Origin: a virus
Lineage: Duplodnaviria > Heunggongvirae > Uroviricota > Caudoviricetes
Virus record (IMG/VR): IMGVR_UViG_2541047814_000001
Reading direction: 5' to 3' (one strand)
Length of the DNA stretch: 50,937 nt
Shown here: positions 1-50,937 of the stretch, one piece after another
How the letters are laid out: the number at the start of each line of letters is the position of its first letter
Position numbering within the stretch: the stretch's first letter is position 1
The notes under the pieces: model-generated
What the model saw: only the letters and a program-made list of their open reading frames with translations
Database searches by the model: none
Told to the model about the DNA's origin: nothing
Translations under genes and position numbers: made by a program

Positions 1-558
1 ATGAATACAGCTATAACTTTTTCTAACGAGTCACCAAAAGTCTTTTTCAAAGATGGTCGCCTGGTTACCACCTCTCAAGCTGTTGCCGACTACTTCGATA
101 AACAACATAAACACGTTTTAGCTAAGATTGACACACTCGACTGCTCTCCCGAATTTACATCAGCCAACTTTTCGGCCGATGTTCAGACTGTCGAAATTGG
201 CAACGGCGCAGAACGTGAATCACGATGCTACCTGATCACAAAAGACGGCTTCATGTTCCTCGTAATGGGATTTACTGGCAAAAAAGCAGCCAGACTAAAA
301 GAAGCTTACATTGAAAAATTTAACGCAATGGAAGAAGAACTCCACAAACGTCCTCCTGCAGCACAAAACTCCCCCGCCCCAAATAATGGATGCGCATTAC
401 TGATCCACTTCGATAAACACGGTCAGGTCGAGTTCACAGAAAAAGTCCCCGCCGATGCGATGGTATGCACGCTGGAACGGTTTAAATTTTATCTGGAGCA
501 ACATGGGTGGATCGTTGCCCGTAAAGAACAATTGGTGGAAAGGTTGATGCGGTTTTAA
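1..558 (+). CDS. Rha-family phage regulatory protein (185 aa)
   Basis: N-terminal motif KDGRLVTTSQAVADYFDKQHKHVLAKID resembles the Rha regulatory domain; ATG at position 1; hairpin terminator follows. Family call from memory, not searched. Confidence 0.55.
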   Translation: MNTAITFSNESPKVFFKDGRLVTTSQAVADYFDKQHKHVLAKIDTLDCSPEFTSANFSADVQTVEIGNGAERESRCYLITKDGFMFLVMGFTGKKAARLKEAYIEKFNAMEEELHKRPPAAQNSPAPNNGCALLIHFDKHGQVEFTEKVPADAMVCTLERFKFYLEQHGWIVARKEQLVERLMRF

Positions 559-565
559 TGAATGC

Positions 566-600
566 AAAACCCCGGATGATCACCGGGGTTAATTTTATCG
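566..600. terminator. GC-rich hairpin (AAAACCCCGG-atgatca-CCGGGGTT) followed by T-rich tract; likely bidirectional terminator after rha
   Basis: Inverted repeat read directly in sequence 3' of the Rha ORF stop. Confidence 0.5.
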
Positions 601-918
601 AGCGTGATTGCCGCTAATCGCCATCGCTCTGATTGAGCGTAAATCATTCAGGTTATTCAGTTCTTCCTTCTGCTCTCGCTGACGTCAATAAATCCCATCA
701 TTGCGATCAACCTCATCCTTAACCATTGATGCGAGCAGTTCTTCCAGTTTCTGCGCTGACAGCTTTACCTGGTGATCTTCAGCATCTTCCCGGGCTATTG
801 TGGTTCGCGCAGTGGCTGATTTTGCTGACATCACCACAGGGGGCAGACGGACCATTGAACCATGGCCTCCGGAACAAATAAGGGCAAAAATAACAACCAC
901 TATCGAAAGCTCACAAAC

Positions 919-1127
919 TAACCGCAGCACGTTCCTGCATACGACGTGTCTGCGGCATAATCCCAATGATTACTCCCTGACAGGATTTGCAGGCCACTCA
1001 ATATCAGGTGCAGTTGATGTATCAACACGATTCAACAATACCCGATATTTATTCCATGCCTCCAGCAACGATCTTTCTTCCTCCGTTGCGATTTCCAGAT
1101 CTACAGCATCCTGCAGTGGCGCAATAT
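919..1127. repeat. Direct repeat copy 1 of the tfa 3' end plus downstream hairpin (partner at 1969-2177)
   Basis: About 200 bp near-identical to 1969-2177 in the same orientation (aaccgcagcacgtt...ggcataatcccaatgattactccctgacagg...). Confidence 0.8.
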
Positions 1128-1239
1128 ACTCACTGAATTCCTGGATGTAGAACTGTGTGGTGACGGTCTTCCAGCCATTCGGCTCCTGCTGTATCGAAGC
1201 ATACCAGGCTATTTCAATATCGCTATGCTGCGGCAGCAT
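970..1239 (-). pseudogene. Tail fibre assembly protein C-terminal fragment (89 aa; duplicated tfa 3' end with unrelated N-terminus)
   Basis: C-terminal ~50 aa ([51 protein letters not shown]) nearly identical to the C-terminus of the full tfa at 2019-2603. Confidence 0.55.
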
Positions 1240-1295
1240 TTAACCCCTTGTAATTCATCGCCATAATTGATTTAATTCACAAATAAAACTATAAC

Positions 1296-1964
1296 ATGGT
1301 GAAATCAATGAAAAAAAACACAGATGATGGGGCTAAAATTTACACACCACTTACCCTAAAGCTTTATGACTGGTGGGTTTTGGGAGTATCAAATCGGCTT
1401 GCATGGGGATGTCCTACAAAGGAACACCTTCTTCCACACTTTCTGGAACATGTAGGTAACAACCATCTGGATATTGGTGTTGGAACTGGGTTTTACCTTA
1501 CTCACGTACCTGAGAGTAGTCTGATATCTTTAATGGATTTGAACGAAGCTAGCCTGAACGCGGCATCTACAAGGGCTGGGGAATCAAAAATTAAACATAA
1601 AATTAGCCATGATGTTTTTGAACCTTATCCCGCGGCGTTACATGGTCAATTTGATTCCATTTCCATGTTTTACCTTCTTCACTGCCTGCCTGGAAATATA
1701 TCTACAAAAAGCTGTGTAATACGCAATGCGGCGCAGGCCTTAACTGACGATGGAACTCTATACGGAGCCACAATTCTTGGCGATGGAGTTGTGCACAATA
1801 GCTTCGGTCAAAAACTGATGCGCATTTACAATCAGAAAGGCATCTTTTCAAACACAAAAGATTCCGAAGAAGGCTTAACACATATACTCTCAGAGCATTT
1901 CGAGAATGTTAAAACCAAGGTTCAAGGTACTGTAGTAATGTTTTCCGCTTCAGGGAAAAAATAG
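1296..1964 (+). CDS. Class I SAM-dependent methyltransferase-like cargo protein (222 aa)
   Basis: Motif I-like LDIGVGTGFYL (hh-D-h-GxGxG); gene is visibly more AT-rich than flanking tail genes; sits between the two tfa 3'-end repeats on the opposite strand. Confidence 0.6.
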   Translation: MVKSMKKNTDDGAKIYTPLTLKLYDWWVLGVSNRLAWGCPTKEHLLPHFLEHVGNNHLDIGVGTGFYLTHVPESSLISLMDLNEASLNAASTRAGESKIKHKISHDVFEPYPAALHGQFDSISMFYLLHCLPGNISTKSCVIRNAAQALTDDGTLYGATILGDGVVHNSFGQKLMRIYNQKGIFSNTKDSEEGLTHILSEHFENVKTKVQGTVVMFSASGKK

Positions 1965-1968
1965 CATC

Positions 1969-2177
1969 CAACCGCAGCACGTTCTTGCTTAAGACGTGCT
2001 GCGGCATAATCCCAATGATTACTCCCTGACAGGGTTCGTAGGCCACTCAATATCAGGTGCAGTTGATGTATCAACACGGTTCAGCAACACCCGATACTTT
2101 TTCCAGGCTTCCAGCAATGAGGTTTCTTCCTCCGTTGCAATTTCCAGATCTGCAGCATCCTGAAGCGGCGCAATATG
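1969..2177. repeat. Direct repeat copy 2 (tfa 3' end and hairpin gcagcacgt-N11-acgtgctgc at 1974-2002)
   Basis: Matches 919-1127; the hairpin lies between the convergent methyltransferase and tfa genes. Confidence 0.8.
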
Positions 2178-2603
2178 CTCACTGGCTACCTGCATCAGGT
2201 TGTTTTTTGTTTCTTCCGCCTCCCGGATCCGGAACAGTTTTTCTGCTTCCGTATCCTTCACCCAGGCTGTGCCGTTCCACTTCTGAAACTCCCCTTCCGG
2301 CGATAACCAGGTAACATTTTCCGGTAACGGACCGAGTTCAGAAATAAATAACTCGTCCCCTGACGCTACGTCATAAACCGTTTTACCCCGATGGTCTTCA
2401 ACGAGATGCCACGATGCCTCATCACTGTTGAAAACAGCCACAAAGCCAGCAGGAATATCTGGTGGTGCAATATCGGTACTGTTTGCTGGCAGACCTGTAT
2501 GAGGCGGAATATATGCGTCACCTTCACCAATAAATTCATTAGTTCCGGCCAGCAGATTATAAATTTTTATGGTCCGTGCTTGTTCACTCATTCTGAATGC
2601 CAT
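2019..2603 (-). CDS. tfa: Tail fibre assembly protein Tfa (194 aa)
   Basis: Immediately downstream of stf with ATGA overlap; conserved Tfa C-terminal region; lambda gene order. Confidence 0.85.
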
Positions 2604-5600
2604 TATGCAAGCCTCACAATATAGTTAAATGCGATGTTTTTGACGGTGTTTTCCGCGTTACCCGCAGCGTTAACGGTGATGGTGTGTCCATGTGAACCAA
2701 TCGCAACGGAGTGCGTATGCGCACCAATACCTACAGTATGTGCATGTGCGCCAGAACTTGCTGCAGTACCAGACAGCGAGTGGGTATGAGCACCTGCTGA
2801 CTGTGTCTGAATACGTTGATAATACGATCTATAGGAAGAAGTCTCCGGGCTTACTTGATACTGTGAATTCTGGACATAAGTGAACCCACCGCCATCATAA
2901 AATGCTAACGCAGAACCGCCGCCTCCTGGCCAACGAATACCATTACCATGAGTATGAACACCGGCAGACCCCGTAGAGCCACTCAGACTGTGCGTATGCG
3001 CCCCGGTGTTATTCGTGGATTTAGTGCCGTAATCAAACGACGATGTGGTTTTCGTCCCCAAATCCGTACTGGATGCGCTGGCGCTGTGGGTGTGCGATTT
3101 AATGCCGTCCTGTTCCTGAGACAATACGGCCCGGCCACTGGCGGGTTTGCCCTTGATTGTCCAGCCGCGCATATCTGGAATAACACCTGAAGGATAGGCA
3201 ATAGCCAGTTTCGGATATGCTGCCTTATCAAACGTCTGCCCCTGCATGATTGCATAACCTGCAGGTGGTGTATCTGATGGCCACGGCAGCGGAACACCTG
3301 GCGGAAACGCTTCAATATTTGCCGAGCCGTCAAATTTTACGCCGTTAATTGTCCTTGCAGTTTGCAATTTGGTTGCTGTGCTTGCATTACCCGATAAAGA
3401 TCCAGTGATACCACCACTCGCGTTTAATTTAGTTGCAATTGTAACATTGCCAGTATGGTTACTAATTATAAACGGCCTTAAGCTATTGTGCGTACCAAGA
3501 CTGTTACCCGAATCTGTCAACATAAAATATGTGTTTGATCCATCATTTCGGATAAAGAATCCATAGTTGCCATAGGCAATACGCAGACCATTTGCTGACC
3601 TTGAAATAACCTCACCAGCAGCAGTTAAACCACCTGAAAGAGTCCCTCCAGTTAATGCCAATGCCCCAATATTTGAAGGGGTCAATGTGATATTTGCACT
3701 ACCATCAAATGACACACCGTTAATCGTTCTGGCTGCCTGAAGTTTCGTGGCGGTCGCAGCATTACCTGTAGTGTTTTGATTACCGGTAGCGTTGACTCCA
3801 GGCAAGTTGATATCTGCCGATCCATCAAATGCCACGCCCCCAATCTTACGTGCTGTCTTGATCTTGGTCGCAGTATCTGCGTTTCCGGTCAAATTACCAG
3901 TAACACTACCACCAACTTTTAGTCCATTACCGATGGACACCAACCCTGATCTTAAGTTTATAGAGAATGGTCTTAATGAACCGATGTCTCCATTTTCCCC
4001 CTCCCCTTCATTAGTCGGAATAAGATGAAGATGATCTTCGGAACGCCTAAAAATAAGGCCAAAGGCTTGGTTGAATATTCGAAGAGCATTTATCGTGCTG
4101 ATTTTTAACTGCCCTCCCATTGTGTCGCCAGTTTTTTGAACTGAACTATCTTTAACAGTTTTAACTGCCTTTGGCGTTGCCGCCAGCTTTTCACTGGTGC
4201 TGTTTGTTGCACTGCTGAGCTGTACTATCCCCTTTTTCGTCGTGCTCGCATCCTCCAGCGCCACGGCGGATGCAATATCCTCTGCCCGTTTTGCTGCTGT
4301 CTCGGCGCGCGTTGCCGCGGATTCAGCAGCAACTTTGCTCTGAGATGCAGCCGTCGCACTGCCTGCCGCCTCTGATGCTTTCGTTGTTGCTGTCGTGGCA
4401 CTACCTTTCGCTGCTGACGCTTGTCTGGTCGCCTCATCTTTTGAAGCAGACGCAGATGATGCCGATGACGCCGCTGAACTGGCTGACGATGCGGCTGCCG
4501 CCTTAGAGGAAGCAGCATTGTCTGCTGAAGTCTTTGCATTTGTTTCAGAGGTTTTTGCTGCAGAAGCAGACCTCGCTGCTGCAGTGGCTTGCTCAGTGGC
4601 TTTGCCAGCCTTCGTTGTGGCTGTTGAAGCGGATGATGCGGCGCTTTCTGCCGATTTTCCGGCGGCGGTGGCACTGGCTGAGGCCTGCCCGGCACTTGTT
4701 GACGCGGCACTGGCAGATAATGCAGCCGCTGTTTTTGAACCTGCCGCAGCTGAGGCGCTCTGTCCCGCTGCTGTTTCAGAAGACTTAGCGTTCGTCTCGG
4801 ACGTTTTTGCCGCCTTCGCGGAATTTCCTGCCGCCGTTGCCGAGGAAGCTGCACTACTGGCACTTGATGATGCATTCGTTTCTGAAGATTTCGCTGCCTC
4901 TTTTGAGGTCGCCGCACCCCGTGCCGAGGTGGCAGCTTCTGACGCCTTCGTGGTCGCTGTGGATGCAGAAGTGGCTGCCGATTTTTGTGATGCTGCGGCA
5001 TTCGTTTCTGACGTTTTCGCGGCACTGGCGCTGGTAGCTGCCGCGCTTTTTGATGACTCTGCAGCAGCAGCAGCACTTTTTGCTGCTTCACGGGTCTTTG
5101 TCGATGCCGTTCCTGCGCTGGAAGACGCTGACTGAGCCGACGACGCGGCCTGTCCGGCTGACGTGCTGGCGGCACGTGCTGAGGCTGCAGCATCGGTTGC
5201 ATGAGTTGCCGCCTCGCTGGCTGATGCACTGGCATCGCTGGCTGATTTTTTCGCGGCTGCCGTATTCTGTGCAACCGCGGAGGCGTTACGTGACACCTCT
5301 TCCACCATCTGCTCAAAGCGGCGCAGTGCCTCCGGTCGGACATCATCCTCCGTCATGGCACCGAGAAAATCATTCAGCGTACCTGATCTGGAACCTTCAT
5401 AGACGGTAATGGTCCCGGCATGTGAAGGCGGAAAACCTTCAACCAGCAGGGTGACGCTGTACTGACCATGCTCAACATCCATGCTGTAACGTCCGGCTTC
5501 ATCCGGATTTTCAGAGGCCACCGTGTTCACCACCACCGTGCTGCTGGTTCGTCTGGCCTTCAGCACAATGGTGCAGTTCTGTACTGGTTTTCCTGTGCCA

Positions 5601-5632
5601 TCTTTAAGCACGCCAGAAATTTTTACTGTCAT
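2603..5632 (-). CDS. stf: Side tail fibre protein Stf (1009 aa)
   Basis: N-terminus [22 protein letters not shown]... matches lambda Stf; long Ala/Ser/Thr-rich repeat region; C-terminal His-rich HxH motifs (GAHTHS..., [30 protein letters not shown]). Confidence 0.9.
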
Positions 5633-5643
5633 ACTTTTCCACC

Positions 5644-5678
5644 AATAAAAAAAGCCCGCAGCAGTGACGCCACGGGCT
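5644..5678 (-). terminator. Rho-independent terminator after lom (minus strand)
   Basis: Minus-strand reading gives hairpin AGCCCG...CGGGCT followed by a T tract. Confidence 0.55.
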
Positions 5679-5783
5679 TCAGGACAGTGTAACTTTACGT
5701 TTCCTCAAACGCAGTTCACCCCATAAGGTGGATGAACCTGCGTATCATAACAATATTTACAGAAGATAAATCGGCGTCTGTTG

Positions 5784-6383
5784 TCAGAAACGGTATCCGA
5801 TACCAACAATAAATGCATCCGTTCGCCAGTCGCCACTACCGGAACCTTCATAAGCAAGGTCAATGGTCACGGATTCGGTCGGATTAAACTGCACGCCAGC
5901 CCCCCACGCCAGAGACGTGTTGCTGTGGCGACCGTCATCACTTCCGGTCAGCACATCGTGCGTTTTCCCCTTGTTGTCAGTTACGCGGAGATAATCCCCG
6001 GAGAAAGTCGACACACGGCTGTAAGCCACACCCACCATCGCATACGCGCTGAACCATTCATTCACGCGTACAGACGGCCCCGCCATCACGCTGAACCAGC
6101 GGTTACGCACGGAATCTTCATGCCAGCGGGTATCGCTGTAGCGCGTTTTTTGCTCATCCTCAGCATTGGCATAACTGAAGGACGTAATCAGCCCCAGCGC
6201 GTCCGTAAACTCATAACGGTATTTCACGTTAATCCCGTTCAGATCATCACTACCGGGAACGTTCGTCGAGGCATGGAGATACCCCGCGCTCAGCGTGGAC
6301 TGATGTTCTGCTGCACTCGCTGGCGTAGCAGCGGCGACCTGCCAGACTACTGCGGACAAAATAACAGCACATAATTTACGCAT
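5784..6383 (-). CDS. lom: Lom outer-membrane protein (Ail/Lom/PagC family, 199 aa)
   Basis: Signal peptide then beta-barrel-like sequence ending ...GIGYRF; position between J and stf as in lambda. Confidence 0.9.
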   Translation of the reverse strand: MRKLCAVILSAVVWQVAAATPASAAEHQSTLSAGYLHASTNVPGSDDLNGINVKYRYEFTDALGLITSFSYANAEDEQKTRYSDTRWHEDSVRNRWFSVMAGPSVRVNEWFSAYAMVGVAYSRVSTFSGDYLRVTDNKGKTHDVLTGSDDGRHSNTSLAWGAGVQFNPTESVTIDLAYEGSGSGDWRTDAFIVGIGYRF

Positions 6384-6450
6384 AATTACCTCTCGCTTTT
6401 CTGCAATAAAAAAGGCGCCATTTCTGGCGCCCGTATCTGGGTTATAAAAT

Positions 6451-9400
6451 TCAGCTAATCGTGATGCCTGCAGTGGCTTTCTTCATCACCACAACCAGCA
6501 AATCGCTGATACTTGCTGTGGGATACCAGTTATTTACCAGCCATGCTGACACCGAAAACTCCAGTGTCATGTGACCGTGACCGGCAGGCATATCAATAAC
6601 ACCACTGTAAATCAGCGTATTATCCAGCGCGGTACGGTTATAAATTTCAGCACCGTTTTTCCGCACTATCAGACGGCATGAGGAGTAAATATCAGTATGC
6701 TCTTTCTCATGTTTAGCGCCGCTGAATGCCACCGCCGGAATAACAATCTGCCGGTCAAACGGCTGATCGTCATAAACCCTGACGGTAATGGTTCCTGATG
6801 GCCACCGCTCCGGTGCACGGGAGTCCCGGGGGAAAGCTTTGCCCACTGTTTTAACGAGATCGCCTTCAATCTGGTTCGCGGACAATTTTCCCAGAACCCG
6901 ACAGTTCTCGTTAATCGTGACGTTGTTGAGCGTCCCGGAGTTCGCATTCACGTTACCGCTGATATCGGCATTTTTCGCCGTCAGCCGCCCGTCCGGTGTC
7001 AGGGAAAATGCCGGAGGATTACCGCCGCTGGTAATGGTGGGAGCCGTCAGATATTTCAGGAACACTTCATTCATAAATATCTGATCGCCCTGACCAACAA
7101 ACATCGGCTTTGTGTTGCCATTCGCAGGATTAATCATCGCAATCCTGTCTGCCGCCAGCAGCACCTGACTCTGCATTCCTGCTGGCGTATTCTCAATACC
7201 GGCACCGATACCCGCAATATAAAGGCGTCCGTCCTGCATCTGCTGCAGTTTCACGGCCCACATGCTGTTCAGGTTATTATTTGTATCAACCTGAACTTTC
7301 TGTATCTGCTGGATTGCCGCACTCTGATTTTCCAGTTTTTTATTGACGGTCTGCGTGATTTCATTGCTGACATTCGTAATGGACGTCCTGATTTCAGCCA
7401 GGTCCGGCGCAAGCTGACCGTTATCAATCTGCGTCCACAGCTCCTGGGCCAGATGTGTTTTCCCGATTTCTCCTTTGAAAAAATCCAGGTAACCTTCCGC
7501 ATCATCGCTCGCCCGACCGACAGCCTCCACGAATGCCGATTTGCCAACAGTATTCACACTGCGGATATAAAAATAATAATCATGGCCCGGTTTGATATTG
7601 ATACTGGCAGCTATCCAGTACAGCGCCGAGCCAAGATAGCGGGCTGCGGTTTCAACCTGCCTGATATCCGCAATCCGCTTTTCCGAGAACCAGAACTCAA
7701 ACTGTACCGTCGGGTCATAAACGGCAAGATGCGGCGTGGCGGTTATCTGAAAATAGCCCGGCGTCAGCTCAATCCGCGACGGTGCTGCCGGTGCGGCAAT
7801 CCGGAAGGTGGTGGTGGCAGGTTCACCCTGCTGGCCATAGCTGTTTATCGCCCGCACCGTCAGGGTGTATTCCCCGAGCGGCAGGCCGCTGAAACGGTGC
7901 TCCGTGTCTGCGGTGATAGCGGTGGTCACCAGTCTGGCATCCGTTCCCTTACCACTGGTCAGGCGCAGACTGAAGCGCACACCCTTCACCACCCGCGGCG
8001 TGTCCCATTTCGCCTGCGCCAGATACTGGCCGTCAGCTGCGCTCACCTCCACCGTCAGGTGCTGCACTGCCGGTGGGATGACGCTGTTCAGGGAACCTGA
8101 CTGCGGCTCAAAGCGGGCACCGTTATCCACGATGGCTTCTTTTTCCGGTACGTGCTGCACCGCCGTGATGGCAAAGGTGCCGTCCGTGTTTTCCCGGACG
8201 GAGACACAGCGGAACAGGCGACGGCGCAGTGACGGCAGGGAGAGTCCCCACACCCCGTATGTCTCCACACCATCAGGCAGGGTACTGACCTGTATCCGGT
8301 CCGGCGCGGGGTGTTCGGTGATGTCCACACTCACTGGCTTACCGCTGCCGTTAATCAGGTTCACCGTGGCGGCACCGGTCTCCGGAAGTGTCACTTCACG
8401 GTCCAGCGTCAGGGTGCGGGTGGCAGCATCAATGGACAGGACACGTCCGCCGGTCAGGGTCCCGGCATAGTCGTTATCACAGATTTCAATGATGTCACCG
8501 GGTGTGTGCCGCAGCCCCTGAGACCCGAGCGTGAAATCCACCGTCTGCGTTTCCAGCAGTTCGGTCTTTATCACCCACAGTCCGGCACGGTGGGCCTGAC
8601 CGCGGCTGGTACAGCCGAACGCGTCCATCTTCAGCAGGTTGCGTCCGTAGCGCAGTATGGCTTCCGGGTCTTCCACCAGTTCCGTGGAGGTCTGCCAGCC
8701 GTTCTGCGGGTCGGTGTAATTCACCTCCACCGCCGTGTGCCGGTCCTTCAGGGCACTGAAGCTGTAGCGGAATCCCACGCCGTTATCATCCACCACCACA
8801 TCGCTGTTGGTGTACGGCCACACCACATCCGACGGGCGGTCCTGAACGAACGTCAGCGTCTGACCGTTCCATACCGGCATACAGCGCATCGCAGAGCAGA
8901 AATCACTGAGAACGTCCCACGCCTTACGCTGTTGTGCCAGGTACGCATTAAAGGTCATCCGCGGCTCGGTCCCCCCGAAACCATCCGGGACCGTCTGATC
9001 GCAGTACTGCCCGATGGCATACAGCGCCCACTTGTCCACATCCGCCGCCCCCAGACGTTTTCCCATGCCGTAGCGCGGGTGAGTCAGCATGTCCCACAGG
9101 CACCAGGCCGGGTTGTTGCTGTATGCCGGTTTCAGACTGCCGTCCCAGATACCACTGTACGTGCGTTTTTCCGGGTCATAGTTTGACGGCACCTGGATGA
9201 TACGACCGCGGATATGGTAGTTCACCGTCATCTGCTGGCCGCCGAACTGCTCCGCATCCACCTGCAGCCCCACAATGGCCGTGTTCGGGTAGCACTGTTT
9301 CACATCGATGATTTCGGTGTATGACGACCACAGCGTCTTATTCTGCAGCTGGTCCGTGGTGCTGTCCGCCGTCTCCCTGACCATCCGGATGTTAAAGGGC

Positions 9401-9924
9401 CGGGGAGGCAGATTATCCAGAATCACCGAGGCCAGGAACTGTGAGGTGGTCTTGCCGTTAATGGTGACGTCCTTTTCTGTCACCCAGTTACCGTTACGCT
9501 GTAACTGAATCAGCAGGCGGACGGTTGCCGGGTTACGGTCACCCTTTGAGGTGGTCTCCACCAGTGACTGCACCCCGAAGGTAACCCGCAGGCGGTCAAT
9601 GTTCGCGGACGTAATGGTGCGCGTCACCGGTTTTGCCTTCGTCACTTCCACGCCCAGTCCGGTTTCAGCTCCGGAGGACTCAAAGCCTTCCGGTGGTGTC
9701 TGCTCCTGCTCCCCGGCACGCCAGACCGCGGTCACACCGTGTATCACGGGATTACCGTCCGTGTCCGTCAGCGGGGTTTTGTTCACCAGAATACTCTGCA
9801 GTCCCTTCACCGGACCTTCTATCGGTCCCTCACCAATCGCATCAATCACACTCATCATCTGCGTGGATTTGAGATTATCCTTCGCCTCACGAGGCGTGTG
9901 TGCCTTACCGCCACCTTTTCCCAT
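6451..9924 (-). CDS. J: Host specificity / central tail fibre protein J (1157 aa)
   Basis: N-terminus [37 protein letters not shown] typical of lambda J; size and position; GGGGAAGG RBS upstream. Confidence 0.9.
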
Positions 9925-10027
9925 ACAGCCTTCCCCTGAATAAATTAACCGCCACTTGCCATTCCGTACAGAAGTCGGATATCCTTCGCCCGAAAAGCAT
10001 GAAACACATTTCTGCCATGCTAAAGAG

Positions 10028-10064
10028 AAACCCCGGTATCAGCAGATACCGGGGTTTTCTTTCA
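10028..10064. terminator. Strong hairpin (AAACCCCGGTATC-agca-GATACCGGGGTTTT) with T tract, in the I-J intergenic insertion
   Basis: Perfect 13-bp inverted repeat read in sequence; T-rich on both flanks. Confidence 0.55.
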
Positions 10065-10129
10065 TGCCCACCGATAATCCTGTTGGTTAAAACCGGTAAT
10101 GGCATAAAAATTCTGAATATCTTCACATT

Positions 10130-10157
10130 TTCACACACTGACTGTGGCGCGTATAAT
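10130..10157 (+). promoter_or_regulatory. Candidate sigma70 promoter (TTCACA - 16 nt - TATAAT) pointing antisense to the late operon
   Basis: -35 at 10130-10135 and consensus -10 TATAAT at 10152-10157; no ORF with start codon downstream before the terminator at 10223-10262. Confidence 0.35.
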
Positions 10158-10222
10158 TTCTCTGCGTTAATTTTTTTGTCGTGATATAAGAATAATTCCT
10201 TACACTTAATCTTCGTAACTCT

Positions 10223-10262
10223 CCCGCAGTTCCTGTCCGCGATCACTGCGGGATTTTTTTAT
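10223..10262 (+). terminator. Rho-independent terminator (CCCGCAGT-loop-ACTGCGGG + T8) on plus strand
   Basis: 8-bp stem followed by ATTTTTTTATTCTTTTT; the T tract follows the hairpin only on the plus strand. Confidence 0.6.
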
Positions 10263-10267
10263 TCTTT

Positions 10268-10948
10268 TTACCCCTGCCGCCCGATAACCACGACCTTTCC
10301 GCCCCCGCCTTCATCACGGGTGCTGATGTCCTGGGATATACGGCGGGAGCCAACCAGCATTTCCCCGTAAGGCACCGGCATCGGGTTCCCCTGGGCAATC
10401 ATGTTATCCAGCGAGGAAAAGTACGTGTTCTGTCTGCCGTTATCCGTTGCGCGGTAATCCGGTGTTTTTGCCTTCGGGGCCAGCATCTGGGCCACTCCGC
10501 CCAGTATCATGCTGGCACCCAGTGAAAACAGCATCGTGGTGGCAGAAAAACCACCGGCACTCAGGGCTGTACCCCATAACGCCATCGAGCCTCCGGCCGT
10601 GAAGAAAGAGCCCACGATGGCTGCCGCCCCCAGCACAATCTGCAGTCCACCCTTTCCGGCCCCGGCCAGTCGCGGCACAATGTGGATGACCGTTCCCTCA
10701 CCCAGCTGTTCGTGAAGACGGGCATACACCGCCTCCGGTGCCGTGTCATCACCGGCAATACGTATCTGGTACCAGCCTTCGTTCATCTGACGGCGAAAGC
10801 CCGGCATCTGCATCGACAGGGCGCGAATGGCTTCCGCTGCCGTGTTCACATACAGGCTGAGGCGGCGGCCAAATCGTTGCAAATCCCCGTGAAGGCAGAT
10901 GCGTGCCAGTGGCGGTGACGCCAGACAGAATGCGTTCGTCGTTGCCAT
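10268..10948 (-). CDS. I: Tail assembly protein I (226 aa)
   Basis: MATTNAFCLASPPLARICLHGDLQRFGRR... and C-terminal ...QNTYFSSLDNMIAQGN... match lambda I; overlaps the 3' end of K by about 100 nt. Confidence 0.85.
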   Translation of the reverse strand: MATTNAFCLASPPLARICLHGDLQRFGRRLSLYVNTAAEAIRALSMQMPGFRRQMNEGWYQIRIAGDDTAPEAVYARLHEQLGEGTVIHIVPRLAGAGKGGLQIVLGAAAIVGSFFTAGGSMALWGTALSAGGFSATTMLFSLGASMILGGVAQMLAPKAKTPDYRATDNGRQNTYFSSLDNMIAQGNPMPVPYGEMLVGSRRISQDISTRDEGGGGKVVVIGRQG

Positions 10949-11589
10949 TTTTCGGAATACCTCTCCCGTTTACTCAGTTGTTCAGGCAGATGGTGAAGCA
11001 GCTCACCGTTGCCGCAGTAAATGGCGGCATGGTTCGGTACCGAAGCACCAAAGCAGCACAGCAGAATATCGCCCGCCTGTGCAGAGGACAGGGGCACCCG
11101 GTAAAAGCCGGTGACCGCCATATTGTCCAGGTAAAGGTTCTGACCGTGGCGCCACCAGTCATCCTCGCGATGAAAATCCGGCATTTCAGTCCCCGCCAGA
11201 TGGTATGCATCCCGGAACAGGGTGTAACAGTCCGTCACCCCGTGCTCAAAGCGCCGTCCCGTCAGGTGCGGCACGCAGCGGAATTTGTGAATGTCACCCC
11301 GGCAGACCAGCCACCAGGGCAGTGCGCTTTTTATCTGCAGCCGCCGGTCAGCCTCGCTCAGCCAGGGCAGCCCACCGGGATGACTGTGGACCAGTGCCAC
11401 AATCTCCCCCTGCATCTCTGCCCGCAGCCAGTCTTCCGGTGCGATACGAAAATACGCCTCCGGCTCTGCAGAAATATTCACACAAGGGATATACCACTCC
11501 CCCTCCGGCGTGCTTATCACGAAGCCGCACGACTCCGCAGGCGCACACCGCCGGGCATGCGCCAGAATCGCTGATTCAGTCTGTGTCAT
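10846..11589 (-). CDS. K: Tail assembly protein K (JAMM/MPN + NlpC/P60 domains, 248 aa)
   Basis: Starts MTQTESAILAHARRCAPAESCGFV at an internal ATG of the listed ORF; JAMM motif HSHPGGLPWLSEAD; NlpC/P60-like Cys in TDCYTLF. Confidence 0.8.
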   Translation of the reverse strand: MTQTESAILAHARRCAPAESCGFVISTPEGEWYIPCVNISAEPEAYFRIAPEDWLRAEMQGEIVALVHSHPGGLPWLSEADRRLQIKSALPWWLVCRGDIHKFRCVPHLTGRRFEHGVTDCYTLFRDAYHLAGTEMPDFHREDDWWRHGQNLYLDNMAVTGFYRVPLSSAQAGDILLCCFGASVPNHAAIYCGNGELLHHLPEQLSKRERYSEKWQRRTHSVWRHRHWHASAFTGICNDLAAASACM

Positions 11590-11599
11590 AAACCGGGAT

Positions 11600-12298
11600 T
11601 TACTGCGAAAGTTTATTAATGGAAAGGAAACCGCCAAAATTGCCGACATTCCTGCGCAGTTCACACCCGCGCATGCACTTGCTGCATCTGTCCTTACGGA
11701 TATCCGTGGTGGGGTTGTCGAACTCATCCGCCACCGCAGGACCGTTATACCCGCATTCATCTCCCCGGTAATCCCACATACAGGTGTTCGCCAGCATGAT
11801 GCGACCGGGAAACAGCGCCCCGTCCGTCTCGGTCGGTGTAGCCAGCACAAACGAGGCCGTCATGGCTGTCAGCTGCGACATCTGCTCCACCACCCAGCGG
11901 TCACTCAGCTCCTGCTCCGGGTCCGCCTCCGGATTGCCCGCAACGAAATTCACCGCATCCAGAAAACGGGCATACACCCGGCGGCGGACCACCGTGGCCC
12001 CCACCAGACTCTGCAGGTCTTCCGCCATCCCGGTGACCAGACCGAACAGATTGGACACCGTCAGCGACGGTCTGGCACTGCTGCCCCGGCCGTTCATCTC
12101 AAAGCCGCTGCCGTCAATCGGGTATGCCTCATACTTACGCCCCTGCCAGGTGACCGGCTCCCCTTTTTCATTCAGCTCATTACAGAAAAAATACCGCTCA
12201 CCACCCTGTACCGTCAGGTCGATTTCCCAGAGTACCACCCGCGGTGACTGCTCTGACTTAACCGACTCGTTCAGACTTTCTTCTCGAATATCCTGCAT
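11600..12298 (-). CDS. L: Minor tail protein L (232 aa)
   Basis: Length equals lambda L; position between M and K; C-terminal Cys cluster. Confidence 0.9.
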   Translation of the reverse strand: MQDIREESLNESVKSEQSPRVVLWEIDLTVQGGERYFFCNELNEKGEPVTWQGRKYEAYPIDGSGFEMNGRGSSARPSLTVSNLFGLVTGMAEDLQSLVGATVVRRRVYARFLDAVNFVAGNPEADPEQELSDRWVVEQMSQLTAMTASFVLATPTETDGALFPGRIMLANTCMWDYRGDECGYNGPAVADEFDNPTTDIRKDRCSKCMRGCELRRNVGNFGGFLSINKLSQ

Positions 12299-12627
12299 CA
12301 GTTCACCACCTGCTTAAACTCCGCGCTGAACTCAACGCGCAACATCCCGACCCGCGCAGACCACCCGGCACAGGTCACCTTTATCTGCCGGTATGCATAG
12401 GGTGGCTTCCACAAAAATGCCTTCCAGCCACCGTGCTCTGCCAGGAACGCTTCCAGATGCCGGGCCTCCTCCCGGGTCACGGAAAGCGTCACCCTGTATG
12501 TTTTCAGGTCAGCATTCAGCCCTGCCGCCATACGCTGTGAGTACCCGTCACCAAAACGCACTTCACGCACCGATGGCTGCGAGTTCACCTCCATATCCGG
12601 CTTCACTTTCCAGCGAAAGGTTTTCAT
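12298..12627 (-). CDS. M: Minor tail protein M (109 aa)
   Basis: Length and position as lambda M; start overlaps H stop. Confidence 0.9.
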   Translation of the reverse strand: MKTFRWKVKPDMEVNSQPSVREVRFGDGYSQRMAAGLNADLKTYRVTLSVTREEARHLEAFLAEHGGWKAFLWKPPYAYRQIKVTCAGWSARVGMLRVEFSAEFKQVVN

Positions 12628-15197
12628 CCACCGCTCCCTGATAACATACCGCCATCACGCAACTGCAGCCGGAGTTCATCCTGTGCCCCCTTGCGGGCCA
12701 TCTCATACACCGCTTTCATCAGCTGCGGCCCTGCCCGCCCGTTGGGGCCGTCGTTCTGAATCACCACGTGATTGTTCTGATTAAAATTAATGCCTTCCGC
12801 CCGCCGCATCTGCGCCGGACTTCCGGCACCGCCGACATAACCACCTTCCGCATAGCCCCGCATCAGGCGGTACAGATTGCCGACACCAATCCGGCTGGTC
12901 GCCTCCTTCGTGAAGACAAACTCCCCGCGATGAACAATCCCCGCAGGTTCATATTTACCCCCCGTCCCCGTAAATCTCCCGGTCGCGAAATGGAAGTTCG
13001 CCGCCGCAGCCTGAATGGCTGTACCGCCTGACGCGGATGCGCCGCCACCAACAGCCCCGCCAATGGCGCTGCCGATACTCCCGACTATCCCCACCATCGC
13101 CTGCTTCAGAAAAATCTCTGTCAGCATGGACAGCACAGAACGGGTGAAACCACGCCAGTTCTGTTCGCTGCCGGTCAGCATCGCTGCCATATTCTGTGCA
13201 ATACCGTCAAAGGTCTGCGTGGCCGCGTTTTTAACCTGCGAAAAACTGTCCGTCGCACTTTCCGCCCACTCGCCCCAGCCGGACTTCATCCCGGCCATCC
13301 AGCTTCCACGAAGCTGCTCCTCCGCAGACCAGGTGTTCTTCAGTGCAGATGTGGCCTTCGCCAGCGCAGCCGGATTATCACCGTACACCTCACGAAGGCG
13401 CTGCTCTTCCGACTCCCGCTGCGCCTGACGGTCGGTGAGTCCGCGGGCTTTTGCGCTGATTGCCGCCTGCTTCGCGCTCTGCTGCTGTTCAAACCGCGCC
13501 GCCTGCTGTGCCAGCTCATTCAGCCGTTTCTGGTGTTCAATCTTGTCGCCCAGCTCAGCCAGCTGGCGTTTGTACTCCAGCGTCTCTTTCTCATGGGCCA
13601 GCAGGGATTTTTCCTGCTCAGATAACTGCCGTTTCGTGGCGGCCTCTTTCAGGACCACATACTGATTTTCCGCTTCCCATAAATCCCGGCGCTGCTGGCT
13701 GATTTTCTCATTCACACCGCTGTGTTTTTCCAGCGTCCTGAGCTCGGTTTCAAGCGCCAGCAGGGCTGCATGCGCCTGGTCTTCCTGGCGCTCACCGGCA
13801 GACACCTTCACACCGGACGGCTTTTTCTGCGTCGACTCATAATCCTTTTTTGCCGACGCCATCAGCGTGTTGTAATCCGCCTGCAGGATTTTCCCGTCTT
13901 TCAGGGCCTTATTCAGCTCTTCCTGCCGGGCGGTATATTTCTCCAGTGGCGTCAGCAGGCGCTCATACGCCTTCTGCGCCTCTCCGGTATACTTCAGCTG
14001 TGACGACTCACGCTCAGCCCTGTCCCTTGCCGCCAGTTCACCGGCTTTTTCCATATCCGACTGCAGCGTTGCCGCTGCCAGACCCAGACGGGCATTTTCC
14101 CGGTCATCCCATGCGCCCTGAAGGTTGGCACGAAAAGAGGCGGTTTTTCCCCGGCGCTGGCTCCGGCTCTGGTACCACTGCCATTTTTTATCCGCCTCAT
14201 CAAATGCCTTCTGCGCACTGGCGAGCATATCCGCTGAGGATTCCGGACGACCGATATCCAGAATGGCATCCCACATCGATTTGAATGCCTTCCCTGTTTT
14301 ATCCGCCCAGGTCTCCAGTGTTCCCATGTTTTCTTTCAGGCGACGGGTCTGCTCATCAAAGCCTTTCGTGGCGATATCGTTCGCCGCCTGCAATGCACCG
14401 GCCTCGTCTCCGGAACGCTGCAGCTGTGCAACATACGCAATCTGCTCTGCCGTCACGTTACGGAACTGGCGCGCCATCGCCATCAGTCCCGACGTCGGGT
14501 CAGTGGTCAGCTTCCCGAAGGCTTCAGCGACTTTATCCACCTCCACACCGGATGCAGACGCAAAACGCGCGACACTCTGGTTGATGGCATCAAACTGTTC
14601 ACCACCACGCACACCGGCATTCACCAGGGCTGCCAGTGACTCTCTCGCCTGGTTAAACGTCAGCCCTGCTGCCTGCCCGGCTCTTGAGAGAGTCAGCATA
14701 CGATCGGCAGTCAGTCCGGACTGATTACCGGAAAGAACCAGGGTTTTATTAAACGCTGAAAGCGTGGAATCTCCCTGGTACCAGGCGTACACCAGCGCAC
14801 CTGTCGCCACCGCCAGCGAGGTGACCCCGACCATCGGCAGGGTGATCGCACCGGCGAGCCCCCTGAACATGGGGATCATCCCGCCGAAGGAGTCCTTCAC
14901 CTGACCGCCCTGTTGCAGCAGGATCAGCCAGGGATTCTGACCACCGGCAAGCTGCGTGGCGATATCCGTAAACTGTGCGGGCAGGGTTCGCATGGCCGCT
15001 TTATACTGCCCGACGGAAATCCCGGCTTTTTGTGCAGCCAGCGCCTGGCGGCTCAGGCCCTGTTCAACAGCACTGGCGGTTTTTCTGGCGTCGGTATCCA
15101 GACCTGAAAAATGACGCCTTACCCGGCTCATCTGCTCATCGAAACGGACAGCATCCAGACTCAGGTCAATAACAAGATCACCAACCGGCTGGGACAT
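12624..15197 (-). CDS. H: Tail tape measure protein H (857 aa)
   Basis: Size, coiled-coil-rich composition, position downstream of G-T. Confidence 0.9.
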   Translation of the reverse strand: MSQPVGDLVIDLSLDAVRFDEQMSRVRRHFSGLDTDARKTASAVEQGLSRQALAAQKAGISVGQYKAAMRTLPAQFTDIATQLAGGQNPWLILLQQGGQVKDSFGGMIPMFRGLAGAITLPMVGVTSLAVATGALVYAWYQGDSTLSAFNKTLVLSGNQSGLTADRMLTLSRAGQAAGLTFNQARESLAALVNAGVRGGEQFDAINQSVARFASASGVEVDKVAEAFGKLTTDPTSGLMAMARQFRNVTAEQIAYVAQLQRSGDEAGALQAANDIATKGFDEQTRRLKENMGTLETWADKTGKAFKSMWDAILDIGRPESSADMLASAQKAFDEADKKWQWYQSRSQRRGKTASFRANLQGAWDDRENARLGLAAATLQSDMEKAGELAARDRAERESSQLKYTGEAQKAYERLLTPLEKYTARQEELNKALKDGKILQADYNTLMASAKKDYESTQKKPSGVKVSAGERQEDQAHAALLALETELRTLEKHSGVNEKISQQRRDLWEAENQYVVLKEAATKRQLSEQEKSLLAHEKETLEYKRQLAELGDKIEHQKRLNELAQQAARFEQQQSAKQAAISAKARGLTDRQAQRESEEQRLREVYGDNPAALAKATSALKNTWSAEEQLRGSWMAGMKSGWGEWAESATDSFSQVKNAATQTFDGIAQNMAAMLTGSEQNWRGFTRSVLSMLTEIFLKQAMVGIVGSIGSAIGGAVGGGASASGGTAIQAAAANFHFATGRFTGTGGKYEPAGIVHRGEFVFTKEATSRIGVGNLYRLMRGYAEGGYVGGAGSPAQMRRAEGINFNQNNHVVIQNDGPNGRAGPQLMKAVYEMARKGAQDELRLQLRDGGMLSGSGG

Positions 15198-16049
15198 ATC
15201 TCACACCTCCCGGAATCCCCGCTGAAGCCATCATTAATGCGGCATCATCCACCATGACATCCGCCACATCCGCAGACGATAAAATATCGCGCCCTCCGTC
15301 CCCACCGAACCGGACGCCTCCGGCAAGTCCTGCCGCTTTCTGCATCAGCATTTTGTCCTCATCCGGCCTCTCCACCTGCTCTTCCTCATGCCGGGGGACA
15401 AGCAGACTGAAATCAGAGGGATGCATATCCGGATCGCAAAAAAACAGGCTGAGTACAGCGTACGTCAGCCCGGAAAAATGCATATCCAGCTGGGTATCCT
15501 GAAAATAATGCGTGCGGTAAAAACGGTGCCAGTCGGCATATTCGGTGGATGTCATCCCGGCAAGCATGGCGCGCCAGTCGGGTCTCCCCATCTCACGCGC
15601 CAGTCTGAGGGCAAAGTTCAGCTCGCCGTCGAAGACTTTCCCGCAGAAAAATCATCATCAGTCAGCGTGTTATTTTTCGCCACTTCAGTAATATCAGTAT
15701 CCGGACGAACAGCTTCGATCATCCCGGACAGGCACAACACCACGTCTTCCGCCCGGGCAATGGCATCGGCAGGCCAGGTGGTGAGCACTTCCTGCTCTAT
15801 CTTCATCACGGCCTCATTCATTGACGGTGACTGCGTTTTCTGTGGATGGTTATGCCACAGGGACATCGCCACCAGAAACGCGCCGGTTCTGACGAGATCT
15901 TCCACGCTTACCTGCAGGTTGCCGCAGGATTCTGCCTGTTCTGCACGCCGTTTCAGGAGGGCAAGATGCTCGATACGCTGCAGCGCAGACAATTCGGAAA
16001 GCGTGACAGACACACCGTTATATTCAAATTGTTCTGTTTTCAGAAACAT
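15178..16049 (-). CDS. T: Tail assembly chaperone G-T fusion made by programmed -1 frameshift
   Basis: Slippery heptamer GGGAAAG on the minus strand (plus coords 15626-15632) near the end of G; T-frame ORF 15178-15591 continues in the -1 frame, as in lambda. Confidence 0.7.
15618..16049 (-). CDS. G: Tail assembly chaperone G (143 aa)
   Basis: Position between V and T; contains the slippery site near its 3' end. Confidence 0.85.
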   Translation of the reverse strand: MFLKTEQFEYNGVSVTLSELSALQRIEHLALLKRRAEQAESCGNLQVSVEDLVRTGAFLVAMSLWHNHPQKTQSPSMNEAVMKIEQEVLTTWPADAIARAEDVVLCLSGMIEAVRPDTDITEVAKNNTLTDDDFSAGKSSTAS

Positions 16050-16062
16050 GTATTACCTCCGT

Positions 16063-16815
16063 TTACCCTGCAGCGCCCGCTTCAGTAACGGTGACTTCAG
16101 CCACTGCGGCGAACTGACCATTTCCGCTCACCACAGGGATCTGCACCTTACCTGTCGCCACGCCGTTTACCGTAATTGTCATATCTTTCACACTAATGGT
16201 GGCTTTCGACGGATCGGCGGAAACCGCTCTGAACGTCTTGTCGGTTGCACTTTCCGGCTCAAAAGAAACCGTCAGGGTGGTTGTTTTCCCTTTTGCCACC
16301 GTACCGGATGTCGGCGTCACCTTAATCGCACTGACCGGCGTAATTTTGCTGCGTTCTTCCGCTACAGAAGGTTTACCCACGTTAGTGACTTTCACCGTGC
16401 GGGTGATCACTTCTTTCGCCGTCACGGCCTTACCGATACTGCTGACCCAGCCACGAAACACATCCACCGTGCCATTCGGAAAACGGATTTTATAGGCCCG
16501 GACATCGCCGCTTTCAAACCAGCCTATAAGCCCTTTCTGGCCTTCCTCTCCCGGTTTCCAGGCCAGCGTAAAACTGGTATCACCTGCAGATTTCTGCCCC
16601 TGCCCGGTCGCGGTCCAGTCCGCGTCTTCATCATCCAGGTAGTTATCATCGTAGGATTCTGCCGTCATCTCGCCCGGCGTCAGATCCTTCACCTTAGCCA
16701 GTCGCTGCCAGTCATCGTCTGACAACGGGTTTGCATAAGCATCACCCTTGCCGTTGTAAACCCACAGAGTGGTACCGGCACCTTTTACCGGCTCAAGGGG
16801 ATTTGGTGTTGCCAT
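16063..16815 (-). CDS. V: Major tail protein V (250 aa)
   Basis: [20 protein letters not shown]... N-terminus and C-terminal Ig-like region as in lambda V. Confidence 0.9.
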
Positions 16816-16822
16816 ATCGTCC

Positions 16823-17218
16823 TCACATCTCGTATGTAATGGAATAAGTCAGATCTGCAGAACTCCATAACGCCATATCGTCATCACGACGATACTCATA
16901 GCCCTGCGTAACCATCGTGGTAATCAGTCCTGCCAGTGCCGGGATCGCGGTCATCGCCGGGTAAATCCGGCTTTCCATCCACTGATCAAGCTCTGAATCC
17001 GGTACCTGTGCCGGTAAAAACACCTCAATATGCAGCGTGGCCCGCCAGGTATCTGCATCCAGCTCTTCACCGGTATACTCTGCATCCGTCAGATAAACCG
17101 CGATCGCAGGAAAATCCTCTTCGTCAAAAACAACGGGGCGACCATCAAACAGCGTCGCCCCGTGTTCATGCTGCTCGAGTGCATCCAGCACTGCGGCACG
17201 AATGTCAGTGTGTTTCAT
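16823..17218 (-). CDS. U: Tail terminator protein U (131 aa)
   Basis: Same length as lambda U; gene order. Confidence 0.85.
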
Positions 17219-17790
17219 CGTTTTATCGCAATCCTCAGTTGTTGTTTCAGCGCGTATGCCAGTTCTTTAGGCAGGCGTTCACGCCGGATACGGTCAACAT
17301 TCTCATCAAATGCCTGTTTCAGTGGGGCCGCCATCGGGATTTTCACCACCTGAATGGGAAGGCGATTACGCTTTTTCCTTCCCTTGTCGTCATTGCCCTC
17401 CTCATATCTGGCCTGGGGAAGACGTTGCATAACATGCCAGCGCCCATTATTTAATCGCTGGATAAATGCCCGCTGATAACGATGCTGACCGGCTTTGAGT
17501 ATGCTGTCCGGACGACGCCCCAGCATTCTGATCCCCAGCTTAATCACAGGGAGATCACCGCGGTTAACGATAATTCTGGCATTCGGATTTCTGACCGTCG
17601 CCCGTTTCAGTCTGGACCGTTCCTTTACCAGTTTCCGTCTCACCCTGGTTTCCCGGGCAACCTGTGACGAAGACTGATTAATCGCCGTTATGGCCACGCG
17701 GTTAATGGTCATTGCAGAAGCAGCCGGAATGGCGTTTTTACGAACCCGGCTCAGATTGTCAATCGCCTGATCAAGCCCTTTTATCGCCAT
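17215..17790 (-). CDS. Z: Tail completion protein Z (191 aa)
   Basis: Length and order as lambda Z. Confidence 0.85.
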   Translation of the reverse strand: MAIKGLDQAIDNLSRVRKNAIPAASAMTINRVAITAINQSSSQVARETRVRRKLVKERSRLKRATVRNPNARIIVNRGDLPVIKLGIRMLGRRPDSILKAGQHRYQRAFIQRLNNGRWHVMQRLPQARYEEGNDDKGRKKRNRLPIQVVKIPMAAPLKQAFDENVDRIRRERLPKELAYALKQQLRIAIKR

Positions 17791-17804
17791 AATTCACCCT
17801 GCGT

Positions 17805-18158
17805 TTATCGTCGCCGGTTAACTGCGGGTGGTTGCCCACGGTTGAGCCAGAGATAACAGCTGCCCCCGTCATCCGGAGAAACACGATCCACCCAGAATGT
17901 CTCACCATTAATGGTCAGCGTGTCACCACGCCGCACGGCACGCACCGTATCCGTCCGCACAAATAATGACGGGCAGCTTCCTTCAATACGGACCCCGCCA
18001 CCGGCAACCCCCAGCGACTCCGGATCGTCAAAAACCCCCTGAACTTCGCTGCCACACTGTGCCCCCGAGGTGAACTGCGCACAGAGTCCCATCACTTCAA
18101 CGATCGTACTGTCTACCCCGGCGAGGGCAGCATCAAAGGCATTCTGAAAATCACGCAT
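17805..18158 (-). CDS. FII: Head-tail connector protein FII (117 aa)
   Basis: Length and order as lambda FII. Confidence 0.85.
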   Translation of the reverse strand: MRDFQNAFDAALAGVDSTIVEVMGLCAQFTSGAQCGSEVQGVFDDPESLGVAGGGVRIEGSCPSLFVRTDTVRAVRRGDTLTINGETFWVDRVSPDDGGSCYLWLNRGQPPAVNRRR

Positions 18159-18532
18159 ATTCAGCCGTTCCGTGCTGTATCATGGCCGTTGCCAGTGATG
18201 ATGGCACCAGAACACGCATACCCCGTAACGCCAGCTCAACGGGACGACCTGTCTCCGGGCAATACCCCATTACTTGCAGGCACTTCCGTACCCGGACGGC
18301 TTTAACATCATCCGGAGCATCCGTGTTGTTCAACTGCTCACCATCGTCTGTGTGATTTTGATCAGCCCCGCTCTCATCAGAGTGCATAATGCCCTCCGGG
18401 GAAACAGCAAGCTCCTCTTCCCACTCAGACACACGTTGCGCAATATCCGCAGCACTCCCCGACATATCCGCCTCGCGCCCCAGCAGGCCAGCCAGTTGAC
18501 GAAGACGATTCAGATTTTCTTCTTTTGTTGCC
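18151..18532 (-). CDS. FI: DNA packaging protein FI-like (127 aa from the internal ATG)
   Basis: AGGAGG 6 nt upstream of ATG at 18530-18532 (MATKEENLNRL...); acidic protein between E and FII. Confidence 0.65.
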
Positions 18533-18585
18533 ATCTCAGCCTCCTGTGAAAAAAGACACGGGGGCATTTCGCCCCCGCTCACGGA

Positions 18586-19614
18586 TTATTTCACCTGCAC
18601 CACCACAAACTCATCCGGATCCGGCAGCACCATCAGCGGTGCGGACTGCGTCATGGTGAATTCACGGGCCGGATCGCCCACAGTCAGCCAGTGTTTCGGA
18701 TAACGGGAAGAGGCCACCACACCTTCGGACAACGCCTGCGCATCCTGAATGGCACCATAGCAACGAATGCCCTCTGCTGCCGTATTCCCCAGGACCAGTG
18801 TGCCCACCGGCAGATAACGTTTTTCGGTACCGTCGTCTGCCACATAAGACGTTTTCGCCACCACAATGGCCAGATCACCGTAATACCCTTTGAAAGACAC
18901 CACCGCTCCCAGGTCTTTCACTGCCGTTTCGAGTTGTGAATTTGAGCCGCGACGGGTATCCAGTTTTTCGCGGAACAGCTTAAAGCCATTCAGCAGACGC
19001 CAGACCGTACCGTCCATAATGGCAATATTTACAAGACCGCTGGCCTGATCGCAGTAAAGGTCAATATCATGCGTCGGATCAAACGTATCACGGTCCTGCT
19101 CAGACCATTTTTTACCGTCGGCCTGCTCAATGTTATTTCCTTCAGAGCGTCCGAAATCCACCTCGACCGTGTCAAACTGTTCCCCTTCCATGGTGTATTT
19201 GCCATACAGCACGGCATTCACCGCCTGCATTTCTTCCACCTGGACAATGGCGTGCTCTTCCTGTTTGAGGTTATCGGTAATGATACGCAGACGACGGTAG
19301 GCCGGGTCGTTCAGCTGAGCCGGATCTTCACCAGGAAGGCGCTCAACCGCCTGCTGGTAATTAAATTCGTGTTTGGGCTTGACGTAGCCCGGACGTAACA
19401 CGCGGGTTTCACCACCGCGATGGCGAAGCACTTTTCCTTCAACGATCGGGGAGACATAGGCCGCCACCGGCGTTTTTCCGGTAATTTTGTCCAGCATCAC
19501 CTCTTCGGTGTGGAAATTCACCGTACGGCGGAAAAACAGCTCCAGAAACAGCGCACGGAATTTAACTTTTTGTTCGGTATAACCGAGTAACTGGCGGGTC
19601 GTAAACAATCCCAT
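18586..19614 (-). CDS. E: Major capsid protein E (342 aa)
   Basis: Motifs shared with lambda E, e.g. KYTMEGEQFDTVEVDFGRSE, KLDTRRGSNS and the C-terminal GDPAREFTMTQSAPLMVLPDPDEFV. Confidence 0.95.
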   Translation of the reverse strand: MGLFTTRQLLGYTEQKVKFRALFLELFFRRTVNFHTEEVMLDKITGKTPVAAYVSPIVEGKVLRHRGGETRVLRPGYVKPKHEFNYQQAVERLPGEDPAQLNDPAYRRLRIITDNLKQEEHAIVQVEEMQAVNAVLYGKYTMEGEQFDTVEVDFGRSEGNNIEQADGKKWSEQDRDTFDPTHDIDLYCDQASGLVNIAIMDGTVWRLLNGFKLFREKLDTRRGSNSQLETAVKDLGAVVSFKGYYGDLAIVVAKTSYVADDGTEKRYLPVGTLVLGNTAAEGIRCYGAIQDAQALSEGVVASSRYPKHWLTVGDPAREFTMTQSAPLMVLPDPDEFVVVQVK

Positions 19615-19671
19615 AAATCAGTTCCTTTCATTAAGAAATCAGTCAGGCCAACGCGGTGGCCTGATAACGTG

Positions 19672-20019
19672 TTACGGCAGCGCCGCGTGACTCAGGGCAC
19701 TGCCGGTAAAGGCGTTGGCCTTTTTGTGTTCATCCACACTTTCAGGCCAGCGGATTGCCTCCGTCGCAAAGGTCCCCGACTTGTAATAGGTCAGCACCGC
19801 CTCTGTGCCTTCAAGCGGCAGTACCAGTATGCCAACCGCACTACCGGCTTTCTGTCCGTCCCAGACCACCAGTTTCCCGGTGGCCCCATCCAGCATCAGG
19901 GGTGTCAGTGCCGGTGTTGCCGAGGAAATCCCGCTGCTGCCTGTGGCGGTGTGAGCCGGATCATTACCGGCAAAAATACGTACTTCCGCACGCTGTTCAG
20001 TGATGGTTTTCGTCACCAT
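19672..20019 (-). CDS. D: Head decoration protein D (115 aa)
   Basis: Size and order; lambda D-like sequence. Confidence 0.9.
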   Translation of the reverse strand: MVTKTITEQRAEVRIFAGNDPAHTATGSSGISSATPALTPLMLDGATGKLVVWDGQKAGSAVGILVLPLEGTEAVLTYYKSGTFATEAIRWPESVDEHKKANAFTGSALSHAALP

Positions 20020-20055
20020 ATTGTTAAAACCTCGTATTGATGTTCAGCACTGACT

Positions 20056-21561
20056 TCATGGCATGGCCATGAGCATTTTCACGTCCGCATCACCGTCTTC
20101 TGACGCCTGTGACACGCCCCCCTGGACCGCAGCCGGTGAATGGTTCGCCATGAAATGTTCAAACAGGGCGGTTGTGGATGCAGAGACCGGTTCTGCCTTA
20201 CCTGATCCCGCAGCCAGCACAGCCCGGGCGCTCTCCACGGTCATTCCCGGGCAGGCAGCCAGCTGTTCAGCCTGCGCCTCAGCCCCTTTTGCCTCATCCA
20301 GGGCCATGATCTGATCACGGAGTGATGGTCCGGCATTCGCCTGCGGTGAAGCAGCCAGGATCGGGCGGGCTTTTTCCACCGTCATCTCCGGCATCGCCGC
20401 CAGCGTTACTGCCAGTTGTTCACGACCGTTCGCTTCTTCACACGCCATAATGCGATCGGCTTCACTCTGCGCGGATGCCACCGGCTGCTGCGGTGCCGCC
20501 GCGGCCAGAATCGCCCGGGCCTGTTCAACGCTCATGCCCTGTTGCCCTGCCAGCATCGTGGCAAGCTGTTCACGTCCTTTCGCTTCCTGGCATGTCAGGA
20601 TCCCCATCACTCGCTGGTTCTCCTGCACGGCGGCTTCCGTTGCAGTTAATTGCGGCATAGTGCCTCCTCTGACATTACTGTTCAGCGCCGTGGCCATCAC
20701 ACTGATGGCATCCGACGCATTGATTAATTCATCCGCCAGCCCGGCCTCAATGCCGGACTGACCTTCAAAAACGGCGGCCTCTGTTCCCGTGACCGCATCC
20801 ACAGACAACCCGGTATACATCGCCACTTTTTCGGCAAACATCCGGTGCGCCGCATCAATCCGCTGCTGCATATCCTGGCGAACCTCTGCCGGCAACGCTT
20901 CAAACTGATTGCCATCCACCTTGTGCGCCCCGGCATAAATCAGCGTGATATCCACACCGGCCTGCGCCAGATGACCGGCATAGCTGACATGGCTCATCAT
21001 CACGCCAATGGAGCCGATACGGGATGTCTGGGTAACCAGCCGTCGGGAGCAGGCCGACGCCAGCAGCATGGCTGCAGAACAGGCCGTGTCATTGCACAGT
21101 GCCCAGACCGGCTTCTGCTGACGGAGGCGGTAAATCATGTCAGCGCAGTCAAACGCGCCGGCGGCCTGCCCGCCCGGACTGTCAATGTCCAGCAGTATGC
21201 CCCGCACCTGGCTATCTGCCATTGCCTGCTGAAGACAGGCGACAATGCCGTCATAGCCAGTCATTCCGGAAAATGGCCGCATCCCCCCCAGCCGGTGCAC
21301 CAGCGTGCCGCTCACCGGCAGTACCGCAATACCGTTCACCACCCGGTAAACACGGGCCGGTCGTTTACCTCCGGCCATGTACTCGTCCGTTTCAGCCAGC
21401 ATTCCGGGAGCATCAAGCTGTACCTGCTGTTGTGGTACCGAAAGACTTGCTGCCCCCATCTCGCGCCCGAGCGCGCAAAAGAAAACCCGCGCATAGGCGG
21501 GCTCCAGAAGCAGCGGTTCATTGAATGCTGCGGCAATAATGTGTGAAAGATTACGTCTCAC
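20056..21561 (-). CDS. C: Head maturation protease / scaffold C (S49 peptidase family, 501 aa) with nested Nu3 scaffold region
   Basis: Position after portal B; C-terminal region has three diverged tandem ~34-aa repeats (…EA[KN]GREQLA…V[EQ][KQS]AR[AP]ILAA…). Confidence 0.85.
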   Translation of the reverse strand: MRRNLSHIIAAAFNEPLLLEPAYARVFFCALGREMGAASLSVPQQQVQLDAPGMLAETDEYMAGGKRPARVYRVVNGIAVLPVSGTLVHRLGGMRPFSGMTGYDGIVACLQQAMADSQVRGILLDIDSPGGQAAGAFDCADMIYRLRQQKPVWALCNDTACSAAMLLASACSRRLVTQTSRIGSIGVMMSHVSYAGHLAQAGVDITLIYAGAHKVDGNQFEALPAEVRQDMQQRIDAAHRMFAEKVAMYTGLSVDAVTGTEAAVFEGQSGIEAGLADELINASDAISVMATALNSNVRGGTMPQLTATEAAVQENQRVMGILTCQEAKGREQLATMLAGQQGMSVEQARAILAAAAPQQPVASAQSEADRIMACEEANGREQLAVTLAAMPEMTVEKARPILAASPQANAGPSLRDQIMALDEAKGAEAQAEQLAACPGMTVESARAVLAAGSGKAEPVSASTTALFEHFMANHSPAAVQGGVSQASEDGDADVKMLMAMP

Positions 21562-23143
21562 GTGGTGTTGTCTCCTCTTCCGGCCTGCGACTCTCCGCTA
21601 TCTGCTGCTGATACGCCTGCGCTATCCACACCGGACGTGAGAGTCCGGCTTTTTCCCGCTCTGCAGATTCCCTGACCTGCTGGCGGAAAATGTCCTGATA
21701 ATCCTCGCCCATCAGCGCCAGCTCTTTCTCATACGTGCTCAGTCCGGCCTCAATGCGCATCACTGATTCCTGAACCTCCTTGAGCCCGTCAATGGCCATT
21801 CTTCCGGCTCCAATCCACTCAGCCCGTGACCAGGCTGATCGCGCCTGATAAAAATCAAAACGTGCCCGTGGCGGACGAATAATCCCCCGAAGAAGTGCCT
21901 CTTCCAGCCAGCAGGAAAACATCTGCGTGGCCAGCCGGGACGCAATAAATTTTCGCCGCCCCATAAAATAGCGCCACGACTCATTGGCGGAGGCGCGGGC
22001 ACTTGAATAACTGACCTTCGAGTAATCACGGGACAACTGTTCGTAGGAAACGCCAAGACCGGCGGCGATATACCGCAGCAGCGCCTGTTCAAGCGCCGAA
22101 AATCCATTGTCTGAATCCTGCGCGGTCTGAAGTTTCAGATCATCACCGGGGAAAAGGTGCGGAATTTTGACACCGCCCAGCGTCACGTGATTCGTGTCAT
22201 ACCAGGTGGAGAACTTATCCAGAATATTAATAAGCGGATTATCCTTCTGCCCCTGCGGCGCACCGGCGATATATTCAAAGGCCTTTTCGGTATCAAGTTC
22301 ACTTTCAATCGTCGCTGCATACATCGCCTTCACTATGGCCGACTGAAGCTGTGTTGCCTGCAGGGAATCGAGCATCTTCAGCCGTTCCATGACGCTGTAA
22401 AACTGATTAGCCCCACGGGTCTGCCCGTCCTCCACCGGCTCGAAAATATGCAGCATGGCCGGACGCCCGGTGGGAAGTTCACGCGGGATCCGTTCCCATC
22501 GTCCACTACCAGAGAACGGAAAATCGTCCTCACAAATATGGTACGCGACGGCACGGCCATATCGATCGACCTCCACACCGGCCCGCAGAAAACGGTTCCC
22601 CATACCGTGTCCAGGCGTGTCCACCCGTTTCGGACTCACGGCTTTAAAACGCGTACGGAATAACTGCGTGGTTTCCGTATCCCAGACCGGCTGCACAAAG
22701 ATTTCGCCGTTAAACGCATGAACGCCCACACCTTCACGGATAAATTCCGTGAACGTGCGTTTTCCTTCCACGTCGATCTCACCAAACATCCCTTCGGCGT
22801 ATTCCGACCAGGCCGCCTCCACCTCATCGACAAAGCTTTTTGCTGCGGTCTCCCGCATCCCCAGCCAGCGCCAGTTCGGACGGTAGCTGATCAGAAACAT
22901 ATGCCCGACAATGTGATCCTTATGCAGAGCCACCGCATTCGCCGCTATTCCGTTATTGCGCACCAGATCATCTGCCCGGGCATTCCCCAGACGCAACGCG
23001 GGTAGCAGGGCCGCATCGGCACTCTGCGCCGGTGGCAACCACTCCGCCATTTGCCCGCCAAATCCTGCGCCGCCCCCGTTGTAGCTGAGACTCTCACGAA
23101 GCGGAACGCCATTCACATCAATCAGGACAGGCGTTCGTTTCAT
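21551..23143 (-). CDS. B: Portal protein B (530 aa)
   Basis: Size and order as lambda B; overlaps W and C. Confidence 0.95.
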   Translation of the reverse strand: MKRTPVLIDVNGVPLRESLSYNGGGAGFGGQMAEWLPPAQSADAALLPALRLGNARADDLVRNNGIAANAVALHKDHIVGHMFLISYRPNWRWLGMRETAAKSFVDEVEAAWSEYAEGMFGEIDVEGKRTFTEFIREGVGVHAFNGEIFVQPVWDTETTQLFRTRFKAVSPKRVDTPGHGMGNRFLRAGVEVDRYGRAVAYHICEDDFPFSGSGRWERIPRELPTGRPAMLHIFEPVEDGQTRGANQFYSVMERLKMLDSLQATQLQSAIVKAMYAATIESELDTEKAFEYIAGAPQGQKDNPLINILDKFSTWYDTNHVTLGGVKIPHLFPGDDLKLQTAQDSDNGFSALEQALLRYIAAGLGVSYEQLSRDYSKVSYSSARASANESWRYFMGRRKFIASRLATQMFSCWLEEALLRGIIRPPRARFDFYQARSAWSRAEWIGAGRMAIDGLKEVQESVMRIEAGLSTYEKELALMGEDYQDIFRQQVRESAEREKAGLSRPVWIAQAYQQQIAESRRPEEETTPRET

Positions 23144-23346
23144 AACCTCACTCCCAGCGGACGACGGCGACGTCGGGTTGTCCCCAGTACCGACTCCGCA
23201 TCATTGATCGCCCGGTTAAGCTCATCCAGAGAAGCCGCCGTATATTCAATTCTGCGACCATCTTTCTGGACAGACACCACCCGTTTACCGGTTAATAAAT
23301 CAAGGCGCGCCTGACGCAGCGCCTGTAGTTCAGCGACTGTAACCAT
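23140..23346 (-). CDS. W: Head-tail joining protein W (68 aa)
   Basis: 68 aa, same as lambda W; order. Confidence 0.9.
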   Translation of the reverse strand: MVTVAELQALRQARLDLLTGKRVVSVQKDGRRIEYTAASLDELNRAINDAESVLGTTRRRRRPLGVRL

Positions 23347-25258
23347 TCACTCCTCCGGACAGCTTCGCTGCCAGTTCTTTAAGGGTTGGCCGGGTCGTCT
23401 CTTCTTCCCGGGATTTTGCCAGTACAGCCAGATCAAGCTGCCAGCGTTGCACGGACACACGTAATGCCGCATAGGCATACACCAGGCAGTCCAGCGCTTC
23501 GTTACGCCGCTTTTTGTTATCCCACAGCAGACGCATCTTTCCTTTTTCCCACTTCTCCACAAGCTCTTCCGCGACCAGTTGCTGCGCCTCTGTCTGCGAA
23601 AAAATCTCCGGATCATCAGGAAAACGGATGGCATACGACGTGGCTTCATCCGCAGGCGTGGGATCGGCTTTCATACGGGCATAGAGAATTTCTTTTGCGG
23701 TGTCCGTCCCCACTTCACACAGATACACGCCCCGCTGATTGCGGGTTTTCGGCATGGTGATCACCGGCTTGCCATAGACAGATGCGCCTTTTACCGGCAG
23801 CACCCGGAAAACACCGTGTTTTTTTGACCTCTGATAGACAATTTCACCATCGATCCCCCCGGTGTCCCAGCAGACACGGGAAATGGTCATTTCGGTTCCG
23901 TCTGCATGGCAGTATTTTTTGTTGATCGCCGCATCCACACGTAACAGCGTCTCTTCCTCATCGGGACGGCCCATAATGATGATTTTATCCACCAGAAAAG
24001 CTTCCTCTCCCGGTGCCCATCCCCAGACATACATCTCAAAACGGTTTCGCTGCGAGTCAATGCCCGCCGTCAGATAAACCACCCGGGCTGGCACCGCCGC
24101 CGTGTAATGCACGACCTTATCCATCAGTACCTGGTGATCGAGTTTTTCGCCCACGGCCTCTTCCCAGGTCTCGCCCAGCGTGGTGTTCACAAAGGTTTTC
24201 AGGCCGTTGGGATCTTTCAGTGCATCCAGCCAGTCATAGACTATCTGTACCCAGGTGGTGAACGGACTGTACGCCGTCCAGATATGGAACGTGATGGAGC
24301 GCGGCGGCGGAATTTCATTATCCGCGGCGCTGAAAAACGTCAGACCGTCACGGGTCCACATCCCCGTGTTTTCACAGATCCACCGCCCGTTGCTCTGGTC
24401 AAGCTCAGACTGATGGATCACGCAGCCATGATGTTCACAGAGGTAGAAAACGCTTTCGGGGCTGTCCTTCTCCCATTTAAGGCCAAAAGGCGTGGATTCA
24501 TCGCCAAATTTCAGATACTGCTCCTCCCCACAGTGTGGGCAGGGCACATAAAAACGCATGAAATGCGCCGACTCGTTGGCCGCTTTTTCGATCTGGCAGG
24601 TGCCTTTGATTTTAGGCGTCGAGCCGCGAATGGATTTGGGCCATACAGAGCCCTCAATACGTTTATCCCCAAGCAGGGTTGGCGAACCCTCTTTTTCGAC
24701 ATCCGGTTCGAACGAGGAAAGTTCGTCATAGCAGACCACGTCCACGGATTTTTCACGGTAGTTTTTAGCGGCAGCCCCGCCCAGGCACCAGAAGCCCACG
24801 CCCGATGAAAAACGTTTCAGCGTGAGGGTATTATCACGATGTTTACGCCCAAACCACGGTGCAAGATCGAGTAAAACCGGCACATCCCTGATCGTGGGTT
24901 CCACATGAGATTTCATAAAATCTTCAGCAGCAGAATCCGTGGGCTGGAAAAGAAGGCTGTTGCGTGATTTATGCTCAATAAAATAAGCCTCCACTCCCAG
25001 CAACATCTTTGTATAACCAACACGGGCAGATTTAATCAGATTAACAGTGCGGATCCGGTCATTCCCCATGCTGTTCATGATGGCAACCTGAAACGGCAGT
25101 GTTTCCCACCGCCCCGGGGTGTAAGATGACTCTTTCGGAAGGTAATAATGTCGATCTGCCCACTGAACTGTCGTCAGAGGGACAGGAATTTTTAGCGCAA
25201 GGAGGCCGGTTGCTATCGCTCCTGCAGAATTAGCCGCCCTCAGTTCGTCTGAAATCAT
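23330..25258 (-). CDS. A: Terminase large subunit A (about 642 aa; start chosen at MISDELR..., N-terminal ~40 aa diverged from lambda)
   Basis: Extensive lambda A-like motifs ([36 protein letters not shown]); overlaps Nu1 3' end as in lambda. Confidence 0.9.
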
Positions 25259-25778
25259 CAATCCACCTGCGCACATTCTCACCGGCTTCAGAAGCCACAT
25301 CGGATGCTTTCGCGATTTCAGTTTTCACAGCATCAAGATGTACGGGTGATATATCAGGGTATTTACGCTGCAGTGTCTGAGGGACACGGACAAGGATCCC
25401 TGATATATTCTGTGCCACTCGCTGAAAGATGTAGGTAAATAACTCCGTCTCGAGGACAAGGCCTTCCTCACGAGCATTTTTCAGCTCCTGTGCATCGGCC
25501 TGTGCCTTCGTCAGTCGGTAACGTTCGTAATCAATGGTGCCGGGCTGAAGGTCTGATTCGCTGGCAGCCCTCAAATCCTCGATCTCTTTACGGAGTTTTT
25601 CGTTTTCAATATCAGCTTCCCTCTGCGCATACCACTGAATGGCAGCAGTTGTATCAAAAACTGATTCAGTCCCTTTCCCTCCACCAGAAACTAGTGGTAA
25701 CCCCTGACTCTGCCAGGCGGTGATGGTCCTGACATCAACGCCAAAAATATCGGCCAGTTTTTTCTTATTGACGTTCAT
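25230..25778 (-). CDS. nu1: Terminase small subunit Nu1 (182 aa)
   Basis: [28 protein letters not shown]... matches lambda Nu1 N-terminal wHTH. Confidence 0.9.
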
Positions 25779-25947
25779 ACACTCCCCCGGGAACCAGAAA
25801 GGATCTGAAAATGGCGTTTTCTAACAAAAACAGCCTTTGTCAGATCCTTTTATATTTTTAAAATTCTATTGATAATCAATCAGTTAAAAAGAAGAAGAAC
25901 GGATCTGATTTTTCCCTAAAAATTTTCATAAATAGCGAAAACCCGCG

Positions 25948-25959
25948 AGGTCGCCGCCC
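25948..25959 (-). other. cos: cosN cohesive-end site (5'-GGGCGGCGACCT-3' on minus strand); cosB between here and nu1
   Basis: Minus strand reads ACGGGGCGGCGACCTCGCGGGTTTTCGCTATTTATGAAAA, the lambda cos sequence. Confidence 0.8.
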
Positions 25960-26048
25960 CGTAACCGGTCGGATCGCCGGAAAGGACCCACGAAAATGAT
26001 AATGATTATCATCTATATAAGGTTTATCACAACATGTGTGAACCGCCC

Positions 26049-26473
26049 CGGGAATCCTGGAGACTAAACTTCCTGAGAAAGAGGTAAACAGGATGACTAA
26101 AAATACTCGTTTTTCCCCCGAAGTCCGTCAACGGGCAGTCCGTATGGTTCTGGAAAGTCAGAGCGAATATGACTCACAATGGGCGACAATTTGTTCCATT
26201 GCTCCAAAGATTGGCTGTACGCCGGAGACTCTGCGTGTCTGGGTTCGCCAGCATGAGCGGGATACCGGGGGCGGTGATGGAGGGCTCACCACCGCTGAAC
26301 GTCAGCGTCTGAAAGAGCTGGAACGTGAAAATCGTGAACTGCGCCGCAGTAACGATATCCTTCGCCAGGCTTCCGCTTATTTTGCGAAGGCGGAGTTCGA
26401 CCGCCTCTGGAAAAAATGATGCCACTGCTGGATAAGCTGCGTGAGCAGTACGGGGTCGGACCGCTATGCAGCG
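26049..26473 (+). mobile_element. Truncated IS3-family element (IS629-like): left IR, orfA and the first ~20 codons of orfB
   Basis: Left end TGAACCGCCCCGGGAATCCTGGAGACTAAACTTCC; orfA complete; orfB frame ([19 protein letters not shown]) breaks after about 20 codons. Confidence 0.7.
26093..26419 (+). CDS. IS3-family transposase OrfA (108 aa, IS629-like)
   Basis: [23 protein letters not shown]... with HTH and leucine zipper typical of IS3 OrfA. Confidence 0.8.
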
Positions 26474-26579
26474 AACAATCAATTATGACGCAGGTATCGT
26501 ATTAATTGATCTGCATCAAATTAACGTAAAAGCAACTTCAGATAATACAAATCAGCAACACTGAATATGGGGAAACATT

Positions 26580-26765
26580 ATGTCATCAAAGAACAGAACC
26601 CGCAGAACAACAACCCGCAACATCCGATTTCCAAACCAGATGATTGAACAAATTAACATCGCTCTTGATCTGAAAGGTTCAGGAAACTTTTCAGCGTGGG
26701 TTATTGAAGCCTGCAGAAGAAGGCTGTCAACAGAGAGTTCGGGTATGAATTACATAATTAAGTAA
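26580..26765 (+). CDS. YlcI/YnfO-like small protein (DUF3950-like, 61 aa)
   Basis: MSSKNRTRRTTTRNIRFPNQMIEQINIALDLKGSGNFSAWVIEACRRRL resembles cos-proximal YlcI/YnfO proteins of K-12 lambdoid prophages (from memory). Confidence 0.5.
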   Translation: MSSKNRTRRTTTRNIRFPNQMIEQINIALDLKGSGNFSAWVIEACRRRLSTESSGMNYIIK

Positions 26766-27528
26766 CATGGTGTTCACAGAACACGCAGTTACCGGACACA
26801 TCAGTTTTCCATTCGCTCCCCGGCAGTACAGGCTTCCCCTCTGACGGGATAGCCTGAAAAAATAACACAGAAAATTATTTGTTATAATTAATATAACTTA
26901 CTCAAAAAAAAGCGACGAGAAAATCAGCATCAACGAACAATAAGCGCCAATACGTGATAACAAATGGCAGCCATATTTATCTGCAGTATAAGCAATGGAC
27001 AGGATAACCACACCAGAAACCGTCAGCATAAAATCCACTTGAACTTCCCCGGACAAAATCGACTCATCTAAAGATTTACAGCTCTTTTTATTATCAATAT
27101 GTTAAAAGTAAAATAAACAGATGTTCAATAACACGAATACAAAAACGTGCTGAAATTCAATGAATCCATTTCTGTGTCATCAATTAATAGTGATAAACAT
27201 CCGGTTTCTTCCACCATCGCACCGGACAGGCGACTATGAGGGGACAACGCCGCGCTCCGTTAACGCGGTAAACCCCGGTGTGTATCGTTTTTGATTATCC
27301 CCGCACACTCGCGCAGAGGAGTCTCCCTGTCGGGCTGCGGTCTCTGTTAATGAGGGAATACAGCGACGATACGGCGCATCAACAAAACTTATTTCAGGCA
27401 CTGAGTACGGATATATTCCTGCGCCCCTTCCAGTTTATGAGACGACAATAACTCAGTCCGCCTGGCGCCGATTATTCTGGCCGGTTTTGTAACCTGAGTG
27501 TCATTTACATGATCCAACAGGAAATGGC

Positions 27529-29028
27529 GTGACGCTCAATACTTCTCAGGTCAGTTACTATATGACTCAGCGTAAGAAAGGTATAACTCAGCATATCTCG
27601 GCCATGAAGGCTGGTATCTCAGTCCGTTCTGGTCGTCGGATCGAAAAAGGAGAGTGGGCAAAAAACAGTGTTCGGCACTGGCGCACACGCAAAGATCCTC
27701 TGGAAGCTGTGTGGGACAGCATGCTTGTTCCTCTGTTGAAAGAGAGGCCGGCTCTGACACCAACAACTCTGCTGGAGATGCTACAGGATAAATATCCCGG
27801 CCAGTACCCCAACAGCCTTCGAAGAACAATGCAACGGCGGGTCCGCGAATGGAAGCTACAGTATGGTGCAGAGCAGGAGGTCATGTTCCGCCAGCGACAT
27901 CAGCCCGGTCTGCGAGGTCTGTCGGACTTTACTGAACTGAAAGGTGTAGTTGTCACCATCGCCGGTAAGTTGTTGGCGCATAAGTTGTATCACTTCCGTC
28001 TGGAATGGAGCCACTGGAGCTGGATGCGGGTTGTGCTGGGTGGTGAGAGCTTCTCTGCTCTGGCTGAAGGTCTGCAGGAAGCCCTCGGACAACTGGGCGG
28101 AGTGCCGGTAGAACATAAAACGGACAGCCTGAGGGCAGCATGGAAACAACAGGGCGAAGATGGACGCCGCGAGCTGACTGAGCGTTATGCTGCTCTCTGT
28201 CAGCACTACGGAATGCAGGGCGTACACAATAATGCCGGTCGGGGCCACGAAAATGGCTCGGTTGAAAGTGCCCACGGACATCTGAAAAGGCGTATCTGTC
28301 AGGCGCTGATACTGCGGGGCAGTAACGACTTCAGCACCATAGAAGAATATCAGGCCTTCATCACTCAGCAGGTTATGCGGCACAACCGTAACAATCAGGA
28401 TCTGGTCAAGGAAGAACGTCTTCATCTGAAACCGCTGCCGCTTCGTCGCAGTGCTGACTATGATGAGCTGACTGTGAGGGTTAGCCGCAGCAGTACCATC
28501 AATGTGAAGCACGTCGTCTACAGCGTACCTTCCCGGCTTGTAGGTCAACTGTTACGGGTCCGGTTATGGGACGATCGTCTGAGCTGTTACGTTGGCAGCA
28601 GCGAGGTCATGAGCTGCCCACGTGTCAGACCAGAAAAAGGGAAGACGCGGGCCCGTCGTATCGACTTCCGACATGTGATCGACAGTCTGGCAAAAAAGCC
28701 CGGTGCGTTCTGCCATGCAACGCTGAGAAATGACATCCTGCCAGACGATGAATGGCGGAGGCTGTGGCGTCGCTTATGTAATCATCTGGAACCCGACATG
28801 GCAGGCAGGCTGATGGTACATGCTCTGAAACTGGCTGCAGGATACGACGATATCTCAGTCGTGGCAAAAGGTATGGAGCAGATGCTGAATACCCCGGGAA
28901 ACGTGGATCTGCACCGGCTGATGCGCTTCCTGGGTATAAAGGAAAAGGCGTTGCCGGTAGTCAATGTGAAACAGCATAACCTGAGCAGTTATGAGCAACT
29001 ACTGCGTGGCAAGGGAGGTTCGCAGTGA
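27529..29028 (+). CDS. istA: IS21-family transposase IstA (499 aa)
   Basis: N-terminal HTH, DDE-type core, typical IstA length; followed by istB. Confidence 0.85.
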   Translation: MTLNTSQVSYYMTQRKKGITQHISAMKAGISVRSGRRIEKGEWAKNSVRHWRTRKDPLEAVWDSMLVPLLKERPALTPTTLLEMLQDKYPGQYPNSLRRTMQRRVREWKLQYGAEQEVMFRQRHQPGLRGLSDFTELKGVVVTIAGKLLAHKLYHFRLEWSHWSWMRVVLGGESFSALAEGLQEALGQLGGVPVEHKTDSLRAAWKQQGEDGRRELTERYAALCQHYGMQGVHNNAGRGHENGSVESAHGHLKRRICQALILRGSNDFSTIEEYQAFITQQVMRHNRNNQDLVKEERLHLKPLPLRRSADYDELTVRVSRSSTINVKHVVYSVPSRLVGQLLRVRLWDDRLSCYVGSSEVMSCPRVRPEKGKTRARRIDFRHVIDSLAKKPGAFCHATLRNDILPDDEWRRLWRRLCNHLEPDMAGRLMVHALKLAAGYDDISVVAKGMEQMLNTPGNVDLHRLMRFLGIKEKALPVVNVKQHNLSSYEQLLRGKGGSQ

Positions 29029-29780
29029 GCAATATCCATCACCTTGAACGCAGCCTGCGTAAACTACGCCTGACACGAGTTGGAGCTGAATGGCACGCTC
29101 TGGAAAAACGAGCACTGGCAGAAGGCTGGACACCATCGCGCTATCTTCTGACGCTATGCAATGAAGAACTCCTGTGGCGCGAGAGTGAAAAACTGCGTCG
29201 TTATAAAAAGGAGGCCCGGTTGCCAGTTGCCAAAACGCTAAGCGAATACGACTTCAGTCAGGTGCCGGAACTGAATGGAGCTCAGTTCCGGCAACTCTGT
29301 GAAACGACAGACTGGGTTGATGCAGGAGAAAACGTTCTGCTGTTCGGAGCCAGCGGGTTGGGGAAAAGCCATCTGGCGGCAGCGATCGTGGATGGCGTAG
29401 TAGGCCAGGGCTACCGGGCCCGGTTCTACAGCGCAGGAGAGTTGTTGCAGGAACTACGTAAAGCCAGAGCGCAGTTGAAACTGAATGAGCTGCTACTGAA
29501 ACTGGATCGCTACCGGGTGATAGTGGTGGATGATCTTGGCTATGTCAAACGCGACAGCGCCGAAACGGGAGTACTGTTCGAGTTAATAGCGCATCGCTAT
29601 GAACGTGGGAGCCTGGTGATAACCAGTAACCATCCGTTCAGCATGTGGGGCAGCATCTTCGTGGATGAGACTATGGCGGTGGCGGCGGCAGACCGGCTGA
29701 TCCATCACGGATATATGTTCGAACTGAAAGGTGAAAGCTACAGGAAAAAGACAGCGAAGGCAGTAACAAGCGCGACTTGA
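29025..29780 (+). CDS. istB: IS21-family ATP-binding helper IstB (251 aa)
   Basis: Walker A GASGLGKSHLA and Walker B VIVVDDLGY. Confidence 0.85.
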   Translation: MSNIHHLERSLRKLRLTRVGAEWHALEKRALAEGWTPSRYLLTLCNEELLWRESEKLRRYKKEARLPVAKTLSEYDFSQVPELNGAQFRQLCETTDWVDAGENVLLFGASGLGKSHLAAAIVDGVVGQGYRARFYSAGELLQELRKARAQLKLNELLLKLDRYRVIVVDDLGYVKRDSAETGVLFELIAHRYERGSLVITSNHPFSMWGSIFVDETMAVAAADRLIHHGYMFELKGESYRKKTAKAVTSAT

Positions 29781-29828
29781 TGTCGCACTGAAGGGTGCGG
29801 CCAGTATAGTTGGCGCGAGTCGGCAAAA

Positions 29829-30272
29829 CTAGTTGACGTCTAATACCAGTTGCTTCTGCATCGTCATCAGCCGCTCTCTGAGGGTGAAATAATCCCGTGT
29901 AACGGTGTCTGCCAGTTGGGGGCCGGTTGCATTATCCACGCGGGCGGTGCCGGTGGCTTCACGCACGGGACCTGGACAGGTGGCGTTGATACGCAGGCGC
30001 TTACGACCAGCGGCAACGTCAGCGCGAAGAGTTTCATTTTCAGCTTTCGCATCAGCTAACTCCTTCGTGTATTTTGCATCGAGCGCAGCAACATCACGCT
30101 GACGCATCTGCATGTCAGTAATTGCCGCGTTCGCCAGCTTCAGTTCTCTGACATTTTTGTCGCGCTGGGCTTTGTAGGTAATGGCGTTATCACGGTAATG
30201 ATTCAGCCCCAGACTAAGCGCACCACAGGCCACCAGCAGGGCAATGATGACCACGCACAGTACGCGGTTCAT
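29829..30272 (-). CDS. Rz: i-spanin Rz (147 aa)
   Basis: N-terminal TM segment then coiled coil; directly downstream of endolysin; contains embedded Rz1. Confidence 0.8.
29867..30052 (-). CDS. Rz1: o-spanin Rz1 lipoprotein, embedded in Rz in the +1 frame (61 aa)
   Basis: Lipobox ...VVSAC followed by proline-rich [29 protein letters not shown], as in lambda Rz1. Confidence 0.75.
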
Positions 30273-30570
30273 TTCACCACCAGCGTATCTGACCGATGAA
30301 ATAACCGGAGGCCATAATCACAAACACCAGCCAGATAAGAATGAACTTCCAGGTGGATAATTTTTCAGCCATCACTCGAATCTCCCGAATCAGTTTGCTA
30401 AAATCAAACACACTTTCTCCTTTGACTTTTCCGGAGTCAGGAAACACAAAACCCCGCTTGGTGCCAACAAACGGGGTTTTTACTTTTATTCACTTACGTT
30501 TCGCCAGTTCGCAGGATTTCGTGTTATCCGCCCGCGTGGCCATACCTTATTTTTCAGCAAAATATTCTGC

Positions 30571-31104
30571 TTATCTGTCGATTCCCCAGCACGCCAGCGC
30601 GCTCTCCTGGTCACGACGGGATACCTGACCGTAGCAGTTGTTTGAACGAATACGGCAGTCTCTGCCACCGTCCTTAATCCACCAGCGAATCGCCTCACAC
30701 GCTCCCCTGCGATCACCTGCATTAATTCGTTTATAAAACGTCGACGGGAAACACTTACCGGGACCAATGTTGTACGGACAGAATGACGCGATCCCCGCTT
30801 TCTGGGGTTCACTCAATGGCACTCTGATGTTTTTCTCCACCCATGCCAGCGCCTTATCACGCTCAATGGCGTTAACCCGGTCGCATTTTTCCTTCGACAA
30901 CTTCATGCCCGGAACGACAGGTTTGCCATCCACCAGGATGGCACCGCGGCAGATGGTCCAGATACCCGCACCATCACGGTATGCCGTGGTGTGGTTACCT
31001 TCCTTTTCATCCAGAAACTGGTCGAGAATGTCAGGCGCAGGCGCACCAGCGGCAATCAGCGCCAGAACGGCAGCCGACAGGCCGTATCTGATTTTTGCGT
31101 TCAT
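30571..31104 (-). CDS. R: Endolysin R, T4-type lysozyme (GH24) with SAR-like N-terminus (177 aa)
   Basis: E-D-T catalytic region DEKEGNHTTAYRDGAGIWTICRG; hydrophobic Ala/Gly-rich N-terminal segment. Confidence 0.85.
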   Translation of the reverse strand: MNAKIRYGLSAAVLALIAAGAPAPDILDQFLDEKEGNHTTAYRDGAGIWTICRGAILVDGKPVVPGMKLSKEKCDRVNAIERDKALAWVEKNIRVPLSEPQKAGIASFCPYNIGPGKCFPSTFYKRINAGDRRGACEAIRWWIKDGGRDCRIRSNNCYGQVSRRDQESALACWGIDR

Positions 31105-31209
31105 GGATATTTATCAGGATTTATCGGTTTCTGAGCCCTGGATATGTTTATCAGTTCCAGCCTGTTGCCTCAGGCTGCTAACAGGTCAATACAATCATGA
31201 GGATTATTT

Positions 31210-31482
31210 ATGGACAATAACACCATTTCTCTACAGGAGTTGCTCGACAGCATTTCCAGGCTTCGGGAAGACGTGAATACCCTTACCGTCGCCTTCTCAT
31301 ATCTGGCATTCTCAATTCCAAGGGAACAGATGCAATCAACGCTGGCATCAATCCAGTTTGAATCATGCAATCCCAAATGGTCTCAGGAACAACAAGACTC
31401 TTTCAGGCGGCTTGCTGTATTACTGGATGAAAAATATGCTGGTAAAATTACCATTTCGGCGGACTCTTCAGAGAACCCGTAA
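31210..31482 (+). CDS. Hypothetical protein (90 aa) antisense within the lysis cassette
   Basis: GAGGA RBS 6 nt upstream of ATG; upstream TTGCCT...TACAAT promoter-like elements; non-repetitive composition; overlaps the 3' end of the YdfR-like gene. Confidence 0.35.
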   Translation: MDNNTISLQELLDSISRLREDVNTLTVAFSYLAFSIPREQMQSTLASIQFESCNPKWSQEQQDSFRRLAVLLDEKYAGKITISADSSENP

Positions 31483-31792
31483 TTATTCCCGGTAGTTTTC
31501 CTCTGTAGGTTATCAACACATCCTGCGCCTCTAAAATTACGGGGCGCTTTTCCGGCGACTGCTCATCCCCTTCACATAACCCGGCAGCAACATCCAGGAA
31601 GACCTGTCTGATGCTCCTTCTGGCTGCTGCCTCATAAAACTCCAGCGCGGCACCTTCAACACGGTCCAGCGAGATGTCCAGGTCAAAAATTTCACCGTCA
31701 AAGCGTTTTTTGTCCCGTAACGCTAAAGTTACCGTAACTTTATTCTCAAAATTGCGGATCCCTTTCACAATCAGTTCATAGTTTTGAGTCAT
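31448..31792 (-). CDS. YdfR-like (DUF1327-like) protein between holin and endolysin (114 aa)
   Basis: Position matches ydfR between essQ and rrrQ in Qin; family assignment from memory. Confidence 0.5.
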   Translation of the reverse strand: MTQNYELIVKGIRNFENKVTVTLALRDKKRFDGEIFDLDISLDRVEGAALEFYEAAARRSIRQVFLDVAAGLCEGDEQSPEKRPVILEAQDVLITYRGKLPGIITGSLKSPPKW

Positions 31793-31796
31793 TGAA

Positions 31797-32012
31797 TTAC
31801 TCTCCCCGTGCAGCCTTACGACGGTCCTCTCTGATTTTGAAATACAGGTTAGTCAGATATGTCAGCAGCCCAAACAGCAGACTCCCCAGCACGCCTATTG
31901 CCGCCCACTGAGACGGGGAAACCCTGTCCAGCAACTGCAGGAACCAGTAGCCCGTTCCCACCGCTGACGTGGTGTATGACACACCTGTTGTGATTTTTTC
32001 CATCTGGTACAT
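31797..32012 (-). CDS. S: Class II holin / pinholin, S21-like (71 aa, possible dual start MYQM)
   Basis: [67 protein letters not shown] closely resembles phage 21 S. Confidence 0.8.
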
Positions 32013-32044
32013 ACCCCGTCTCCCGTTATCCGGAAGCTGACAAC

Positions 32045-32078
32045 AATAAAAAAAGCCACCAGTTAAGTACTGATGGCT
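32045..32078 (-). terminator. Hairpin plus T7 terminator between nanS-p and the holin (minus strand)
   Basis: Minus strand GCCATCAGTACTTAACTGGTGGC followed by TTTTTTT. Confidence 0.5.
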
Positions 32079-32162
32079 CTGATAACTCATGCAGGCATCT
32101 CAGACGACCCACTGACACTACCGGTGAGTTTAACGATACCTTCCATTTGGCTGGCTCACTTT

Positions 32163-34016
32163 TTATGATGATGCCGGTGCATTTATCTCCAGCACCAGAC
32201 TTTCTATCTCAACGCCATACGCTGCATTTTTGGTAATATCCGTCAGCGTCAGCGCATTCAGCCCCAGTGTCAGACTGTCTTTTATGACCTGGAATGCCGG
32301 GCCAGCCACTCCATTCAGTTTCGGAGTAACCGTGGCACTGCCGGCGGTGAACACCAGCTCCAGCGTCTGCCAGTCGTTACTGTAATTCCCGAACTCGCCC
32401 AACTTTGTGTTTCCTGCTTTCTTGTGATGCATCAGATTCAGTTTGCCGTCTGTGGTCTGGGTGAAGAACGACATCAGGAACGGGTTACCAGTCCCGGTCA
32501 TCGCCACGACGTCAGGTAACGCTACATCGGTATACAGATAAATTCCCAGACCGAACTGGTTGTTGGTCAGTGCGCCTGACAGTCGAAACTTACAGCTCAG
32601 TCTGCCACCCCGTGTCAGCAGGGAGACTGCGTCATCCACCGGGCGCGTCAGGGACCAGGCTTTATTGCTCTGCTTGGTGATCTTAAATACACCATCTGAC
32701 AACTGAATTCCGCCATTCTTAATGCTCCAGCCCTGCGCAGCAGCGTCTCCGGCTGTCGGCAACAGGGAGATTGTGCGTATGGATGCATCTTCAGACGGCC
32801 CCGATGGCGTGTCGCCGCCGGGCGAGGCTTTGATTTCCGGTGCCTTACCACTAATGAAGGCTAAGGTGCGACCGGCTACGTTCAGAATAGCCGTTGCCAT
32901 ACGATCGGGAATAATGCCACGACGCGCCCATGAGCTGAAATGCGTCGGGCGATTTGATGATACCCAGTTTTTGTTCGTTCGGGATGCCGAACCGTAATAA
33001 CCAGACCCGGCAATATCAGGATCTTCTGACGGGTTGTTTGTCGGTGTATTAACTCCGCTACCATCGGTCATAAAGGGAACAAAATAAATCTGCTGGGATT
33101 CTTTACCTTTATATGCACCATATACCACTTCATATTGCGTACCGTGTTCTTGTTTCCACGCGTATGTCGTGTCGCCACAAATCCAGGGGACTGATGCCGG
33201 ACTTCCACCGTGACACTGCGCCGCCAGCCCGGCAAGGTCAGCACGGAACTGCTGTACCATTGCAAGAAATGCTGCTGGCTGCTGGGCGTAACTGGCATTC
33301 GTCATATCGAATTCCCCCTGCATCCAGCATATCGCCAGCAAAACGTTTTTCGGGTTTTTCTGCAATGCTGCCTTCGTGCGGAAAAGCAGATCCTGATATA
33401 ACGGCTTACCCACTCCCCAGCGAGCCGAATCCTGACTGGCTCCCGTGGACTCGCTGAATGTCCCCTCCGTGCCCTGGGTGAATGCCGAACCACCACGACA
33501 GCATGGTACCAGCAGGATCCCCGCATTATTAGGGATATACGGAAGCAGTTTTTTGGCAATATGTAAGCCCTGTCCGACACAGCCGTACTGCCCTTTGCTC
33601 AGGTCAGCCCGGGGATGGTTAATCGTACTCATATCCTGAACATCATGCAGACAATGGTCAGCAGGAATGATGTCGTTAAATACGCATACTTCACCACCGG
33701 GAGTCACTGTGTTACGACGGGCCAGTTGCTTAATGCGCGGATGGGGCGCATCGTATGAATCCGGAAGCGGAAGCCCTTCACCGTAAGCCATGGCATTGGA
33801 TTGCCCGGCCAGTACGATGACGTAGTACCACTCCGGCTCAGTTGCACCACTGACGACCACATCACCTTCTGCTGCAATCGCCTGCATCAGGGTATAAGGG
33901 GTTATGGCCACCGGACTACCAAACGGCTGCCAGCCCTCCTTCAGTTTTTGTGTCAGTCGTTTCGCAAGGTCTGACGGCGATGCCGCCCTGACCACGTCAT
34001 AGTGTTTAAATGCCAT
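32163..34016 (-). CDS. nanS-p: Prophage sialate O-acetylesterase NanS-p-like (DUF1737 N-terminus + SGNH/SASA esterase, 617 aa)
   Basis: SGNH motif LAGQSNAMAYGEG; N-terminal MAFKHYDVVRAASPSDLAKRL domain; position downstream of Q/tRNAs as in Stx phages. Confidence 0.75.
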   Translation of the reverse strand: MAFKHYDVVRAASPSDLAKRLTQKLKEGWQPFGSPVAITPYTLMQAIAAEGDVVVSGATEPEWYYVIVLAGQSNAMAYGEGLPLPDSYDAPHPRIKQLARRNTVTPGGEVCVFNDIIPADHCLHDVQDMSTINHPRADLSKGQYGCVGQGLHIAKKLLPYIPNNAGILLVPCCRGGSAFTQGTEGTFSESTGASQDSARWGVGKPLYQDLLFRTKAALQKNPKNVLLAICWMQGEFDMTNASYAQQPAAFLAMVQQFRADLAGLAAQCHGGSPASVPWICGDTTYAWKQEHGTQYEVVYGAYKGKESQQIYFVPFMTDGSGVNTPTNNPSEDPDIAGSGYYGSASRTNKNWVSSNRPTHFSSWARRGIIPDRMATAILNVAGRTLAFISGKAPEIKASPGGDTPSGPSEDASIRTISLLPTAGDAAAQGWSIKNGGIQLSDGVFKITKQSNKAWSLTRPVDDAVSLLTRGGRLSCKFRLSGALTNNQFGLGIYLYTDVALPDVVAMTGTGNPFLMSFFTQTTDGKLNLMHHKKAGNTKLGEFGNYSNDWQTLELVFTAGSATVTPKLNGVAGPAFQVIKDSLTLGLNALTLTDITKNAAYGVEIESLVLEINAPASS

Positions 34017-34209
34017 GAATCCTCCCGGGCGGGATAATGTTGTGAGTCAGATAAGGAGCAGGCTGAAGTCCGGAAGTTACAGGACAATGGCAGAAGGGAG
34101 ACTACAGCCCGCAATTCGAAAAAGACCGCGCAGTTGCGCAGAGTGATTACTATGGGGTATTATTCGCCAGCTGAAATATTACTTCACGTTTTATTGTTTA
34201 TTCCTTGCC

Positions 34210-34238
34210 GCCCGCGTCTCCCAGCGCGGGCTTTTTTT
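34210..34238 (+). terminator. Plus-strand rho-independent terminator (GCCCGCG-loop-CGCGGGC + T7)
   Basis: 7-bp GC stem and T7 read directly; a candidate promoter (TTGCGC - 18 nt - TATTAT, 34134-34163) lies about 50 nt upstream on the same strand. Confidence 0.55.
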
Positions 34239-34241
34239 GTC

Positions 34242-34430
34242 CATAAGAAAGCCCCTCCGGAGAGGGGCTAAAGCCGCGTATCTGTATCATCATGCACATG
34301 GTGCCGGGTGCCTCCCGGTGAGTTCAGCCCGGTGCCACTAAACCCGCGTCATTCTCGTTTTGATAATCAGAGATTATACCGTCACCAGTCGCCCCTCCGC
34401 TCAGGGGGATTCACCATGCGAAATTTTTTT
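34242..34430. repeat. Direct repeat unit 1 (about 180 bp, imperfect) with GCCCCTCCGGAGAGGGGC hairpin
   Basis: Shares blocks with 34735-34915 (aaagcccctccggagaggggct, ggtgccgggtgcctcccggtga, cccctccgc.cagggggattcaccatgc, tgaattgtgag). Confidence 0.6.
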
Positions 34431-34734
34431 AACAAATGCCCAGTCTGACAGGCAACTGTCAACTTACTGAATTGTGAGCAACATAGCATTTAACGGGGAA
34501 CCTGTTTTCTGCAGTAAAAAGGCCCACCGGAGCGGATGGGCCTGGAAGGATAGCGGTCATGTGATGCCGGTTTCCCGGTAACTCAGCACCGGTATCTGAG
34601 TCAACGTTTTCTCTACTGGGTCATTTCCGATACGCCCTGCCTGCTGACAGGCTTTCATCACATCTGAAAATATAGCACCCTGACTGATACTGTAGTACCT
34701 AAGGTTCCAGAAACTGTGATGTATCCGGCACAGA

Positions 34735-34915
34735 AAAGCCCCTCCGGAGAGGGGCTGGAGAGTGGCGCTATGTGCCATTGCATGGTGCCGGGTGCCTCCC
34801 GGTGAATTCAGTACCAGCACCTGAATCCGCGATTATCCCATATACCTACTCGCTGATTGCCCCTCCGCACAGGGGGATTCACCATGCCAGTTTCTTTTAA
34901 CAAACTCCCCGCAAA
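34735..34915. repeat. Direct repeat unit 2 (partner of 34242-34430)
   Basis: Same conserved blocks in the same order and orientation. Confidence 0.6.
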
Positions 34916-34989
34916 CCAGACAACAGTCAACCGCCTGAATTGTGAGACATTTAAAAAAAGCCCGCAAAAGCGAGCCAGGGAAAATAAGT

Positions 34990-35067
34990 GTGGCGCGTTG
35001 TACTGGATTCGAACCAGTGACCGATTGCTTAGAAGGCAATTGCTCTGTCCGGCTGAGCTAACAACGC
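34990..35067 (-). tRNA. tRNA-Arg (anticodon UCU)
   Basis: Minus strand folds as cloverleaf; anticodon loop CTTCTAA; T-loop TTCGAAT; 3' CCA encoded. Confidence 0.8.
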
Positions 35068-35080
35068 AGGATACAGATAA

Positions 35081-35157
35081 TGGACCGCCTTCGGGGACCC
35101 GAACTCCGCGCAACCAGCTTCGAAAGCTGGCGCTCTTTCCTGATGAGCTAATGGCGG
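35081..35157 (-). tRNA. tRNA-like gene, probably Arg (anticodon read as UCG); atypical T-arm
   Basis: D-arm GCTC...GAGC, anticodon stem CCAGC/GCTGG with loop TTTCGAA, CCA end; T-stem has one mismatch and T-loop is TTCGGGT. Confidence 0.45.
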
Positions 35158-35164
35158 TATGTGA

Positions 35165-35240
35165 TGGTGGCCCTTGCTGGATTTGAACCAGCGACCTGGC
35201 GATTATGAGTCGCTCGCTCTCACCACTGAGCTAAAGGGCC
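35165..35240 (-). tRNA. tRNA-Ile2-like (anticodon CAU; ileX/ileZ type)
   Basis: GGCCCTTTAGCTCAGTGGTGAGAGCGAGCGACTCATAATCGC...GGGCCACCA; near-canonical cloverleaf, 76 nt. Confidence 0.85.
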
Positions 35241-35289
35241 GGGAGCAGAATAATAATGGTGCGTAATTAATTCTGCAATCTCATCCGTT

Positions 35290-36339
35290 TCAAACGATTA
35301 AATCCTGAACTTCCCTGACTGTCTGCTCAAAACGTCCGGTCTCCAGTTCAACGCCAATCGCACGACGCCCAAGCGCCAGTGCCGCTTTTACCGTTGAACC
35401 TGAGCCCATAAAAAAATCTGCAACCAGGTCACCCGGACGACTGCTTGCGCTGATTATCTGCTGCAGCATTTCTGCCGGTTTTTCGCACGGATGTTTCCCG
35501 GGATAGAACTGCACCGGTTTATGTGTCCACACATCCGTGTACGGCACCTGCGCCGTCACACCAAAATACCGCCGCAGATGCTTATATTCACTCTGCAGCT
35601 CCACATACTGCCGGTTCAGTGACGTATACGTATCCACCAGCTGGTGGTGGGGCTTTTCCAGTTCACCGCGCTGATGTTTCTCTTCTGCCACCCGGGCAAA
35701 CAGCGACTGTAATTTCAGATAATCGCTTTCGTTCGGTAGCTGCCACTGACTGGCACTGAACCAGTGCGACACCATGTTTTTCTTTCCTGTGGCATCTGCA
35801 ATCTGTTTTGCCGTTATCCCCAGGGCAGCGCGCGCATCACGAAAGTAAGAAATCAGCGGGGCCATCACATGCTGTTTCAGTGCACTGCCCTTCGCCGCAT
35901 ACCCGGCATCTTTCGGACGATACGGCCCCTGATAATGTTCCGCGAACAGAATGCGCTCTGTGGCGGGGAAATACGCCCGCAGGCTTTCCTTGTTGCATCC
36001 GTTCCAGCGTCCGGACGGCTTCGCCCAGATAATATGGTTCAGCACACTGAAGCGTTCACGCATCATGATTTCGATATCAGATGCCAGGCGATGACCACAG
36101 AACAGGTAAAGACTTCCGACAGGTTTCAGCACCCGCCAGAACTGCGCCAGACACTGGTCCAGCCACTTCAGGTAATCATCGTCGCCCTTCCACTGGTTAT
36201 CCCAGCCCTCAGGCTTCACTTTAAAGTACGGCGGGTCCGTGACTATCAGGTCAACAGAATTTTCGGGTAACGACCGGATAAATTCCAGGCAGTCGGCGTT
36301 GATTAACTCACAACTGGATATTTTTACAGTATTAAGCAT
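35290..36339 (-). CDS. DNA methyltransferase (N6-adenine/N4-cytosine type, DPPY motif, 349 aa)
   Basis: Catalytic motif IVTDPPYF; C-terminal SAM-binding FFMGSGST; position between Q and the tRNAs. Confidence 0.8.
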   Translation of the reverse strand: MLNTVKISSCELINADCLEFIRSLPENSVDLIVTDPPYFKVKPEGWDNQWKGDDDYLKWLDQCLAQFWRVLKPVGSLYLFCGHRLASDIEIMMRERFSVLNHIIWAKPSGRWNGCNKESLRAYFPATERILFAEHYQGPYRPKDAGYAAKGSALKQHVMAPLISYFRDARAALGITAKQIADATGKKNMVSHWFSASQWQLPNESDYLKLQSLFARVAEEKHQRGELEKPHHQLVDTYTSLNRQYVELQSEYKHLRRYFGVTAQVPYTDVWTHKPVQFYPGKHPCEKPAEMLQQIISASSRPGDLVADFFMGSGSTVKAALALGRRAIGVELETGRFEQTVREVQDLIV

Positions 36340-36489
36340 GGATCATTAAGCCTGTCTCTGATAGGCTCATTCTGCTTTTGCGCAAAGCAGTGGGCCTGAG
36401 GTTTGCTTGTGAACCCAACGCATGAGCAGATGGCTGGTGGGTGCCCCTAACACCCACCAGCCGCCCATTTACCACAAATAAAAAAGCCT

Positions 36490-36687
36490 TCAGGACTGAA
36501 GGCGTCTGTAACAACCGAACTGATAGTCTGCCAGACCCGCCATAACCAGCTGGGTCAGTATTAACTGGCAGCGTTCGCGTGAAAGGTAAGTATTCTGCGC
36601 TATCTCCCCGACTGTCGCCGGTTCGGTAACGCTTAATTCATTAAACACCACTCTGGCGGTTTCTGTCATATCCTGCTGTTTTAGCAT
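36490..36687 (-). CDS. Small hypothetical protein, possible winged-helix DNA-binding (65 aa from MLKQQD...)
   Basis: AAGGA-like RBS upstream of internal ATG; helix-turn-helix-like TVGEIAQNTYLSRERCQLILTQLVMAGL. Confidence 0.4.
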   Translation of the reverse strand: MLKQQDMTETARVVFNELSVTEPATVGEIAQNTYLSRERCQLILTQLVMAGLADYQFGCYRRLQS

Positions 36688-36807
36688 GTCTTTTTCCTTT
36701 TTCCGGTTAACGTGACATACCAATAACTCTTGTCGAAAAAGCCAGCAAGCTGAAAGACCCGTATTCGCAACCACCAGCGTGTTTACTGTACTGACGCGAT
36801 TTTGGGC

Positions 36808-36834
36808 ATAAAAAAAAACCGCCTGACGGCAGTT
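36808..36834 (-). terminator. tR'-like terminator just downstream of the Q-like gene (also a hairpin + T8 on the plus strand)
   Basis: Minus strand AAAAAAAA-CTGCCGTCAGGCGG-TTTTTTTTT; imperfect stem, long T tract. Confidence 0.5.
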
Positions 36835-36874
36835 TTTTTTCTTACTTTGCCATCGCGTACAAAATCGGCAAAAT

Positions 36875-36915
36875 ATCAGATTTATACGAAACGTACGCTA
36901 TTTAATTGACTTTTG
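36875..36915 (-). promoter_or_regulatory. Candidate late promoter PR' with -10 TATAAA immediately after the Q stop
   Basis: TATAAA (plus 36881-36886) about 16 nt 3' of the Q stop; -35 is weak; a start here would give a short 6S-like leader ending at the tR'-like terminator. Confidence 0.3.
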
Positions 36916-37591
36916 CAATATCTCGTCGTGAAAAAGTCGCTTTTTGTTGCGCTCTTATTTTCACGGTGCAAATCACAGATTCTCTATCGAGACTCTTAAA
37001 AATATCGCACATCTCACGCCAGTAGTTCGCATAATTATGGCTCCAGTTATCAGGCTTAACTCCACACAGTCTGGCAAGCTCCTGTCTCTGGTAGACCTCA
37101 CACCCGGTAATCCATCCTCTGACATCCTGTGCCGCCAGCCAGATCAACTTCTTCACGCGCTCCTGCGTTTTCCCTGCAATTTTTCTGGTGCCGTACCGGG
37201 TTTTAAATTCATTCCACACCCACTGCGTTATCGCGATCTGATATTCCCAACAAATACTCCCGCTGTAACACCACAACAACCAGGCTTTATGATGTTCTTC
37301 AAGAGACAGAACAGCCCGCCGCCACGATGATGTCGAAAACTCAACCGGACTGACGAGAGGAATTGACACCCCCTTCGCCAGCGATTGCTTTCCCGGGATT
37401 GGTGGATTATCCCGCGTTATCATTTTTCCAGTCACTTCATCGCGGTACCGGATTTTTTTACGCCTGTAACGCCCTGTATCAAACATGGCATTCTCCTGCC
37501 AGGCCTCAAGCTGCCCTTTTGTTGATCCACTCAAATCGGCGGTGGCAATCATGAGTTGCTCACGAACAAACTGTAAATACTGGTTATTCAT
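36902..37591 (-). CDS. Antitermination protein Q-like (229 aa)
   Basis: Position between rusA and the PR'/tR'-like signals and late genes; size similar to Qin-type Q. No diagnostic motif confirmed by eye. Confidence 0.5.
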   Translation of the reverse strand: MNNQYLQFVREQLMIATADLSGSTKGQLEAWQENAMFDTGRYRRKKIRYRDEVTGKMITRDNPPIPGKQSLAKGVSIPLVSPVEFSTSSWRRAVLSLEEHHKAWLLWCYSGSICWEYQIAITQWVWNEFKTRYGTRKIAGKTQERVKKLIWLAAQDVRGWITGCEVYQRQELARLCGVKPDNWSHNYANYWREMCDIFKSLDRESVICTVKIRAQQKATFSRRDIAKVN

Positions 37592-37953
37592 GCGTACTCC
37601 AGTTCTGTGATTTTTATCCCCAACCGCCCACCAGGAACAAGCTGACCGCGCACAATATTAATTTCATCAAACTGCTCGTCGTCTATGAGCAGCCCCGCAT
37701 GCGTCAGTACATCCAGTGGTGCCTTCAGGATATTGTCCAGGTCACGACGGCGCTTATCCGGTGGCTCTGCAATAATTTCTATTGCCGGCCTTCCGGACAG
37801 GTTTAATTTCAGTTGCTGCTGGCGAACAATAAGCGCCACATCACGGCGATAACGCTCACCGACTTTTGATACAAAATATGTGCTGCCACGACGTCGCCAG
37901 TAAGTGTTCACCGTTGGCGGGTAAGGCAAAACAAATTCTATGCGTTCAGTCAT
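37588..37953 (-). CDS. rusA: Holliday junction resolvase RusA (121 aa)
   Basis: PPTVNTYWRRRG and RRRDLDNILKAPLDVLTHAGLLIDDEQ match RusA catalytic-core motifs. Confidence 0.85.
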   Translation of the reverse strand: MTERIEFVLPYPPTVNTYWRRRGSTYFVSKVGERYRRDVALIVRQQQLKLNLSGRPAIEIIAEPPDKRRRDLDNILKAPLDVLTHAGLLIDDEQFDEINIVRGQLVPGGRLGIKITELEYA

Positions 37954-39009
37954 TTATGCTTTCCACTTCAGAACACCCGAATTTCTCGCGTGCATTAAAA
38001 AACGAATCAGCAACAACAGCTGGCTGCCGTGTTTTTCTTCAAAATCTTTTACCCCGGCGTGTAGTTCGCTATGGCATTTACGGCACAGCGGAATAACAAA
38101 CAAATCATCAGCCTTTGTTCCCATCCCTCCCAGTCCATGACCAATGATGTGATGCGGATCATCTGCCTGATTGCCACACGTCATGCATTTCTGCGTTTTT
38201 ACCCAACGCGTGTATACAGGCATCTCTTCCCGTTGTGATTTCTGGCGCTGGAGATACTGAGCCGGTGACTCCGGATCAACGGCAATGCTGACCACCGTCT
38301 TTTCCTGTGGCGGGTTTTGCTGGTGGGCGTGAGGCAGCGGCGCAAGATTTTTTGTGCGCTGCTTCAGTATGCTGGTGGCGGTCTGCTCTCCCGGTACGAT
38401 GTCGCTTTCACGGTACATTGAGCGGATTTTTTCCGCACGCAACCCCAGCGAACGACGTAATACCGCTTCCGGTAGCGCGTCCGCCACCTGATTGCGGACC
38501 GCCCACCAGGATAATTCAGCCAGCGATAATTCCCGCTCCTGCGAGCCATTCATTGCATGGCGTATGACGTCAATCATCCATGCAGACAGGTTTTGGTGAG
38601 CAAGTTGCCCGAGTGATTCGGAGGTCTGGTCGCGCAGCTGGTTGTCGCAGTGCCAGCACAACACCATTGCGCCGGTACCATAACGGTGAATGACGGTTTC
38701 ACTGTGGTGATAATCGCCGTGTGGCCACTGGCAGGATTTAACATGGCGCAGTAACCAGTCAGACAATGCGCCAGCGCCACCAGCAGCACGAATCACTCGT
38801 TCGTCGCTGAAAAATGGCAGTAATGATTTATCCTCCGCCAGCGGCTGGCGAACGGCAGGAACGACCCCGGACGGCAGATTACGCATGCTTTTCGGTTCCG
38901 GCTCCACCAGTACCCGGGTATTGTGGAATACCGGCATGGATTCACGGCCCGGCTTAACGATCACCAGCCCGAGTTCCGGTACCAGAACAGGTCGAAGTAA
39001 TACCCGCAC
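37954..39009 (-). CDS. DUF968-like protein with C-terminal HNH-like Cys/His cluster (351 aa)
   Basis: CMTCGNQADDPHHIIGHGLGGMGTKADDLFVIPLCRKCHSELH; position upstream of rusA/Q as ydfU in Qin (from memory). Confidence 0.55.
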   Translation of the reverse strand: MRVLLRPVLVPELGLVIVKPGRESMPVFHNTRVLVEPEPKSMRNLPSGVVPAVRQPLAEDKSLLPFFSDERVIRAAGGAGALSDWLLRHVKSCQWPHGDYHHSETVIHRYGTGAMVLCWHCDNQLRDQTSESLGQLAHQNLSAWMIDVIRHAMNGSQERELSLAELSWWAVRNQVADALPEAVLRRSLGLRAEKIRSMYRESDIVPGEQTATSILKQRTKNLAPLPHAHQQNPPQEKTVVSIAVDPESPAQYLQRQKSQREEMPVYTRWVKTQKCMTCGNQADDPHHIIGHGLGGMGTKADDLFVIPLCRKCHSELHAGVKDFEEKHGSQLLLLIRFLMHARNSGVLKWKA

Positions 39010-39010
39010 G

Positions 39011-39283
39011 TTACCTCCAGATGCGTTGCTGGAATGTGCGGGACGGACGCGGTGGGCGTTCAGAGTAAGGAAGCCTGACGGAGATTATCCAGTGACGATA
39101 ATCGAGGCTGAGGGCTTTCTTAATCTCGTATCCGCGTCTGCGGTAGTTATGAATTAGCCATTCGGCCTGTTCTTCAGTACATGGTGGGTGTTGGTACCAG
39201 TCGGTTTTAAATGCGTGTGAACGCCGCCCATGCCGGATGGCAAGGTCGGTATCAGAATTGTGAAATTTGGTTTTGTGCGCCAT
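39011..39283 (-). CDS. Hypothetical phage protein (90 aa)
   Basis: ORF abutting the DUF968-like gene; no motif recognised. Confidence 0.4.
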   Translation of the reverse strand: MAHKTKFHNSDTDLAIRHGRRSHAFKTDWYQHPPCTEEQAEWLIHNYRRRGYEIKKALSLDYRHWIISVRLPYSERPPRPSRTFQQRIWR

Positions 39284-39450
39284 CTGTTTTCTCTGCTGGC
39301 GCAGCAGGTGTCAGGTGTTCAGGCTGACGTGCGAATTGTAAACCAGAATGCCAGAAAAAAACAAAACCCGCCGAAGCGGGTTAAGTGCGGGTGCGTTGAG
39401 GATGCCTGACACATCAGAGGTGGCGAGGGATTTCTCCCCCGCCAGGTCTC

Positions 39451-39606
39451 TTACTCCTCAGGTTCGTAAGCTGTGAAGACAGCGACCTCCGTCTGGCCGG
39501 TTCGGAGTCGTACCTCGCAGAGGTCTTTCCTCGTTACCAGTGCCGTCACTATGACGGTTAAACAGATGACGATCAGGGCGATTAACATCGCCTTTTGCTG
39601 CTTCAT
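39451..39606 (-). CDS. hok: Hok/Gef-family type I toxin (51 aa)
   Basis: MKQQKAMLIALIVICLTVIVTALVTRKDLCEVRLRTGQTEVAVFTAYEPEE is a near-canonical Hok sequence; the in-frame upstream extension is probably leader, not coding. Confidence 0.85.
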   Translation of the reverse strand: MKQQKAMLIALIVICLTVIVTALVTRKDLCEVRLRTGQTEVAVFTAYEPEE

Positions 39607-39843
39607 AGCCTGCTTCCCCTTGCCTTTCGGCACGTAAGAGGCTAACCTACATTTGTGAGACATAGATTGGGCCTCAGATTAATGTTAAGCGTCTTGCAGG
39701 ACGCGAAATGTTAACTGGGGCTTTTCTCTATCTGCCTTTCAGTGTTCATGCCTGAGACAGATAGCCTCAAGCACCCGCAGCCATTCTACTTAACTCACGT
39801 CACCTCGCCAATATGAAATCAATCAGAAAGGTGATCCATAAAA

Positions 39844-40530
39844 TCACTCCTTCTCTTCTTTTCCGTAGTGGAGTTGGCCAATTTTGATAAGAGGGCGTCC
39901 CTGAGATTTGCGGTGTAGATTGGTATCGCGCAGAGAATACACACAGCCACAATATTCCTGCTGATAGAATTTTTCGCGCTTGCTGATTTCAATCATACGG
40001 GACGAGCCGCCCTGCTTGCGCCAGTTATAATCCCAGTACACCATACCCGGATAATGCGCAACAGCTCGCCGCCCACACTCGTTAACCTGCTGCATATTTT
40101 TCCAGCGTGAAATGCCCAGTGAACTGCTGATCACACTGAAACCATTTTCAGCAGCGTACAACGCTGTCCGCTCAAAACGCATGTCAAAACACATGGTACA
40201 ACGGATCCCCCTCTCAGGCTCCCATTCCATTCCTTTGGCACGTTCAAACCAGTTGTCGGTGTCGTAATCAGCATCGATAAACGGCACGCCGTGTTGTTCA
40301 GCAAAGCGAATATTTTCATCCTTACGAATTAAATACTCTTTCTGAGGATGAATGTTCGGGTTGTAGAAAAAGATGGTGTAGTCGATTCCCGAGGCCTGAA
40401 GCGCCTCCATCACTTCACCGGAACATGGAGCACAGCAAGAGTGCAGTAGTAGTTTGTTTGCCCCGTTTGGGAGCTCCAATTTAGGCCGTTTGAAATCAGC
40501 AATAGTCATAAATATTTTTATTGGGGTCAT
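39844..40530 (-). CDS. queH: Epoxyqueuosine reductase QueH-like (DUF208, 228 aa)
   Basis: Conserved Cys motifs [28 protein letters not shown] and [11 protein letters not shown], as I recall for the DUF208/QueH family. Confidence 0.7.
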
Positions 40531-40683
40531 GAAAATAGCACAGAGTGTAGCATCAGAGCAGGTCTATCGGGAATATATGTCTAAATCTGGTAATATCTGG
40601 TTTTGACGCAAAGCGGACAACCACGCTGGCTCTACCCTGCGCCATGAAAATGTCAATTCACATCTGAACTAATGCTCTTTAAT

Positions 40684-41124
40684 CTAGTAACGTCTAAAAT
40701 ACCTAACATTTCCTTGATAAAATGCCAGTACACGCTGCATAGCTTCGCTCTTCCGGCACTCGCGACAGATTATATTCAGGCGCCTGTCGTAGCGGCGTAT
40801 TTCGCCGTCTGGTAACGACCAGATAAGGTCCGGATCAACCACTGCAGGTTTCTTCACCTTTGCCCTTGAGAGTTTTTTGCGAGCATTTTGCCAGTCCTTA
40901 CGCGCCTGTTCAGACGGGAATAACCCGTAACCAGAGTTGTATACATCGCCACTGGCAACCAGCTCTCTGGCGAGAACACTCATCAGATATCTTGTCGCAC
41001 CTGTCCTGGCTTCCAGTTGCCGCAACGTCTCGCGACCGCTCAGACGTACAAGTTCAACAACCTGCCCTTTAATTTTTTCCCGCTCTTCTTGTGTAAATAC
41101 TTTTGCCATAAGCGCCTCCGGCAA
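40684..41124 (-). CDS. Hypothetical phage protein (146 aa)
   Basis: ORF in the nin-like region; C-terminal CxxC (CRECRK); no family recognised. Confidence 0.45.
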   Translation of the reverse strand: MPEALMAKVFTQEEREKIKGQVVELVRLSGRETLRQLEARTGATRYLMSVLARELVASGDVYNSGYGLFPSEQARKDWQNARKKLSRAKVKKPAVVDPDLIWSLPDGEIRRYDRRLNIICRECRKSEAMQRVLAFYQGNVRYFRRY

Positions 41125-41895
41125 TCACTTTTCCGATACAACACGGCGGGAAGAATCAGTAATCTGTCGAACAATATCCCGGTGCTTGTTCAGCTCCCGC
41201 AGCGCGGCGCAGACTCGCTCCCACTTCTGAACATCACTTTTCGCCCTGCGCAGCGCCAGGTTTGCCCTGCGAAGGGACGGAAAAATCAGCTCATCTGCTT
41301 GCGTTTCGGTAAACGATGGCAACGGCTGCACAATGTCCGCCACAGTTTCTGTTTTAATTTCTTCCTGTGTTGCGGCTTCCCGGACTGGTAACGCAGCACC
41401 TGCTGGCTGAGGAAAGGCCTTACCATCACTTTCCGTTACCAGCGCGGCTTTCGGCTCTGCTGGTAAATTATCGCCCGGCATGCAGTAACGAAATTTACCG
41501 TTCTGATTAACGCGTGCCAGCCGCCCCGTTGCGGTTACCACCGCCAGCGTGGAAGCAACCTTGCGAGTACTGACACCGAACTTACCCGCCAGTTCCTCAC
41601 ACGTTTTAGCCCCATCCTGACCGATAAACTCAATCATCATGTCTGCGGTAACTTTTTGTTCGACCTCCCCGGTCAGCATATCCTGTGCTTCAGATTTTAC
41701 TGGCCGCTCTTCGGTTACCCGGGATTCACCTTCGCCAGCCAGAAACCAGGTGTGACCAGTTTTATCAACGACGCCTTTTCTTTTGAGTTCCCACAGCTCG
41801 TTGACAGCCTCTTCACGACTGATTCCAAGGCGAGCTGCCACCACATGTGAAGAGGCTTTTTTCAGTGCTTTCAGTGCGTCAGATACGGTTTCCAT
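41125..41895 (-). CDS. Hypothetical protein with two winged-helix-like segments (256 aa)
   Basis: HTH-like VAARLGISREEAVNELWELKRKGVV and AGKFGVSTRKVASTLAVVTATGRLARV; downstream of the DnaC-like gene. Confidence 0.45.
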   Translation of the reverse strand: METVSDALKALKKASSHVVAARLGISREEAVNELWELKRKGVVDKTGHTWFLAGEGESRVTEERPVKSEAQDMLTGEVEQKVTADMMIEFIGQDGAKTCEELAGKFGVSTRKVASTLAVVTATGRLARVNQNGKFRYCMPGDNLPAEPKAALVTESDGKAFPQPAGAALPVREAATQEEIKTETVADIVQPLPSFTETQADELIFPSLRRANLALRRAKSDVQKWERVCAALRELNKHRDIVRQITDSSRRVVSEK

Positions 41896-41916
41896 TAAAA
41901 TTTCCTCCGGACAAAA

Positions 41917-42663
41917 TTACTTCACAACCCTCATATTGCTGACATTTGGACGCCAGCTATCCCAGTTAAACGTCACCCATCGACCACCGTTCATGGTCAT
42001 GCGGTCCATAATCCTCTCACCAAGAAGCGTACTCATTGCGGCATGATTCAGGTTTGTTAACATCCCGACACTGCACAGTGATGCTGTCCGGCGATCAATT
42101 ATCTGGTGCAATACCACCTGCTCGTTTTTCGTCTCCCGCTGAACGCCTATTTCATCCAGGACCAGCAAATCAACCCCGCAAAGCTCCTGTAAAAATTTTT
42201 CCCCGGATTTGCCGTTGTCGTAGCTGTCATGCAACACGCTCATGACGTCAGACACGGTGACGATAATCACGCTGCGCCCCTTCACCATCAGCCGGTTGCC
42301 CATCGCCGCTGCAAGGTGATTTTTCCCGGTGCCGGTTTTACCGCTGAACACAAAATTCGTGCACCCGGTCATCAGTTCGTCAGCTATGGATTTGGCCTGG
42401 CTCAGCGCGTATTTTTGCCCGTCGTTCTGCACCTGATAATTTGCAAACGAGCATTTGCTGTGCAGAGGCTGGATGCCCGAACGATTCAGGATTTTTTCCA
42501 CCCGCAACTGGCGATTCTGGCGGTTAATCTCCTCGCTGCGTTTTCGTCCTTCAGCAAGTTGCCATTCCCGCCACTCCTCCACCGTCCGGTACGGTGGAAC
42601 CGACCCCTGTGGTGCAAGTCTGCGAATACGTTCAAGAACCCCAACTGCCGCAATGTTTTTCAT
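41917..42663 (-). CDS. DnaC-like helicase loader (AAA+ ATPase, YdaV-like, 248 aa)
   Basis: Walker A SGKTGTGKNHLAAA and Walker B LLVLDEIG; same length as Rac YdaV. Confidence 0.8.
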   Translation of the reverse strand: MKNIAAVGVLERIRRLAPQGSVPPYRTVEEWREWQLAEGRKRSEEINRQNRQLRVEKILNRSGIQPLHSKCSFANYQVQNDGQKYALSQAKSIADELMTGCTNFVFSGKTGTGKNHLAAAMGNRLMVKGRSVIIVTVSDVMSVLHDSYDNGKSGEKFLQELCGVDLLVLDEIGVQRETKNEQVVLHQIIDRRTASLCSVGMLTNLNHAAMSTLLGERIMDRMTMNGGRWVTFNWDSWRPNVSNMRVVK

Positions 42664-42669
42664 GACACG

Positions 42670-43617
42670 TCACCCCCTGAATCCCGGCGGTATTTCAGTG
42701 TCCGGTTCAGAAATGTGATTCACGCAACGCTGCGCAGGCGAACGCCCCAGGCGGATAACCAGTTCATCCCATTTTTCCCGGAGTTTTGCCGGACTCATGA
42801 TGTTTTTTACCCAGAACGAATCCCGCTGGAGACGCCCAAACATTTCACAAATTTGTCTGTGAGTTCTGCCATCCAGCATCCGCATTGTGCGAACGTCATT
42901 GGCCCATGCTGTCCAGTTGGGTTCTTTCGGTCTAGTGATCTCGCCATCATAGCTGGCCGCCTGCTCGTAAAGACTCACGATTCGTCCCCAGATCCACTGT
43001 GCGCACACCAAATCTTCCTGACTTCCCCACTGGCGTTTTTTCGCACTGAACACAACCGCGTCAGGGTGTCGGGTTAAAAAATCCTGTTCAGCCGTCTGCG
43101 GGTCCGGTTGCGAAGCGTCCGGACAAGAAGATCTTTTATCTGACGGATCAGGTTTTAATACTGACGGATCGGGGTCAATCATCGCCCCCCTAATCGGCAG
43201 TTTTTTATCAACAGTTGATCCATCAAAATTTGACGGGTCAACCGTTGAGGGGTCATTTTTTGCCGGGCTAATTTTTCTTTTCGGTTTATATGACTCACGC
43301 GCCGCCGCCGCAGCTGCTTCGAGTTTTTCCACATTAAGCCGATAGATATTGCTTACATTACGCCCACCGACCTTACGCTCTTCCTTCGTCAGCCAGCCCT
43401 CTTTCGCCAGTTCTGCAATAGCCGATTTCACTGTGGATTCACTTCTTGCACCGATCTGACGCCGGATAGTTTCAATGGCAGGCCATGACACGCCCTCGTC
43501 ATTGCTGTAGTCTGCAAGACGGGCCATAACCGCCACCCTGGATAAGATCATGCCGGTGAAGGCGCACCCTTCCCAGACAAGACCATGAAGCTTGCTGCTC
43601 ATAAAACCCCCGAACAC
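42670..43617 (-). CDS. Replication initiation/organiser protein, YdaU-like (DUF1376-like, 315 aa)
   Basis: N-terminal wHTH, internal Pro/Asp-rich repeats (DPSTVDPSNFDGSTVD), position upstream of the DnaC-like loader. Confidence 0.55.
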   Translation of the reverse strand: MFGGFMSSKLHGLVWEGCAFTGMILSRVAVMARLADYSNDEGVSWPAIETIRRQIGARSESTVKSAIAELAKEGWLTKEERKVGGRNVSNIYRLNVEKLEAAAAAARESYKPKRKISPAKNDPSTVDPSNFDGSTVDKKLPIRGAMIDPDPSVLKPDPSDKRSSCPDASQPDPQTAEQDFLTRHPDAVVFSAKKRQWGSQEDLVCAQWIWGRIVSLYEQAASYDGEITRPKEPNWTAWANDVRTMRMLDGRTHRQICEMFGRLQRDSFWVKNIMSPAKLREKWDELVIRLGRSPAQRCVNHISEPDTEIPPGFRG

Positions 43618-43624
43618 CGTGCTT

Positions 43625-44050
43625 TTAGTGCATCACCACAGCATTCCCTGCCGGGCCGCCGCGATTCATCTGGTCATACAAAACAACCGCTGACGCAACA
43701 AAATCATCGACATCCTTCACCAGCCGATCCCTCCGTTCGACGATCTCACGGTAATATTCAGAACTGTGGCTGCGCATACGGGCCACCAGCAAAGGCGGCA
43801 TCGCCTTTTCGATCGCCGGTAACAGAGCCTGCATTTTTTCAACAGCATCAGGGGTGTCTTTATCCAGCCAACGGAAAATTTTCTGGGTATTACGGGCCAG
43901 GGCTTCCGGATGGCTGTCGTCGTACAGTTCAGGGAACGTCATCCCCAGTTCGAAATAAGTCCGGGCTATTTCAGCTGCAGGAACTTTCTCACCATCAGGG
44001 TATGCCCAGGCATTCATCGCCATGCGGATGTGCTCATGTTTGATTTTCAT
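43625..44050 (-). CDS. YdaT-like protein (CII-position analogue, 141 aa)
   Basis: Size and position directly after the Cro-like gene as ydaT in Rac. Confidence 0.5.
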   Translation of the reverse strand: MKIKHEHIRMAMNAWAYPDGEKVPAAEIARTYFELGMTFPELYDDSHPEALARNTQKIFRWLDKDTPDAVEKMQALLPAIEKAMPPLLVARMRSHSSEYYREIVERRDRLVKDVDDFVASAVVLYDQMNRGGPAGNAVVMH

Positions 44051-44357
44051 GAATCATTTGCCTCTTGATGCTTCGGGTATGATCGTTTTCGTCATTTGGT
44101 TGCTTCATCGACATATTCTGCGAATAACATGACGAGCGTCGTAAGTATGTCCAATCAACATCAGGACGAAGTTCTTCACACAGGACACCACCTTTTGTTG
44201 CTCGTTCAATCGCAGGACATCTCTCAGCAGGTAACTGACGTACACCTTTGATCCATTGATTTACGCTTGGAGGAGATACACCTAAAAGCCTAGCCATTGC
44301 TGATTGCCCACCGACAACAGCACAAGCTCGTTTGAATGAATAGTTATCTTTTTTCAT
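44034..44357 (-). CDS. Cro-like HTH regulator, YdaS-like (107 aa from MKKDNY...)
   Basis: HTH ACAVVGGQSAMARLLGVSPPSVNQWIKG; GGAG RBS 8 nt upstream of ATG at 44355-44357 (listed ORF starts at an upstream GTG); divergent from the repressor. Confidence 0.7.
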   Translation of the reverse strand: MKKDNYSFKRACAVVGGQSAMARLLGVSPPSVNQWIKGVRQLPAERCPAIERATKGGVLCEELRPDVDWTYLRRSSCYSQNMSMKQPNDENDHTRSIKRQMIHENQT

Positions 44358-44386
44358 CGAATGAACTCCAAAAAACACGCAACAAT

Positions 44387-44427
44387 ATTAGGCTTAGCCT
44401 AATGAAATTGTCAATAGGCTATGCCTA
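44387..44427. promoter_or_regulatory. Operator cluster (OR-like): palindromes ATTAGGC-TTA-GCCTAAT and TAGGC-TAT-GCCTA between divergent repressor and cro-like genes
   Basis: Perfect 17-bp palindrome at 44387-44403 and a second at 44415-44427. Confidence 0.5.
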
Positions 44428-44481
44428 ATACATCGAGAGTAGGGATTGCCTAACGCGATGCGCATAGGAGACTATTAAGCA

Positions 44482-44958
44482 ATGCTTAGTGGTAAAGACT
44501 TAGGCCGAGCGATAGAGCAGGCCATTAACAAAAAAATTGCATCAGGAGCCGTCAAATCAAAGGCGGAAATCGCACGTCATTTCAAAGTCCAACCACCATC
44601 AATCCATGACTGGATTAAGAAAGGTTCGATAAGTAAAGACAAACTTCCAGAACTATGGCGTTTCTTTTCTGATGTGGTTGGTCCAGAGCATTGGGGGCTT
44701 AACGAATACCCCATACCAACCCCATCCACTTCAGATACAAAAAGTGAACTTTTAGACATAAACAGCCTTTATCAAGCCGCCTCTGATGAAAAAAAAGCAA
44801 TTGTGGCTTTCATCTTATCTGGAAATGCTACGGAGCCTAGTTGGGTTGATTATGACGTTCGCGCCTACATTGCCGCAATGGAAATGAAGGTAGCTAACTA
44901 TCTGAAAAATCAAGAATCAAAACGGAAAAGCCAGAACATCACCAAGACAGGAACTTAA
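44482..44958 (+). CDS. Prophage repressor, RacR-like HTH protein (158 aa; no S24 peptidase domain seen)
   Basis: HTH KAEIARHFKVQPPSIHDWIKKGSI; divergent from cro-like gene; flanked by operator palindromes; same length as Rac RacR. Confidence 0.6.
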   Translation: MLSGKDLGRAIEQAINKKIASGAVKSKAEIARHFKVQPPSIHDWIKKGSISKDKLPELWRFFSDVVGPEHWGLNEYPIPTPSTSDTKSELLDINSLYQAASDEKKAIVAFILSGNATEPSWVDYDVRAYIAAMEMKVANYLKNQESKRKSQNITKTGT

Positions 44959-45053
44959 ACTTATATGGTCCGACGGGAAATTCCTAGTTCCCGTTAGTTA
45001 ACTCCTACTACCTCTCCCACAAACCATCACCTATTAGGTTGCGCCCAAATTAT

Positions 45054-45095
45054 TAGGCATAGCCTATTGACAAGTAATTAGGCATTTCCTATAGT
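45054..45095 (+). promoter_or_regulatory. PL-like early-left promoter (TTGACA - 17 nt - TATAGT) overlapped by TAGGC...GCCTA operator sites
   Basis: -35 at 45067-45072, -10 at 45090-45095; palindrome TAGGC-ATA-GCCTA at 45054-45066 and imperfect TAGGCATTTCCTA in the spacer. Confidence 0.5.
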
Positions 45096-45276
45096 TTTCC
45101 CATACCAACCCATCCCGTCCCACACAATACAGGGCAATACCTCGAGTTACCAGGCAGTGGTCAGGGGTTAAGTAGCCAGCCCGAGGCGTAAGAACATGAC
45201 GGCAGGGTTCAACTTTAATAACTATGCAGCAGGTTTTTGTTCCGCTACCCCGGCGTTAAGGGGAAATGAGGTCAGC

Positions 45277-45429
45277 ATGGATACTATCGAGCTTGGCAAC
45301 AACGAATCTCTGGTATGCGGCGTGTTTCCCAACCAGGACGGCACGTTTACCGCGATGACATATACCAGAAGCAAAACGTTTAAAACTGAAGCTGGCGCGC
45401 GTCGCTGGTTAACCAGAAACACTGACTGA
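45277..45429 (+). CDS. Small protein, YdfA-like by position (50 aa from MDTIEL...)
   Basis: GAGG RBS 5 nt upstream of internal ATG; first gene after the PL-like promoter. Confidence 0.45.
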   Translation: MDTIELGNNESLVCGVFPNQDGTFTAMTYTRSKTFKTEAGARRWLTRNTD

Positions 45430-45440
45430 TGAGGTTGACG

Positions 45441-45761
45441 ATGGAATTTAAAGATTTACCAGTACCATTCCAGGAAATGGCATCGAATGTGGTTCGCTCT
45501 CAACTGGCGACTCTTGACCTGAGTACCGTAGAAAAAGAAACCATCGACAATATATCCGGTAACGTACGCCGAGCCTTTATCGGGCTGTACGAAGAGAAGC
45601 AGCTCTCTGATAACCAGGATTTACATGAAAAATACTTCCTGGATCTAATGGACATCATTGATAAGGGGTTTGGCTTGTTAATGAAAAAGAAAGGGATTCG
45701 AATAGAACCCCTTGAAAATTACTTTGCAACAAAAAGCATTAATTCTTTTGATTCAAAATAA
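45441..45761 (+). CDS. Hypothetical protein (106 aa), YdfB/YdfC-position gene
   Basis: GAGG RBS upstream of ATG (MEFKDL...); hydrophilic; upstream of the dicF region. Confidence 0.4.
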   Translation: MEFKDLPVPFQEMASNVVRSQLATLDLSTVEKETIDNISGNVRRAFIGLYEEKQLSDNQDLHEKYFLDLMDIIDKGFGLLMKKKGIRIEPLENYFATKSINSFDSK

Positions 45762-46014
45762 GAGAATTAATTACAGACTTAACATGCTCTTTCTCATGAT
45801 TGAAGCTCTCATGATTGAAAGTGCCGGGTTGAAGCGAGTCGATATAATCAACAAGACTCTGTCGTACGACTTCATTTTTATCCATAACAGATGCAAGAAA
45901 TGAAATTGCTAAAAGAGTTATATCACTACGCGCCGCAGCATGTTGCAATGCTTTATCAAAATTATTAATCTGGCGTATCAGGGAGTTAATGATTTCATCA
46001 TTTTCAGTCGACAT
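45739..46014 (-). CDS. Hypothetical protein (91 aa) antisense to the early-left transcript
   Basis: Strong RBS AGGAGG-gtgaa-ATG; complex composition; 3' end overlaps the convergent plus-strand gene by 23 bp. Confidence 0.35.
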   Translation of the reverse strand: MSTENDEIINSLIRQINNFDKALQHAAARSDITLLAISFLASVMDKNEVVRQSLVDYIDSLQPGTFNHESFNHEKEHVKSVINSLILNQKN

Positions 46015-46348
46015 TTCACCCTCCTGAGGGTTGGTGATTAAGGAGTTCTCCACGGGTGAGGTGGAGTGCGTGCGCCGGACACGGGTGAGCATCCGGCACT
46101 GACAGTTTACTGAAAGGATATTTCCCTGAAAAGTCAGACCATAACGCGAAAGCGCCCGGCGAGGTAGCTGGTTCATAGATAGCCTGTCGTTAAATTTTCG
46201 TCGACCGTGCGTTTCCGGTTGTGGCAATCCGCGAAATGGCGCGGCGGTAAGTATGGCGGGGTTATTCCTTCCCCGTTGAGGACACCGAGTTGTCAGGTTG
46301 ACCATACGCTTAAGTGACAACCCCGCTGCAACGCCCTCTGTTATCAAT

Positions 46349-46406
46349 TTTCTGGTGACGTTTGGCGGTATCAGTTTTACTCCGTGACTGCTCTGCCGCC
46401 CTTTTT
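46349..46406 (+). ncRNA. dicF: DicF sRNA (53 nt plus T-tract terminator)
   Basis: TTTCTGGTGACGTTTGGCGGTATCAGTTTTACTCCGTGACTGCTCTGCCGCCC followed by TTTTT matches the DicF sequence as I recall it; lies upstream of dicB as in Qin. Confidence 0.65.
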
Positions 46407-46575
46407 AAAGTGAATTTTGTGATGTGGTGAATGCGGCTGAGCGCACGCGGAACAGTTAAAACCAAAAACAGTGTTATGGGTGGATTCTCTGTATCCGGCG
46501 TTAATTGTTAACTGGTTAACGTCACCTGGAGGCACCAGGCACCGCATCACAAAATTCATTGTTGAGGACGCGATA

Positions 46576-46764
46576 ATGGAAACGTTATTACCAAACATTA
46601 ATACGTCTGAAGGTTGTTTTGAAATTGGTGTCACTATCAGTAACCCTGTATTTACTGAAGATGCCATTAACAAGAGAAAACACGAACGGGAGCTATTAAA
46701 TAAAATATGCATTCTTTCAATGCTGGCCCGTTTACGTCCGATACAAAAAGGATGCTGGCAATGA
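46576..46764 (+). CDS. dicB: Cell-division inhibitor DicB (62 aa)
   Basis: METLLPNINTSEGCFEIGVTISNPVFTEDAINKRKHERELLNKICILSMLARLRPIQKGCWQ; 62 aa; GAGGA RBS; downstream of dicF. Confidence 0.75.
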   Translation: METLLPNINTSEGCFEIGVTISNPVFTEDAINKRKHERELLNKICILSMLARLRPIQKGCWQ

Positions 46765-46952
46765 ATACAGCATTTGCACTTGTTCTGACAGTTTTTCTTG
46801 TTTCCGGAGAGCCAGTTGATATTGCAGTCAGTGTTCACAGGACAATGCAGGAGTGTGTGACTGCAGCAACCGAACAGAAAATTCCCGGTAACTGTTACCC
46901 GGTCGATAAAGTTATTCACCAGGATAATAACGAAATCCCGGCAGGTCTTTAA
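46761..46952 (+). CDS. ydfD: YdfD-like small protein with N-terminal hydrophobic segment (63 aa)
   Basis: ATGA overlap with dicB stop; MNTAFALVLTVFLVSGEP signal/TM-like; size equals Qin YdfD. Confidence 0.6.
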   Translation: MNTAFALVLTVFLVSGEPVDIAVSVHRTMQECVTAATEQKIPGNCYPVDKVIHQDNNEIPAGL

Positions 46953-47044
46953 AACAGTTCCGTAATAAATATCCGGTTTCATTCTTATATGCCAGCAATG
47001 GCAGGGATTTGTTCACCCTTAAATCTGTAATGAGGTAAAACAAA

Positions 47045-49516
47045 ATGAGTAAAGTCTTTATTTGCGCCGCCATTCCGGACGAACAGGCAATAAAGGAAGA
47101 AGGTGCCGTCGCTGTAGCCACTGCCATTGAAGCCGGTGATGAACGTCGCGCCCGCGCAAAATTTCACTGGCAATTCCTGGAACATTATCCGGCTGCTCAG
47201 GACTGCGCTTATAAATTTCTTGTCTGCGAGGATAAACCCGGTATACCCCGCCCTGCCCTCGATTCCTGGGATGCTGAATATATGCAGGAAAACCGCTGGG
47301 ATGAGGAGTCTGCTTCCTTTGTCCCGGTTGAGACTGAATCAGATCCGATGAACGTCACTTTTGACAAGCTGGCCCCTGAAGTACAGAACGCTGTCATGGT
47401 TAAGTTCGACACATGTGAAAACATCACCGTTGATATGGTTATTAGCGCACAGGAATTGTTGCAGGAAGACATGGCAACATTCGACGGACATATCGTTGAA
47501 GCGTTGATGAAAATGCCAGAAGTTAACGCCATGTATCCGGAGCTTAAGCTGCATGCCATCGGGTGGGTTAAGCATAAATGTAAGCCTGGTGCCAAATGGC
47601 CCGAAATTCAGGCAGAGATGCGCATCTGGAAAAAACGTCGCGAAGGTGAACGCAAGGAAACCGGAAAATACACGTCTGTTGTTGATCTCGCCCGCGCCAG
47701 AACCAATCAACAGCACAGTGAAAATTCAACAGGAAAAATCAGCCCGGTCATTGCTGCCATTCATCGCGAATACAAGCAGACATGGAAAACACTGGATGAC
47801 GAACTGGCCTACGCTCTCTGGCCTGGTGATGTGGATGCCGGAAACATTGACGGCAGCATCCATCGCTGGGCAAAAAATGAAGTTATCGACAACGACCGCG
47901 AAGACTGGAAGCGTATCTCGGCATCAATGCGCAAACAGCCTGATGCCCTTCGCTACGACCGCCAGACTATTTTTGGCCTTGTCCGTGAACGTCCGATCGA
48001 CATTCACAAAGACCCTGTGGCACTGAACAAATACATTACTGAATACCTGACTACAAAGGGCGTGTTTGAAGATGAAGGAAGAAATCAGAGCGCAACTGAT
48101 ACTCTCTCGTCGCCAGTACCAGAAACTGATGCAGTGGAAACGGCAATTCCGGGCAACGAAAAAACCGAATGCAAAGTGGAAGTCGAACCATCTGTAGAGC
48201 GTGAGGGGCCGTTCTACTTCCTCTTCACCGACAAGGATGGCGAAAAATACGGTCGCGCAAACAAACTTTCTGGTCTGGAAAAAGCACTAGCCTTGGGAGC
48301 TACGGAAATCACAAAAGAGGAATACTTCGCACGTAAAAACGGCACGTACTCAGGTTCACAACAAAATACTGGTGCATCTGACACGACCGCACAACCAGAG
48401 CCGGTAAAAGTTACCGCTGACGAAGTAAACAAAATTATGCAGGCAGCCAATATCAGCCAGCCTGACGCCGATAAGTTGCTTGCTGCCTCTCGCGGAGAAT
48501 TTGTTGCAGGGATTAGCGACCCGAATGATCCGAAATGGGTAAAGGGGATTGAAACCCGCGATTCTGTAAACCAGAACCAGCAAGAATCGGAACAGAACGA
48601 CCAGAAAGCGGAACAAAACAGCCCAAATACGCAACAAAACGAGCCAGAAACGAAACAACCTGAGCCAGTAGCGCAACAGGAACCGGAAAAAGTCTGCACC
48701 GCCTGCGGTCAAAGCGGTGGCGGCAACTGCCCTGATTGTGGCGCGGTGATGGGTGACGCAACATACCAGGAAACATTCGATGAAGAGAATCAGGTTGAAG
48801 TTCAGGAAAATGATCCGAAGGAAATGGAAGGCGCTGAACATCCACACAAGGAGAATGCTGGTAGCGCTCAGGATCACGCCAGCGATAGTGAAACTGGCGA
48901 GACGGCAGATCCCTTAATTGCGATGAACGGTCATCACGTTATCACATCCACCAGCAGGACGTGTGACCATCTAATGATCGACCTTGAAACCATGGGAAAA
49001 AATCCTGATGCCCCGATTATCTCAATAGGTGCAATATTTTTCGATCCGCAAACCGGAGATATGGGACCGGAATTTAGTAAGACTATCGATCTGGAAACTG
49101 CTGGCGGAGTCATTGATCGTGACGTCATTAAAAGGTGGCTGAAGCAATCACGTGAAGCGCAGTCTGCCATTATGACCGATGAAATCCCGTTAGATGATGC
49201 ACTGTTACAATTGCGGGAATTTATCGACGAAAACTCCGGTGAATTTTTTGTTCAGGTCTGGGGAAATGGAGCCAACTTCGACAACACGATTTTGCGCCGT
49301 TCATACGAACGGCAGGGGATCCCCTGCCCGTGGCGTTACTACAACGATCGCGATGTACGCACAATCGTTGAGCTGGGGAAAGCCATAGACTTCGATGCCA
49401 GAACGGCTATTCCATTCGAAGGTGAGCGCCATAATGCACTTGATGACGCCCGTTACCAGGCAAAATACATTTCAGTTATCTGGCAAAAACTGATCCCGAA
49501 TCAGGCTGATTTTTAA
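47045..49516 (+). CDS. Large exonuclease-like protein with C-terminal DnaQ-like DEDDh 3'-5' exonuclease domain (823 aa)
   Basis: Exo motifs MIDLETMG, VWGNGANFDNTIL, HNALDDARY in the C-terminal ~190 aa; Cys cluster CTACGQSGGGNCPDCG; Gln/Glu/Asn-rich linker. Confidence 0.75.
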   Translation: MSKVFICAAIPDEQAIKEEGAVAVATAIEAGDERRARAKFHWQFLEHYPAAQDCAYKFLVCEDKPGIPRPALDSWDAEYMQENRWDEESASFVPVETESDPMNVTFDKLAPEVQNAVMVKFDTCENITVDMVISAQELLQEDMATFDGHIVEALMKMPEVNAMYPELKLHAIGWVKHKCKPGAKWPEIQAEMRIWKKRREGERKETGKYTSVVDLARARTNQQHSENSTGKISPVIAAIHREYKQTWKTLDDELAYALWPGDVDAGNIDGSIHRWAKNEVIDNDREDWKRISASMRKQPDALRYDRQTIFGLVRERPIDIHKDPVALNKYITEYLTTKGVFEDEGRNQSATDTLSSPVPETDAVETAIPGNEKTECKVEVEPSVEREGPFYFLFTDKDGEKYGRANKLSGLEKALALGATEITKEEYFARKNGTYSGSQQNTGASDTTAQPEPVKVTADEVNKIMQAANISQPDADKLLAASRGEFVAGISDPNDPKWVKGIETRDSVNQNQQESEQNDQKAEQNSPNTQQNEPETKQPEPVAQQEPEKVCTACGQSGGGNCPDCGAVMGDATYQETFDEENQVEVQENDPKEMEGAEHPHKENAGSAQDHASDSETGETADPLIAMNGHHVITSTSRTCDHLMIDLETMGKNPDAPIISIGAIFFDPQTGDMGPEFSKTIDLETAGGVIDRDVIKRWLKQSREAQSAIMTDEIPLDDALLQLREFIDENSGEFFVQVWGNGANFDNTILRRSYERQGIPCPWRYYNDRDVRTIVELGKAIDFDARTAIPFEGERHNALDDARYQAKYISVIWQKLIPNQADF

Positions 49517-49580
49517 TGTTCAACCCCGGTCGTTGCCCACCAGCTATAGTGGCGGCGACCATGATTAGCGAACGACGCTC

Positions 49581-49829
49581 ATGGCAAGACTTATTCTGCT
49601 CACTGAGTGGGCAAAAGAGGAATTCAGTGAACCGGTCCCTACTCCGAGTACGTTAAGTAAATACGCTAAAGCCGGAATGATATTTCCTCTCCCCAAAAAA
49701 GTTGGAAGACGCTGGCGAGTGGATCCGCAAGCTCGCTTTGTCGGAATGGTAAACAAGCCGGAGGTGATCGCCACAGATCACCCTGCTTTGAAGAGGATAC
49801 TGGAAGATGGCGCGCCCGCGAAAATATAA
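49581..49829 (+). CDS. xis: Excisionase-like protein (82 aa)
   Basis: Small basic protein immediately upstream of and overlapping int; IFPLPKKVGRRWRVD resembles Xis winged helix. Confidence 0.55.
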   Translation: MARLILLTEWAKEEFSEPVPTPSTLSKYAKAGMIFPLPKKVGRRWRVDPQARFVGMVNKPEVIATDHPALKRILEDGAPAKI

Positions 49830-50937
49830 AACCGATGTTCCGGGATTATCTCCGTATTTTGACAAAAGAAATAACAAAGTTTACTGGCGTTACAGGCATC
49901 CCATAACAGGCAAAAATCACGGTCTCGGCAGTATTGACCAGAAACTGGCAGAAACTATTGCAGCAGAAGCGAACAGCCGTCTTGCCCGGCAGCAAATGGA
50001 ACAAATGCTCAGTCTGCAGGAGAAAATTATTAGTGATACCGGCGGTTCATCAACCGTTACCATTTTTCTGAATAATTACAGAAAAATTCAACAGGAAAGA
50101 TATGAAAACGGCGAGATCAAACTCAACACGCTGAAACAGAAAGCGGCCCCTCTCAGGGTATTTGATGAACGTTTTGGCACCAGACCGTTAGATGCCATAA
50201 CCGTAAAAGATGTGGTATCAGTACTGGAAGAGTACAAGGCCAGAGGACATAACAGAATGGGACAAATTTTCAGGAAAGTACTGATCGATGTTTTCCGGGA
50301 AGCTCAGCAAACGGGCGATGTCCCGCCAGGCTTTAACCCTGCAGAATCGGCAAAAAAACCGCAGGTGCGGATATCAAGACAGCGACTGACTTTTGATGAG
50401 TGGATGATGATTTATAACGCAGCGGAAAAGGATGGTTACTTTTTACAGCGCGGTATGCTGCTGGCACTGATGACAGGCCAGCGCCTTTCAGATATTTGCA
50501 AAATGCAATTTTCGGATATCCGGGATGGTTATCTTCATGTCGAACAGCAAAAAACAGGAACCCGGATTGCCATCCCTCTGGCTCTGCGTTGCGATAAATT
50601 AAATCTCACCCTGGATGATGTGGTGTCATCCTGCCGCGATTGCGTTCTTAGTCCGTGGCTATTGCACCACCATCACGCGAAAGGGACAGCTAAGCGCGGC
50701 GGGATGGTTAAGCCAGCAACATTAACCGTTGCATTTAAAAAAGCCCGGGATTCTGTGGATTACAACTGGCGTGCTAATGGCACCCCTCCCTCTTTCCATG
50801 AGCAGAGATCTTTATCAGAGCGATTGTTCAGAGAGCAGGGGGTTGATACCAAAATTTTGCTAGGCCATTCGAATCAAAAAATGACCGATATTTACAACGA
50901 CGCACGCGGTAAGGAATGGAAAAAACTGGTCATTTGA
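49807..50937 (+). CDS. int: Tyrosine integrase, lambda Int family (376 aa)
   Basis: N-terminal arm-binding domain (MARPRKYKTDVPGLSPYFDKRNNKVYWRYRHPITGKNHGLG) and catalytic motifs (GQRLSDICKMQFSDI, HEQRSLSERL, LLGHSNQKMTDIYNDARG) parallel lambda Int. Confidence 0.9.
   Translation: MARPRKYKTDVPGLSPYFDKRNNKVYWRYRHPITGKNHGLGSIDQKLAETIAAEANSRLARQQMEQMLSLQEKIISDTGGSSTVTIFLNNYRKIQQERYENGEIKLNTLKQKAAPLRVFDERFGTRPLDAITVKDVVSVLEEYKARGHNRMGQIFRKVLIDVFREAQQTGDVPPGFNPAESAKKPQVRISRQRLTFDEWMMIYNAAEKDGYFLQRGMLLALMTGQRLSDICKMQFSDIRDGYLHVEQQKTGTRIAIPLALRCDKLNLTLDDVVSSCRDCVLSPWLLHHHHAKGTAKRGGMVKPATLTVAFKKARDSVDYNWRANGTPPSFHEQRSLSERLFREQGVDTKILLGHSNQKMTDIYNDARGKEWKKLVI

Follow-up and report, generated by a model that had tools for sequence, protein, structure and literature searches.

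A ybcY-family methyltransferase gene between duplicated tfa ends in an Escherichia coli lambdoid prophage, a known moron in a probable recombination cassette

What is a methyltransferase gene doing between two copies of the end of a tail fibre assembly gene, and how might it have come to be there? We addressed this for one stretch of viral DNA (the window: all 50,937 nucleotides of IMG/VR record IMGVR_UViG_2541047814_000001), which is apparently a complete prophage at ompW. The gene content of positions 1-6400 is Rha, a DUF4376 pseudogene (RefSeq), tfa', the methyltransferase, tfa, stf and lom, and the features on which our argument turns are as follows.

595..873, minus strand: further pseudogene remnant downstream of tfa', a DUF4376 domain protein in RefSeq with the internal stop confirmed (context)
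920..1135, no strand assigned: left repeat copy, tfa 3' end plus downstream hairpin, about 89% identical to 1970-2184
922..955, minus strand: hairpin of the left copy, a terminator-like stem-loop after tfa' with a 1-nt bulge (folding energies)
970..1239, minus strand: tfa' remnant ORF, 89 aa (Pfam Caudo_TAP, PHROG 2341, RefSeq pseudogene)
1240..1295, plus strand: methyltransferase promoter region (consensus scan, published K-12 promoter, conservation)
1296..1964, plus strand: class I SAM-dependent methyltransferase of the ybcY family, 222 aa if read from the ATG at 1296 (ORF list, RefSeq WP_000240999.1, Pfam, PHROG, homologues, structure model)
1970..2184, no strand assigned: right repeat copy, 3' end of the intact tfa plus hairpin (repeat search, pairwise alignment)
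1972..2004, no strand assigned: strong hairpin where the methyltransferase and tfa genes converge (-23 / -28.5 kcal/mol, z -4.7 / -6.1)
2019..2603, minus strand: intact tail fibre assembly gene tfa, 194 aa (Pfam Caudo_TAP 1-130, E 2e-44; RefSeq WP_000885577.1)
2603..5632, minus strand: side tail fibre gene stf, 1009 aa (ORF list, RefSeq; context)

The duplication itself is unambiguous. Repeat search and pairwise alignment of the window gave a direct repeat of about 216 bp, 920-1135 against 1970-2184, that is about 89% identical, a length and identity far beyond chance. The search reported it as two segments set apart by a 1-nt indel, 950-1146 versus 1999-2195 (197 nt, 89%) and 920-948 versus 1970-1998 (90%); in the pairwise alignment homology begins exactly at 920/1970 and ends at about 1135/2184, with none beyond, so that the coordinates first proposed from inspection (919-1127 and 1969-2177) were right to within a few bases. 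Each copy comprises the last 55 codons of tfa (codons ~140-194; 2019-2184 in the right copy) and 49 nt downstream with a hairpin. The two copies are different alleles of a conserved tfa 3' end, and the right one lies in a working tfa. Also within the intact tfa CDS, on its coding strand, is a full-length match to the Rfam RF02111 'IS009' model (2062-2260, minus strand, 225 bits), which overlaps a large part of the right repeat, recurs in K-12 and in PhiR26_1, and most likely reflects conserved coding sequence and not a separate RNA gene.

The left tfa copy has fared differently. The 89-residue tfa' matches only the C-terminal part of Caudo_TAP (profile positions 75-130), although it matches PHROG 2341 over its full length; residues ~27-89 correspond to the Tfa C-terminal domain, with full-length Tfa proteins matching from residue 27 on, and tblastn found no Tfa homologue for residues 1-26. 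At other loci the tfa' ORF ranges from 25 to 101 aa with frameshifts or truncations, and in K-12, 2G7b, O157:H7 and others it has suffered truncation, a frameshift or replacement at the 3' end, while the methyltransferase beside it is intact. The left copy is a decaying pseudogene, which bears out its initial description as a truncated tfa (970-1239). The 595-873 remnant beyond it is known as DUF4376 from RefSeq; our Pfam scan did not recover that domain there.

Both repeat copies carry a hairpin. The left one folds at -17.9 (plus strand) and -24.1 (minus strand) kcal/mol, with z of about -3.5 to -3.8, and contains a terminator-like site at 939-923 on the minus strand in the terminator/consensus scan. 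The right one starts 8 nt past the methyltransferase stop codon, lacks a U-tract on the plus strand, and looks primarily like the terminator of tfa; we assume that the methyltransferase transcript also terminates there. A hairpin 3' of the methyltransferase gene is kept at every locus examined, even where the tfa flank has been replaced.

What kind of enzyme, then, does the gene between the repeats encode? The initial annotation had recognised a class I SAM-dependent methyltransferase from the motif LDIGVGTG, and HMM search and structure prediction, the checks it proposed, both found the methyltransferase fold. LDIGVGTG (residues 58-65) is the motif I GxGxG SAM-binding loop after strand 1, and among 39 homologues D59, G61, G63 and G65 are invariant, as is D81 (LMDLN), which lies at the end of a strand predicted in the structure model (76-81) and which we infer to be the putative ribose-hydroxyl-binding acidic residue at the end of strand 2. 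Pfam Methyltransf_12, 23, 25 and 11 all score above threshold, the first with 37.5 bits against a gathering score of 30 (E 4e-9), and the seven-stranded alpha/beta class I fold is recognised both by HMM and by structure comparison. The AlphaFold model (pLDDT 90.4) is a single 218-aa domain whose top Foldseek matches are JHAMT and a bacterial phosphatidylethanolamine N-methyltransferase; a PDB profile search added weak JHAMT and UbiG matches, and a search of viral folds in BFVD returned generic methyltransferases only. UbiE/Coq5, UbiG, PmtA-type enzymes and insect JHAMT, the best structural and profile matches, share with YbcY the Rossmann fold, an N-terminal helical lid and a length of ~210-230 aa, and the N-terminal Y-D...S-N...W motif of YbcY presumably resembles the UbiE/Coq5 lid. 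Yet the fold matches form a flat list of class I methyltransferases at only 12-21% identity, and the NCBIfam scores lie far under their cut-offs (RquA 16.9 bits against 175, PmtA_Leg 15.7 against 390, CpaM 18 against 180). Because identities are so low and NCBIfam scores are 16-18 bits where 175-390 are required, YbcY belongs to none of the UbiE/UbiG/PmtA/JHAMT-type families, nor to those of RquA and CpaM, and no substrate can be transferred from them. Distant members of its own cluster are labelled only as generic 'UbiE' or 'class I methyltransferase'. The PADLOC defence models gave no qualifying match, the sole match being to mad2 (E 0.009, 12.9 bits).

That the protein matters to something is suggested by its conservation. 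Across the 39 homologues, with identity down to 56%, 55 columns are invariant, and the family spans Enterobacterales to Acidobacteria and fungi; N-terminal extensions occur in it, with no Pfam domain in them except for one fungal RCC1 fusion. We obtained dN/dS values of 0.22 against the Citrobacter copy and 0.15 against an 84%-identical variant, using these more distant copies because E. coli copies differ at no more than 7 positions per 657 nt, too few for an estimate. Such values indicate a functional protein under purifying selection.

The gene has its own signals. Its start is probably the ATG at 1308 instead of 1296, giving 218 aa, because the homologues and the PHROG profile begin there, and GGTGA at 1298-1302 is the Shine-Dalgarno sequence. 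A consensus scan of the plus strand yielded two candidate promoters, TTAACC(1240)-16-CATAAT(1262-1267) and TTGATT(1267-1272)-17-TATAAC(1290-1295), in a region that is invariant across the seven loci compared. The identical TTGATT-17-TATAAC has been described as a constitutive sigma-70 promoter of K-12 ybcY, in vitro, in the ybcY-tfaX spacer and with H-NS (PMC3946193). The GC content of the gene is 0.41-0.43 against 0.46-0.52 in its flanks; it had been called visibly AT-rich, and while the direction of the difference is right, its size is only modest.

Lambda lom and bor, and the HK97-type morons as defined by Hendrix and colleagues, are the classical examples of such genes in lambdoid phages. 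Like them, ours is a single accessory gene set against or between late genes, with a GC content below that of its surroundings, present in some near-identical phages and absent from others, and, as with lom, its place is in the tail-end region. The predicted sigma-70-like promoter of its own is what one expects of a moron, and so are the presence/absence pattern and the atypical base composition. The initial view of a moron-type cargo gene behind tfa is borne out in this respect, both by the promoter candidates and by the absence of the gene from the near-identical prophage NMBU-W13E19. Two differences stand out: the ybcY product would be a cytoplasmic enzyme and not an envelope protein, and the gene is bracketed by 216-bp homologous repeats that offer a recombination route in and out.

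Is the element new, as had been implied? It is not. By its identity the gene is ybcY, already known and routinely annotated as a class I SAM-dependent methyltransferase: residues 5-222 match PHROG 2132 (profile 1-218, E 4e-157), and 3836 of 5426 complete E. coli genomes (71%) hold the gene at 98.9-100% nucleotide identity, in up to four copies per genome. Sixteen phage records carry it (80% or more of its length in 14 of these), among them the isolated phages 2G7b, ev243 and PhiR26_1, in which it is annotated 'YbcY' (in full, 'putative uncharacterized protein YbcY' in PhiR26_1). The arrangement is equally widespread. Comparison with the regions downstream of tfa in related prophages gave the same layout, lom-stf-tfa / methyltransferase / tfa', in PhiR26_1 and 2G7b, and the tfa / ybcY / tfa-fragment order is that annotated for DLP12 of K-12 as tfaD-ybcY-tfaX, with ybcY as b0562. 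Of the two junctions, tfa'-methyltransferase is found in 3437 genomes and methyltransferase-hairpin-tfa in 3074; 2736 genomes cover at least 80% of the entire 900-2200 region, and both tfa flanks are present in about 2700. Gene and repeats (PHROG 2132 with PHROG 2341) are thus an annotated standard part of this phage family, in K-12 DLP12 as in isolated phages, the very circumstance that the initial annotation had named beforehand as counting against it. The literature mentioning ybcY reports no function for YbcY, and searches on tfaX/tfaD, or on tail fiber assembly together with a methyltransferase moron, returned nothing useful.

The likeness to DLP12 extends to detail: the gene is the same (98.9-99.4% nucleotide identity, 99.4% to the K-12 copy), a tfa fragment is followed by a divergent methyltransferase gene and a convergent tfa gene, and promoter hexamers and hairpin are identical. 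In K-12, however, the methyltransferase has a frameshift, the two tfa genes survive only as fragments (pseudogenes) and stf has been lost, whereas in the window methyltransferase, right-hand tfa and stf are all intact. Elsewhere ybcY is intact even in a heavily degraded DLP12 remnant reduced to int'-tfa'-methyltransferase-ompT.

How the gene may move is best seen where it is missing. In three genomes the same ompW-site prophage lacks the cassette, with exactly a 1050-bp unit absent; in one of them, NMBU-W13E19, the window is matched at 100% over 919 nt on one flank and at 99.88% over 3458 nt on the other. The tfa 3' ends at these empty sites are chimeric, passing from left-copy to right-copy SNPs at different points, between 950 and 984 in EFF60 and between 991 and 1029 in NMBU-W13E19. 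Because the ends are chimeric and their switch points differ, these natural alleles show what is evidently deletion of the 1050-bp unit mediated by the tfa-end repeats, although in principle they could instead stem from exchange between phages and not from intramolecular deletion. This strengthens the earlier proposal that the layout arose through recombination within the tfa 3' end. In the same prophage context filled sites outnumber empty ones by ~377 to about 4. We infer that the cassette is also gained by recombination, and it has plausibly spread by way of its repeats.

Our overall reading, which we regard as probable, is that this is the known ybcY moron of E. coli lambdoid prophages, encoding a small-molecule-type methyltransferase within a tfa-end recombination cassette. 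Three other readings deserve to be weighed against it. The first is that ybcY is a selfish or neutral hitch-hiker, kept by recombination-prone tfa ends and by a near-fixed DLP12 remnant. Several observations point this way: the frameshift that makes a pseudogene of the K-12 copy shows that the gene is dispensable in the laboratory; a ybcY mutant was unremarkable in a Hha toxicity assay; the gene was lost in an ethanol-evolved line; and H-NS is listed at its promoter region (PMC3946193), which suggests silencing. We nevertheless consider this reading unlikely, given the low dN/dS and the invariant columns, the persistence of an intact ybcY in degraded remnants of which little else is left, the excess of filled sites despite repeats that permit deletion, and conservation of the family as far as Acidobacteria and fungi.

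Very unlikely, in our judgement, is an orphan DNA (or RNA) methyltransferase that acts on phage or host nucleic acid, for instance in restriction evasion or epigenetic regulation. It is true that, as first noted, neither the ORF list nor RefSeq has a restriction or specificity gene within 1-6400. To call the gene an orphan in the restriction-modification sense is misleading all the same, since nothing ties YbcY to DNA methylation. At E<=0.01 the protein matches none of the DNA methyltransferase families of Pfam, strand 4 is followed by LLHCLPG instead of a motif IV of the type (D/N/S)PP(Y/F/W) or PCQ, the single domain leaves no target-recognition domain, and the closest relatives in sequence and fold are small-molecule, lipid and natural-product methyltransferases. 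Its homologues, moreover, occur as solitary chromosomal genes in many Enterobacterales, soil bacteria and fungi, and have no restriction-modification partners. In the neighbourhoods that we inspected (Salmonella, Erwinia, Enterobacter, Yersinia, Aeromonas, Edaphobacter, Citrobacter and a divergent E. coli copy) the gene always stands alone with no conserved partner, its neighbours being unrelated to one another (PMT_2/cybB, a carboxylesterase, an alpha/beta hydrolase, tannase/TetR, IS elements, a Ricin lectin). A conserved pairing of methyltransferase and hydrolase was considered and rejected, as the TAP-like alpha/beta hydrolase of the phage bears no relationship to the carboxylesterase of Erwinia.

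The last reading, that the duplicated tfa ends are a tail-fibre switch or a source of alternative chaperones with tfa' as a functional short Tfa, can draw on the conserved Tfa C-terminal domain and separate PHROG family of tfa', and on the precedents of Mu, P1 and e14, where duplicated tail-fibre genes are known to switch, yet it is largely refuted and highly improbable, because tfa' opens with 26 residues foreign to Tfa, decays elsewhere beside an intact methyltransferase and has no second fibre gene next to it. As for a Pin/Gin/Cin-type invertible switch, already doubted at the outset, we reject it because inverted crossover repeats and an adjacent serine invertase are both missing: the repeats have the same orientation, and neither 1-6400 (ORF list, RefSeq) nor the adjoining chromosome contains an invertase.

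Returning to the ybcY moron in its tfa-end cassette, we envisage the following. Positions of about 1228-2005 would form a self-contained unit of sigma-70 promoter, 218-aa methyltransferase gene and tfa terminator hairpin, placed convergently directly downstream of tfa and transcribed against the late tail operon; from this orientation we take ybcY to be an accessory gene expressed in lysogens and not one for virion assembly. The left repeat would be what survives, in decay, of a tail-fibre module that was there before. Many phages share a conserved tfa 3' end, and for this reason the repeat-unique-repeat structure would act as a homologous-recombination cassette: recombination between the repeats deletes the 1050-bp unit, as the chimeric empty sites show, and an excised or donor copy may re-enter any phage through the same tfa-end homology. 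Such re-entry would explain both why a 99%-identical gene lies behind different tail-fibre modules and why most E. coli have it in their ancient DLP12 remnant. As to its product, the UbiE/Coq5/PmtA/JHAMT-like architecture suggests that YbcY would methylate not DNA but, most likely, a small molecule, lipid or quinone-like metabolite, although this is only a lean drawn from matches at 12-21% identity, and protein or RNA substrates may fit. Going further, one could picture YbcY as a lysogenic-conversion enzyme that methylates a particular lipid or quinone of the host envelope, or else a toxic small molecule from outside, with a resulting change in the physiology or resistance of the lysogen, while the tfa-end cassette spreads the gene across lambdoid phages regardless of tail-fibre module; we offer this fuller picture as speculative and, taken whole, rather unlikely.

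As a sequence feature the ybcY locus changes nothing, the layout being already there in E. coli K-12. It is nonetheless a clean example of how the ends of a tail-fibre-assembly gene serve as recombination handles for cargo, and its natural filled and empty alleles are ready-made isogenic comparisons. Since ybcY is among the most widespread of E. coli prophage accessory genes, identification of its substrate would annotate thousands of genomes.

The window opens with 6.4 kb from the tail end of a lambda-like E. coli prophage, which RefSeq records (100% identical over 560-2700) place in a truncated ompW gene adjoining trp-yciGFE. Features of the window are as follows.

1-558: Rha-family regulator gene
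922-955: left-copy hairpin, bulged
970-1239, - strand: 89-aa ORF (tfa')
1296-1964, + strand: 222-aa ORF (methyltransferase)
1972-2004: right-copy hairpin
2019-2603, - strand: intact tail fibre assembly gene, tfa
2603-5632, - strand: side tail fibre gene, stf
5784-6383, - strand: lom
34239-34448, 34726-34916, 34991-35240, 39601-39776 and 46350-46401: small RNAs

RefSeq labels 560-2700 as two copies of 'tail fiber assembly protein' (one a pseudogene), a 'class I SAM-dependent methyltransferase' and a DUF4376 pseudogene. The latter, a further remnant downstream of tfa' (595-873, - strand), carries an internal stop that we confirmed; a Pfam scan did not recover DUF4376 in it, and it may be what is left of one more discarded tail-fibre module. 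A 45-aa RefSeq 'hypothetical protein' at 1909-2046 (- strand), which K-12 records name 'nucleocapsid protein', runs across the 3' end of the methyltransferase gene, the hairpin and the stop codon of tfa, and looks like a spurious ORF call. The small-RNA content is typically lambdoid: two STnc100 copies, a tRNA cluster (Arg-tct, Arg-tcg, Met-type cat), a sok antitoxin RNA and DicF. At 26374-26473 (+ strand) lies an ALIL pseudoknot, the frameshift signal of the IS3 family; it and two + strand ORFs (27529-29028, 29025-29780) break the otherwise - strand structural region, which suggests one or more insertion sequences near the terminase end.

That the tfa 3' end is directly repeated, as the initial annotation had claimed, was borne out by a repeat finder and pairwise alignment. 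There is a single repeat, 920-1135 versus 1970-2184, of about 89% identity with one 1-nt indel, and its homology has an abrupt start at 920/1970 and runs to about 1135/2184; this direct orientation agrees with the earlier argument against an invertible switch. Each copy spans the final 55 tfa codons and the 49 nt that follow them, with a strong hairpin (z-scores of the two, -3.5 to -6.1 against shuffles). Within the intact tfa CDS, on the coding strand, lies a full-length match to Rfam RF02111 'IS009' (225 bits, 2062-2260, - strand), found likewise in K-12 tfaD and phage PhiR26_1; this family probably describes coding sequence conserved in tfa and no separate RNA gene.

The left copy was rightly called truncated, as the tfa' ORF matches the C-terminal third of the Tfa profile only. 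By its sequence it is a decaying remnant and no working short chaperone, because no full-length Tfa matches its residues 1-26 and because, across seven loci compared, the left fragment has undergone truncation of differing extent, frameshift or replacement, with ORFs of 25-101 aa. The right flank also varies: an IS3 element replaces it in one strain, and in O157:H7 yciG/F/E-katN paralogues are inserted between methyltransferase and tfa. Invariant among the seven loci is a core of about 1228-2005, comprising promoter, gene and hairpin.

What events produced this arrangement? A synthetic query fusing 600-1100 to 2150-2650 aligned in one piece in three genomes whose ompW site holds this same prophage lacking the methyltransferase; the flanks in strain NMBU-W13E19 match the window at 100% (919 nt) and 99.88% (3458 nt) identity. 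At about 24 repeat-distinguishing positions the empty sites are chimeric: their outer end is left-type and their inner end right-type, with the switch at 950-984 in EFF60 and at 991-1029 in NMBU-W13E19, which has an extra short left-type patch at 1051-1057. Because the crossover intervals differ in otherwise near-identical prophages, these alleles bear the signature of independent homologous recombination events between the repeats, each deleting the 1050-bp unit. In the same flank context, filled sites occur in about 377 genomes and empty sites in about 4. The reverse reaction would bring the cassette into any phage by way of the conserved tfa 3' end, a resident DLP12 remnant (a K-12 prophage) being one conceivable donor. 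This fits the fact that one 99%-identical gene follows fibre modules of different kinds. The proposal of acquisition by recombination, leaving a truncated tfa, is essentially right, with the gain itself an inference.

The view of the gene as a moron also holds in essence. The K-12 ybcY-tfaX spacer is listed among constitutive sigma-70 promoters, with H-NS, and has the hexamers TTGATT-17-TATAAC (PMC3946193). These are unchanged at 1267-1295, and 1240-1267 holds another consensus-like site. With such predicted promoters upstream, the gene reads as a transcription unit of its own that runs against the late operon.

The implied novelty did not survive, since the layout proved to be an annotated standard part of this phage family, already known and routinely labelled. 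Of 5426 complete E. coli genomes, 3836 carry the gene at ≥95% identity, and a single genome can have as many as four copies. Junction-specific queries found 3437 genomes with the tfa'-methyltransferase junction and 3074 with that of methyltransferase-hairpin-tfa, so that both repeats occur in at least about 2700. The K-12 copy is a frameshifted DLP12 gene adjoining appY and ompT, with tail-fibre-assembly pseudogenes on both sides; this is the tfaD-ybcY-tfaX locus. Sixteen phage records have the gene, 14 of them at least 80% of it. The order in PhiR26_1 is lom-stf-tfa, methyltransferase (labelled 'YbcY'), tfa fragment, alpha/beta hydrolase and ompT, and 2G7b combines this methyltransferase and the tfa fragments with a different fibre module ahead of them. 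The protein is PHROG 2132 and the 89-aa remnant has its own PHROG, 2341, both of 'unknown function'. In locus extracts of the isolated phages 2G7b (4124-5518) and PhiR26_1 (1614-3098), a TAP-like alpha/beta hydrolase of 464-494 aa (PHROG 20134; PADLOC model PDLC01094 'C3a206', E 1e-55) and ompT adjoin the cassette.

What does the enzyme modify? The assignment to class I methyltransferases is upheld by Pfam and predicted structure alike: the ORF contains LDIGVGTG and exceeds gathering scores for Methyltransf_12, _23, _25 and _11, and an AlphaFold model built on 39 homologues (pLDDT 90.4) has one Rossmann methyltransferase domain with an N-terminal helical lid. The product is probably 218 aa, since homologues start at codon 5 and GGTGA lies 5 nt upstream of the ATG at 1308. 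The gene, described as visibly AT-rich, does have a GC content (0.41-0.43) below that of its flanks, but only moderately so. 'Orphan', in the restriction-modification sense, is inapplicable: a Pfam search of the protein matched no DNA methyltransferase family, strand 4 is followed by LLHCLPG and no DPPY-type motif, and the protein is too small for a target-recognition domain. PDB sequence and profile searches gave only JHAMT and UbiG, weakly, and NCBIfam matches to RquA, PmtA and CpaM scored far under cut-offs. On this evidence, YbcY is most likely a small-molecule, lipid or quinone-type methyltransferase.

The homologue neighbourhoods inspected share no conserved partner gene, the methyltransferase matches no known defence system, and the literature on ybcY holds incidental mentions only. 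A 67%-identical homologue in Salmonella enterica (4001-5316 of locus extracts L029-L031) lies in an integrase-bounded island adjoining mutS, followed by a Ricin-B lectin gene and at one locus (L029) also a DUF4376 protein; this island is another mobile-element context for the family. The family comprises 417 clusters at 50% identity (E<1e-30); across the Enterobacterales it occurs as a chromosomal gene standing alone, and Acidobacteria, Flavobacteria and fungi also have members. An alignment of 39 homologues has 55 invariant columns. Comparison with a Citrobacter prophage copy gives a dN/dS of 0.22 and comparison with an E. coli variant of 84% identity one of 0.15, and the gene is intact beside ompT in a heavily eroded DLP12 remnant. 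The remaining interest lies in the substrate of a prophage enzyme that is both conserved and very widespread.

Follow-up and report, generated by a model that had tools for sequence, protein, structure and literature searches.

A predicted small RNA gene of the PasB/EcOnc22 family in the I-J tail gene gap of a lambdoid prophage

What does the AT-rich DNA between two consecutive tail genes of a lambdoid prophage encode? The window analyzed here, a stretch of 50,937 nucleotides, is a lambdoid prophage with its late operon on the minus strand. Tail assembly gene I (10268-10948, minus strand; Pfam Lambda_tail_I, PF06805, 60.8 bits; phrog_32 and phrog_4244) and gene J, for the tail tip and host specificity (6451-9924, minus strand; starting with MGKGGGKA and carrying six GpJ/phage tail-tip domains above the Pfam cut-offs), are separated by an ORF-poor gap of 343 bp (9925-10267), which has a GC content of 42% compared to 57% in J and 61% in I. 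A first-pass annotation had described an AT-rich insertion of ~340 bp at this place and predicted a prophage sRNA within it. The insertion is confirmed, and the hairpin, the promoter and the terminator that it listed were all found at their positions. Its comparison with lambda has to be corrected: I and J do not abut in that phage but lie 60 bp apart (15444 and 15505), with the spacer containing its own hairpin.

On the plus strand, the gap carries a sigma-70 promoter matching 11 of the 12 consensus positions. A consensus scan located its boxes at 10130-10135 (TTCACA) and 10152-10157 (TATAAT) with a 16-nt spacer, in accordance with the TTCACA-16-TATAAT promoter (10130-10157) proposed earlier. 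Transcription would begin near G10164, 7 nt past the -10 hexamer and at a conserved GCGUUA 5′ block, and would end at an intrinsic terminator (10222-10260, plus strand). This terminator comprises a GC-rich 9-bp stem (UCCCGCAGU/ACUGCGGGA; arms 10222-10230 and 10245-10253), a 14-nt loop and a T7 run (10254-10260; U7 in the RNA). As the other strand has no T-run, the terminator is specific to the plus strand, which the first-pass annotation had also recognized. The gene converges with I, and 8 nt separate the 3′ end of the sRNA from the I stop codon. As had been claimed, no start codon with a plausible open reading frame is present in the RNA.

Two sets of experimentally detected RNAs allowed us to place this element. 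Hfq RIL-seq in O127:H6 E2348/69, an enteropathogenic strain of E. coli (EPEC), identified five prophage sRNAs (Pearl Mizrahi et al. 2021, PMC8550237). One of them, PasB (E2348CN_0006), is an 83-nt RNA encoded on the minus strand from 1466343 to 1466261 of NC_011601.1 (PMC8550237, table S6) and verified by Northern blotting with the probe AATCCCGCAGTGATCGCGGAGCT (tables S2, S5 and S6). It is abundant in lysogens without induction, changes by log2 values of -6.8 and -2.4 in Δhfq, and is higher in overnight static LB than in exponential DMEM, the opposite direction to Spot 42 (PMC8550237). Binding to Hfq and dependence on it were shown for PasB by RIL-seq, Δhfq RNA-seq and Northern blotting. It has 37 RIL-seq interactions, with partners that are mostly CDS or 5′ UTR, and is classed as an sRNA by RIL-seq criteria (PMC8550237, table S6). 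In the E2348/69 genome, both tail genes are on the plus strand, with the end of I at 1466255 and the start of J at 1466496, and PasB is on the opposite strand. These coordinates place PasB in the I-J gap, beside the I stop codon and opposite to the late operon, so that the gap and the orientation are the same as in the window.

The similarity extends to the sequence. Of the 23 bases in the PasB Northern probe, 20 match at 10233-10255 of the window; the PasA, PasC and PasD probes gave no match in the window with up to three mismatches. The promoter block of ~70 bp is near-identical between the two loci, including both TTCACA repeats and the -10 hexamer, with two differences, of which one is in the spacer just before the -10 and the other just after it. 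Terminator stem and U7 tail are identical, and both RNAs share the GCGUUA 5′ end, a U-run, an A-rich tract and an AUCUUC block. Over the RNA body, which has indels, 63 of the 89 aligned columns are identical (~71%), and the longest exact word in common has 25 nt. The two RNAs differ in a variable block, which reads UUCCUUACAC in the window and CUCCUUCACA in PasB, and in the terminator loop, which has 14 nt in the window and in which the alignments place a 5-nt insertion relative to PasB. The loci differ further in their J-proximal module, which is 176 bp long with a 13-bp hairpin in the window, but short and with a different hairpin at the PasB locus.

The second set stems from the enterohemorrhagic E. 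coli (EHEC) strain O157:H7 Sakai. EcOnc22, encoded in prophage Sp15, displayed an Hfq-CRAC peak and a Northern signal of ~85 nt and was destabilized in Δhfq (Tree et al. 2014, PMC4104026, table S2), with the homologues EcOnc23 in Sp14 and EcOnc24 in Sp11 (same table). It is listed without a target in Sy & Tree 2021 (PMC7873438). In the current Sakai record, the CRAC peaks of EcOnc22, EcOnc23 and EcOnc24 each fall in a 240-bp I-J gap, on the strand opposite to the late genes; the published coordinates refer to an older version of the genome, and their mapping applies an inferred shift, anchored by AgvB at 1.94 Mb (about +128 to +146) and by the STnc100 copy at 3.49 Mb (between +99 and +227). 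A shift of about +128 puts the three peaks at J-start +151 to +212, within the J-start +144 to +236 of the predicted RNA. From this we infer that the peaks sit on the predicted RNA body, in agreement with the strand, the size and the triplicated homologues. The EcOnc22-24 loci show the same scaffold as the window and the same upstream TCTGA-N6-TCACA motif. They represent a third allele cluster, with TTCCGG in the -35 region, AATAAT as the -10, the block CUCCAUAACG and a different terminator loop.

To assess homology across such diverged alleles, we used a covariance model derived from 11 allele representatives, with the window-type alleles left out. It matched the window at 10162-10260 on the plus strand over its full length, with 74.3 bits and E = 4e-12, and this match identifies the window RNA as a PasB/EcOnc22-24 homologue. 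The window locus shows the I-J location, the opposite strand, the sequence homology and the own promoter and U-tract terminator that characterize the family. Judged by its sequence, it thus belongs to the family first seen as EcOnc22/23/24 and later named PasB. PasB (2021, 2026) and EcOnc22-24 (2014) are members of one family in the same I-J gap. This goes beyond the literature that we searched: among the searchable papers, a link between PasB and EcOnc22 is absent from table S6 of PMC8550237 and from the 2026 preprint (Zhu, Shabalina & Storz 2026, bioRxiv 10.64898/2026.05.13.724894). Since the family has already been detected twice by experiment, the element is not a new kind, and the "candidate" prophage sRNA of the first-pass annotation holds as an sRNA, but one of a known family.

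The same preprint reports a PasB census, performed by blastn with the 83-nt PasB, a word size of 28 and a query cover above 75%, and describes variants with "only a few nucleotide differences". The family is far more diverse than this. A word-28 megablast of PasB against the window allele, the setting of the census, found no match, and a word-11 search aligned only the 25-nt terminator, with a total query cover of 58%. The 83-nt PasB query retrieved 956 of 5426 genomes, all at least 90% identical, whereas the 89-nt body of the window allele was found in a different set of 800 of the 5426 complete E. coli genomes (~15%), including CFT073. The word-28 result and the identity of at least 90% among the genomes found with PasB place the window allele outside the published set of PasB variants. 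In 615 genome records, the identity of the 89-nt body reaches 99% or more. The CFT073 copy lies unannotated between I and J, and our literature searches found no described sRNA at this locus in UPEC or CFT073. ATCC 25922 is another carrier of the allele. The first-pass annotation had proposed a BLAST comparison with other lambdoid prophages; the 343-bp gap DNA had matches in 1669 of the 5426 complete E. coli genomes, unannotated every time.

We scanned IMG/VR with a promoter 30-mer and with the pattern ATCTTC-N20-48-CTGCGGGATTTTTT, obtaining 182 usable loci that form at least 11 allele clusters at 90% identity. The PasB type is the largest (77 loci), followed by the window type (53), the "GGGCGUUACAG" type (about 20) and the EcOnc22 type (15), with several rarer types making up the remaining loci. 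The same order of blocks was observed in the representatives. A conserved GC(G/A)UUA 5′ end is followed by a U-run and a variable stretch; then come an A-rich AAN tract, a CU-rich block that varies, the conserved U.AUCUUC.U, a short variable stretch, and finally an invariant stem with a variable loop and U6-8. The invariance of these blocks is partly due to the design of the second scan, but the same blocks were present in the promoter-based scan and in the Sakai loci, found by other routes. When applied to genome contigs (one genome per species), the promoter 30-mer retrieved only E. albertii and a short contig labeled Streptomyces, which is probably a contamination.

Read against this alignment, the window RNA can be divided into conserved and exchangeable parts. 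According to the covariance model match and the alignments, the predicted primary sRNA is about 97 nt long (10164-10260, plus strand). If it were processed, or started, at the 5′ end of the E2348/69 type, it would span about 10180-10260 (81 nt, plus strand); the start expected from the position of the -10 is ~15 nt upstream of the reported PasB 5′ end, which was set from read coverage. Near the 5′ end of the RNA is a U7 run (10171-10177), a position where most alleles have a U-run (alignment A4). It precedes the A-rich tract AUAUAAGAAUAAU (10184-10196), which contains AAG-AAU-AAU, is found in 14 of 14 allele representatives and is a candidate (ARN)n site for the distal face of Hfq. The CU-rich block UUCCUUACAC (10196-10205) is a candidate allele-specific seed with anti-Shine-Dalgarno character. 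It varies by allele cluster, with the versions CUCCUUAACA, CUCCAUAACG, CUCCCUGUGG and UUCUCUAUAG. Next to it, the conserved single-stranded block UUAAUCUUCGU (10206-10216) occupies the seed position proposed for PasB (Zhu et al.). The block is predicted to be unpaired. Its U.AUCUUC.U is invariant in A4, which is partly an ascertainment effect in the second scan; it also holds in the promoter-based scan.

In single-sequence folds the CU-rich stretch was unpaired. The consensus structure calculated with RNAalifold contained the terminator as the sole structure shared by the 14 allele representatives, with no compensatory pairs among them. With an invariant stem and no compensatory changes, structure beyond the terminator is unsupported. 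A search of the window for the 22-nt complement of the unpaired region returned only its own locus.

ChiX-type ("class II") Hfq sRNAs are built from an A-rich AAN tract, a CU-rich unstructured seed and a terminator with a long U tail. The window RNA is laid out alike, and PasB shares with this type its strong Hfq dependence; it is a resemblance only, and to our knowledge there is no sequence homology between ChiX-type sRNAs and the PasB/EcOnc22 family.

The region upstream of the -35 box contains a further conserved element, TCTGA-N6-TCACA (10112-10127, plus strand), whose halves resemble CRP half-sites. It is present in 170 of the 182 loci, with the entire promoter block missing from the other 12. 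The half-sites are invariant around five different spacers and keep a fixed distance to the RNA 5′ block, also in loci with a diverged -35 box. In diverged alleles the -10 hexamer (TATAAT, AATAAT, TATCAT or CATAAT) is also held at a constant distance from that block. Altogether, 170-180 independent loci from phages and prophages conserve the promoter block and the terminator, their distance to the conserved RNA 5′ end being fixed, and a conservation of this extent takes these features beyond chance. We regard TCTGA-N6-TCACA as a candidate site for CRP or another activator. Its conserved CRP-like half-sites, together with the higher level of PasB in overnight LB, opposite to Spot 42, suggest catabolite control. 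This is a lead only, because the motif is centered 44.5 nt before the predicted start at G10164, while the canonical centers for CRP (TGTGA-N6-TCACA) lie near -41.5, -61.5 or -71.5.

The J-proximal part of the gap contains a perfect 13-bp hairpin of bidirectional, terminator-like appearance (10028-10064 with its tracts; not assigned to a strand). The arms at 10028-10040 and 10045-10057 are complementary at 13 of 13 positions and are flanked by an A-tract on the 5′ side and a U-rich tract on the 3′ side, which bears out the earlier description of a perfect 13-bp stem between T tracts. The surrounding segment (9925-10100), which we call module A, shows an identity of at least 99% across 1442 genome records and was found at the I-J locus only. 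In its place, E2348/69 and Sakai carry a short unrelated module B with a different hairpin, and the 60-bp I-J spacer of lambda has the hairpin aaaaCCGCC-cgca-GGCGGttt. Thus, E2348/69, Sakai and lambda contain unrelated hairpins at the corresponding place. On the late strand, a U-rich tract comes after the hairpin in all of these cases, that of lambda among them, which identifies the hairpin as a feature of the I-J junction and not as a component of the sRNA gene. Other lambdoid phages have terminator-like hairpins just upstream of J, and the 13-bp hairpin is their equivalent. Stabilization of mRNA 3′ ends, or termination of transcription not modified by Q, are conceivable roles. Of the two terminators that had been grouped with the promoter, only the 3′ hairpin consequently belongs to the sRNA gene, and the 13-bp hairpin is separate.

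Module A was combined with the PasB-type allele in 43 loci and with the window-type allele in 33; for module B the corresponding numbers were 31 and 8. As both modules pair with both major alleles, the gap is a mosaic in which recombination proceeds through the promoter block, which is conserved. Its right-hand ~170 bp (about 10100-10267) constitute a predicted autonomous, moron-like sRNA gene, separate from the left module. Like the phage morons of Juhala et al. 2000, as they are cited in PMC4104026, it is a unit of promoter, gene and terminator, predicted to be transcribed independently, with a lower GC content (37%, compared to 57-61% in the flanks), inserted between two conserved late genes and absent from lambda. 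It differs from the morons described there in that its cargo is a non-coding RNA, antisense to the operon.

The Rfam scan suggested in the first-pass annotation gave no assignment: with Rfam 15, nothing was found in the gap when the whole window was searched at the gathering score, and the best hit in the gap at E values up to 10 was weak, terminator-driven noise (19 bits, E = 0.48). The PasB locus and the EcOnc22-24 loci had no match either, and the PasB/EcOnc22-24 family is absent from Rfam. An identity with the AgvB/AsxR type of anti-sRNA was considered and rejected, as those RNAs lie at the PR′ moron site, where the window element does not, and RF02702 and RF02703 did not match. AgvB, AsxR and the convergent sRNA pairs at the PR′ moron site (Tree et al. 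2014) are likewise short, Hfq-binding and prophage-borne, and resemble the window family in their variable 5′ parts, conserved terminator and ARN motifs. They differ by their position downstream of Q/PR′ (~34.1-34.9 kb in the window) and by belonging to other sequence families.

We consider it very probable that the gap contains an autonomous sRNA gene of the PasB family, likely acting in the lysogen as an Hfq-dependent sRNA that base-pairs in trans. Expression, size, Hfq binding, Hfq dependence and numerous RNA partners have been demonstrated for the homologues, and the window itself provides the homology, the synteny and the intact promoter and terminator; by analogy, we expect expression, a seed, targets and regulation for this allele as well. 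In the proposed mechanism, the sigma-70 promoter would drive synthesis of an RNA of ~80-97 nt, convergent to the late operon and ending at the intrinsic terminator. The RNA, expressed in the lysogen, would bind Hfq through its 3′ hairpin with the U7 tail and through the AAG-AAU-AAU (AAN)n tract; the A-rich tract AUAUAAGAAUAAU is a candidate for this second contact. The unstructured CU-rich stretch UUCCUUACAC-UUAAUCUUCGU (10196-10216) would then base-pair with mRNAs of the host or of prophages, the probable sites being purine-rich ribosome-binding regions. The complementarity of UUCCUUAC to GUAAGGAA, which gives the CU-rich block its anti-Shine-Dalgarno character, suggests this location. Because the variable block differs from those of PasB and EcOnc22, the target set of the window allele probably differs in part from theirs.

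The position of the gene raises an alternative, namely that it acts mainly in cis. The gene runs toward the late operon and is contained entirely in its transcribed spacer, its position is retained in about 180 loci despite the turnover of alleles, and a terminator-like hairpin of the late strand always adjoins it. The predicted sRNA is fully complementary to the I-J spacer of the late mRNA; its pairing with leaky or induced late transcripts could lead to RNase III cleavage, alter J expression or silence leaky tail genes, or the late mRNA could mop up the sRNA once induction has occurred. The first-pass annotation had indeed predicted a transcript of 70-100 nt antisense to the late operon. Homologues of this kind have been detected at the same position, but as an antisense RNA it would cover the untranslated I-J spacer and no coding sequence or ribosome-binding site of the late mRNA; the duplex would end ~240 nt from the J ribosome-binding site. 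Moreover, the 37 trans partners of PasB in RIL-seq and its abundance in uninduced lysogens argue against a mainly local function, and the conserved position is equally explained if the I-J spacer is a permissive insertion site. We thus judge a mainly cis-acting role, with any of these outcomes, to be unlikely, although roles in cis and in trans are not mutually exclusive. Slightly more doubtful still is a function as a sponge that, like AgvB and AsxR, titrates a core-genome sRNA rather than mRNAs. Other short Hfq-binding prophage sRNAs of EHEC act in this way, with a similarly variable 5′ region, conserved terminator and ARN motifs, and the RIL-seq chimera of PasB with the pasA region points to RNA-RNA contacts beyond mRNAs. 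Against this stand the lack of an Rfam match to AgvB or AsxR, the location in the tail operon instead of the PR′ moron site, and the classification of PasB as an sRNA by RIL-seq with partners that are mostly CDS or 5′ UTR. Furthermore, we identified no core sRNA complementary to the conserved or the variable block.

Two further readings were considered. In one of them this allele is an inactive relic, and the gap would provide nothing but two terminators or insulators separating I from J. Twelve related loci are indeed devoid of the promoter block, and the window prophage is probably defective, as it carries an IS-type frameshift element. The promoter of the window, however, matches the consensus at 11 of 12 positions, the expressed PasB has an upstream block identical to it, 615 genome records contain the 89-nt body at an identity of 99% or more, and a plus-strand terminator makes sense only with a plus-strand transcript, all of which renders decay very improbable. 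In the other, the gap would encode a small protein. It contains open reading frames of 113 aa (9905-10246, minus strand), 94 aa (9900-10184, plus strand) and 66 aa (minus strand), and one GenBank record (phage ASU11) annotates the 66-aa frame as a "hypothetical protein". None of the gap ORFs matched a Pfam or PHROG family, though, and they extend over both the hairpin and the promoter. In related loci, these segments are replaced or deleted through indels that break the reading frame, the indels between alleles not being multiples of three, and RefSeq carries no annotation here in E2348/69, Sakai or CFT073. A coding function is hardly credible in view of these data.

Returning to the trans-acting sRNA as the preferred reading, the comparison of alleles changes the picture of the family in several respects. 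The prediction made from the sequence alone recovered a real, experimentally supported class of prophage sRNA. The window allele, which ~15% of the complete E. coli genomes carry, that of the uropathogen CFT073 among them, is missed when the PasB sequence is used as the query. Conserved and variable blocks can now be separated, which points to the seed and to a possible activator site. As a tentative model, in which we place less than even confidence, the family would combine a conserved scaffold (activator-dependent promoter, GCGUUA, U-run, AAN, AUCUUC and terminator) with an exchangeable CU-rich seed cassette, giving rise to allele-specific host regulons. If this is true, the published PasB census missed a large share of the carriers of what is, with EcOnc22-24, a single family. 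The ExPEC allele described here, found in CFT073 and many human clinical isolates, would have targets distinct from those of EPEC PasB and EHEC EcOnc22, and the at least 11 allele clusters, recombined with the J-proximal modules, would provide each lambdoid prophage with a different host-directed regulon.

Two IMG/VR contigs were found to carry two different alleles of the PasB/EcOnc22-24-family sRNA each. On one of them (L123, 4419-4692, minus strand) the alleles stand in tandem, about 225 nt apart, while on the other (L131, 323-1042, minus strand) they are separated by about 670 nt. Room for two sRNA genes thus exists at a single locus. Twelve copies belonging to the same allele cluster as that of the window (L099, L106, L133, L136, L141, L144, L147, L153, L161, L166, L173 and L175) lack both the conserved promoter block upstream of the sRNA and the TCTGA-N6-TCACA motif, with unrelated upstream sequence (...GAAAAGAACGGCACATCCTCCCT) occupying the place of both. 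These copies may be silent, or their expression may be driven from elsewhere. An exact match to the 30-mer of the E. coli prophage promoter also turned up in a 3408-bp contig labelled Streptomyces flavalbus (L093, NZ_JBHTEB010000006.1), which almost certainly represents E. coli or phage contamination of the assembly.

Using the sRNA covariance model, we identified a weak second match in the window at 34152-34238 on the plus strand (25.3 bits, E ~0.006), which consists of a GC hairpin followed by U7 (GCCCGCG...CGCGGGC UUUUUUU). It is immediately adjoined by a copy of STnc100 on the minus strand (34239-34448), and the two are convergent, a layout corresponding to the paired, convergent sRNAs that Tree et al. 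(PMC4104026) describe for the PR' moron site. The match may simply represent the terminator of a plus-strand gene located upstream; Rfam gave no match at 34152-34238, and probes for PasA, PasC and PasD found none anywhere in the window.

Two STnc100 copies, scoring 165 and 136 bits in Rfam, and three adjoining tRNA genes occupy 34239-34448, 34726-34916 and 34994-35240, all on the minus strand, and are the customary sRNA/tRNA cargo around the Q/PR' region. STnc100 has been related to PasD by Zhu et al. 2026 (bioRxiv 10.64898/2026.05.13.724894). The same authors describe PasB flanks as typically containing IS009, and the IS009 of the window (2062-2260, minus strand; Rfam, 225 bits) agrees with their description. 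Rfam further assigned the antitoxin RNA sok from a module of the hok/sok type (39601-39776, minus strand), DicF (46350-46401, plus strand) and an ALIL frameshift pseudoknot (26374-26473, plus strand), the last of which indicates an IS3-family insertion within the prophage.

Lambda (NC_001416) has a hairpin of its own in the 60-bp spacer between I and J (15445-15504). On the late strand it reads CCGCC-ugcg-GGCGG and runs into UUUUGUCAUUU, and it precedes the start of J by about 25 nt. It thus seems that lambdoid phages generally have a terminator-like hairpin immediately 5' of J, which occurs in at least three sequence versions unrelated to each other. In phage ASU11 (ON416862.2), a GenBank "hypothetical protein" of 66 aa, ASU11_gp9c (8112-8312), covers module A, the J-proximal part of the I-J gap (window 9925-10100), together with its hairpin, and overlaps the J start; no family support was found for it, and it is probably a false gene call. 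Finally, the 13-bp hairpin is exactly deleted from module A in two IMG/VR loci (CATTTCTGCC...GGGGTTTTCTTTCATG becoming CATTTCTTTCATG, between short TTTCT repeats), which shows that some prophages at least can do without it.

What the first reader, a model, noticed from the sequence alone, without database searches (positions are those of the whole stretch)
25948..29828. Two IS insertions at the genome right end next to cos and Rz: likely a crippled prophage
cosN is intact, but an IS629-like fragment starts about 90 bp from it (left end at 26049; orfB truncated after about 20 codons), and an IS21-family element with intact istAB ends within about 15-50 bp of the Rz stop. The region that would hold cosQ and bor-like genes is therefore rearranged, which may block packaging termination. 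The truncation point of the IS3-family element (about 26473) suggests a later deletion.
Basis: partly seen in the sequence, partly recalled or inferred. Interest (0 to 1): 0.4.

Follow-up and report, generated by a model that had tools for sequence, protein, structure and literature searches.

The report
Two IS elements beside prophage cos
A lambda-like prophage of E. coli carries an old, harmless stub of IS629 next to its intact DNA-packaging site and a recent, complete ISEc10 that cuts off the tail of the lysis gene Rz, which is ordinary prophage decay that probably impairs cell bursting, not DNA packaging.

Summary
The stated mechanism does not.

**Anatomy**
- cosN is at 25948-25959.
- A 438-bp IS629 stub (nt 1-438 of 1310) lies at 26039-26476, not from 26049.
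- A complete 2410-bp ISEc10 (IS21 family) lies at 27436-29845, with a 6-bp target duplication, CCAGTT.

**Packaging site is untouched**
- The lambda cosQ heptamer GGGTCCT is intact at 25983-25989, with lambda spacing to cosN.
- Against an IS-free relative, only 25 bp of spacer are missing. No bor-like gene is lost.
- The Rz-cos interval is otherwise collinear with that relative.

**The IS629 stub did not stop spread**
- A stub-bearing prophage sits in two E. coli strains whose flanking chromosome differs by 1.3-2.9%.
- The two prophages compared (one from a strain whose flanks match the first at 99.97-100%) differ at 7 of 42,285 bases, and divergence starts at the att sites.
- This points to independent lysogenisation after the stub formed.

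**The real lesion**
- ISEc10 lies inside Rz. It replaces the last 13 residues with VLDVN, and the apparent stop codon is IS-encoded.
- In lambda, removing even the last 2-3 Rz residues abolishes lysis, so a spanin defect is predicted.
- The insertion also raises the genome to about 51.6 kb, roughly 106% of lambda.

All other phage genes look intact. This is ordinary prophage decay and of low interest.

The parts
25230..25778 (-). Terminase small subunit gene (Nu1 homologue), intact
   Evidence: 182-aa ORF. Pfam Phage_Nu1 on the identical gene in L010. 51.6% aa identity to lambda Nu1.
25779..25947 (-). cosB-equivalent spacer between cosN and Nu1
   Evidence: 100% identical to the IS-free relative L004. 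The I2-like part next to cosN aligns with lambda. R sites and the IHF site were not mapped.
25948..25959 (-). cosN 12-nt cohesive-end sequence (reverse complement of GGGCGGCGACCT)
   Evidence: 12/12 identical to the lambda left end.
25983..25989 (-). cosQ-equivalent heptamer (reverse complement of GGGTCCT), intact
   Evidence: Aligns with lambda 48473-48479, with the same 23 nt between it and the cosN overhang. The 7-bp cosQ is described as highly conserved among lambda-like phages (PMC4669245). The exact lambda coordinates of cosQ are from my own knowledge.
26039..26476 (+). IS629 remnant: nt 1-438 of 1310, comprising IRL, intact orfA (26093-26419), the ALIL frameshift pseudoknot (26374-26473) and the first 20 codons of orfB
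   Evidence: The match starts exactly at the annotated IS629 left end in L019, with 3 mismatches in 438 nt. Rfam RF01497 scores 75.9 bits. The same remnant and junctions occur in 6 complete E. coli genomes and 3 IMG/VR contigs.
26476..26477 (.). Deletion junction: the 872-bp right part of IS629 and 25 bp of phage spacer (TGTACGCCATCAAACCACGAGAAAT) are missing
   Evidence: Alignment with the IS-free relative L004. No microhomology at the junction.
26580..26765 (+). ylcI/ynfO-family gene, intact, in the same orientation as in IS-free relatives
   Evidence: Annotated as YlcI/YnfO family protein WP_001329960.1 at the collinear position in L003, L004 and L016.
26898..27038 (-). Small hypothetical gene (46 codons), present as in relatives
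   Evidence: WP_000347013.1 at the collinear position in L003, L004 and L016. Listed as an ORF.
27389..27435 (-). Detached 3' end of Rz (codons for EGAQEYIRTQCLK plus the stop), including the left copy of the target duplication CCAGTT (27430-27435)
   Evidence: Joining it to 29852 onward restores a 155-aa Rz that aligns with lambda Rz to its end. The empty site is seen in L003, L004 and L016.
27436..29845 (+). Complete ISEc10 (IS21 family), 2410 bp, with istA (27529-29028) and istB (29025-29780), antisense to the phage late genes
   Evidence: IstA and IstB are identical to WP_000174402.1 and WP_000065240.1. Terminal inverted repeats of 48 nt, 71% complementary. Three other copies (L001, L002, L021) are also 2410 bp and each has a 6-bp duplication. 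Thousands of near-identical copies occur in E. coli.
29829..30272 (-). Truncated Rz (i-spanin): 142 native residues followed by IS-encoded VLDVN and a stop; the right copy of CCAGTT is at 29846-29851
   Evidence: Translations. Pfam Phage_lysis.
29867..30052 (-). Rz1 (o-spanin lipoprotein) embedded in Rz, intact
   Evidence: 61-aa ORF that aligns with lambda Rz1 over its full length.

Best explanation
The window holds a lambda-like prophage integrated at ompW. It is gene-for-gene complete except at its right end, where two unrelated IS events of different age have occurred.

**1. The older event: IS629.** IS629 inserted into non-coding spacer 79 bp outside cosN, 49 bp beyond cosQ. A later blunt deletion removed its right 872 bp and 25 bp of spacer. 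What remains is an immobile 438-bp stub with no right end and no transposase. The stub leaves cosQ, cosN and cosB intact. It was evidently compatible with infectious phage, because the same stub-bearing phage is found integrated in divergent E. coli backgrounds.

**2. The recent event: ISEc10.** In one lineage only, a complete and presumably active ISEc10 transposed into the 3' end of Rz. It duplicated CCAGTT and replaced the last 13 residues with 5 IS-encoded ones.
- The lost segment is the one that contacts Rz1 in lambda, so the spanin complex should fail. After induction, holin and endolysin would still act and kill the cell. The outer membrane would not be disrupted, and progeny would stay trapped in spherical cells unless shear, low divalent cations or a spanin from a co-resident prophage rescued release.
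- The insertion also brings the excised genome to about 51.6 kb, roughly 106% of lambda, at the edge of what a lambda-type head packages efficiently.

**Shown versus inferred.** The anatomy, the empty sites and the population pattern are shown. The spanin defect and the size penalty are inferred.
For: **Anatomy of the insertions**
- ISEc10 ends and the 6-bp duplication.
- The empty site in L003 and L016 overlaps by exactly 6 bp.
- IS629 stub.
- Only 25 bp of phage DNA are missing compared with L004.

**cos is intact**
- cosN and cosQ are conserved, with lambda spacing.
- Lambda 48446-182 holds the whole cos (PMC4856287).

**Order and age of the events**
- 6 of 5426 complete E. coli genomes carry the stub without ISEc10, and none carries both.
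- The double-IS allele is found on 6 contigs.

**Spread of the stub-bearing phage**
- 2017C-4173W12 versus MS 145-7: 7 mismatches in 42,285 bp of prophage.
- GN04592 versus MS 145-7: host flanks only 97.1% and 98.7% identical.
- In that pair, differences begin inside ompW' and ompW, at the att sites.
- GN04592 and 2017C-4173W12 have flanks 99.97-100% identical to each other.

**Rz function**
- Lambda Rz Q151X and C152X are lysis-defective, residues 143-151 are implicated in Rz1 binding, and spanin defects leave spherical unlysed cells (PMC5295617).
- The window Rz ends at the equivalent of lambda L141.

**Rest of the prophage**
- All morphogenesis and lysis ORFs match the lengths of the annotated intact genes.
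- The right 21 kb differs from the MS 145-7 prophage at 1 base.

**Size**
- The att-to-att distance is 49,146 bp in MS 145-7. Adding 2,416 bp for the IS and 3 bp of indels gives the window version.
Against: - No experiment was done. The effect of this particular Rz truncation is extrapolated from lambda alleles. This Rz matches lambda Rz closely only in parts, and VLDVN is a novel tail.
- Spanin mutants of lambda can still release phage in shaken, low-Mg cultures (my knowledge), so 'crippled' may be mild.
- Head proteins are only 47-68% identical to lambda, so the lambda size limit may not transfer.
- The horizontal-spread argument applies to the stub-bearing ancestor, not to the ISEc10-bearing form. 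The prophage and flank comparisons used different strains of one lineage. Mobilisation by a helper phage is not excluded.
- cosB subsites were not mapped.
Confidence: 0.75

Rival explanations
1. One reading: the two IS elements have rearranged the cosQ and bor region, so terminase cannot terminate packaging at the downstream cos and the prophage cannot make filled heads.
For: - Both IS elements lie between Rz and cosN.
- cosQ is required for termination (PMC4669245; PMC4856287).
- 25 bp of spacer are missing.
Against: - The cosQ heptamer and its spacing are intact, and the nearest IS starts 49 bp beyond it.
- The lambda fragment 48446-182 contains the whole cos.
- The interval is collinear with IS-free relatives, and no bor gene exists there.
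- The stub-bearing phage is found in divergent hosts with boundaries at the att sites.
Confidence: 0.05
2. Both insertions are functionally neutral. The prophage is still inducible and infectious because the altered Rz works or is dispensable, or because co-resident prophages supply a spanin, and because 51.6 kb is still packageable.
For: - Every other gene is intact.
- Rz1, holin and endolysin are intact.
- Sakai prophages with defects in head formation or packaging are still packaged, and some transferred, through prophage-prophage interactions (PMC2669165).
- The allele persists on 6 contigs.
Against: - Lambda Rz tolerates loss of only its last residue (PMC5295617). Here 13 residues are lost, including the equivalents of Y147, E150, Q151 and C152.
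- The double-IS allele was not found in 5426 complete genomes, IMG/VR or the GTDB representative genomes. That fits a single non-spreading lineage.
Confidence: 0.17
3. The arrangement is an assembly or chimera artefact created by repeated IS copies.
For: IS629 and ISEc10 are multicopy in E. coli, and such repeats often break or misjoin assemblies.
Against: - The ISEc10 junctions show a perfect 6-bp target duplication, and excision restores the Rz ORF.
- The same junction protein occurs on 6 contigs, including three longer than 1 Mb.
- The stub junction is identical in 6 complete genomes and 3 IMG/VR contigs.
Confidence: 0.01

Closest known systems
IS629 (IS3 family) insertions and remnants in lambdoid prophages of E. 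coli O157 and other STEC
   Same: 99.3% identity to annotated IS629 over nt 1-438, with the same IRL, orfA and frameshift pseudoknot. IS629 is annotated inside many Stx and other prophage records, including an ompW prophage, PPompW_EH2201.
   Different: Only the left third survives, with no OrfB and no IRR, so it cannot move. It sits in non-coding spacer beside cos, not in a gene.
ISEc10 (IS21 family) copies elsewhere in E. coli
   Same: 2410 bp, identical IstA and IstB, 6-bp target duplication.
   Different: This insertion site, 13 codons before the Rz stop, was not found in 5426 complete genomes. Other copies hit the endolysin gene (CH436), nu1 (MS 21-1) and zinT.
Lambda Rz C-terminal nonsense alleles (Q151X, C152X) and Rz amber mutants
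   Same: Loss of the extreme C-terminus of the i-spanin while Rz1, holin and endolysin stay intact. The predicted end state is spherical cells with an intact outer membrane (PMC5295617).
   Different: The truncation here is larger, from the equivalent of E142 onward, and carries a foreign 5-residue tail. It was made by an IS, not a point mutation, and has not been tested.
Sakai prophage Sp4, whose nu1 is disrupted by an IS, and the 'defective prophage pool' of O157
   Same: A lambdoid prophage with an IS lesion next to the packaging module. Such prophages can still be mobilised with help from co-resident phages (PMC2669165).
   Different: Here terminase and cos are intact. The lesion is in the lysis module.
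Lambda cos (cosQ-cosN-cosB)
   Same: cosN matches 12/12, cosQ 7/7, with the same spacing and about 70 bp of homology upstream of cosN.
   Different: The cosB side and Nu1 diverge (51.6% aa identity), so packaging specificity probably differs from lambda.

Membership tests
IS629 (IS3 family) | Nucleotide identity to reference IS629 starting at its left inverted repeat | tested here: met
   435 of 438 nt identical. The match starts at the annotated IS629 left end in LC567824.1.
IS629 (IS3 family) | orfA followed by a -1 frameshift signal with an ALIL-type pseudoknot | tested here: met
   108-aa orfA at 26093-26419. RF01497 at 26374-26473, 75.9 bits against a gathering score of 50.
IS629 (IS3 family) | Complete element: OrfB transposase, right inverted repeat and a short target duplication | tested here: not met
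   The element ends at nt 438 of 1310 and orfB stops after 20 codons. It is a remnant, not a functional member. A target duplication cannot be assessed.
ISEc10 (IS21 family) | Overlapping istA and istB genes with the family domains | tested here: met
   IstA (499 aa) and IstB (251 aa) overlap by 4 nt. Pfam IstB_IS21 on IstB and Mu-transpos_C_2 on IstA. Both are identical to the RefSeq ISEc10 proteins.
ISEc10 (IS21 family) | Defined ends with terminal inverted repeats and a target duplication | tested here: met
   Inverted repeat arms at 27436-27483 and 29798-29845. Four independent copies are all 2410 bp, each with a 6-bp duplication. The empty site is seen in relatives.
ISEc10 (IS21 family) | Match to the ISfinder reference entry | not testable with these tools
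   ISfinder is not available here. The name rests on RefSeq/PGAP annotation of identical proteins.
Lambda-type cos site | cosN: 12-nt cohesive-end sequence | tested here: met
   12/12 identical to lambda at 25948-25959.
Lambda-type cos site | cosQ: conserved 7-bp element upstream of cosN | tested here: met
   GGGTCCT (reverse complement) at 25983-25989, with lambda spacing. Its conservation is stated in PMC4669245.
Lambda-type cos site | cosB: TerS-binding R sites and an IHF site between cosN and nu1 | not tested
   Only shown to be 100% identical to the IS-free relative L004. Subsites were not mapped.
Lambda-type cos site | Actual cleavage by terminase | not testable with these tools
   Needs induced cultures or virion DNA ends.
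Embedded two-component spanin (Rz/Rz1) | i-spanin with an N-terminal transmembrane domain and a periplasmic coiled-coil region; o-spanin lipoprotein embedded in the +1 frame | tested here: met
   Pfam Phage_lysis. Rz aligns with lambda Rz from residue 1, and the embedded 61-aa Rz1 aligns with lambda Rz1.
Embedded two-component spanin (Rz/Rz1) | Intact Rz C-terminal segment (lambda 143-152), needed for the Rz1 complex and for lysis | tested here: not met
   The native sequence ends at the equivalent of lambda L141 and is followed by VLDVN. The requirement is shown in PMC5295617.

The most novel reading that the evidence does not exclude
The IS629 stub might be more than debris. It keeps IRL, an intact orfA and the frameshift signal, is carried unchanged beside cos by a phage found in divergent hosts, and could act as a phage-borne OrfA 'moron' that modulates IS629 transposition in the lysogen. 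OrfA proteins of IS3-family elements are generally regulators of transposition (my knowledge). Nothing tested here supports expression or selection: the stub is identical to a common IS629 variant, and only 6 of 5426 complete genomes carry it.
Probability: 0.04. Interest if true: 0.4.

Novelty: already known. Interest (0 to 1): 0.12.

Why it matters
The finding has limited importance.
- It is a clean, datable example of stepwise prophage decay. A neutral IS remnant travelled with a still-infectious phage. A later, lineage-specific IS hit then probably blocks the last step of lysis and over-fills the genome.
- For annotation, the 147-aa 'lysis protein' is an IS-truncated pseudogene. The true Rz stop lies 2.4 kb away.
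- An IS close to cos does not by itself imply a packaging defect.
- For anyone using this strain, the prophage may kill induced cells without releasing phage efficiently.

Tried and rejected
**Searches for the source or a wider distribution of the double-IS allele**
- The ISEc10/Rz junction was searched for in IMG/VR and in the GTDB representative genomes, with no hits.
- No complete RefSeq E. coli genome has both IS elements.
- The source was found only by exact look-up of the truncated Rz protein.

**Leads that turned out wrong**
- The top hits (H1, H4, H5) looked like the same arrangement. They proved to be unrelated ISEc10 insertions joined to nearby phage matches.
- I first read 27160-27210 as a possible second Rz 3' end and 27207 as the IS left end. 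I rejected this once copy boundaries, the inverted repeat and the ORF restoration placed the end at 27436.
- I first thought the + strand ylcI-like gene meant the segment was inverted. IS-free relatives have the same orientation, so I rejected that.

**Checks that gave nothing**
- The promoter and terminator scan of 25700-30400 gave counts no higher than shuffled sequence. There is no evidence that the IS elements add terminators to the late transcript.
- No paper stating the lambda 78-105% packaging range could be retrieved, and the original cosQ paper is not held. Both points rest on my own knowledge.
Full report
**What is in the window**

The window is a lambda-like prophage integrated at ompW. 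The late genes are on the minus strand and int is at 49807-50937.
- The closest annotated relatives are the ompW prophages of E. coli 2017C-4173W12 (L003) and MS 145-7 (L016). They give a gene-by-gene map.
- In window order, the region of the finding reads as follows: terminase small subunit (25230-25778, -), cos, an IS629 fragment, a ylcI/ynfO-like gene (26580-26765, +), a 46-codon ORF (26898-27038, -), ISEc10, Rz/Rz1, and the lysozyme gene (30571-31104, -).

**Checking the observation**

cosN is present. The reverse complement of GGGCGGCGACCT lies at 25948-25959.

The IS3-family fragment is IS629.
- It matches an annotated 1310-bp IS629 from that element's first base. It covers nt 1-438 with 3 mismatches.
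- orfA (26093-26419) is intact, and orfB stops after exactly 20 codons at 26476.
- Rfam finds the IS3-type ALIL frameshift pseudoknot at 26374-26473.

The IS21-family element is ISEc10.
- IstA and IstB are identical to the RefSeq ISEc10 proteins.
- Its ends are 27436 and 29845. These come from the limits of thousands of copies, from the terminal inverted repeat, and from three other copies that are each 2410 bp with a 6-bp target duplication.
- In the window the duplication is CCAGTT, at 27430-27435 and 29846-29851.

ISEc10 does not end near the Rz stop. It lies inside Rz.
- The ORF at 29829-30272 ends ...[10 protein letters not shown], and its last five codons and stop are IS sequence.
- Deleting the IS and one duplication copy restores a 155-aa Rz ending ...MQKQLEGAQEYIRTQCLK*. 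This aligns with lambda Rz to its end.
- The true stop is at 27389-27391.
- Relatives L003, L004 and L016 show the empty site, with exactly 6 bp of overlap.

**Is cos damaged?**

It is not.
- Aligned with lambda's joined ends, the window keeps cosN 12/12. It also keeps the heptamer GGGTCCT at 25983-25989, with 23 nt between it and the cosN overhang, as in lambda. Homology to lambda runs about 70 bp upstream of cosN.
- The 7-bp cosQ is described as highly conserved among lambda-like phages (PMC4669245). A 238-bp lambda fragment, 48446-182, contains cosQ, cosN and cosB (PMC4856287).
- The window equivalent of that fragment lies entirely to the left of the IS629 stub, which begins 49 bp beyond cosQ.
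- The precise lambda coordinates of cosQ (48473-48479) are from my own knowledge. The original paper was not retrievable.

**What was lost?**
- The IS-free relative FDAARGOS_1290 (L004) is identical to the window from nu1 to the IS629 left end, and again from 26477 onward.
- Between those two points it has only 25 bp that the window lacks: TGTACGCCATCAAACCACGAGAAAT.
It removed 872 bp of IS629, a presumed short target duplication, and 25 bp of spacer. The junction has no microhomology.
- The rest of the Rz-cos interval is collinear with IS-free relatives. These relatives have no bor gene there, so none has been lost.

**Age of the two events, and whether the stub matters**
- Six complete E. coli genomes carry exactly the same stub and junctions without ISEc10. 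So do three IMG/VR contigs.
- None of 5426 complete genomes carries both IS elements.
- The double-IS allele was found only by exact look-up of the truncated Rz protein. It occurs on 6 contigs, one of them a 4.87-Mb chromosome, GCA_964037835.1.
- The stub is therefore older, and ISEc10 is a lineage-specific addition.

Spread of the stub-bearing prophage was assessed with two comparisons against MS 145-7.
- The prophages of 2017C-4173W12 and MS 145-7 differ at 7 of 42,285 bases, with no gaps.
- The chromosomal flanks of GN04592 and MS 145-7 are only 97.1% (left) and 98.7% (right) identical. The prophage ends of this pair are 100% identical.
- In that pair, the last and first host differences fall inside the ompW' fragment and ompW, at the att sites.
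- GN04592 and 2017C-4173W12 have flanks 99.97-100% identical to each other, so I treat them as one host lineage.
- Identity bounded by the att sites, inside divergent chromosomes, points to independent integrase-mediated lysogenisation by a phage that already carried the stub.
- This is population evidence that the stub does not block packaging. Helper-assisted mobilisation is not excluded.

**What the ISEc10 insertion probably does**
- The native Rz ends at the equivalent of lambda L141. The equivalents of lambda Y147, E150, Q151 and C152 are gone.
- In lambda, nonsense codons at 151 and 152 abolish lysis, and only R153 is dispensable.
- Lambda residues 143-151 are implicated in binding Rz1. 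[quoted passage not shown]
- I therefore predict a spanin-null phenotype. Holin, endolysin and Rz1 are intact, so induction would still kill the cell, but release of progeny would be impaired.
- Lambda spanin mutants still release phage in shaken, low-divalent-cation cultures (my knowledge). Co-resident prophages can also complement defects (PMC2669165). The handicap may therefore be partial.

**Genome size**
- The att-to-att distance in MS 145-7 is 49,146 bp. Adding 2,416 bp for the IS and its duplication, and 3 bp of indels, gives about 51,565 bp for the window version.
- That is 106% of lambda's 48,502 bp. The IS-free ancestor would be about 48.7 kb.
- The classical efficient packaging range for lambda is about 78-105% of wild-type length (Feiss et al. 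1977; my knowledge, as no retrievable text gave the numbers).
- The head genes are collinear with lambda's but only 47-68% identical in protein sequence. The limit is therefore only indicative.

**The rest of the prophage**
- All terminase, head, tail and lysis ORFs have the lengths of the annotated intact genes.
- The right 21 kb differs from MS 145-7 at one base, 30284, which is outside Rz.
- 313 of the 317 differences in the left part lie between about 7.5 and 19.5 kb, in the tail and head genes. They look like recombination patches and do not break any ORF.
- A consensus scan found no excess of terminators or promoters in the IS region.

**Verdict**
- The proposed mechanism, a disrupted cosQ and bor region blocking packaging termination, is contradicted by the sequence and by the distribution of the stub-bearing phage.
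- Both IS elements, their target duplications and this kind of prophage erosion are well known. I rate novelty as 'already known' and interest as low.

Noticed in passing
L021 4750-7699 (E. coli CH436); L002 3513-6477 (E. coli MS 21-1); L001 3735-6690: Other ISEc10 copies also interrupt prophage late genes: the endolysin gene in CH436 and the terminase small subunit gene in MS 21-1. Both have istAB antisense to the phage genes. A third copy interrupts zinT. All are 2410 bp with 6-bp duplications (CCAGCG, AGCGTT, CAAAAC). The hit ranking favoured phage-flanked copies, so no target preference can be claimed.
   Followed up: partly
window 34239-34448, 34726-34916 (-) and 34994-35240 (-): Two tandem STnc100 sRNA matches (165 and 136 bits) and three tRNA genes (annotated Arg, Arg, Ile in relatives) lie between the Q/methyltransferase region and a 617-aa SASA-family esterase gene (32163-34016). 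To my knowledge this is the slot where Stx phages carry stx. No toxin gene is present.
   Followed up: no
window about 7500-19500: Nearly all differences from the otherwise almost identical MS 145-7 prophage (313 of 317) cluster in the tail and head gene region. The pattern is patchy and suggests recombination with another lambdoid prophage. The ORFs stay intact.
   Followed up: partly
window 920-1135 and 1970-2184: In the window-versus-MS 145-7 BLAST, each of these two ~216-bp segments also gives a secondary ~90% match at the other's position. They lie among partial tail-fibre-assembly and DUF4376 pseudogenes and flank a SAM-dependent methyltransferase gene (1296-1964). Whether they are direct or inverted repeats was not resolved.
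   Followed up: no
window 27389-27435 (Rz tail) and 29867-30052 (Rz1): The reconstructed Rz has Thr where lambda has E150, and Rz1 has Ser where lambda has R59. This fits the charge-to-polar covariation of that contact pair reported for lambda-family spanins (PMC5295617).
   Followed up: no
AF017626.1 (Escherichia phage 21 int region), 1603-2040: The 438-bp IS629 stub is 100% identical to a segment in a phage 21 integrase-region record, so this IS629 sequence variant is also present in that record.
   Followed up: no

What the first reader, a model, noticed from the sequence alone, without database searches (positions are those of the whole stretch)
31105..31482. Antisense 90-aa ORF with its own promoter and RBS inserted between the YdfR-like gene and endolysin R
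The lysis genes run holin, YdfR-like, endolysin, Rz/Rz1 on the minus strand, with a roughly 340-bp gap before R. On the plus strand a 90-aa ORF (31210-31482) has a GAGGA RBS and upstream TTGCCT...TACAAT elements, and overlaps the YdfR-like 3' end. Its composition looks like real protein, not repeat translation. A gene convergent within a lysis cassette is unusual and could affect lysis timing.
Basis: seen in the sequence. Interest (0 to 1): 0.45.

Follow-up and report, generated by a model that had tools for sequence, protein, structure and literature searches.

The report
Small accessory gene inside prophage lysis cassette
The 90-codon reading frame lying backwards between two lysis genes of this E. 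coli prophage is a real, conserved gene of unknown function, already annotated as hypothetical. It looks like an ordinary phage add-on gene ("moron") and there is no sign that it times lysis.

Summary
It is a real gene. In its non-overlapping 79 codons dN/dS is 0.2-0.3, and none of 11 diverged copies has a stop, including copies from Citrobacter and from a decayed remnant.

It is not new. RefSeq annotates it as hypothetical protein WP_000369850.1, PHROGs holds it as phrog_2411, and about 19% of complete E. coli genomes carry it. Compared with otherwise collinear holin-ydfR-endolysin cassettes it is a ~294-bp indel.

Relatives occur without ydfR:
- antisense in a prophage tail operon;
- on IncF plasmids next to an autotransporter gene;
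- next to iha;
- as a syntenic chromosomal gene (pyrC-dinI-X-bssS) in Serratia, Winslowiella and Sodalis.

The protein is acidic and soluble. It is predicted to form three helices (pLDDT 83) and has no informative sequence or fold relatives.

The proposed promoter has a 19-nt spacer, and its -10 lies so close to the RBS that the leader would be about 8-10 nt. This leaves the promoter unproven.

Best reading: a moron-type accessory gene of unknown function. A role in lysis timing has no support.

The parts
31210..31482 (+). ORF90: coding sequence of a 90-aa, 10.2-kDa, acidic (pI 4.5) soluble protein. It corresponds to RefSeq WP_000369850.1 and phrog_2411.
   Evidence: ORF listing. Identical CDS annotated by PGAP. 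phrog_2411 match, E 1e-58. dN/dS 0.2-0.3 and no stops in 11 diverged copies. AF2 model with three helices at 8-34, 38-52 and 59-77, pLDDT 82.6, tail 80-90 disordered. pI and hydropathy.
31199..31203 (+). Shine-Dalgarno sequence GAGGA, 6 nt upstream of the ATG.
   Evidence: Sequence. An (A/G)GGA core at the same distance is kept in 9 of 11 diverged copies, including the Citrobacter and Logan copies whose upstream DNA is otherwise unrelated. L098 has AGGC and L006 has GAGGAG with a 3-nt insertion.
31165..31195 (+). Candidate sigma-70 promoter TTGCCT-19 nt-TACAAT. Weak and unproven.
   Evidence: Best-scoring hexamer pair upstream of the ORF in my own scan. It was missed by the consensus scan because of the 19-nt spacer. 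The -10 positions A2 and T6 are kept in the E. coli-clade copies (TACAAT, TAGCAT, CACAAT, TATAAT), but the element is absent in Citrobacter and L092.
31158..31177 (.). Inverted repeat CAGCCTG-ttgcct-CAGGCTG. It lies at the left edge of the indel and encloses the -35 candidate. Its role is unknown.
   Evidence: Sequence. Folds to -13 kcal/mol, z-score -1.4, which is not significant. Partly kept in relatives.
31163..31456 (.). Segment of about 294 bp that is present here and absent from otherwise collinear holin-ydfR-R cassettes. Boundaries are good to about 10 bp. It supplies the last two codons and the stop codon of ydfR.
   Evidence: Alignment with 'empty' cassettes from O157:H7 TT12A and AR_0149. 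GC is 0.41-0.46, against 0.52-0.58 in R.
31525..31551 (+). Hairpin GCGCCTC-9 nt-GGGGCGC followed by TTTT, 43 nt after the ORF90 stop and inside ydfR. A possible weak terminator.
   Evidence: Folds to -12.3 kcal/mol, z-score -1.7. It does not meet the terminator scan's criteria. The homologous hairpin is kept, with a stronger stem, in the decayed iha-linked copy where ydfR is gone. It is also present in cassettes without ORF90.
31448..31792 (-). ydfR-like gene (DUF1327, 114 aa). It is convergent with ORF90 and overlaps it by 35 bp.
   Evidence: Pfam PF07041, E 7e-43. PGAP annotates it as 'YdfR family protein'.
30571..31104 (-). Endolysin R (phage lysozyme, 177 aa), downstream of the indel in the late transcript.
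   Evidence: Pfam PF00959, E 1e-23. PGAP annotates it as 'lysozyme'.
31797..32012 (-). Class II (P21-type) holin.
   Evidence: Pfam PF04971, E 9e-33. PGAP annotates it as 'class II holin'.

Best explanation
ORF90 is a genuine, translated accessory gene of the moron type. It is a single-gene cassette lying backwards between ydfR and the endolysin gene of a P21-type lysis cassette.

The product is a small, acidic, cytoplasmic three-helix protein. It belongs to an unnamed family found across Enterobacterales. The family has a syntenic chromosomal version (pyrC-dinI-X-bssS-solA) in Serratia, Winslowiella and Sodalis, and it has reached prophages and plasmids at several unrelated positions.

Shown:
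- it is coding and under purifying selection;
- it is a discrete indel;
- it keeps its own ribosome-binding site;
- the family spreads independently of ydfR and of lysis genes.

Inferred: it is transcribed on its own from the weak TTGCCT-19-TACAAT promoter or another start near it. Because it runs against the late transcript, it would be made mainly while the prophage is repressed. The protein would then act by binding a host or phage protein, for example in stress response or superinfection, and not by taking part in lysis. The position next to ydfR reflects where the cassette landed or was kept, not a functional tie.
For: Coding status:
- dN/dS is 0.11-0.33 against the window in codons 1-79.
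- There are no stops in 11 copies that go down to 57-60% amino-acid identity.
- Third codon positions vary most; Fisher p ranges from 2e-3 to 3e-10.
- All 17 distinct DNA versions among 98 loci read without a frameshift or premature stop; one, L092, ends naturally at 85 aa.

Indel: the alignment with empty cassettes shows it, and GC is lower than in the flanks.

Independence from ydfR and from lysis:
- L093 keeps the ORF although ydfR is deleted.
- In L006 the ORF survives in a decayed remnant next to iha, found in 60 genomes.
- An IncF plasmid paralogue has unrelated flanks.
- An Atlantibacter copy lies antisense between the tail genes M and L.
- The chromosomal copy is syntenic in three genera.

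Protein:
- No membrane segment, pI 4.5.
- Confident three-helix model.
- No match in Pfam, NCBIfam, PADLOC or PDB sequences.

Precedent: the moron definition and the gp15/YebO case, a moron with chromosomal enterobacterial homologues, are described in PMC3594210.
Against: - No expression data were available, so transcription, timing and translation are all inferred.
- The promoter is weak: a 19-nt spacer, and a start that would fall at or inside the RBS.
- No clear terminator was found.
- The direction of the indel is not settled; it could be an insertion here or a deletion elsewhere. The last ~26 nt of the ORF lie in DNA that empty cassettes also have.
- In three different lysis contexts (E. 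coli, the Stx2k phage, Citrobacter) the gene keeps the same convergent overlap with the gene upstream. This could reflect a functional link and not just shared descent.
- A minority of copies are frameshifted.
- The molecular function is unknown.
Confidence: 0.7

Rival explanations
1. Lysis-timing modulator. Convergent transcription or the antisense RNA from ORF90 would damp ydfR, holin or endolysin expression. Alternatively, the protein would act on holin or endolysin.
For: The gene lies inside the cassette and is antisense to the late mRNA. It overlaps ydfR by 35 bp and lengthens the ydfR-R spacer from about 55 to 343 nt.
Against: Selection acts on the protein sequence, not merely on the RNA. 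Relatives sit in a tail operon, on plasmids and in non-phage chromosomal loci. The protein has no membrane segment and no similarity to lysis proteins. The candidate promoter is weak compared with what a Q-antiterminated late transcript is expected to deliver, which is established lambdoid biology.
Confidence: 0.1
2. Functional partner of YdfR. The two would form a convergent pair in which ORF90 counteracts or regulates YdfR. YdfR from the Qin prophage was recently reported to bind the RNase E catalytic domain and possibly RNA.
For: The same tail-to-tail overlap with a ydfR-type gene is seen in E. coli, in phage phiSTEC1575-Stx2k, and in Citrobacter. In the last two the downstream lysis genes differ. 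The overlapped C-terminal tail ITGSL[KR]xPxK[WL] is shared. YdfR binding to RNase E is reported in PMC13232886.
Against: Most ydfR cassettes lack ORF90: about 4400 genomes match the region and about 1050 carry the ORF. ORF90 persists where ydfR is deleted or decayed. Other family members have no ydfR nearby. The Citrobacter neighbour shows no detectable DUF1327 similarity.
Confidence: 0.1
3. A chance ORF in a non-coding spacer. Automatic pipelines would have annotated it only because the frame is open.
For: There is no Pfam or NCBIfam family and no experimental evidence. A minority of copies are frameshifted.
Against: dN/dS is well below 1 in this frame only. The frame stays open at about 60% amino-acid identity across genera and contexts. 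The three-helix model becomes more confident as the alignment deepens, from pLDDT 73 to 83. A profile search finds 239 family members.
Confidence: 0.02

Closest known systems
HK97 gp15 moron and the chromosomal YebO family (Cumby et al. 2012; review PMC3594210)
   Same: A single small gene added to a late operon of a lambdoid phage. Its homologues are mostly chromosomal genes of Enterobacteriaceae with unknown function. It is presumed to be expressed from the prophage.
   Different: gp15 is an inner-membrane protein shown to block superinfection, whereas ORF90 is soluble and acidic with no known activity. gp15 lies in the tail operon. ORF90 lies in the lysis cassette on the opposite strand. 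No sequence relationship was found.
Lambda bor (iss) and lom
   Same: Accessory genes with their own expression signals placed among late genes. bor/iss sits right beside the spanin genes on the opposite strand, as seen for iss in locus L008.
   Different: Bor is a lipoprotein and Lom an outer-membrane protein, and both have known serum-resistance or adhesion phenotypes. ORF90 has no signal peptide. It lies inside the cassette, between ydfR and R, not after it.
phrog_2411 / RefSeq WP_000369850.1 'hypothetical protein'
   Same: It is this very family: a full-length match with E 1e-58 and an identical annotated CDS.
   Different: Nothing differs. These entries carry no function.
YdfR / DUF1327 (PF07041)
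   Same: It is the neighbouring gene and is overlapped by 35 bp. It too is a small soluble prophage protein found between holin and endolysin.
   Different: It has an unrelated sequence, lies on the opposite strand, and usually occurs without ORF90.
AroQ-type chorismate mutase fold (e.g. 1ecm)
   Different: The scores are low. The family's conserved residues are hydrophobic plus E10, E51, N54 and Q62, with no conserved Arg or Lys. From my own knowledge, the AroQ catalytic residues are Arg and Lys. There is no sequence match. This is a generic helical resemblance only.

Membership tests
Moron (as defined in PMC3594210, after Juhala et al. 2000) | Extra DNA relative to otherwise collinear related phages | tested here: met
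   A ~294-bp segment (31163-31456) is absent from the O157:H7 TT12A and AR_0149 cassettes, which align on both sides of it.
Moron (as defined in PMC3594210, after Juhala et al. 2000) | Base composition different from surrounding genes | tested here: inconclusive
   GC is 0.41-0.46 across the ORF and 0.52-0.58 in R. Parts of ydfR are also at 0.41, so the contrast is modest.
Moron (as defined in PMC3594210, after Juhala et al. 2000) | Own promoter | tested here: inconclusive
   The only candidate is TTGCCT-19 nt-TACAAT. It matches 9 of 12 positions, has an atypical spacer, and its -10 abuts the RBS. The -10 is kept within the E. coli clade.
Moron (as defined in PMC3594210, after Juhala et al. 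2000) | Own terminator | tested here: inconclusive
   The hairpin at 31525-31551 is weak (-12.3 kcal/mol, 4 T) and fails the scan. It is kept in the iha-linked remnant but is also present in cassettes without the ORF.
Moron (as defined in PMC3594210, after Juhala et al. 2000) | Expressed from the repressed prophage | not testable with these tools
   No transcriptome, TSS or ribosome-profiling data were available for a strain carrying it.
Moron (as defined in PMC3594210, after Juhala et al. 2000) | Spread by horizontal transfer to different genomes and positions | tested here: met
   Family members were found in a lysis cassette, a tail operon, next to iha, on IncF plasmids, and at a chromosomal dinI-bssS locus.
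phrog_2411 | Full-length match to the family profile | tested here: met
   E 1.1e-58, residues 1-90 matched to profile positions 1-90 of 90.
Lysis-cassette proteins (holin, antiholin, endolysin, spanin) | Encoded on the late transcript, with a membrane segment, signal sequence or muralytic domain | tested here: not met
   The gene is on the opposite strand. There is no Pfam lysis family. The maximum 19-residue hydropathy is 0.75, so there is no membrane segment.
Obligate two-gene pair with YdfR (toxin-antitoxin-like) | The two genes always occur together | tested here: not met
   ydfR occurs without the ORF in most genomes. The ORF occurs without ydfR in L093, L006, L100, L109 and L107.
Known anti-phage defence proteins (PADLOC-DB 2.0) | Match to a defence-system profile | tested here: not met
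   There were no hits for ORF90 or for the plasmid and Atlantibacter relatives. The chromosomal relative gave one weak, partial hit (E 0.005), taken as chance.

The most novel reading that the evidence does not exclude
The family would be a host stress-response small protein. Its chromosomal home lies between the SOS gene dinI and the biofilm regulator bssS. Temperate phages and virulence plasmids would have captured it repeatedly. The prophage copy, made in the lysogen, would tune SOS or RecA signalling, RNA turnover or biofilm state. In that way it would influence when the prophage is induced, not how the cell lyses.
Probability: 0.1. Interest if true: 0.55.

Novelty: new member of a known kind. 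Interest (0 to 1): 0.3.

Why it matters
The gene itself is routine: one more uncharacterised accessory gene in a lambdoid prophage, already present in the databases.

What this work adds is a family picture. A conserved small protein of about 90 aa has a fixed chromosomal locus in several enterobacterial families. It also has repeated copies in prophages and virulence-associated plasmids or islands. About 20% of complete E. coli genomes carry the prophage copy.

If a phenotype were found, such as phage exclusion, an effect on stress or SOS, or an effect on induction, it would assign a function to a widespread orphan family. It would also give a second example of the gp15/YebO pattern, in which a host gene is recruited as a moron.

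For annotation, the result confirms that the RefSeq call is a real gene.

Tried and rejected
- **Family libraries.** Pfam, NCBIfam and PADLOC searches of ORF90 and eight distant relatives gave nothing above noise. The 15-residue 'Mip' hit (E 0.04) and the 'McrBC' and 'DUF496' hits are taken as chance.
- **Rfam** found no RNA family over the region.
- **LexA box** upstream of ORF90 or of the chromosomal orthologue: none was seen. CTGT...ACAG at 31162-31184 has the wrong spacing (15 nt, not 8), and only dinI itself has a box.
- **Shared promoter motif** between the phage and chromosomal copies: none was found.
- **Literature.** 'ybl58' gave 0 papers. 'DUF1327' gave 1 paper that was not relevant. 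'YdfR' gave only the RNase E interaction study.
- **Citrobacter neighbour.** I could not show that this 238-aa protein is a YdfR homologue.
- **Direction of the indel** (insertion or deletion) could not be decided from the flanks.

Full report
**1. The observation**

The window holds a lambdoid prophage whose late genes run on the minus strand. Around the finding the minus-strand order is as follows:
- a P21-type class II holin (31797-32012, PF04971);
- a YdfR/DUF1327 gene (31448-31792, PF07041, E 7e-43);
- lysozyme R (30571-31104, PF00959);
- Rz (29829-30272, PF03245) with Rz1 embedded (29867-30052).

On the plus strand an ATG-initiated ORF of 90 codons runs from 31210 to 31482. It overlaps the last 35 bp of ydfR. 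GAGGA lies at 31199-31203, 6 nt before the ATG. TTGCCT (31165-31170) and TACAAT (31190-31195) are present.

- The hexamers are 19 nt apart. That is why the consensus scan (16-18 nt) did not list them, although they are the best pair in my own scan.
- The -10 ends only 3 nt before the GAGGA RBS. A normal start about 7 nt downstream would fall within the GAGGA and leave a leader of roughly 8-10 nt. The promoter and the RBS, as proposed, fit together only awkwardly.

**2. Is it a gene?**

Yes. I collected 98 related loci from complete E. coli genomes, phage records, IMG/VR, GTDB genomes and metagenome assemblies. Among them are 17 distinct DNA versions of the ORF, and all read without a frameshift or premature stop; one, L092, ends naturally at 85 aa.

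I then took the window copy and ten diverged copies, with amino-acid identity to the window ranging from about 83% down to 57%. They include Escherichia ruysiae, a Citrobacter genome and a decayed remnant. The analysis was limited to codons 1-79, where nothing is encoded on the other strand. The results:
- The ORF frame has no stops in any sequence.
- Pooled pN/pS is 0.34, and median pairwise dN/dS is 0.20.
- Three other frames give 1.0-1.6 and carry 1-9 stops.
- The antisense frame that shares third positions mimics the ratio but has stops in most sequences.
- Variable columns by codon position are 44, 32 and 70 (chi-square p 4e-4).
- Synonymous excess is significant in single pairs, with Fisher p from 2e-3 to 3e-10.

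The (A/G)GGA core of the RBS is kept at the same distance in 9 of 11 copies. These include the Citrobacter and L092 copies, where the upstream DNA is otherwise unrelated; L098 has AGGC and L006 has GAGGAG with a 3-nt insertion. In the 35-bp overlap the ORF's second codon position, which is ydfR's third, varies most. AlphaFold predicts residues 80-90 as disordered. The tail therefore seems free to vary while ydfR sets the constraint there.

**3. It is already in the databases and it is common**

PGAP annotates exactly this CDS as hypothetical protein WP_000369850.1 in many complete genomes. PHROGs holds it as phrog_2411, function unknown, with a full-length match at E 1e-58. Pfam and NCBIfam have no family for it.

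The ORF region is present over at least 80% of its length in 1053 of 5426 complete E. coli genomes. Some part of the surrounding holin-ydfR-R region is present in 4393 of them. IMG/VR holds 209 matching viral contigs, and three deposited phage records carry it. A minority of database versions are frameshifted into the +2 frame or truncated, as expected for decaying prophages.

**4. Anatomy of the site**

Cassettes that lack the ORF (O157:H7 TT12A, AR_0149) have ydfR ending 50-63 bp before R. Aligned with the window, both flanks match and the window carries about 294 extra bases, 31163-31456.

The extra segment brings the ORF's RBS and its first 82 codons. On the other strand it brings the last two codons and the stop of ydfR, giving ...SPPKW* here and ...TPPLA* in O157. 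The last ~26 nt of the ORF lie in DNA that the empty cassettes also have.

The direction of the event, insertion here or deletion there, cannot be settled from the flanks. The plasmid and iha-linked copies keep a related 3' tail, so the tail may belong to the gene. GC across the ORF is 0.41-0.46 against 0.52-0.58 in R, a modest contrast.

An inverted repeat, CAGCCTG-ttgcct-CAGGCTG (31158-31177), sits on the left edge and encloses the -35 candidate. It is partly conserved but not statistically remarkable.

Downstream, a 7-bp hairpin followed by TTTT (31525-31551) could act as a weak terminator. It is retained, with a stronger stem, in a remnant where ydfR has decayed. It also exists in cassettes without the ORF and fails the terminator scan.

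**5. Where relatives live**

| Context | Evidence |
|---|---|
| E. coli, E. albertii, E. ruysiae and Shigella prophages: same position as the window | |
| Phage phiSTEC1575-Stx2k: holin-ydfR-ORF, followed by a different holin and an M15 endolysin module | |
| Citrobacter: an 83-aa homologue overlaps the 3' end of a 238-aa gene and is followed by a family-3 holin and a CHAP endolysin. The 238-aa protein shows no detectable DUF1327 similarity but shares the C-terminal tail ITGSL[KR]xPxK[WL] | |
| Locus L093: the ORF is intact although ydfR is largely deleted | |
| 60 E. coli genomes including SMS-3-5: an intact 57%-identical copy in a decayed remnant of the cassette next to iha, with R and ydfR no longer readable | |
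| 75 E. coli plasmid records (70 typed as conjugative; the two read are IncF): an 89-aa paralogue (WP_000976359.1, called 'Ybl58' by one source). In the two read it lies 3' of a large autotransporter gene, with flanks unrelated to any lysis cassette | |
| Atlantibacter prophage: an 88-aa member lies antisense between the tail genes M (plus a 71-aa ORF) and L | |
| Klebsiella: a member lies close to the terminase region | |
| Serratia (L111), a Serratia-like metagenome contig (L107), Winslowiella and Sodalis: ~90-aa members occupy a fixed chromosomal position, pyrC-dinI-X-bssS-solA, on the same strand, after the dinI terminator | |

A profile search finds 239 family members, all unnamed. An exhaustive profile search of 1.8 billion representatives finds only 21, so the family is narrow and confined to Enterobacterales.

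**6. The protein**

The protein is 10.2 kDa with pI 4.5 and no hydrophobic segment long enough to span a membrane. With a 59-sequence alignment AlphaFold gives three helices (8-34, 38-52, 59-77). Mean pLDDT is 82.6, 48 residues score at least 90, and residues 80-90 form a disordered tail. A shallower alignment gave pLDDT 73.

The conserved positions are mostly hydrophobic (L11, I15, L25, A28, F29, Y31, L32, F34, F65, L68, A69, L72), plus E10, E51, N54 and Q62.

No informative structural relative was found:
- Foldseek against PDB and BFVD gave nothing significant.
- There was no PDB sequence match and no defence-system profile match.

**7. Interpretation**

The features fit the moron concept as summarised in PMC3594210. 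That concept describes an add-on relative to collinear phages, with different composition and its own expression signals, expressed from the prophage, and often with chromosomal homologues. The gp15/YebO case is the close parallel. Lambda bor/iss, which lies on the opposite strand beside the spanin genes (seen as iss in L008), shows that a backwards gene at the lysis cassette is not exceptional.

Membership status by criterion:
- The add-on and horizontal-spread criteria are met.
- The composition, promoter and terminator criteria are inconclusive.
- Expression could not be tested.

I therefore file it as a probable moron-type accessory gene whose product acts in the cytoplasm, most likely by binding another protein. 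Its wide occurrence outside lysis cassettes, its strand, and the lack of any membrane or muralytic feature argue against a role in lysis timing.

A functional pairing with YdfR is a minority possibility. It is suggested by the recurring tail-to-tail overlap. It gains some interest from the report that Qin YdfR binds the RNase E catalytic domain and may bind RNA (PMC13232886). But each gene is often found without the other.

**8. Verdict**

- Novelty: a new member of a known kind, an uncharacterised moron family that is already annotated as hypothetical.
- Interest is low to moderate. It rests mainly on the family picture and on how widespread this orphan gene is.

Noticed in passing
window 27529-29826 and 29829-30272: An IS21-family element (istA 27529-29028, IstB 29025-29780) lies against the 3' end of Rz. 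The window's Rz matches an intact 155-aa Rz only to residue 142 and then ends after five unrelated residues. The spanin is therefore truncated and this prophage is probably impaired in lysis.
   Followed up: partly
window 30448-30480: A strong 13-bp hairpin followed by a T-run lies on the minus strand between R and Rz, inside the late operon. A sub-threshold Rfam 'rimP leader' hit (E 0.3) covers it on the plus strand and is probably chance.
   Followed up: no
window 30274-30447 (-): A 57-aa ORF with a hydrophobic C-terminal segment lies between R and Rz. In a related prophage (L001) PGAP annotates three small hypothetical genes in the R-Rz gap, though the window's R-Rz gap is much shorter than L001's. 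It has no Pfam match.
   Followed up: no
L107 4001-4279; L111, L112, L114 3001-3280: Chromosomal members of the ORF90 family occupy a fixed locus, pyrC-dinI-X-bssS-solA, in Serratia, Winslowiella and Sodalis. They lie after the dinI terminator and seem to have their own promoter. Only dinI has a LexA box.
   Followed up: partly
L109 5001-5270, L110 5001-5270 (two IncF plasmids; 75 PLSDB records hold the paralogue): An 89-aa paralogue (WP_000976359.1, 'Ybl58' in one source) lies 3' of a large autotransporter gene and upstream of an HTH regulator on conjugative E. coli plasmids. Its flanks are unrelated to any lysis cassette.
   Followed up: partly
L006 1400-1900: In 60 E. coli genomes, including SMS-3-5, a decayed remnant of the R-ORF-ydfR segment sits next to iha. 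Only the ORF90 homologue remains intact, at 57% amino-acid identity.
   Followed up: yes
window 31448-31480 (-) and L011 3239-3275 (-): YdfR and the apparently unrelated 238-aa Citrobacter protein share the C-terminal tail ITGSL[KR]xPxK[WL]. This is exactly the part overlapped by the ORF90 homologue. The overlap segment may therefore travel with the ORF.
   Followed up: partly
window 31358-31495 (+2 frame): Some database versions of the protein (94 aa) are frameshifted from the ORF90 frame into this 45-codon +2 frame. These are probably decaying copies or sequencing errors.
   Followed up: no
window 32163-34016 (-): A 617-aa SASA-family carbohydrate esterase (DUF1737 + SASA + DUF6645, NanS-p-like) lies just upstream of the holin. 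This is typical cargo of Stx-like lambdoid prophages.
   Followed up: no

Follow-up and report, generated by a model that had tools for sequence, protein, structure and literature searches.

The 974-bp interval between the last tRNA gene and nanS-p (positions 34017–34990) is the moron slot of a non-Stx lambdoid prophage and very probably holds four small RNA (sRNA) units, which would act as independent Hfq-dependent regulators. The window, i.e., the whole stretch of DNA analysed, is 50,937 nt in length. Three units, copies A, B and C, are STnc100/EcOnc27/PasD paralogues that follow one another in tandem along the late strand, 3' of the Q-dependent late promoter, and the fourth is convergent to them (Table 1). 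Family identity, fold, terminators, synteny and distribution are directly supported by the searches and alignments presented here. The STnc100 family has been described before, as have the EcOnc08/21/42 sRNA and convergent dyads in the moron slot, and the explanation is an ordinary one.

Table 1. Positions of the RNA units, terminators and flanking genes, in the order of late transcription
Feature	Positions	Strand	Basis
349-aa ORF	35290–36339	-	ORF list
tRNA-Ile2(CAT)	35165–35240	-	ARAGORN; Rfam tRNA match; CE10 RefSeq annotation
tRNA-Arg(TCG)	35081–35157	-	ARAGORN; Rfam tRNA match; CE10 RefSeq annotation
tRNA-Arg(TCT)	34991–35067	-	ARAGORN; Rfam tRNA match; CE10 RefSeq annotation
Intrinsic terminator T0, GGCUCGC-UUUU-GCGGGCU then U7, directly 3' of tRNA-Arg(TCT)	34952–34976	-	Terminator scan
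Upstream box (..UCUCACAAUUCAGG..GUUGACUGUUGUCUG..) with candidate promoter elements, preceding copy A	34917–34949	-	blastn, alignment
STnc100 copy A	34726–34916	-	RF02076, 136.3 bits, E = 7.8e-31, full length
Copy B	34514–34687	-	RF02076, sub-threshold, 30.1 bits, E = 0.0012
Same upstream box, preceding copy C	34449–34477	-	blastn, alignment
STnc100 copy C	34239–34448	-	RF02076, 165.4 bits, E = 2.7e-38, full length
EcOnc08/21/42-family sRNA gene	~34057–34238	+	Homology to EPEC sRNA and Sakai Sp4; terminator/promoter scan
Fifth late-strand terminator-like hairpin, CUGCGCAACUGCGCGG then UCUUUUU, in the nanS-p leader	34119–34141	-	Terminator scan
nanS-p-type SASA-family sialate esterase gene, 617 aa	32163–34016	-	ORF list; CE10 WP_000874512.1

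The slot between the tRNA genes and nanS-p

The tRNA scan with ARAGORN and the ORF list place the late region of this lambdoid prophage on the minus strand throughout. The three phage tRNA genes (34991–35240) are the upstream border of the slot, and nanS-p is the first late gene downstream of the sRNA array. Positions 29846–40992 match a prophage in E. coli O7:K1 CE10 with 99.96% identity. The RefSeq gene order in CE10 is Q, a hypothetical protein, a DNA methyltransferase, tRNA-Ile/Arg/Arg, the SASA-family esterase (nanS-p type), holin and lysozyme. No RNA is annotated in the CE10 interval, and the only annotation there is a doubtful pseudo-CDS of 126 bp on the strand opposite copy A. An earlier note on this DNA had proposed the late-region layout of an Stx phage with a slot between the tRNAs and nanS-p. 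The tRNA scan, the ORFs and the CE10 annotation bear this out; on this synteny argument, which was right, the interval is the stx-equivalent slot without a toxin.

A tblastn search with Sakai Stx1A/B and Stx2A/B against the whole window gives a best E value of 0.56, with only noise in the interval, and blastn of the Stx1 and Stx2 loci matches the flanks only. The alignment to Stx1/Stx2 that the earlier note had suggested agrees with its view of a slot free of stx, and a frameshifted stx remnant is ruled out by both searches. Synteny is the one point in favour of a degraded stx operon still being present, and the probability of this is close to nil. The Sakai spacer between the tRNAs and stx2A matches the window at 34983–34949. 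The box before copies A and C also precedes Sakai EcOnc27: the 30 nt upstream of EcOnc27 match 34949–34917 and 34477–34449, as found by blastn of Sakai L004 6390–6422. From these matches stx2AB would sit at ~34949/34950.

ORFs that lie wholly within the interval are 40–87 aa in length and have GTG or TTG starts. No Shine-Dalgarno sequence or ribosome-binding site is found at any of them, and a Pfam search of these ORFs returned no match, in agreement with the earlier description of a ~970-bp interval without a credible ORF. Small proteins might nevertheless be encoded, e.g., by the 87-aa GTG ORF at 34820–34557 or a 42-aa ORF (the RefSeq pseudogene fragment). PGAP and the depositors of PhiR5_2 annotate hypothetical proteins in the interval, and ribosome footprints are reported on some EDL933 STnc100 copies (PMC5331693). 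Against such proteins, besides the starts and the Pfam result, the differences between the window and PhiR5_2 are paired changes in RNA helices plus indels, and the ORFs overlap the RNA scaffolds on either strand. A protein-coding interval was rejected, there being no Shine-Dalgarno sequence, no Pfam match and no conservation pattern; its probability is very low, if slightly above that of an stx remnant.

Three related units on the late strand

The earlier note had described two direct repeats with GCCCCTC...GAGGGGC hairpins, and a repeat search and a terminator scan recover both. The repeat search gives an 88-nt pair with 80% identity (34391–34478 and 34859–34946), a 31-nt pair with 97% identity (34297–34327 and 34781–34811) and an identical 22-nt hairpin at 34248–34269 and 34735–34756 (the AGCCCCTCCGGAGAGGGGCT hairpins). 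The two repeat units, i.e., copies A and C, are 69% identical over ~236 aligned bases. In an Rfam scan, which had also been suggested, both repeats are full-length matches to RF02076 (STnc100). The covariance matches span model positions 1–206 and lie above the curated gathering threshold of 47 bits. These matches are independent of each other, and with the E values in Table 1 they place both copies far beyond chance.

The predicted core RNA of copy A extends from 34887 to ~34733. It has a closing helix (GCAUGGUG/CACCAUGC), the linker AAUGGCACAUAGCGCCACUCUCC and a terminator at 34756–34737, with a fold z-score of -2.83. The core of copy C is predicted from 34419 to ~34245, with the linker UGCAUGAUGAUACAGAUACGCGGCUUU and a terminator at 34269–34250; its fold z-score is modest (-1.6). 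Copies A and C have weak U-tracts (UUUUCUGU, UUUCUUAU). Copy C is 78% identical to Sakai EcOnc27 and 87% identical to the copy in Stx2a phage KH16-043. By its position and flanks copy C is the orthologue of EcOnc27/sRNA103.

Copy B is a diverged relative with the STnc100 architecture and not a curated family member. It is classed in this way because its RF02076 score, from a search space of 7 kb, does not reach the gathering threshold. In the alignment it is only 39–49% identical to other family members. Its closing helix is AUGUGAUG/CAUCACAU (34663–34656/34566–34559) in place of the GCAUGGUG/CACCAUGC helix of A and C, and its first hairpin is GCCUG/CAGGC, where A and C have CCCCC/GGGGG. Further hairpins are CUCAG...CUGAG and CCGG-GAAA-CCGG. 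They are followed by a single-stranded linker, GACCGCUAUCCUUCC, and by a strong terminator (34543–34520) and U5. The fold z-score is -2.77, and the minimum free energy (MFE) structure has the same four-branch architecture as in A and C.

Of 5426 complete E. coli genomes, 673 (~12%) contain copy B, as two alleles that are >=99% and ~91% identical to the window copy. Five non-Stx phages, the type strain of E. albertii and 116 IMG/VR contigs have it too, and in 97 of 115 IMG/VR loci STnc100 copies flank B on both sides. The alleles share an identical core of ~130 nt and the linker GACCGCUAUCCUUCC; hairpin 1 and the terminator differ between them but still pair. For B alone, covariation across the 116 IMG/VR contigs comes from two main alleles plus a few singletons, so that support is thin and underpowered. 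Copy B appears to be a paralogue undescribed in the searched literature and missed by the Rfam threshold, which is an incremental addition.

Folded independently, A, B and C have MFE structures of one architecture, i.e., a long-range closing helix round hairpins, a linker and an intrinsic terminator. The MFE folds and RNAalifold show that the fold shared by the STnc100/PasD superfamily is present in all three. The RNAalifold set comprises ten family members (copies A, B and C of the window, A, B and C of PhiR5_2, the copies in KH16-043, Sp5 and Sp15, and PasD2). Its consensus has 35 pairs, 12 of them with compensatory changes, several of which come from B, including the closing helix of B. The linkers are 15–27 nt in length, C/U-rich, single-stranded and different in each copy. 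In PasD the seed detected by RIL-seq, UGUGAG, lies in the segment equivalent to these linkers (PMC8550237 supplement). The variable linker (...CACUCUCC in A, ...CUAUCCUUCC in B and ...GAUACGCGGCUUU in C) is probably the seed or pairing region.

A sigma-70 consensus scan found no minus-strand promoter. The minus-strand promoters proposed here are candidates drawn from alignment to the PasD2 start and from extended -10 motifs. PasD2, an RNA of 172 nt, has its mapped 5' end at the G of GCAUGGUG, with TTGACT-N18-TAAAAA upstream of it, and in the alignment A and C have TTGTCT/TTGCCT-N18-TAAAAG/TAAAAA in the same register. Copy B has an extended -10, TGCUAUAUU (TGCTATATT), at 34677–34669, with correct spacing upstream. 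Each unit has two candidate starts, which disagree. One is the PasD-like GCAUGG and the other lies ~50 nt upstream, near a conserved CUCACAAUUCAG box. The upstream start is suggested by the Northern bands of EcOnc27, which are ~235/247 nt and belong to an RNA that is positive in Hfq-CRAC (PMC4104026 Table S2). With this start, copy C would have the extended -10-like TGCUAUGUU (TGCTATGTT) that is present upstream of it at 34488–34480.

The repeats could also be non-functional leftovers, i.e., duplicated intergenic DNA or recombination scars after loss or exchange of cargo such as stx. The slot is a known cargo-exchange site, linkers have been shuffled between phages, and single-copy, hybrid and IS-disrupted versions occur, e.g., a hybrid in Sp4 that joins copy A to the sequence following C, and the locus broken by ISEc13 in EPEC PP6. 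This explanation is improbable. Copies A and C match a structured-RNA model over its full length, the array is 100% conserved in unrelated E. coli lineages, and the core and linker of B are identical between alleles that differ elsewhere. All three units keep promoter-like elements, folds and terminators. Homologues are also expressed: in EDL933, 11 of 11 STnc100 copies are transcribed and one (STnc100_4) is verified by Northern blot (PMC5331693).

Three readings of the repeats had been offered in the earlier note. RNA elements comes closest, given the Rfam STnc100 matches and the transcription, Hfq binding and Northern bands of homologues (PMC4104026, PMC5331693, PMC7873438). Duplicated terminator/leader units holds as far as the terminators are concerned, but these are only a side effect of sRNA gene identity. 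Scars of cargo exchange is not supported, as each unit keeps a promoter-like element, the four-branch fold with compensatory changes and a terminator.

The convergent RNA and the terminators

The plus-strand gene is ~90–95% identical to the EPEC RIL-seq sRNA E2348C_1409.E2348C_1408.IGR (NC_011601 1444797–1444978; PMC8550237 Table S6/Fig S5) and to Sakai Sp4 EcOnc08/EcOnc21 (PMC4104026 Table S2). In the alignment with Sp4 and EPEC PP6, positions 34057–34238 are nearly invariant, with the terminator and the CCUUGCC motif included. The terminator is at 34210–34231 plus T7 (U7 in the RNA) to 34238, and the seed CCUUGCC (CCTTGCC) is kept at 34203–34209. There are two candidate promoters, at 34010–34038 or TTGCGC-N18-TATTAT at 34134–34163. 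The fold z-score is modest (-1.2). The RNA is antisense to the nanS-p leader.

The terminators of copy C (34269–34250, minus strand) and of the plus-strand gene face each other ~11 nt apart. Opposed sRNA genes thus lie between PR' and the lysis genes, as in a convergent dyad, and the flanks match those of the dyad in Sakai Sp5. In Sp5, STnc100 (L004 6423–6628, plus strand, 207 bits) and AsxR (6630–6682, minus strand, 88 bits) lie between stx2B and nanS-p. A cassette of ~95 bp that is unrelated to AsxR stands in the AsxR position of the window, and it is also present in Stx2a phage KH16-043. An AsxR/AgvB identity of the plus-strand element was rejected, as neither covariance model of this anti-sRNA family, which has a conserved 3' region of ~42 nt, gives a match even at E <= 10 in 34017–34300; the positive control, Sakai Sp5, gave 88 and 41 bits. 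Sub-threshold Rfam matches at 34140–34270, including OmrA-B (25 bits, 34150–34238), anti-hemB and sRNA71, are terminator-driven and were treated as chance.

Positions 33900–35400 contain 10 terminator-like sites, compared with 1.4 ± 1.2 in shuffled sequences. Five are late-strand hairpins within 860 bp (34976, 34756, 34543, 34269 and 34141). The first is T0, with a stem at 34976–34959 and a T-run to 34952, which confirms the hairpin plus T7 previously noticed after the last tRNA on the minus strand. The T0 region has an 88.6% match to the Sakai Sp5 spacer between the tRNAs and stx2A, so T0 is conserved upstream of stx2. The nanS-p leader hairpin (34119–34141) is invariant in Sakai Sp5 and KH16-043. 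The earlier note had overlooked the diverged third unit at 34514–34687, the plus-strand terminator at 34210–34238 and the minus-strand terminator at 34141–34126.

This concentration of terminators (10 sites where 1.4 are expected, five of them on the late strand) is one argument for the main rival explanation. The terminator stack and the antisense RNA would insulate nanS-p and the lysis genes from read-through in the lysogen and set their Q dependence, and the RNAs would be by-products. The slot sits between PR'/tRNAs and the lysis cassette, and the plus-strand RNA overlaps the nanS-p leader; a form of ~271 nt would cover the ribosome-binding site and start codon. Against this, ~30 nt would be enough for a terminator, whereas the conserved multi-branch scaffold, with its compensatory changes, measures 120 nt, and the U-tracts of A and C are weak. 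In addition, homologues are abundant, stable and Hfq-bound with RIL-seq trans partners (PMC4104026, PMC8550237), and a single copy suffices in most related prophages, e.g., Sp4. As the main role of the interval a cis function is therefore unlikely, if less so than leftover DNA. It is not exclusive of sRNA genes and is compatible with them as a secondary function.

Proposed roles and comparison with known systems

In the proposed sRNA array, each of A, B and C has a promoter-like element, a closing helix round a multi-branch scaffold, a linker (the probable seed) and an intrinsic terminator. In the lysogen the units would be transcribed independently, and we infer that the products are Hfq-dependent regulators that base-pair with host mRNAs. 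The CCUUGCC of the plus-strand RNA would pair with GGCAAGG sites, e.g., in the cfa and dppA leaders. In EPEC the targets (cfa, dppA, tir, emrA) have the motif GGCAAGG/GGCAGGG, to which CCUUGCC is complementary (PMC8550237 supplement). After induction, Q-modified RNA polymerase would pass all five late-strand terminators and reach nanS-p and the lysis genes. When Q is absent, the terminator stack would keep tRNA and sRNA transcription from the lysis cassette.

Many sequenced non-STEC E. coli contain the interval with 100% identity, and 353 of 5426 genomes cover >=80% of it. In the non-Stx prophage Sakai Sp4, the tRNAs and T0 are followed by a lone copy 99.4% identical to copy A, and the convergent sRNA and nanS-p come straight after it. 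A C-like body is joined to an A-type linker in the Stx1 prophage Sp15, and PhiR5_2 has the full A-B-C-plus-convergent array without tRNAs. Comparison with Sp4, Sp5, Sp15 and PhiR5_2 indicates that the window holds an expanded version of a common single-dyad locus, with linkers shuffled among phages.

A more tentative proposal, which is possible but has the odds against it, is modular seed display. The STnc100 scaffold, perhaps a handle for Hfq or RNase E, would carry an exchangeable linker that is shuffled by prophage recombination, and a tandem A-B-C array would deploy several seeds. Copy B would be an unrecognised third subfamily restricted to non-Stx phages. The observations cited for this are the A-type linker on a C-type body in Sakai Sp15 and PhiR5_2, and the 130-nt core and CCUUCC linker of B that are invariant between alleles.

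The apparently empty toxin slot very probably contains genes for regulatory RNAs rather than the scar of a deletion. In EHEC this family brackets stx, and a statistical link between it and HUS-associated variation downstream of stx2B is reported (PMC12711010). An expanded form of the same sRNA dyad is found in non-STEC strains, including ExPEC, APEC and the neonatal-meningitis strain CE10, and RefSeq leaves it unannotated or gives it as a hypothetical-protein pseudogene. The tandem three-copy array, like copy B, appears to be undescribed in the searched literature and is likewise incremental; copy B represents a small annotation gain and no new biological principle.

STnc100 is a family of Hfq-bound prophage sRNAs that is related to PasD and includes EcOnc27/sRNA103, the member 75 nt downstream of stx2B (PMC12711010, PMC12370729, PMC7873438). 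No direct targets are established for any member, and effects of sRNA103 on fimZ/espA are reported only upon overexpression (PMC12711010, PMC7873438). EcOnc27/sRNA103 is like A and C in its late-strand slot between tRNAs/stx and nanS-p, its closing helix, its hairpins and the GCCCCUCUCCGGAGGGGC terminator. It differs in being a single copy there, in contrast to three tandem units in the window, and in the linkers between closing helix and terminator.

PasD has been seen by Northern blot and RIL-seq (Pearl Mizrahi 2021; PMC8550237). EPEC PasD1/PasD2 are structural relatives of STnc100, and pasD lies directly upstream of a sialate esterase gene, the position held by copy C in the window. The Pas copies are dispersed and not in tandem (preprint, Zhu, Shabalina and Storz 2026, 10.64898/2026.05.13.724894). 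Besides this site, PasD1/PasD2 share a 5' scaffold with the window copies (GCAUGGUGAAUCC...GGAGGGGC; CGGGAGGC..CCAUGC), and the promoter spacing is similar (TTGACT-N18-TAAAAA in PasD, TTGCCT/TTGTCT-N18-TAAAAA/TAAAAG in the window). Sequence identity is only 41–49%, the seed UGUGAG (TGTGAG) is absent from the minus strand of the interval, and the PasD terminator GGCUGCGCAUUGCGCAGCC-U8 is in no window copy. A PasA/PasC homologue between nanS-p and holin was also considered and rejected, since nothing in the window matches the E2348/69 PP2 intergenic region.

Convergent sRNA pairs are known at the moron site 3' of PR', e.g., EcOnc27 and AsxR downstream of stx2B (Tree et al. 2014, PMC4104026 section 13), and in at least eight Sakai prophages the stretch from the late promoter to the lysis genes contains a dyad of Hfq-binding sRNAs (PMC7873438). 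AsxR/AgvB (RF02703/RF02702) have the slot and orientation of the window plus-strand RNA but are unrelated in sequence, the cassette having been swapped. EcOnc08/21/42, from Sakai Sp4 and Sp15, differ from that RNA by a few substitutions; they have the same terminator and CCUUGCC seed, converge on STnc100 in the same way and are likewise antisense to the esterase leader. They are positive in Hfq-CRAC with a Northern band of ~271 nt in Sakai (PMC4104026 Table S2), whereas the annotated EPEC RNA is 182 nt. OmrA/OmrB, PrrF1/PrrF2 and Qrr1-5 resemble the array in that paralogous sRNA genes lie next to each other, share a scaffold and have a terminator each. They are core-genome genes with near-identical seeds, whereas the array in the window is phage-borne and its probable seeds differ between copies.

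The 5' end and the linker of STnc100-type RNAs

Positions 1-30 of the Rfam STnc100 model (RF02076) correspond to window positions 34916-34888 in copy A and 34448-34420 in copy C of the minus-strand sRNA units. The first ~30 model positions align with promoter DNA of the EPEC sRNA PasD2; this RNA has its 5' end mapped to the G of GCAUGGUG. The Northern sizes of EcOnc27, the STnc100 member of Sakai Sp5, are 235 and 247 nt; from these sizes, transcription would begin upstream of the model and not at a PasD2-like start. The PasD2 mapping and the EcOnc27 sizes appear to disagree on where STnc100 RNAs really begin.

A comparison of copies A and C with Sakai Sp15 and phage PhiR5_2 shows that scaffolds which otherwise differ have swapped the linker that joins closing helix to terminator. 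In Sp15, a C-like body bears the A-type linker CAAUGGCACAUAGCGCCACUCUCC, and in PhiR5_2 a close variant of this linker is found at the C position.

An apparent gene disruption and overlapping annotations

The STnc100 gene of prophage PP6 in EPEC E2348/69 (L006) appears to be split by an ISEc13 insertion, with a 5' motif on one side and a stretch matching copy A on the other (see table). Protein annotations also overlie the sRNA copies. RefSeq/PGAP places a 126-bp "hypothetical protein" pseudogene fragment at 34772-34897 (+), which is 6094-6219 of locus L003 and antisense to copy A, and hypothetical CDSs annotated by the PhiR5_2 depositors span copies A and B. Such protein calls over RNA genes are probably spurious.

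Approximately 2.4 kb of the window (27436-29845) is missing in the E. coli CE10 prophage, which is elsewhere 99.7-99.96% identical. This segment has two overlapping ORFs and looks like an IS21-family istA/istB insertion within the lysis/Rz region. Four other Rfam matches in the window, IS009, ALIL, sok and DicF, all exceed the gathering threshold.

Features in the window and in EPEC E2348/69 PP6 (L006)
Feature	Position	Strand	Remarks
IS009	2062-2260	-	Rfam, 225 bits
ALIL pseudoknot of IS3-type element	26374-26473	+	Rfam, 76 bits
499-aa ORF	27529..29028		within 27436-29845
251-aa ORF	29025..29780		overlaps 499-aa ORF; Walker A motif GASGLGKSH
CUCACA	34046-34041	-	~25 nt upstream of nanS-p start codon
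CUCACA	34478-34473	-	in box upstream of copy C
CUCACA	34946-34941	-	in box upstream of copy A
sok antitoxin RNA	39601-39776	-	Rfam, 120 bits; adjoins hokD
DicF	46350-46401	+	Rfam, 77 bits
5' motif GCATGGTGAATCC	L006 1578-1590		just upstream of ISEc13
ISEc13	L006 1612-2985		appears to split PP6 STnc100 gene
138-nt stretch	L006 3151-3288		just downstream of ISEc13; 100% identical to 3' part of copy A

Late-strand target motifs and the nanS-p-to-holin region

CUCACA is the RIL-seq target motif for the PasD seed UGUGAG. A motif search found three CUCACA sites on the minus (late) strand. The PasD of another prophage could in principle pair with these sites.

Window 32013-32162 (-), the intergenic region from nanS-p to holin, has 100% identity to its counterpart in PP6. 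Its late-strand end is a strong hairpin followed by U7, GCCAUCAGUACUUAACUGGUGGC-UUUUUUU, and a 3'-UTR-derived RNA from this region is possible. No PasA/PasC homologue was found in window 32013-32162, in contrast to prophage PP2 of E2348/69.

Follow-up and report, generated by a model that had tools for sequence, protein, structure and literature searches.

The DNA analysed here (the window; 50,937 nucleotides) is a lambdoid prophage without stx that has its late genes on the minus strand. Along the late strand the order is a DNA methylase gene (35290-36339), three tRNA genes (34991-35240), STnc100-family units (two full and one weak, at 34726-34916, 34514-34687 and 34239-34448), the sRNA locus considered below, a nanS-p-type esterase gene (32163-34016; Pfam DUF1737, SASA and DUF6645) and the holin gene. 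The esterase gene lies outside the module and is given for context; in RefSeq an identical copy of it is named 'SASA family carbohydrate esterase'. The sRNA slot closes the moron region: Q, the tRNAs and the genes for morons or toxins precede it, and nanS-p or the holin gene comes next.

An earlier note on this DNA had proposed a plus-strand promoter and terminator pair making an RNA of roughly 70 nt. Both elements are present exactly as described. The −35 hexamer TTGCGC (34134-34139) and, 18 nt past it, the −10 hexamer TATTAT (34158-34163) can be read directly on the plus strand, and the intrinsic terminator with its GCCCGCG stem and seven Ts (34210-34238, plus strand) ranks first in a scan of positions 31000-38000. 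Its hairpin, GCCCGCGT/GCGCGGGC (34210-34231), has a 6-nt loop and an 8-bp stem with seven G-C pairs, and the T run fills 34232-34238. The scan gave 19 terminator-like sites, with 6.7 ± 2.4 expected from shuffled sequences. With the late genes on the minus strand, the orientation against late transcription is confirmed. The convergent partner of the element is a minus-strand sRNA of the STnc100 family (34239-34448; Rfam RF02076, 165 bits): the STnc100 unit that begins at 34239 abuts the plus-strand terminator, and the terminator ends of the two sRNAs coincide. The terminator scan also lists a minus-strand hairpin, CTGCGC-AACT-GCGCGG followed by TCTTTTT (34117-34141), which reads as terminator-like on the late strand and includes the −35 of the sRNA promoter.

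No conserved ORF was found on the plus strand, in line with the statement that the strand carries no gene here. A 45-aa ORF starting with TTG (34134-34271, plus strand) was considered as coding and rejected, its frame being broken in homologues by 4-nt insertions and by deletions of 5 to 13 nt.

A BLAST search with 34120-34245 yields 93-94% identical copies at the same position in Sakai Sp4, in Sakai Sp15 (the Stx1 phage) and in PP6 of strain E2348/69. The identity to copies that were detected experimentally is 93-94% over 126-170 nt, and slot and orientation match as well: the RNA is on the anti-late strand, and its 3′ end and that of an STnc100-type sRNA face each other, as in the Sakai and EPEC loci. 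Convergent sRNA pairs located 3′ of PR′ in the moron site were described for lambdoid prophages in the Hfq-CRAC study of EHEC (Tree 2014, PMC4104026). Table S2 of that study lists EcOnc08 (Sp4, minus strand, 1179938-1180010), present in all five Hfq-CRAC sets, together with two more Hfq-crosslinked RNAs, EcOnc21 (Sp4, 1180016-1180101) and EcOnc42 (Sp15, 2924036-2924118). These coordinates refer to an older version of the genome; we calibrated them to NC_002695.2 with the published probe sequences, which gave an offset of 0 at Sp3 and Sp4 and of 142 at Sp5 and Sp15. After calibration the 73-nt EcOnc08 peak corresponds to 34164-34236 of the window, beginning 1 nt past the −10 and ending within the U tail; it reads TCGCCAGCUG...GGGCUUUUU, i.e. 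TCGCCAGCTGAAATATTACTTCACG...GCGCGGGCTTTTT.

In EPEC E2348/69 the sRNA candidate E2348C_1409.E2348C_1408.IGR (NC_011601 1444797-1444978, minus strand, 182 nt by coverage) was called a homologue of EcOnc08, EcOnc21 and EcOnc42 by its own authors (Pearl Mizrahi 2021, PMC8550237). Its 3′ end, 1444797, maps to position 34238 of the window, and the ends of the RIL-seq chimeras cluster at the terminator. The claim that an sRNA gene runs opposite to late transcription and ends at this terminator is thus borne out by homologues of 93-94% identity that are bound by Hfq in both EHEC and EPEC.

Judged by sequence and position, the window RNA is the product of the same gene as EcOnc08/21/42 and the EPEC candidate, i.e. 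of an already known, unnamed candidate. Compared with EcOnc08/21/42 the correspondence extends over the −35, the −10, the RNA body and the terminator, and in both cases the gene lies between an STnc100-type sRNA and a nanS-p homologue. The window differs by a few substitutions, of which two fall in the spacer, a single one (A/G at 34193) in the body and another in the terminator loop; the published size of ∼271 nt is larger than the ∼70 nt predicted for the window. The EPEC candidate has the same 3′ end and an identical CCUUGCC seed; its length of 182 nt comes from read coverage without Northern validation. A 2020 paper described EcOnc42 as an sRNA that ‘bookends’ stx1AB, and a 2021 review still lists the targets and function of EcOnc08/21/42 as unknown (PMC7873438). 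We found no later paper naming the EcOnc08-type RNA, and Rfam searches, at the gathering threshold and at E ≤ 10, gave no family for it.

The match to the promoter consensus, taken alone, is weak evidence. It amounts to 8 of 12 positions overall and to three of six in the −35, and the 18-nt spacer is suboptimal; with this score the promoter is missing from the output of a 9-of-12 promoter scan. Equally good sites number 108 in the window, and a given point has one of them 30-110 nt upstream with a probability of ∼8%. What makes the promoter credible above chance is the comparison with other loci. AsxR (Sp5), AgvB1 (Sp10) and EcOnc03 (Sp9) share with the window the sequence AAAAAG(G/A)CCGCGCAGTTGCGCAG; they have the same TTGCGC at the same position and the same 18-nt spacer, with TAAAAT as the −10 in place of the TATTAT of the window. 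The block common to all cassette types is AAAAAG(G/A)CCGCGC..TTGCGCAG. In a survey of 118 IMG/VR loci whose sole anchor, the shared upstream block, is not part of the RNA, the −10 position was occupied by TATTAT in 74 loci, TAAAAT in 43 and AAAAAT in one. The TATTAT loci hold the EcOnc08-type RNA body, and the TAAAAT loci hold anti-sRNA bodies.

Among EcOnc08-type lineages the −10 is always TATTAT or TACTAT, and the spacer is free of indels. The TTGC of the −35 is invariant across all lineages, the last two bases of the hexamer being GC or AA. In the diverged lineages EC19, N47 and 19AR1724 the sequence of the spacer is conserved at only about one-third of positions; the hexamers and the exact 18-nt spacing are retained in these lineages, with spacer and upstream flank differing. 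The TTGCGC/TATTAT promoter is therefore probably real, as far as sequence comparison can tell.

The 5′ ends of AsxR and AgvB were mapped by 5′ RACE (Tree 2014, PMC4104026), and according to the Rfam model and the published sequences the RNA begins at the sixth nucleotide after the −10. Applying this geometry to the window places the predicted start (+1) at A34169 and gives a short primary sRNA of 70 nt (34169-34238, plus strand). The length of ∼70 nt proposed in the earlier note agrees nearly base for base with the EcOnc08 peak; what has to be added is that longer isoforms (∼182 and ∼271 nt) exist as well. Such a ∼70-nt primary transcript is not delineated in print, where the sizes given are 182 and ∼271 nt.

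The evidence for the longer isoforms comes from the same two strains. The EcOnc21 (Sp4) and EcOnc42 (Sp15) peaks cover 83-86 nt directly upstream of the short form and end at the −10 (34073-34158 of the window, plus strand); they belong to a longer isoform. A single Northern band of ∼271 nt was assigned to EcOnc08, EcOnc21 and EcOnc42 alike (Tree 2014, PMC4104026). The probe used, AATAATATCCGACAGTAATCACTCTGCGCAATAGC (target GCTATTGCGCAGAGTGATTACTGTCGGATATTATT), is complementary to the stretch from the −35 to the −10, and hence sees only transcripts that start further upstream and would miss the 70-nt RNA. The ∼271-nt band and the 182-nt EPEC coverage, whose 5′ end falls at about 34057 of the window, together indicate that transcription also begins upstream and reads through the promoter. 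A promoter-like site found by the scan, ATGCCA-17-GATAAT (34010-34038, plus strand; nine of 12), with a candidate start at ∼34045, is a candidate for the origin of an isoform of ∼190-194 nt, which would be close to the EPEC estimate. The conservation of this site is uninformative, since the site overlaps the start codon and RBS of nanS-p.

Within the short RNA, comparison of lineages reveals a conserved block, CUUCACGU (34182-34189, plus strand), in which TCAC is invariant and the adjacent bases nearly so; the 5′ end before the block varies in sequence and length. The seed CCUUGCC (DNA CCTTGCC, 34203-34209, plus strand), identified as the complement of the published target motif, directly precedes the terminator; rare variants of it are CCUUGCU and UCUUACC. 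Its conservation is partly a matter of ascertainment: one homologue search pattern (viral contigs, BLAST-filtered) included the seed. As such a pattern biases the sample toward intact seeds, the homologue survey was repeated with an anchor outside the RNA, and the rare seed variants are among what this repeat brought up. When genome contigs were scanned with a 14-mer of seed plus stem, the matches listed all looked like chance occurrences in unrelated taxa.

The predicted fold of the 70-nt RNA (−17.9 kcal/mol, z = −2.9) consists of an A/U-rich 5′ part without structure, the free seed and the terminator hairpin followed by U7. Neither the MFE nor the centroid structure pairs the seed. Across 19 variants 95% of the cells of the terminator stem are paired, with one double change from G-C to A-U and several wobble changes; the statistics of this covariation test are weak, the copies being too similar to each other. 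This build is common among Hfq-dependent sRNAs, and the RNA shows two of their canonical features: an intrinsic terminator whose U tail has six or more residues (here U7) and a single-stranded seed conserved in most variants.

The partners of the EPEC homologue were identified by RIL-seq (Pearl Mizrahi 2021, PMC8550237). In the chimeras the homologue is always RNA2 and ends at the terminator. The counts are highest for the 5′UTR of cfa (767 chimeras, odds ratio 54), the 5′UTR of dppA (197) and pcm (118), followed by perA (30), tir (29), espC (26), E2348C_3965 (16) and emrA (15). The motif derived from the partners, GGCAAGG/GGCAGGG (PMC8550237), is in its first form the exact complement of CCUUGCC at 34203-34209. 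When we predicted duplexes for the published target snippets, the paired part of the RNA always lay within 34185-34213 and took in the seed; in four out of 10 cases (cfa, emrA, the yagU IGR and E2348C_3965) the duplex is better than those of at least 99% of shuffled targets. The E2348/69 sites lie 135 nt (cfa) and 59 nt (dppA) upstream of the start codon. As the seed is identical, the EPEC partners are the best available guide to the targets of the window RNA; targets that EPEC encodes in the LEE or on a plasmid may be missing from the host strain of the window.

The EcOnc08-type RNA is carried by 1193 of 5426 complete E. coli genomes, with up to six copies in each. Many Stx1- and Stx2-converting phages have the RNA, and many genomes of non-STEC E. 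coli carry a stretch identical to that of the window, with the RefSeq annotation blank from the esterase to the tRNAs. In the diverged lineages EC19, N47 and 19AR1724 one finds again the −35 and the −10 with their 18-nt spacing, CUUCACGU, UUCCUUGCC and the terminator. Upstream of the −35, EC19 and N47 bear no relation to the flank of the window, of which 19AR1724 retains a short part. In all three loci nanS-p is absent: the module follows a methylase moron in EC19 and an ADP-ribosyltransferase/AB5-type toxin operon in N47. In prophages that have no nanS-p it either immediately precedes the holin gene or follows a moron for a methylase or a toxin. As read from these alignments, the inherited unit is the ∼105 bp from the −35 to the T run, as first marked. 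This argues against the view that only a long transcript started at nanS-p matters. The evidence for longer isoforms at loci with nanS-p is left standing by it.

Several families were considered as relatives. Like AsxR (RF02703), AgvB (RF02702) and EcOnc03, the window RNA occupies the same slot, with the upstream block AAAAAGGCCGCGCAGTTGCGCAG, the −35, the 18-nt spacer and an A/T-rich −10; a convergent STnc100-type partner, Hfq binding and a short RNA with an intrinsic terminator are also common to both. At Sakai Sp5, for instance, STnc100/EcOnc27 is convergent with AsxR at the same position. The bodies, in contrast, are unrelated: the core of AsxR, AgvB and EcOnc03, GUAUCUCAUGC..GCCCGAACCCAYUCGGGC, is absent from the window RNA. 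Those RNAs are 51-60 nt long with a variable 5′ seed of 14-18 nt, whereas the window RNA has a predicted length of 70 nt and its seed beside the terminator; their partners are sRNAs, whereas those of the EcOnc08-type homologue are mRNAs. The AsxR and AgvB models of Rfam have no match in 33900-35300 at E ≤ 10 (AsxR scores 88 bits in Sakai Sp5), and with the conserved 3′ region of ∼42 nt absent too, membership in AsxR/AgvB is ruled out. The STnc100/PasD/EcOnc05/EcOnc27 family (RF02076) is likewise prophage-borne and Hfq-bound and sits in the same intergenic region as the other half of the convergent pair, but its members are on the opposite strand, are ∼170-250 nt long and are unrelated in sequence; the family is the neighbour of the window sRNA. 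A match to OmrA-B (RF00079) was rejected, as it reaches 25.2 bits against a threshold of 40 (E = 0.036) and is driven by the terminator. The Pas sRNAs (PasA-D) were rejected also: the probe targets of PasA, PasC and PasD are absent from the window, and PasD is a relative of STnc100 and EcOnc13.

We consider it likely that the locus is a self-contained gene for an Hfq-dependent trans-acting sRNA of lambdoid prophages. A sigma-70-type promoter would fire in the lysogen, with a start presumably near 34169, and the intrinsic terminator would end the transcript at 34238, as it does in homologues, to give the ∼70-nt RNA. The U-tailed terminator hairpin would bind Hfq, as seen with the homologues, and longer isoforms with the same 3′ end, which the homologues also display, would begin upstream, in or near the 5′ region of nanS-p. 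Together with Hfq, the seed would pair with GGCAAGG-like sites in mRNAs such as cfa, dppA, pcm, tir, espC and perA, the RIL-seq partners in EPEC. Since the two strongest sites are far upstream of the ribosome binding sites, the effect may be exerted through mRNA stability or leader structure and not by direct occlusion of the RBS. The data on expression, Hfq binding and pairing that enter this scheme all come from homologues in other strains.

A different account of the transcript is that the TTGCGC/TATTAT promoter is unused and that the sole primary transcript, of 180-270 nt, comes from upstream, at or close to the 5′ region of nanS-p, the ∼70-nt part being its crosslinked portion or an RNase E product. 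The ∼271-nt signal of a probe placed on the very promoter, the 182-nt coverage in EPEC, the EcOnc21/EcOnc42 CRAC peaks upstream of the −10 and the nine-of-12 site at 34010-34038 are all what this account predicts, and it has precedents in StxS and PasA, other prophage sRNAs that are shortened from longer transcripts. It has difficulty with the diverged lineages, where homology stops near the −35 (EC19, N47) or extends a short way upstream (19AR1724) and nanS-p is missing, yet the hexamers and their 18-nt spacing are kept; with a promoter geometry identical to that at the primary starts of AsxR and AgvB, which were mapped by RACE; and with a 5′ edge of the EcOnc08 peak just 1 nt past the −10. 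On balance we regard it as rather unlikely. The proposal that the RNA acts mainly in cis, as an antisense of the late transcript and of the nanS-p 5′ region that lowers leaky expression of nanS-p or lysis genes in lysogens, appears improbable to us. By its position the RNA is of course fully complementary to the late-strand transcript, and a longer isoform would span the nanS-p leader and, at ∼271 nt, the RBS and start codon too. The short RNA, however, lies 153-222 nt upstream of the nanS-p ATG, and the RIL-seq partners are many unlinked mRNAs with a common motif. The antisense role toward nanS-p that the earlier note implied was not borne out, given that the RNA ends 153 nt before the start codon, that the module occurs elsewhere without nanS-p and that pairing in RIL-seq is in trans; the occurrence in prophages that have no nanS-p in particular means that antisense control of this gene is not the core role.

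Could the RNA instead be an anti-sRNA (sponge) like AgvB and AsxR, acting on a core sRNA and not on mRNAs? The slot, the promoter block and the convergent STnc100-type arrangement are those of AsxR, AgvB and EcOnc03, and dppA, which serves as a read-out of AgvB action, is among the RIL-seq partners. Against this, the Rfam models fail to match even at E ≤ 10, the RNA lacks the 42-nt 3′ region conserved among the anti-sRNAs, and the authors of the EPEC study classed the RNA as an sRNA, with >67% of its partners being CDS or 5′UTR; the partners listed are mRNAs. We hold a sponge function to be quite improbable. The most sceptical reading is that of a chance promoter-like match beside a terminator that insulates the toxin/STnc100/moron region from antisense transcription, with no functional RNA. 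A promoter scoring 8/12, with its chance expectation of ∼8%, and the density of terminators in this intergenic region would fit such a reading; Hfq crosslinking in five of five data sets and the Northern signal (both for homologues) would not, nor would hundreds of RIL-seq chimeras whose targets share a motif complementary to a conserved part of the RNA that is single-stranded. The published results on homologues already contradict this reading, and we hold it to be extremely improbable.

In favour of the self-contained trans-acting sRNA, then, we conclude that the sRNA gene is genuine and that the boundaries marked from the sequence alone are essentially right. The element is ordinary in kind, a prophage-borne, Hfq-dependent sRNA, and no new kind of element. 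The analysis equates the window RNA with EcOnc08/21/42 and with the EPEC candidate, and adds to them the precise boundaries of the gene, the position of the seed and a likely promoter of its own, shared with the AsxR/AgvB class.

The shared promoter suggests a broader and more tentative idea, to which we give somewhat less than even chances: the slot in front of nanS-p or holin may work as a cassette with a common promoter, in which a fixed block (TTGCGC, 18 nt, TAWWAT and the late-strand terminator-like hairpin) drives interchangeable sRNA bodies, with the ∼70-nt primary transcript as the conserved functional unit. The body may be an anti-sRNA (AgvB, AsxR, EcOnc03 and at least one further 5′ variant) or the CCUUGCC mRNA-targeting sRNA. 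Both types of cassette touch dppA, AgvB by sponging GcvB and the EcOnc08-type RNA by pairing at −59 of the leader. The C/A-rich stretch of the dppA leader is presumably the GcvB site, which would place the EcOnc08-type pairing ∼25 nt upstream of it.

The mRNAs that the RNA contacts in EPEC serve to modify membrane lipids (cfa) and take up peptides (dppA) or encode virulence factors (tir, espC, perA). If the cassette idea is true, the contact of both cassette types with dppA hints that phages may tune the peptide uptake of their host by alternative routes.

On the late (minus) strand, the interval between the tRNAs and the sRNA gene upstream of nanS-p carries three STnc100-like units in tandem, as found by an Rfam scan. 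Two of them, at 34239-34448 and 34726-34916, score 165 and 136 bits, respectively; the one lying between them, at 34514-34687, scores 30 bits, which is below threshold. The Northern probe for EcOnc05 of E. coli O157:H7 Sakai has an exact match at 34824-34858, inside the copy at 34726-34916.

For Sakai, the peak coordinates of Table S2 in Tree 2014 (PMC4104026) were compared with NC_002695.2; the offset is 0 nt at prophages Sp3 and Sp4 and 142 nt at Sp5 and Sp15. Reuse of the table on the current RefSeq record would wrongly place peaks past ~1.2 Mb.

Elsewhere in the window, the Rfam scan identifies DicF (46350-46401, plus strand), sok, the antitoxin RNA of hok/sok (39601-39776, minus strand), IS009 (2062-2260, minus strand) and an IS3-family ALIL frameshift pseudoknot (26374-26473, plus strand). 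The plus-strand segment 10231-10255 resembles, with 4 edits over 23 nt, the sequence that the published Northern probe for PasB recognises, and may be a candidate PasB-like sRNA.

In the set of IMG/VR loci for which the shared promoter block served as anchor, the anti-sRNAs include at least one additional 5′ variant, beginning CGATTATAAAAATGTATATCTCATGC and present in 14 loci; its variable region has no match to AgvB, AsxR or EcOnc03, the anti-sRNAs found in the same prophage slot. At one locus (variant a22) the copy of the sRNA gene is broken by foreign DNA immediately after CUUCACGUUUUG; the insert is presumably akin to an IS1 terminal repeat.

A diverged copy of the sRNA module is present in E. 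coli N47 (NZ_CM165890.1; positions 3001-3075 of locus L009), directly 3′ of an operon encoding a scabin-related ADP-ribosyltransferase and a subtilase-family AB5 B-subunit. This placement next to a toxin operon is similar to that of EcOnc42, a Sakai homologue of the sRNA, 3′ of stx1, and of AsxR 3′ of stx2.

The −35 element of the sRNA promoter (TTGCGC, 34134-34139) is situated within a minus-strand hairpin, 34117-34141, that terminator scoring detects as terminator-like and that is followed by TCTTTTT. The block of hairpin and −35 element is conserved across all cassette types, those of AsxR, AgvB, EcOnc03 and the sRNA studied here. The late-strand hairpin could serve in lysogens as a stop to STnc100 read-through ahead of nanS-p.
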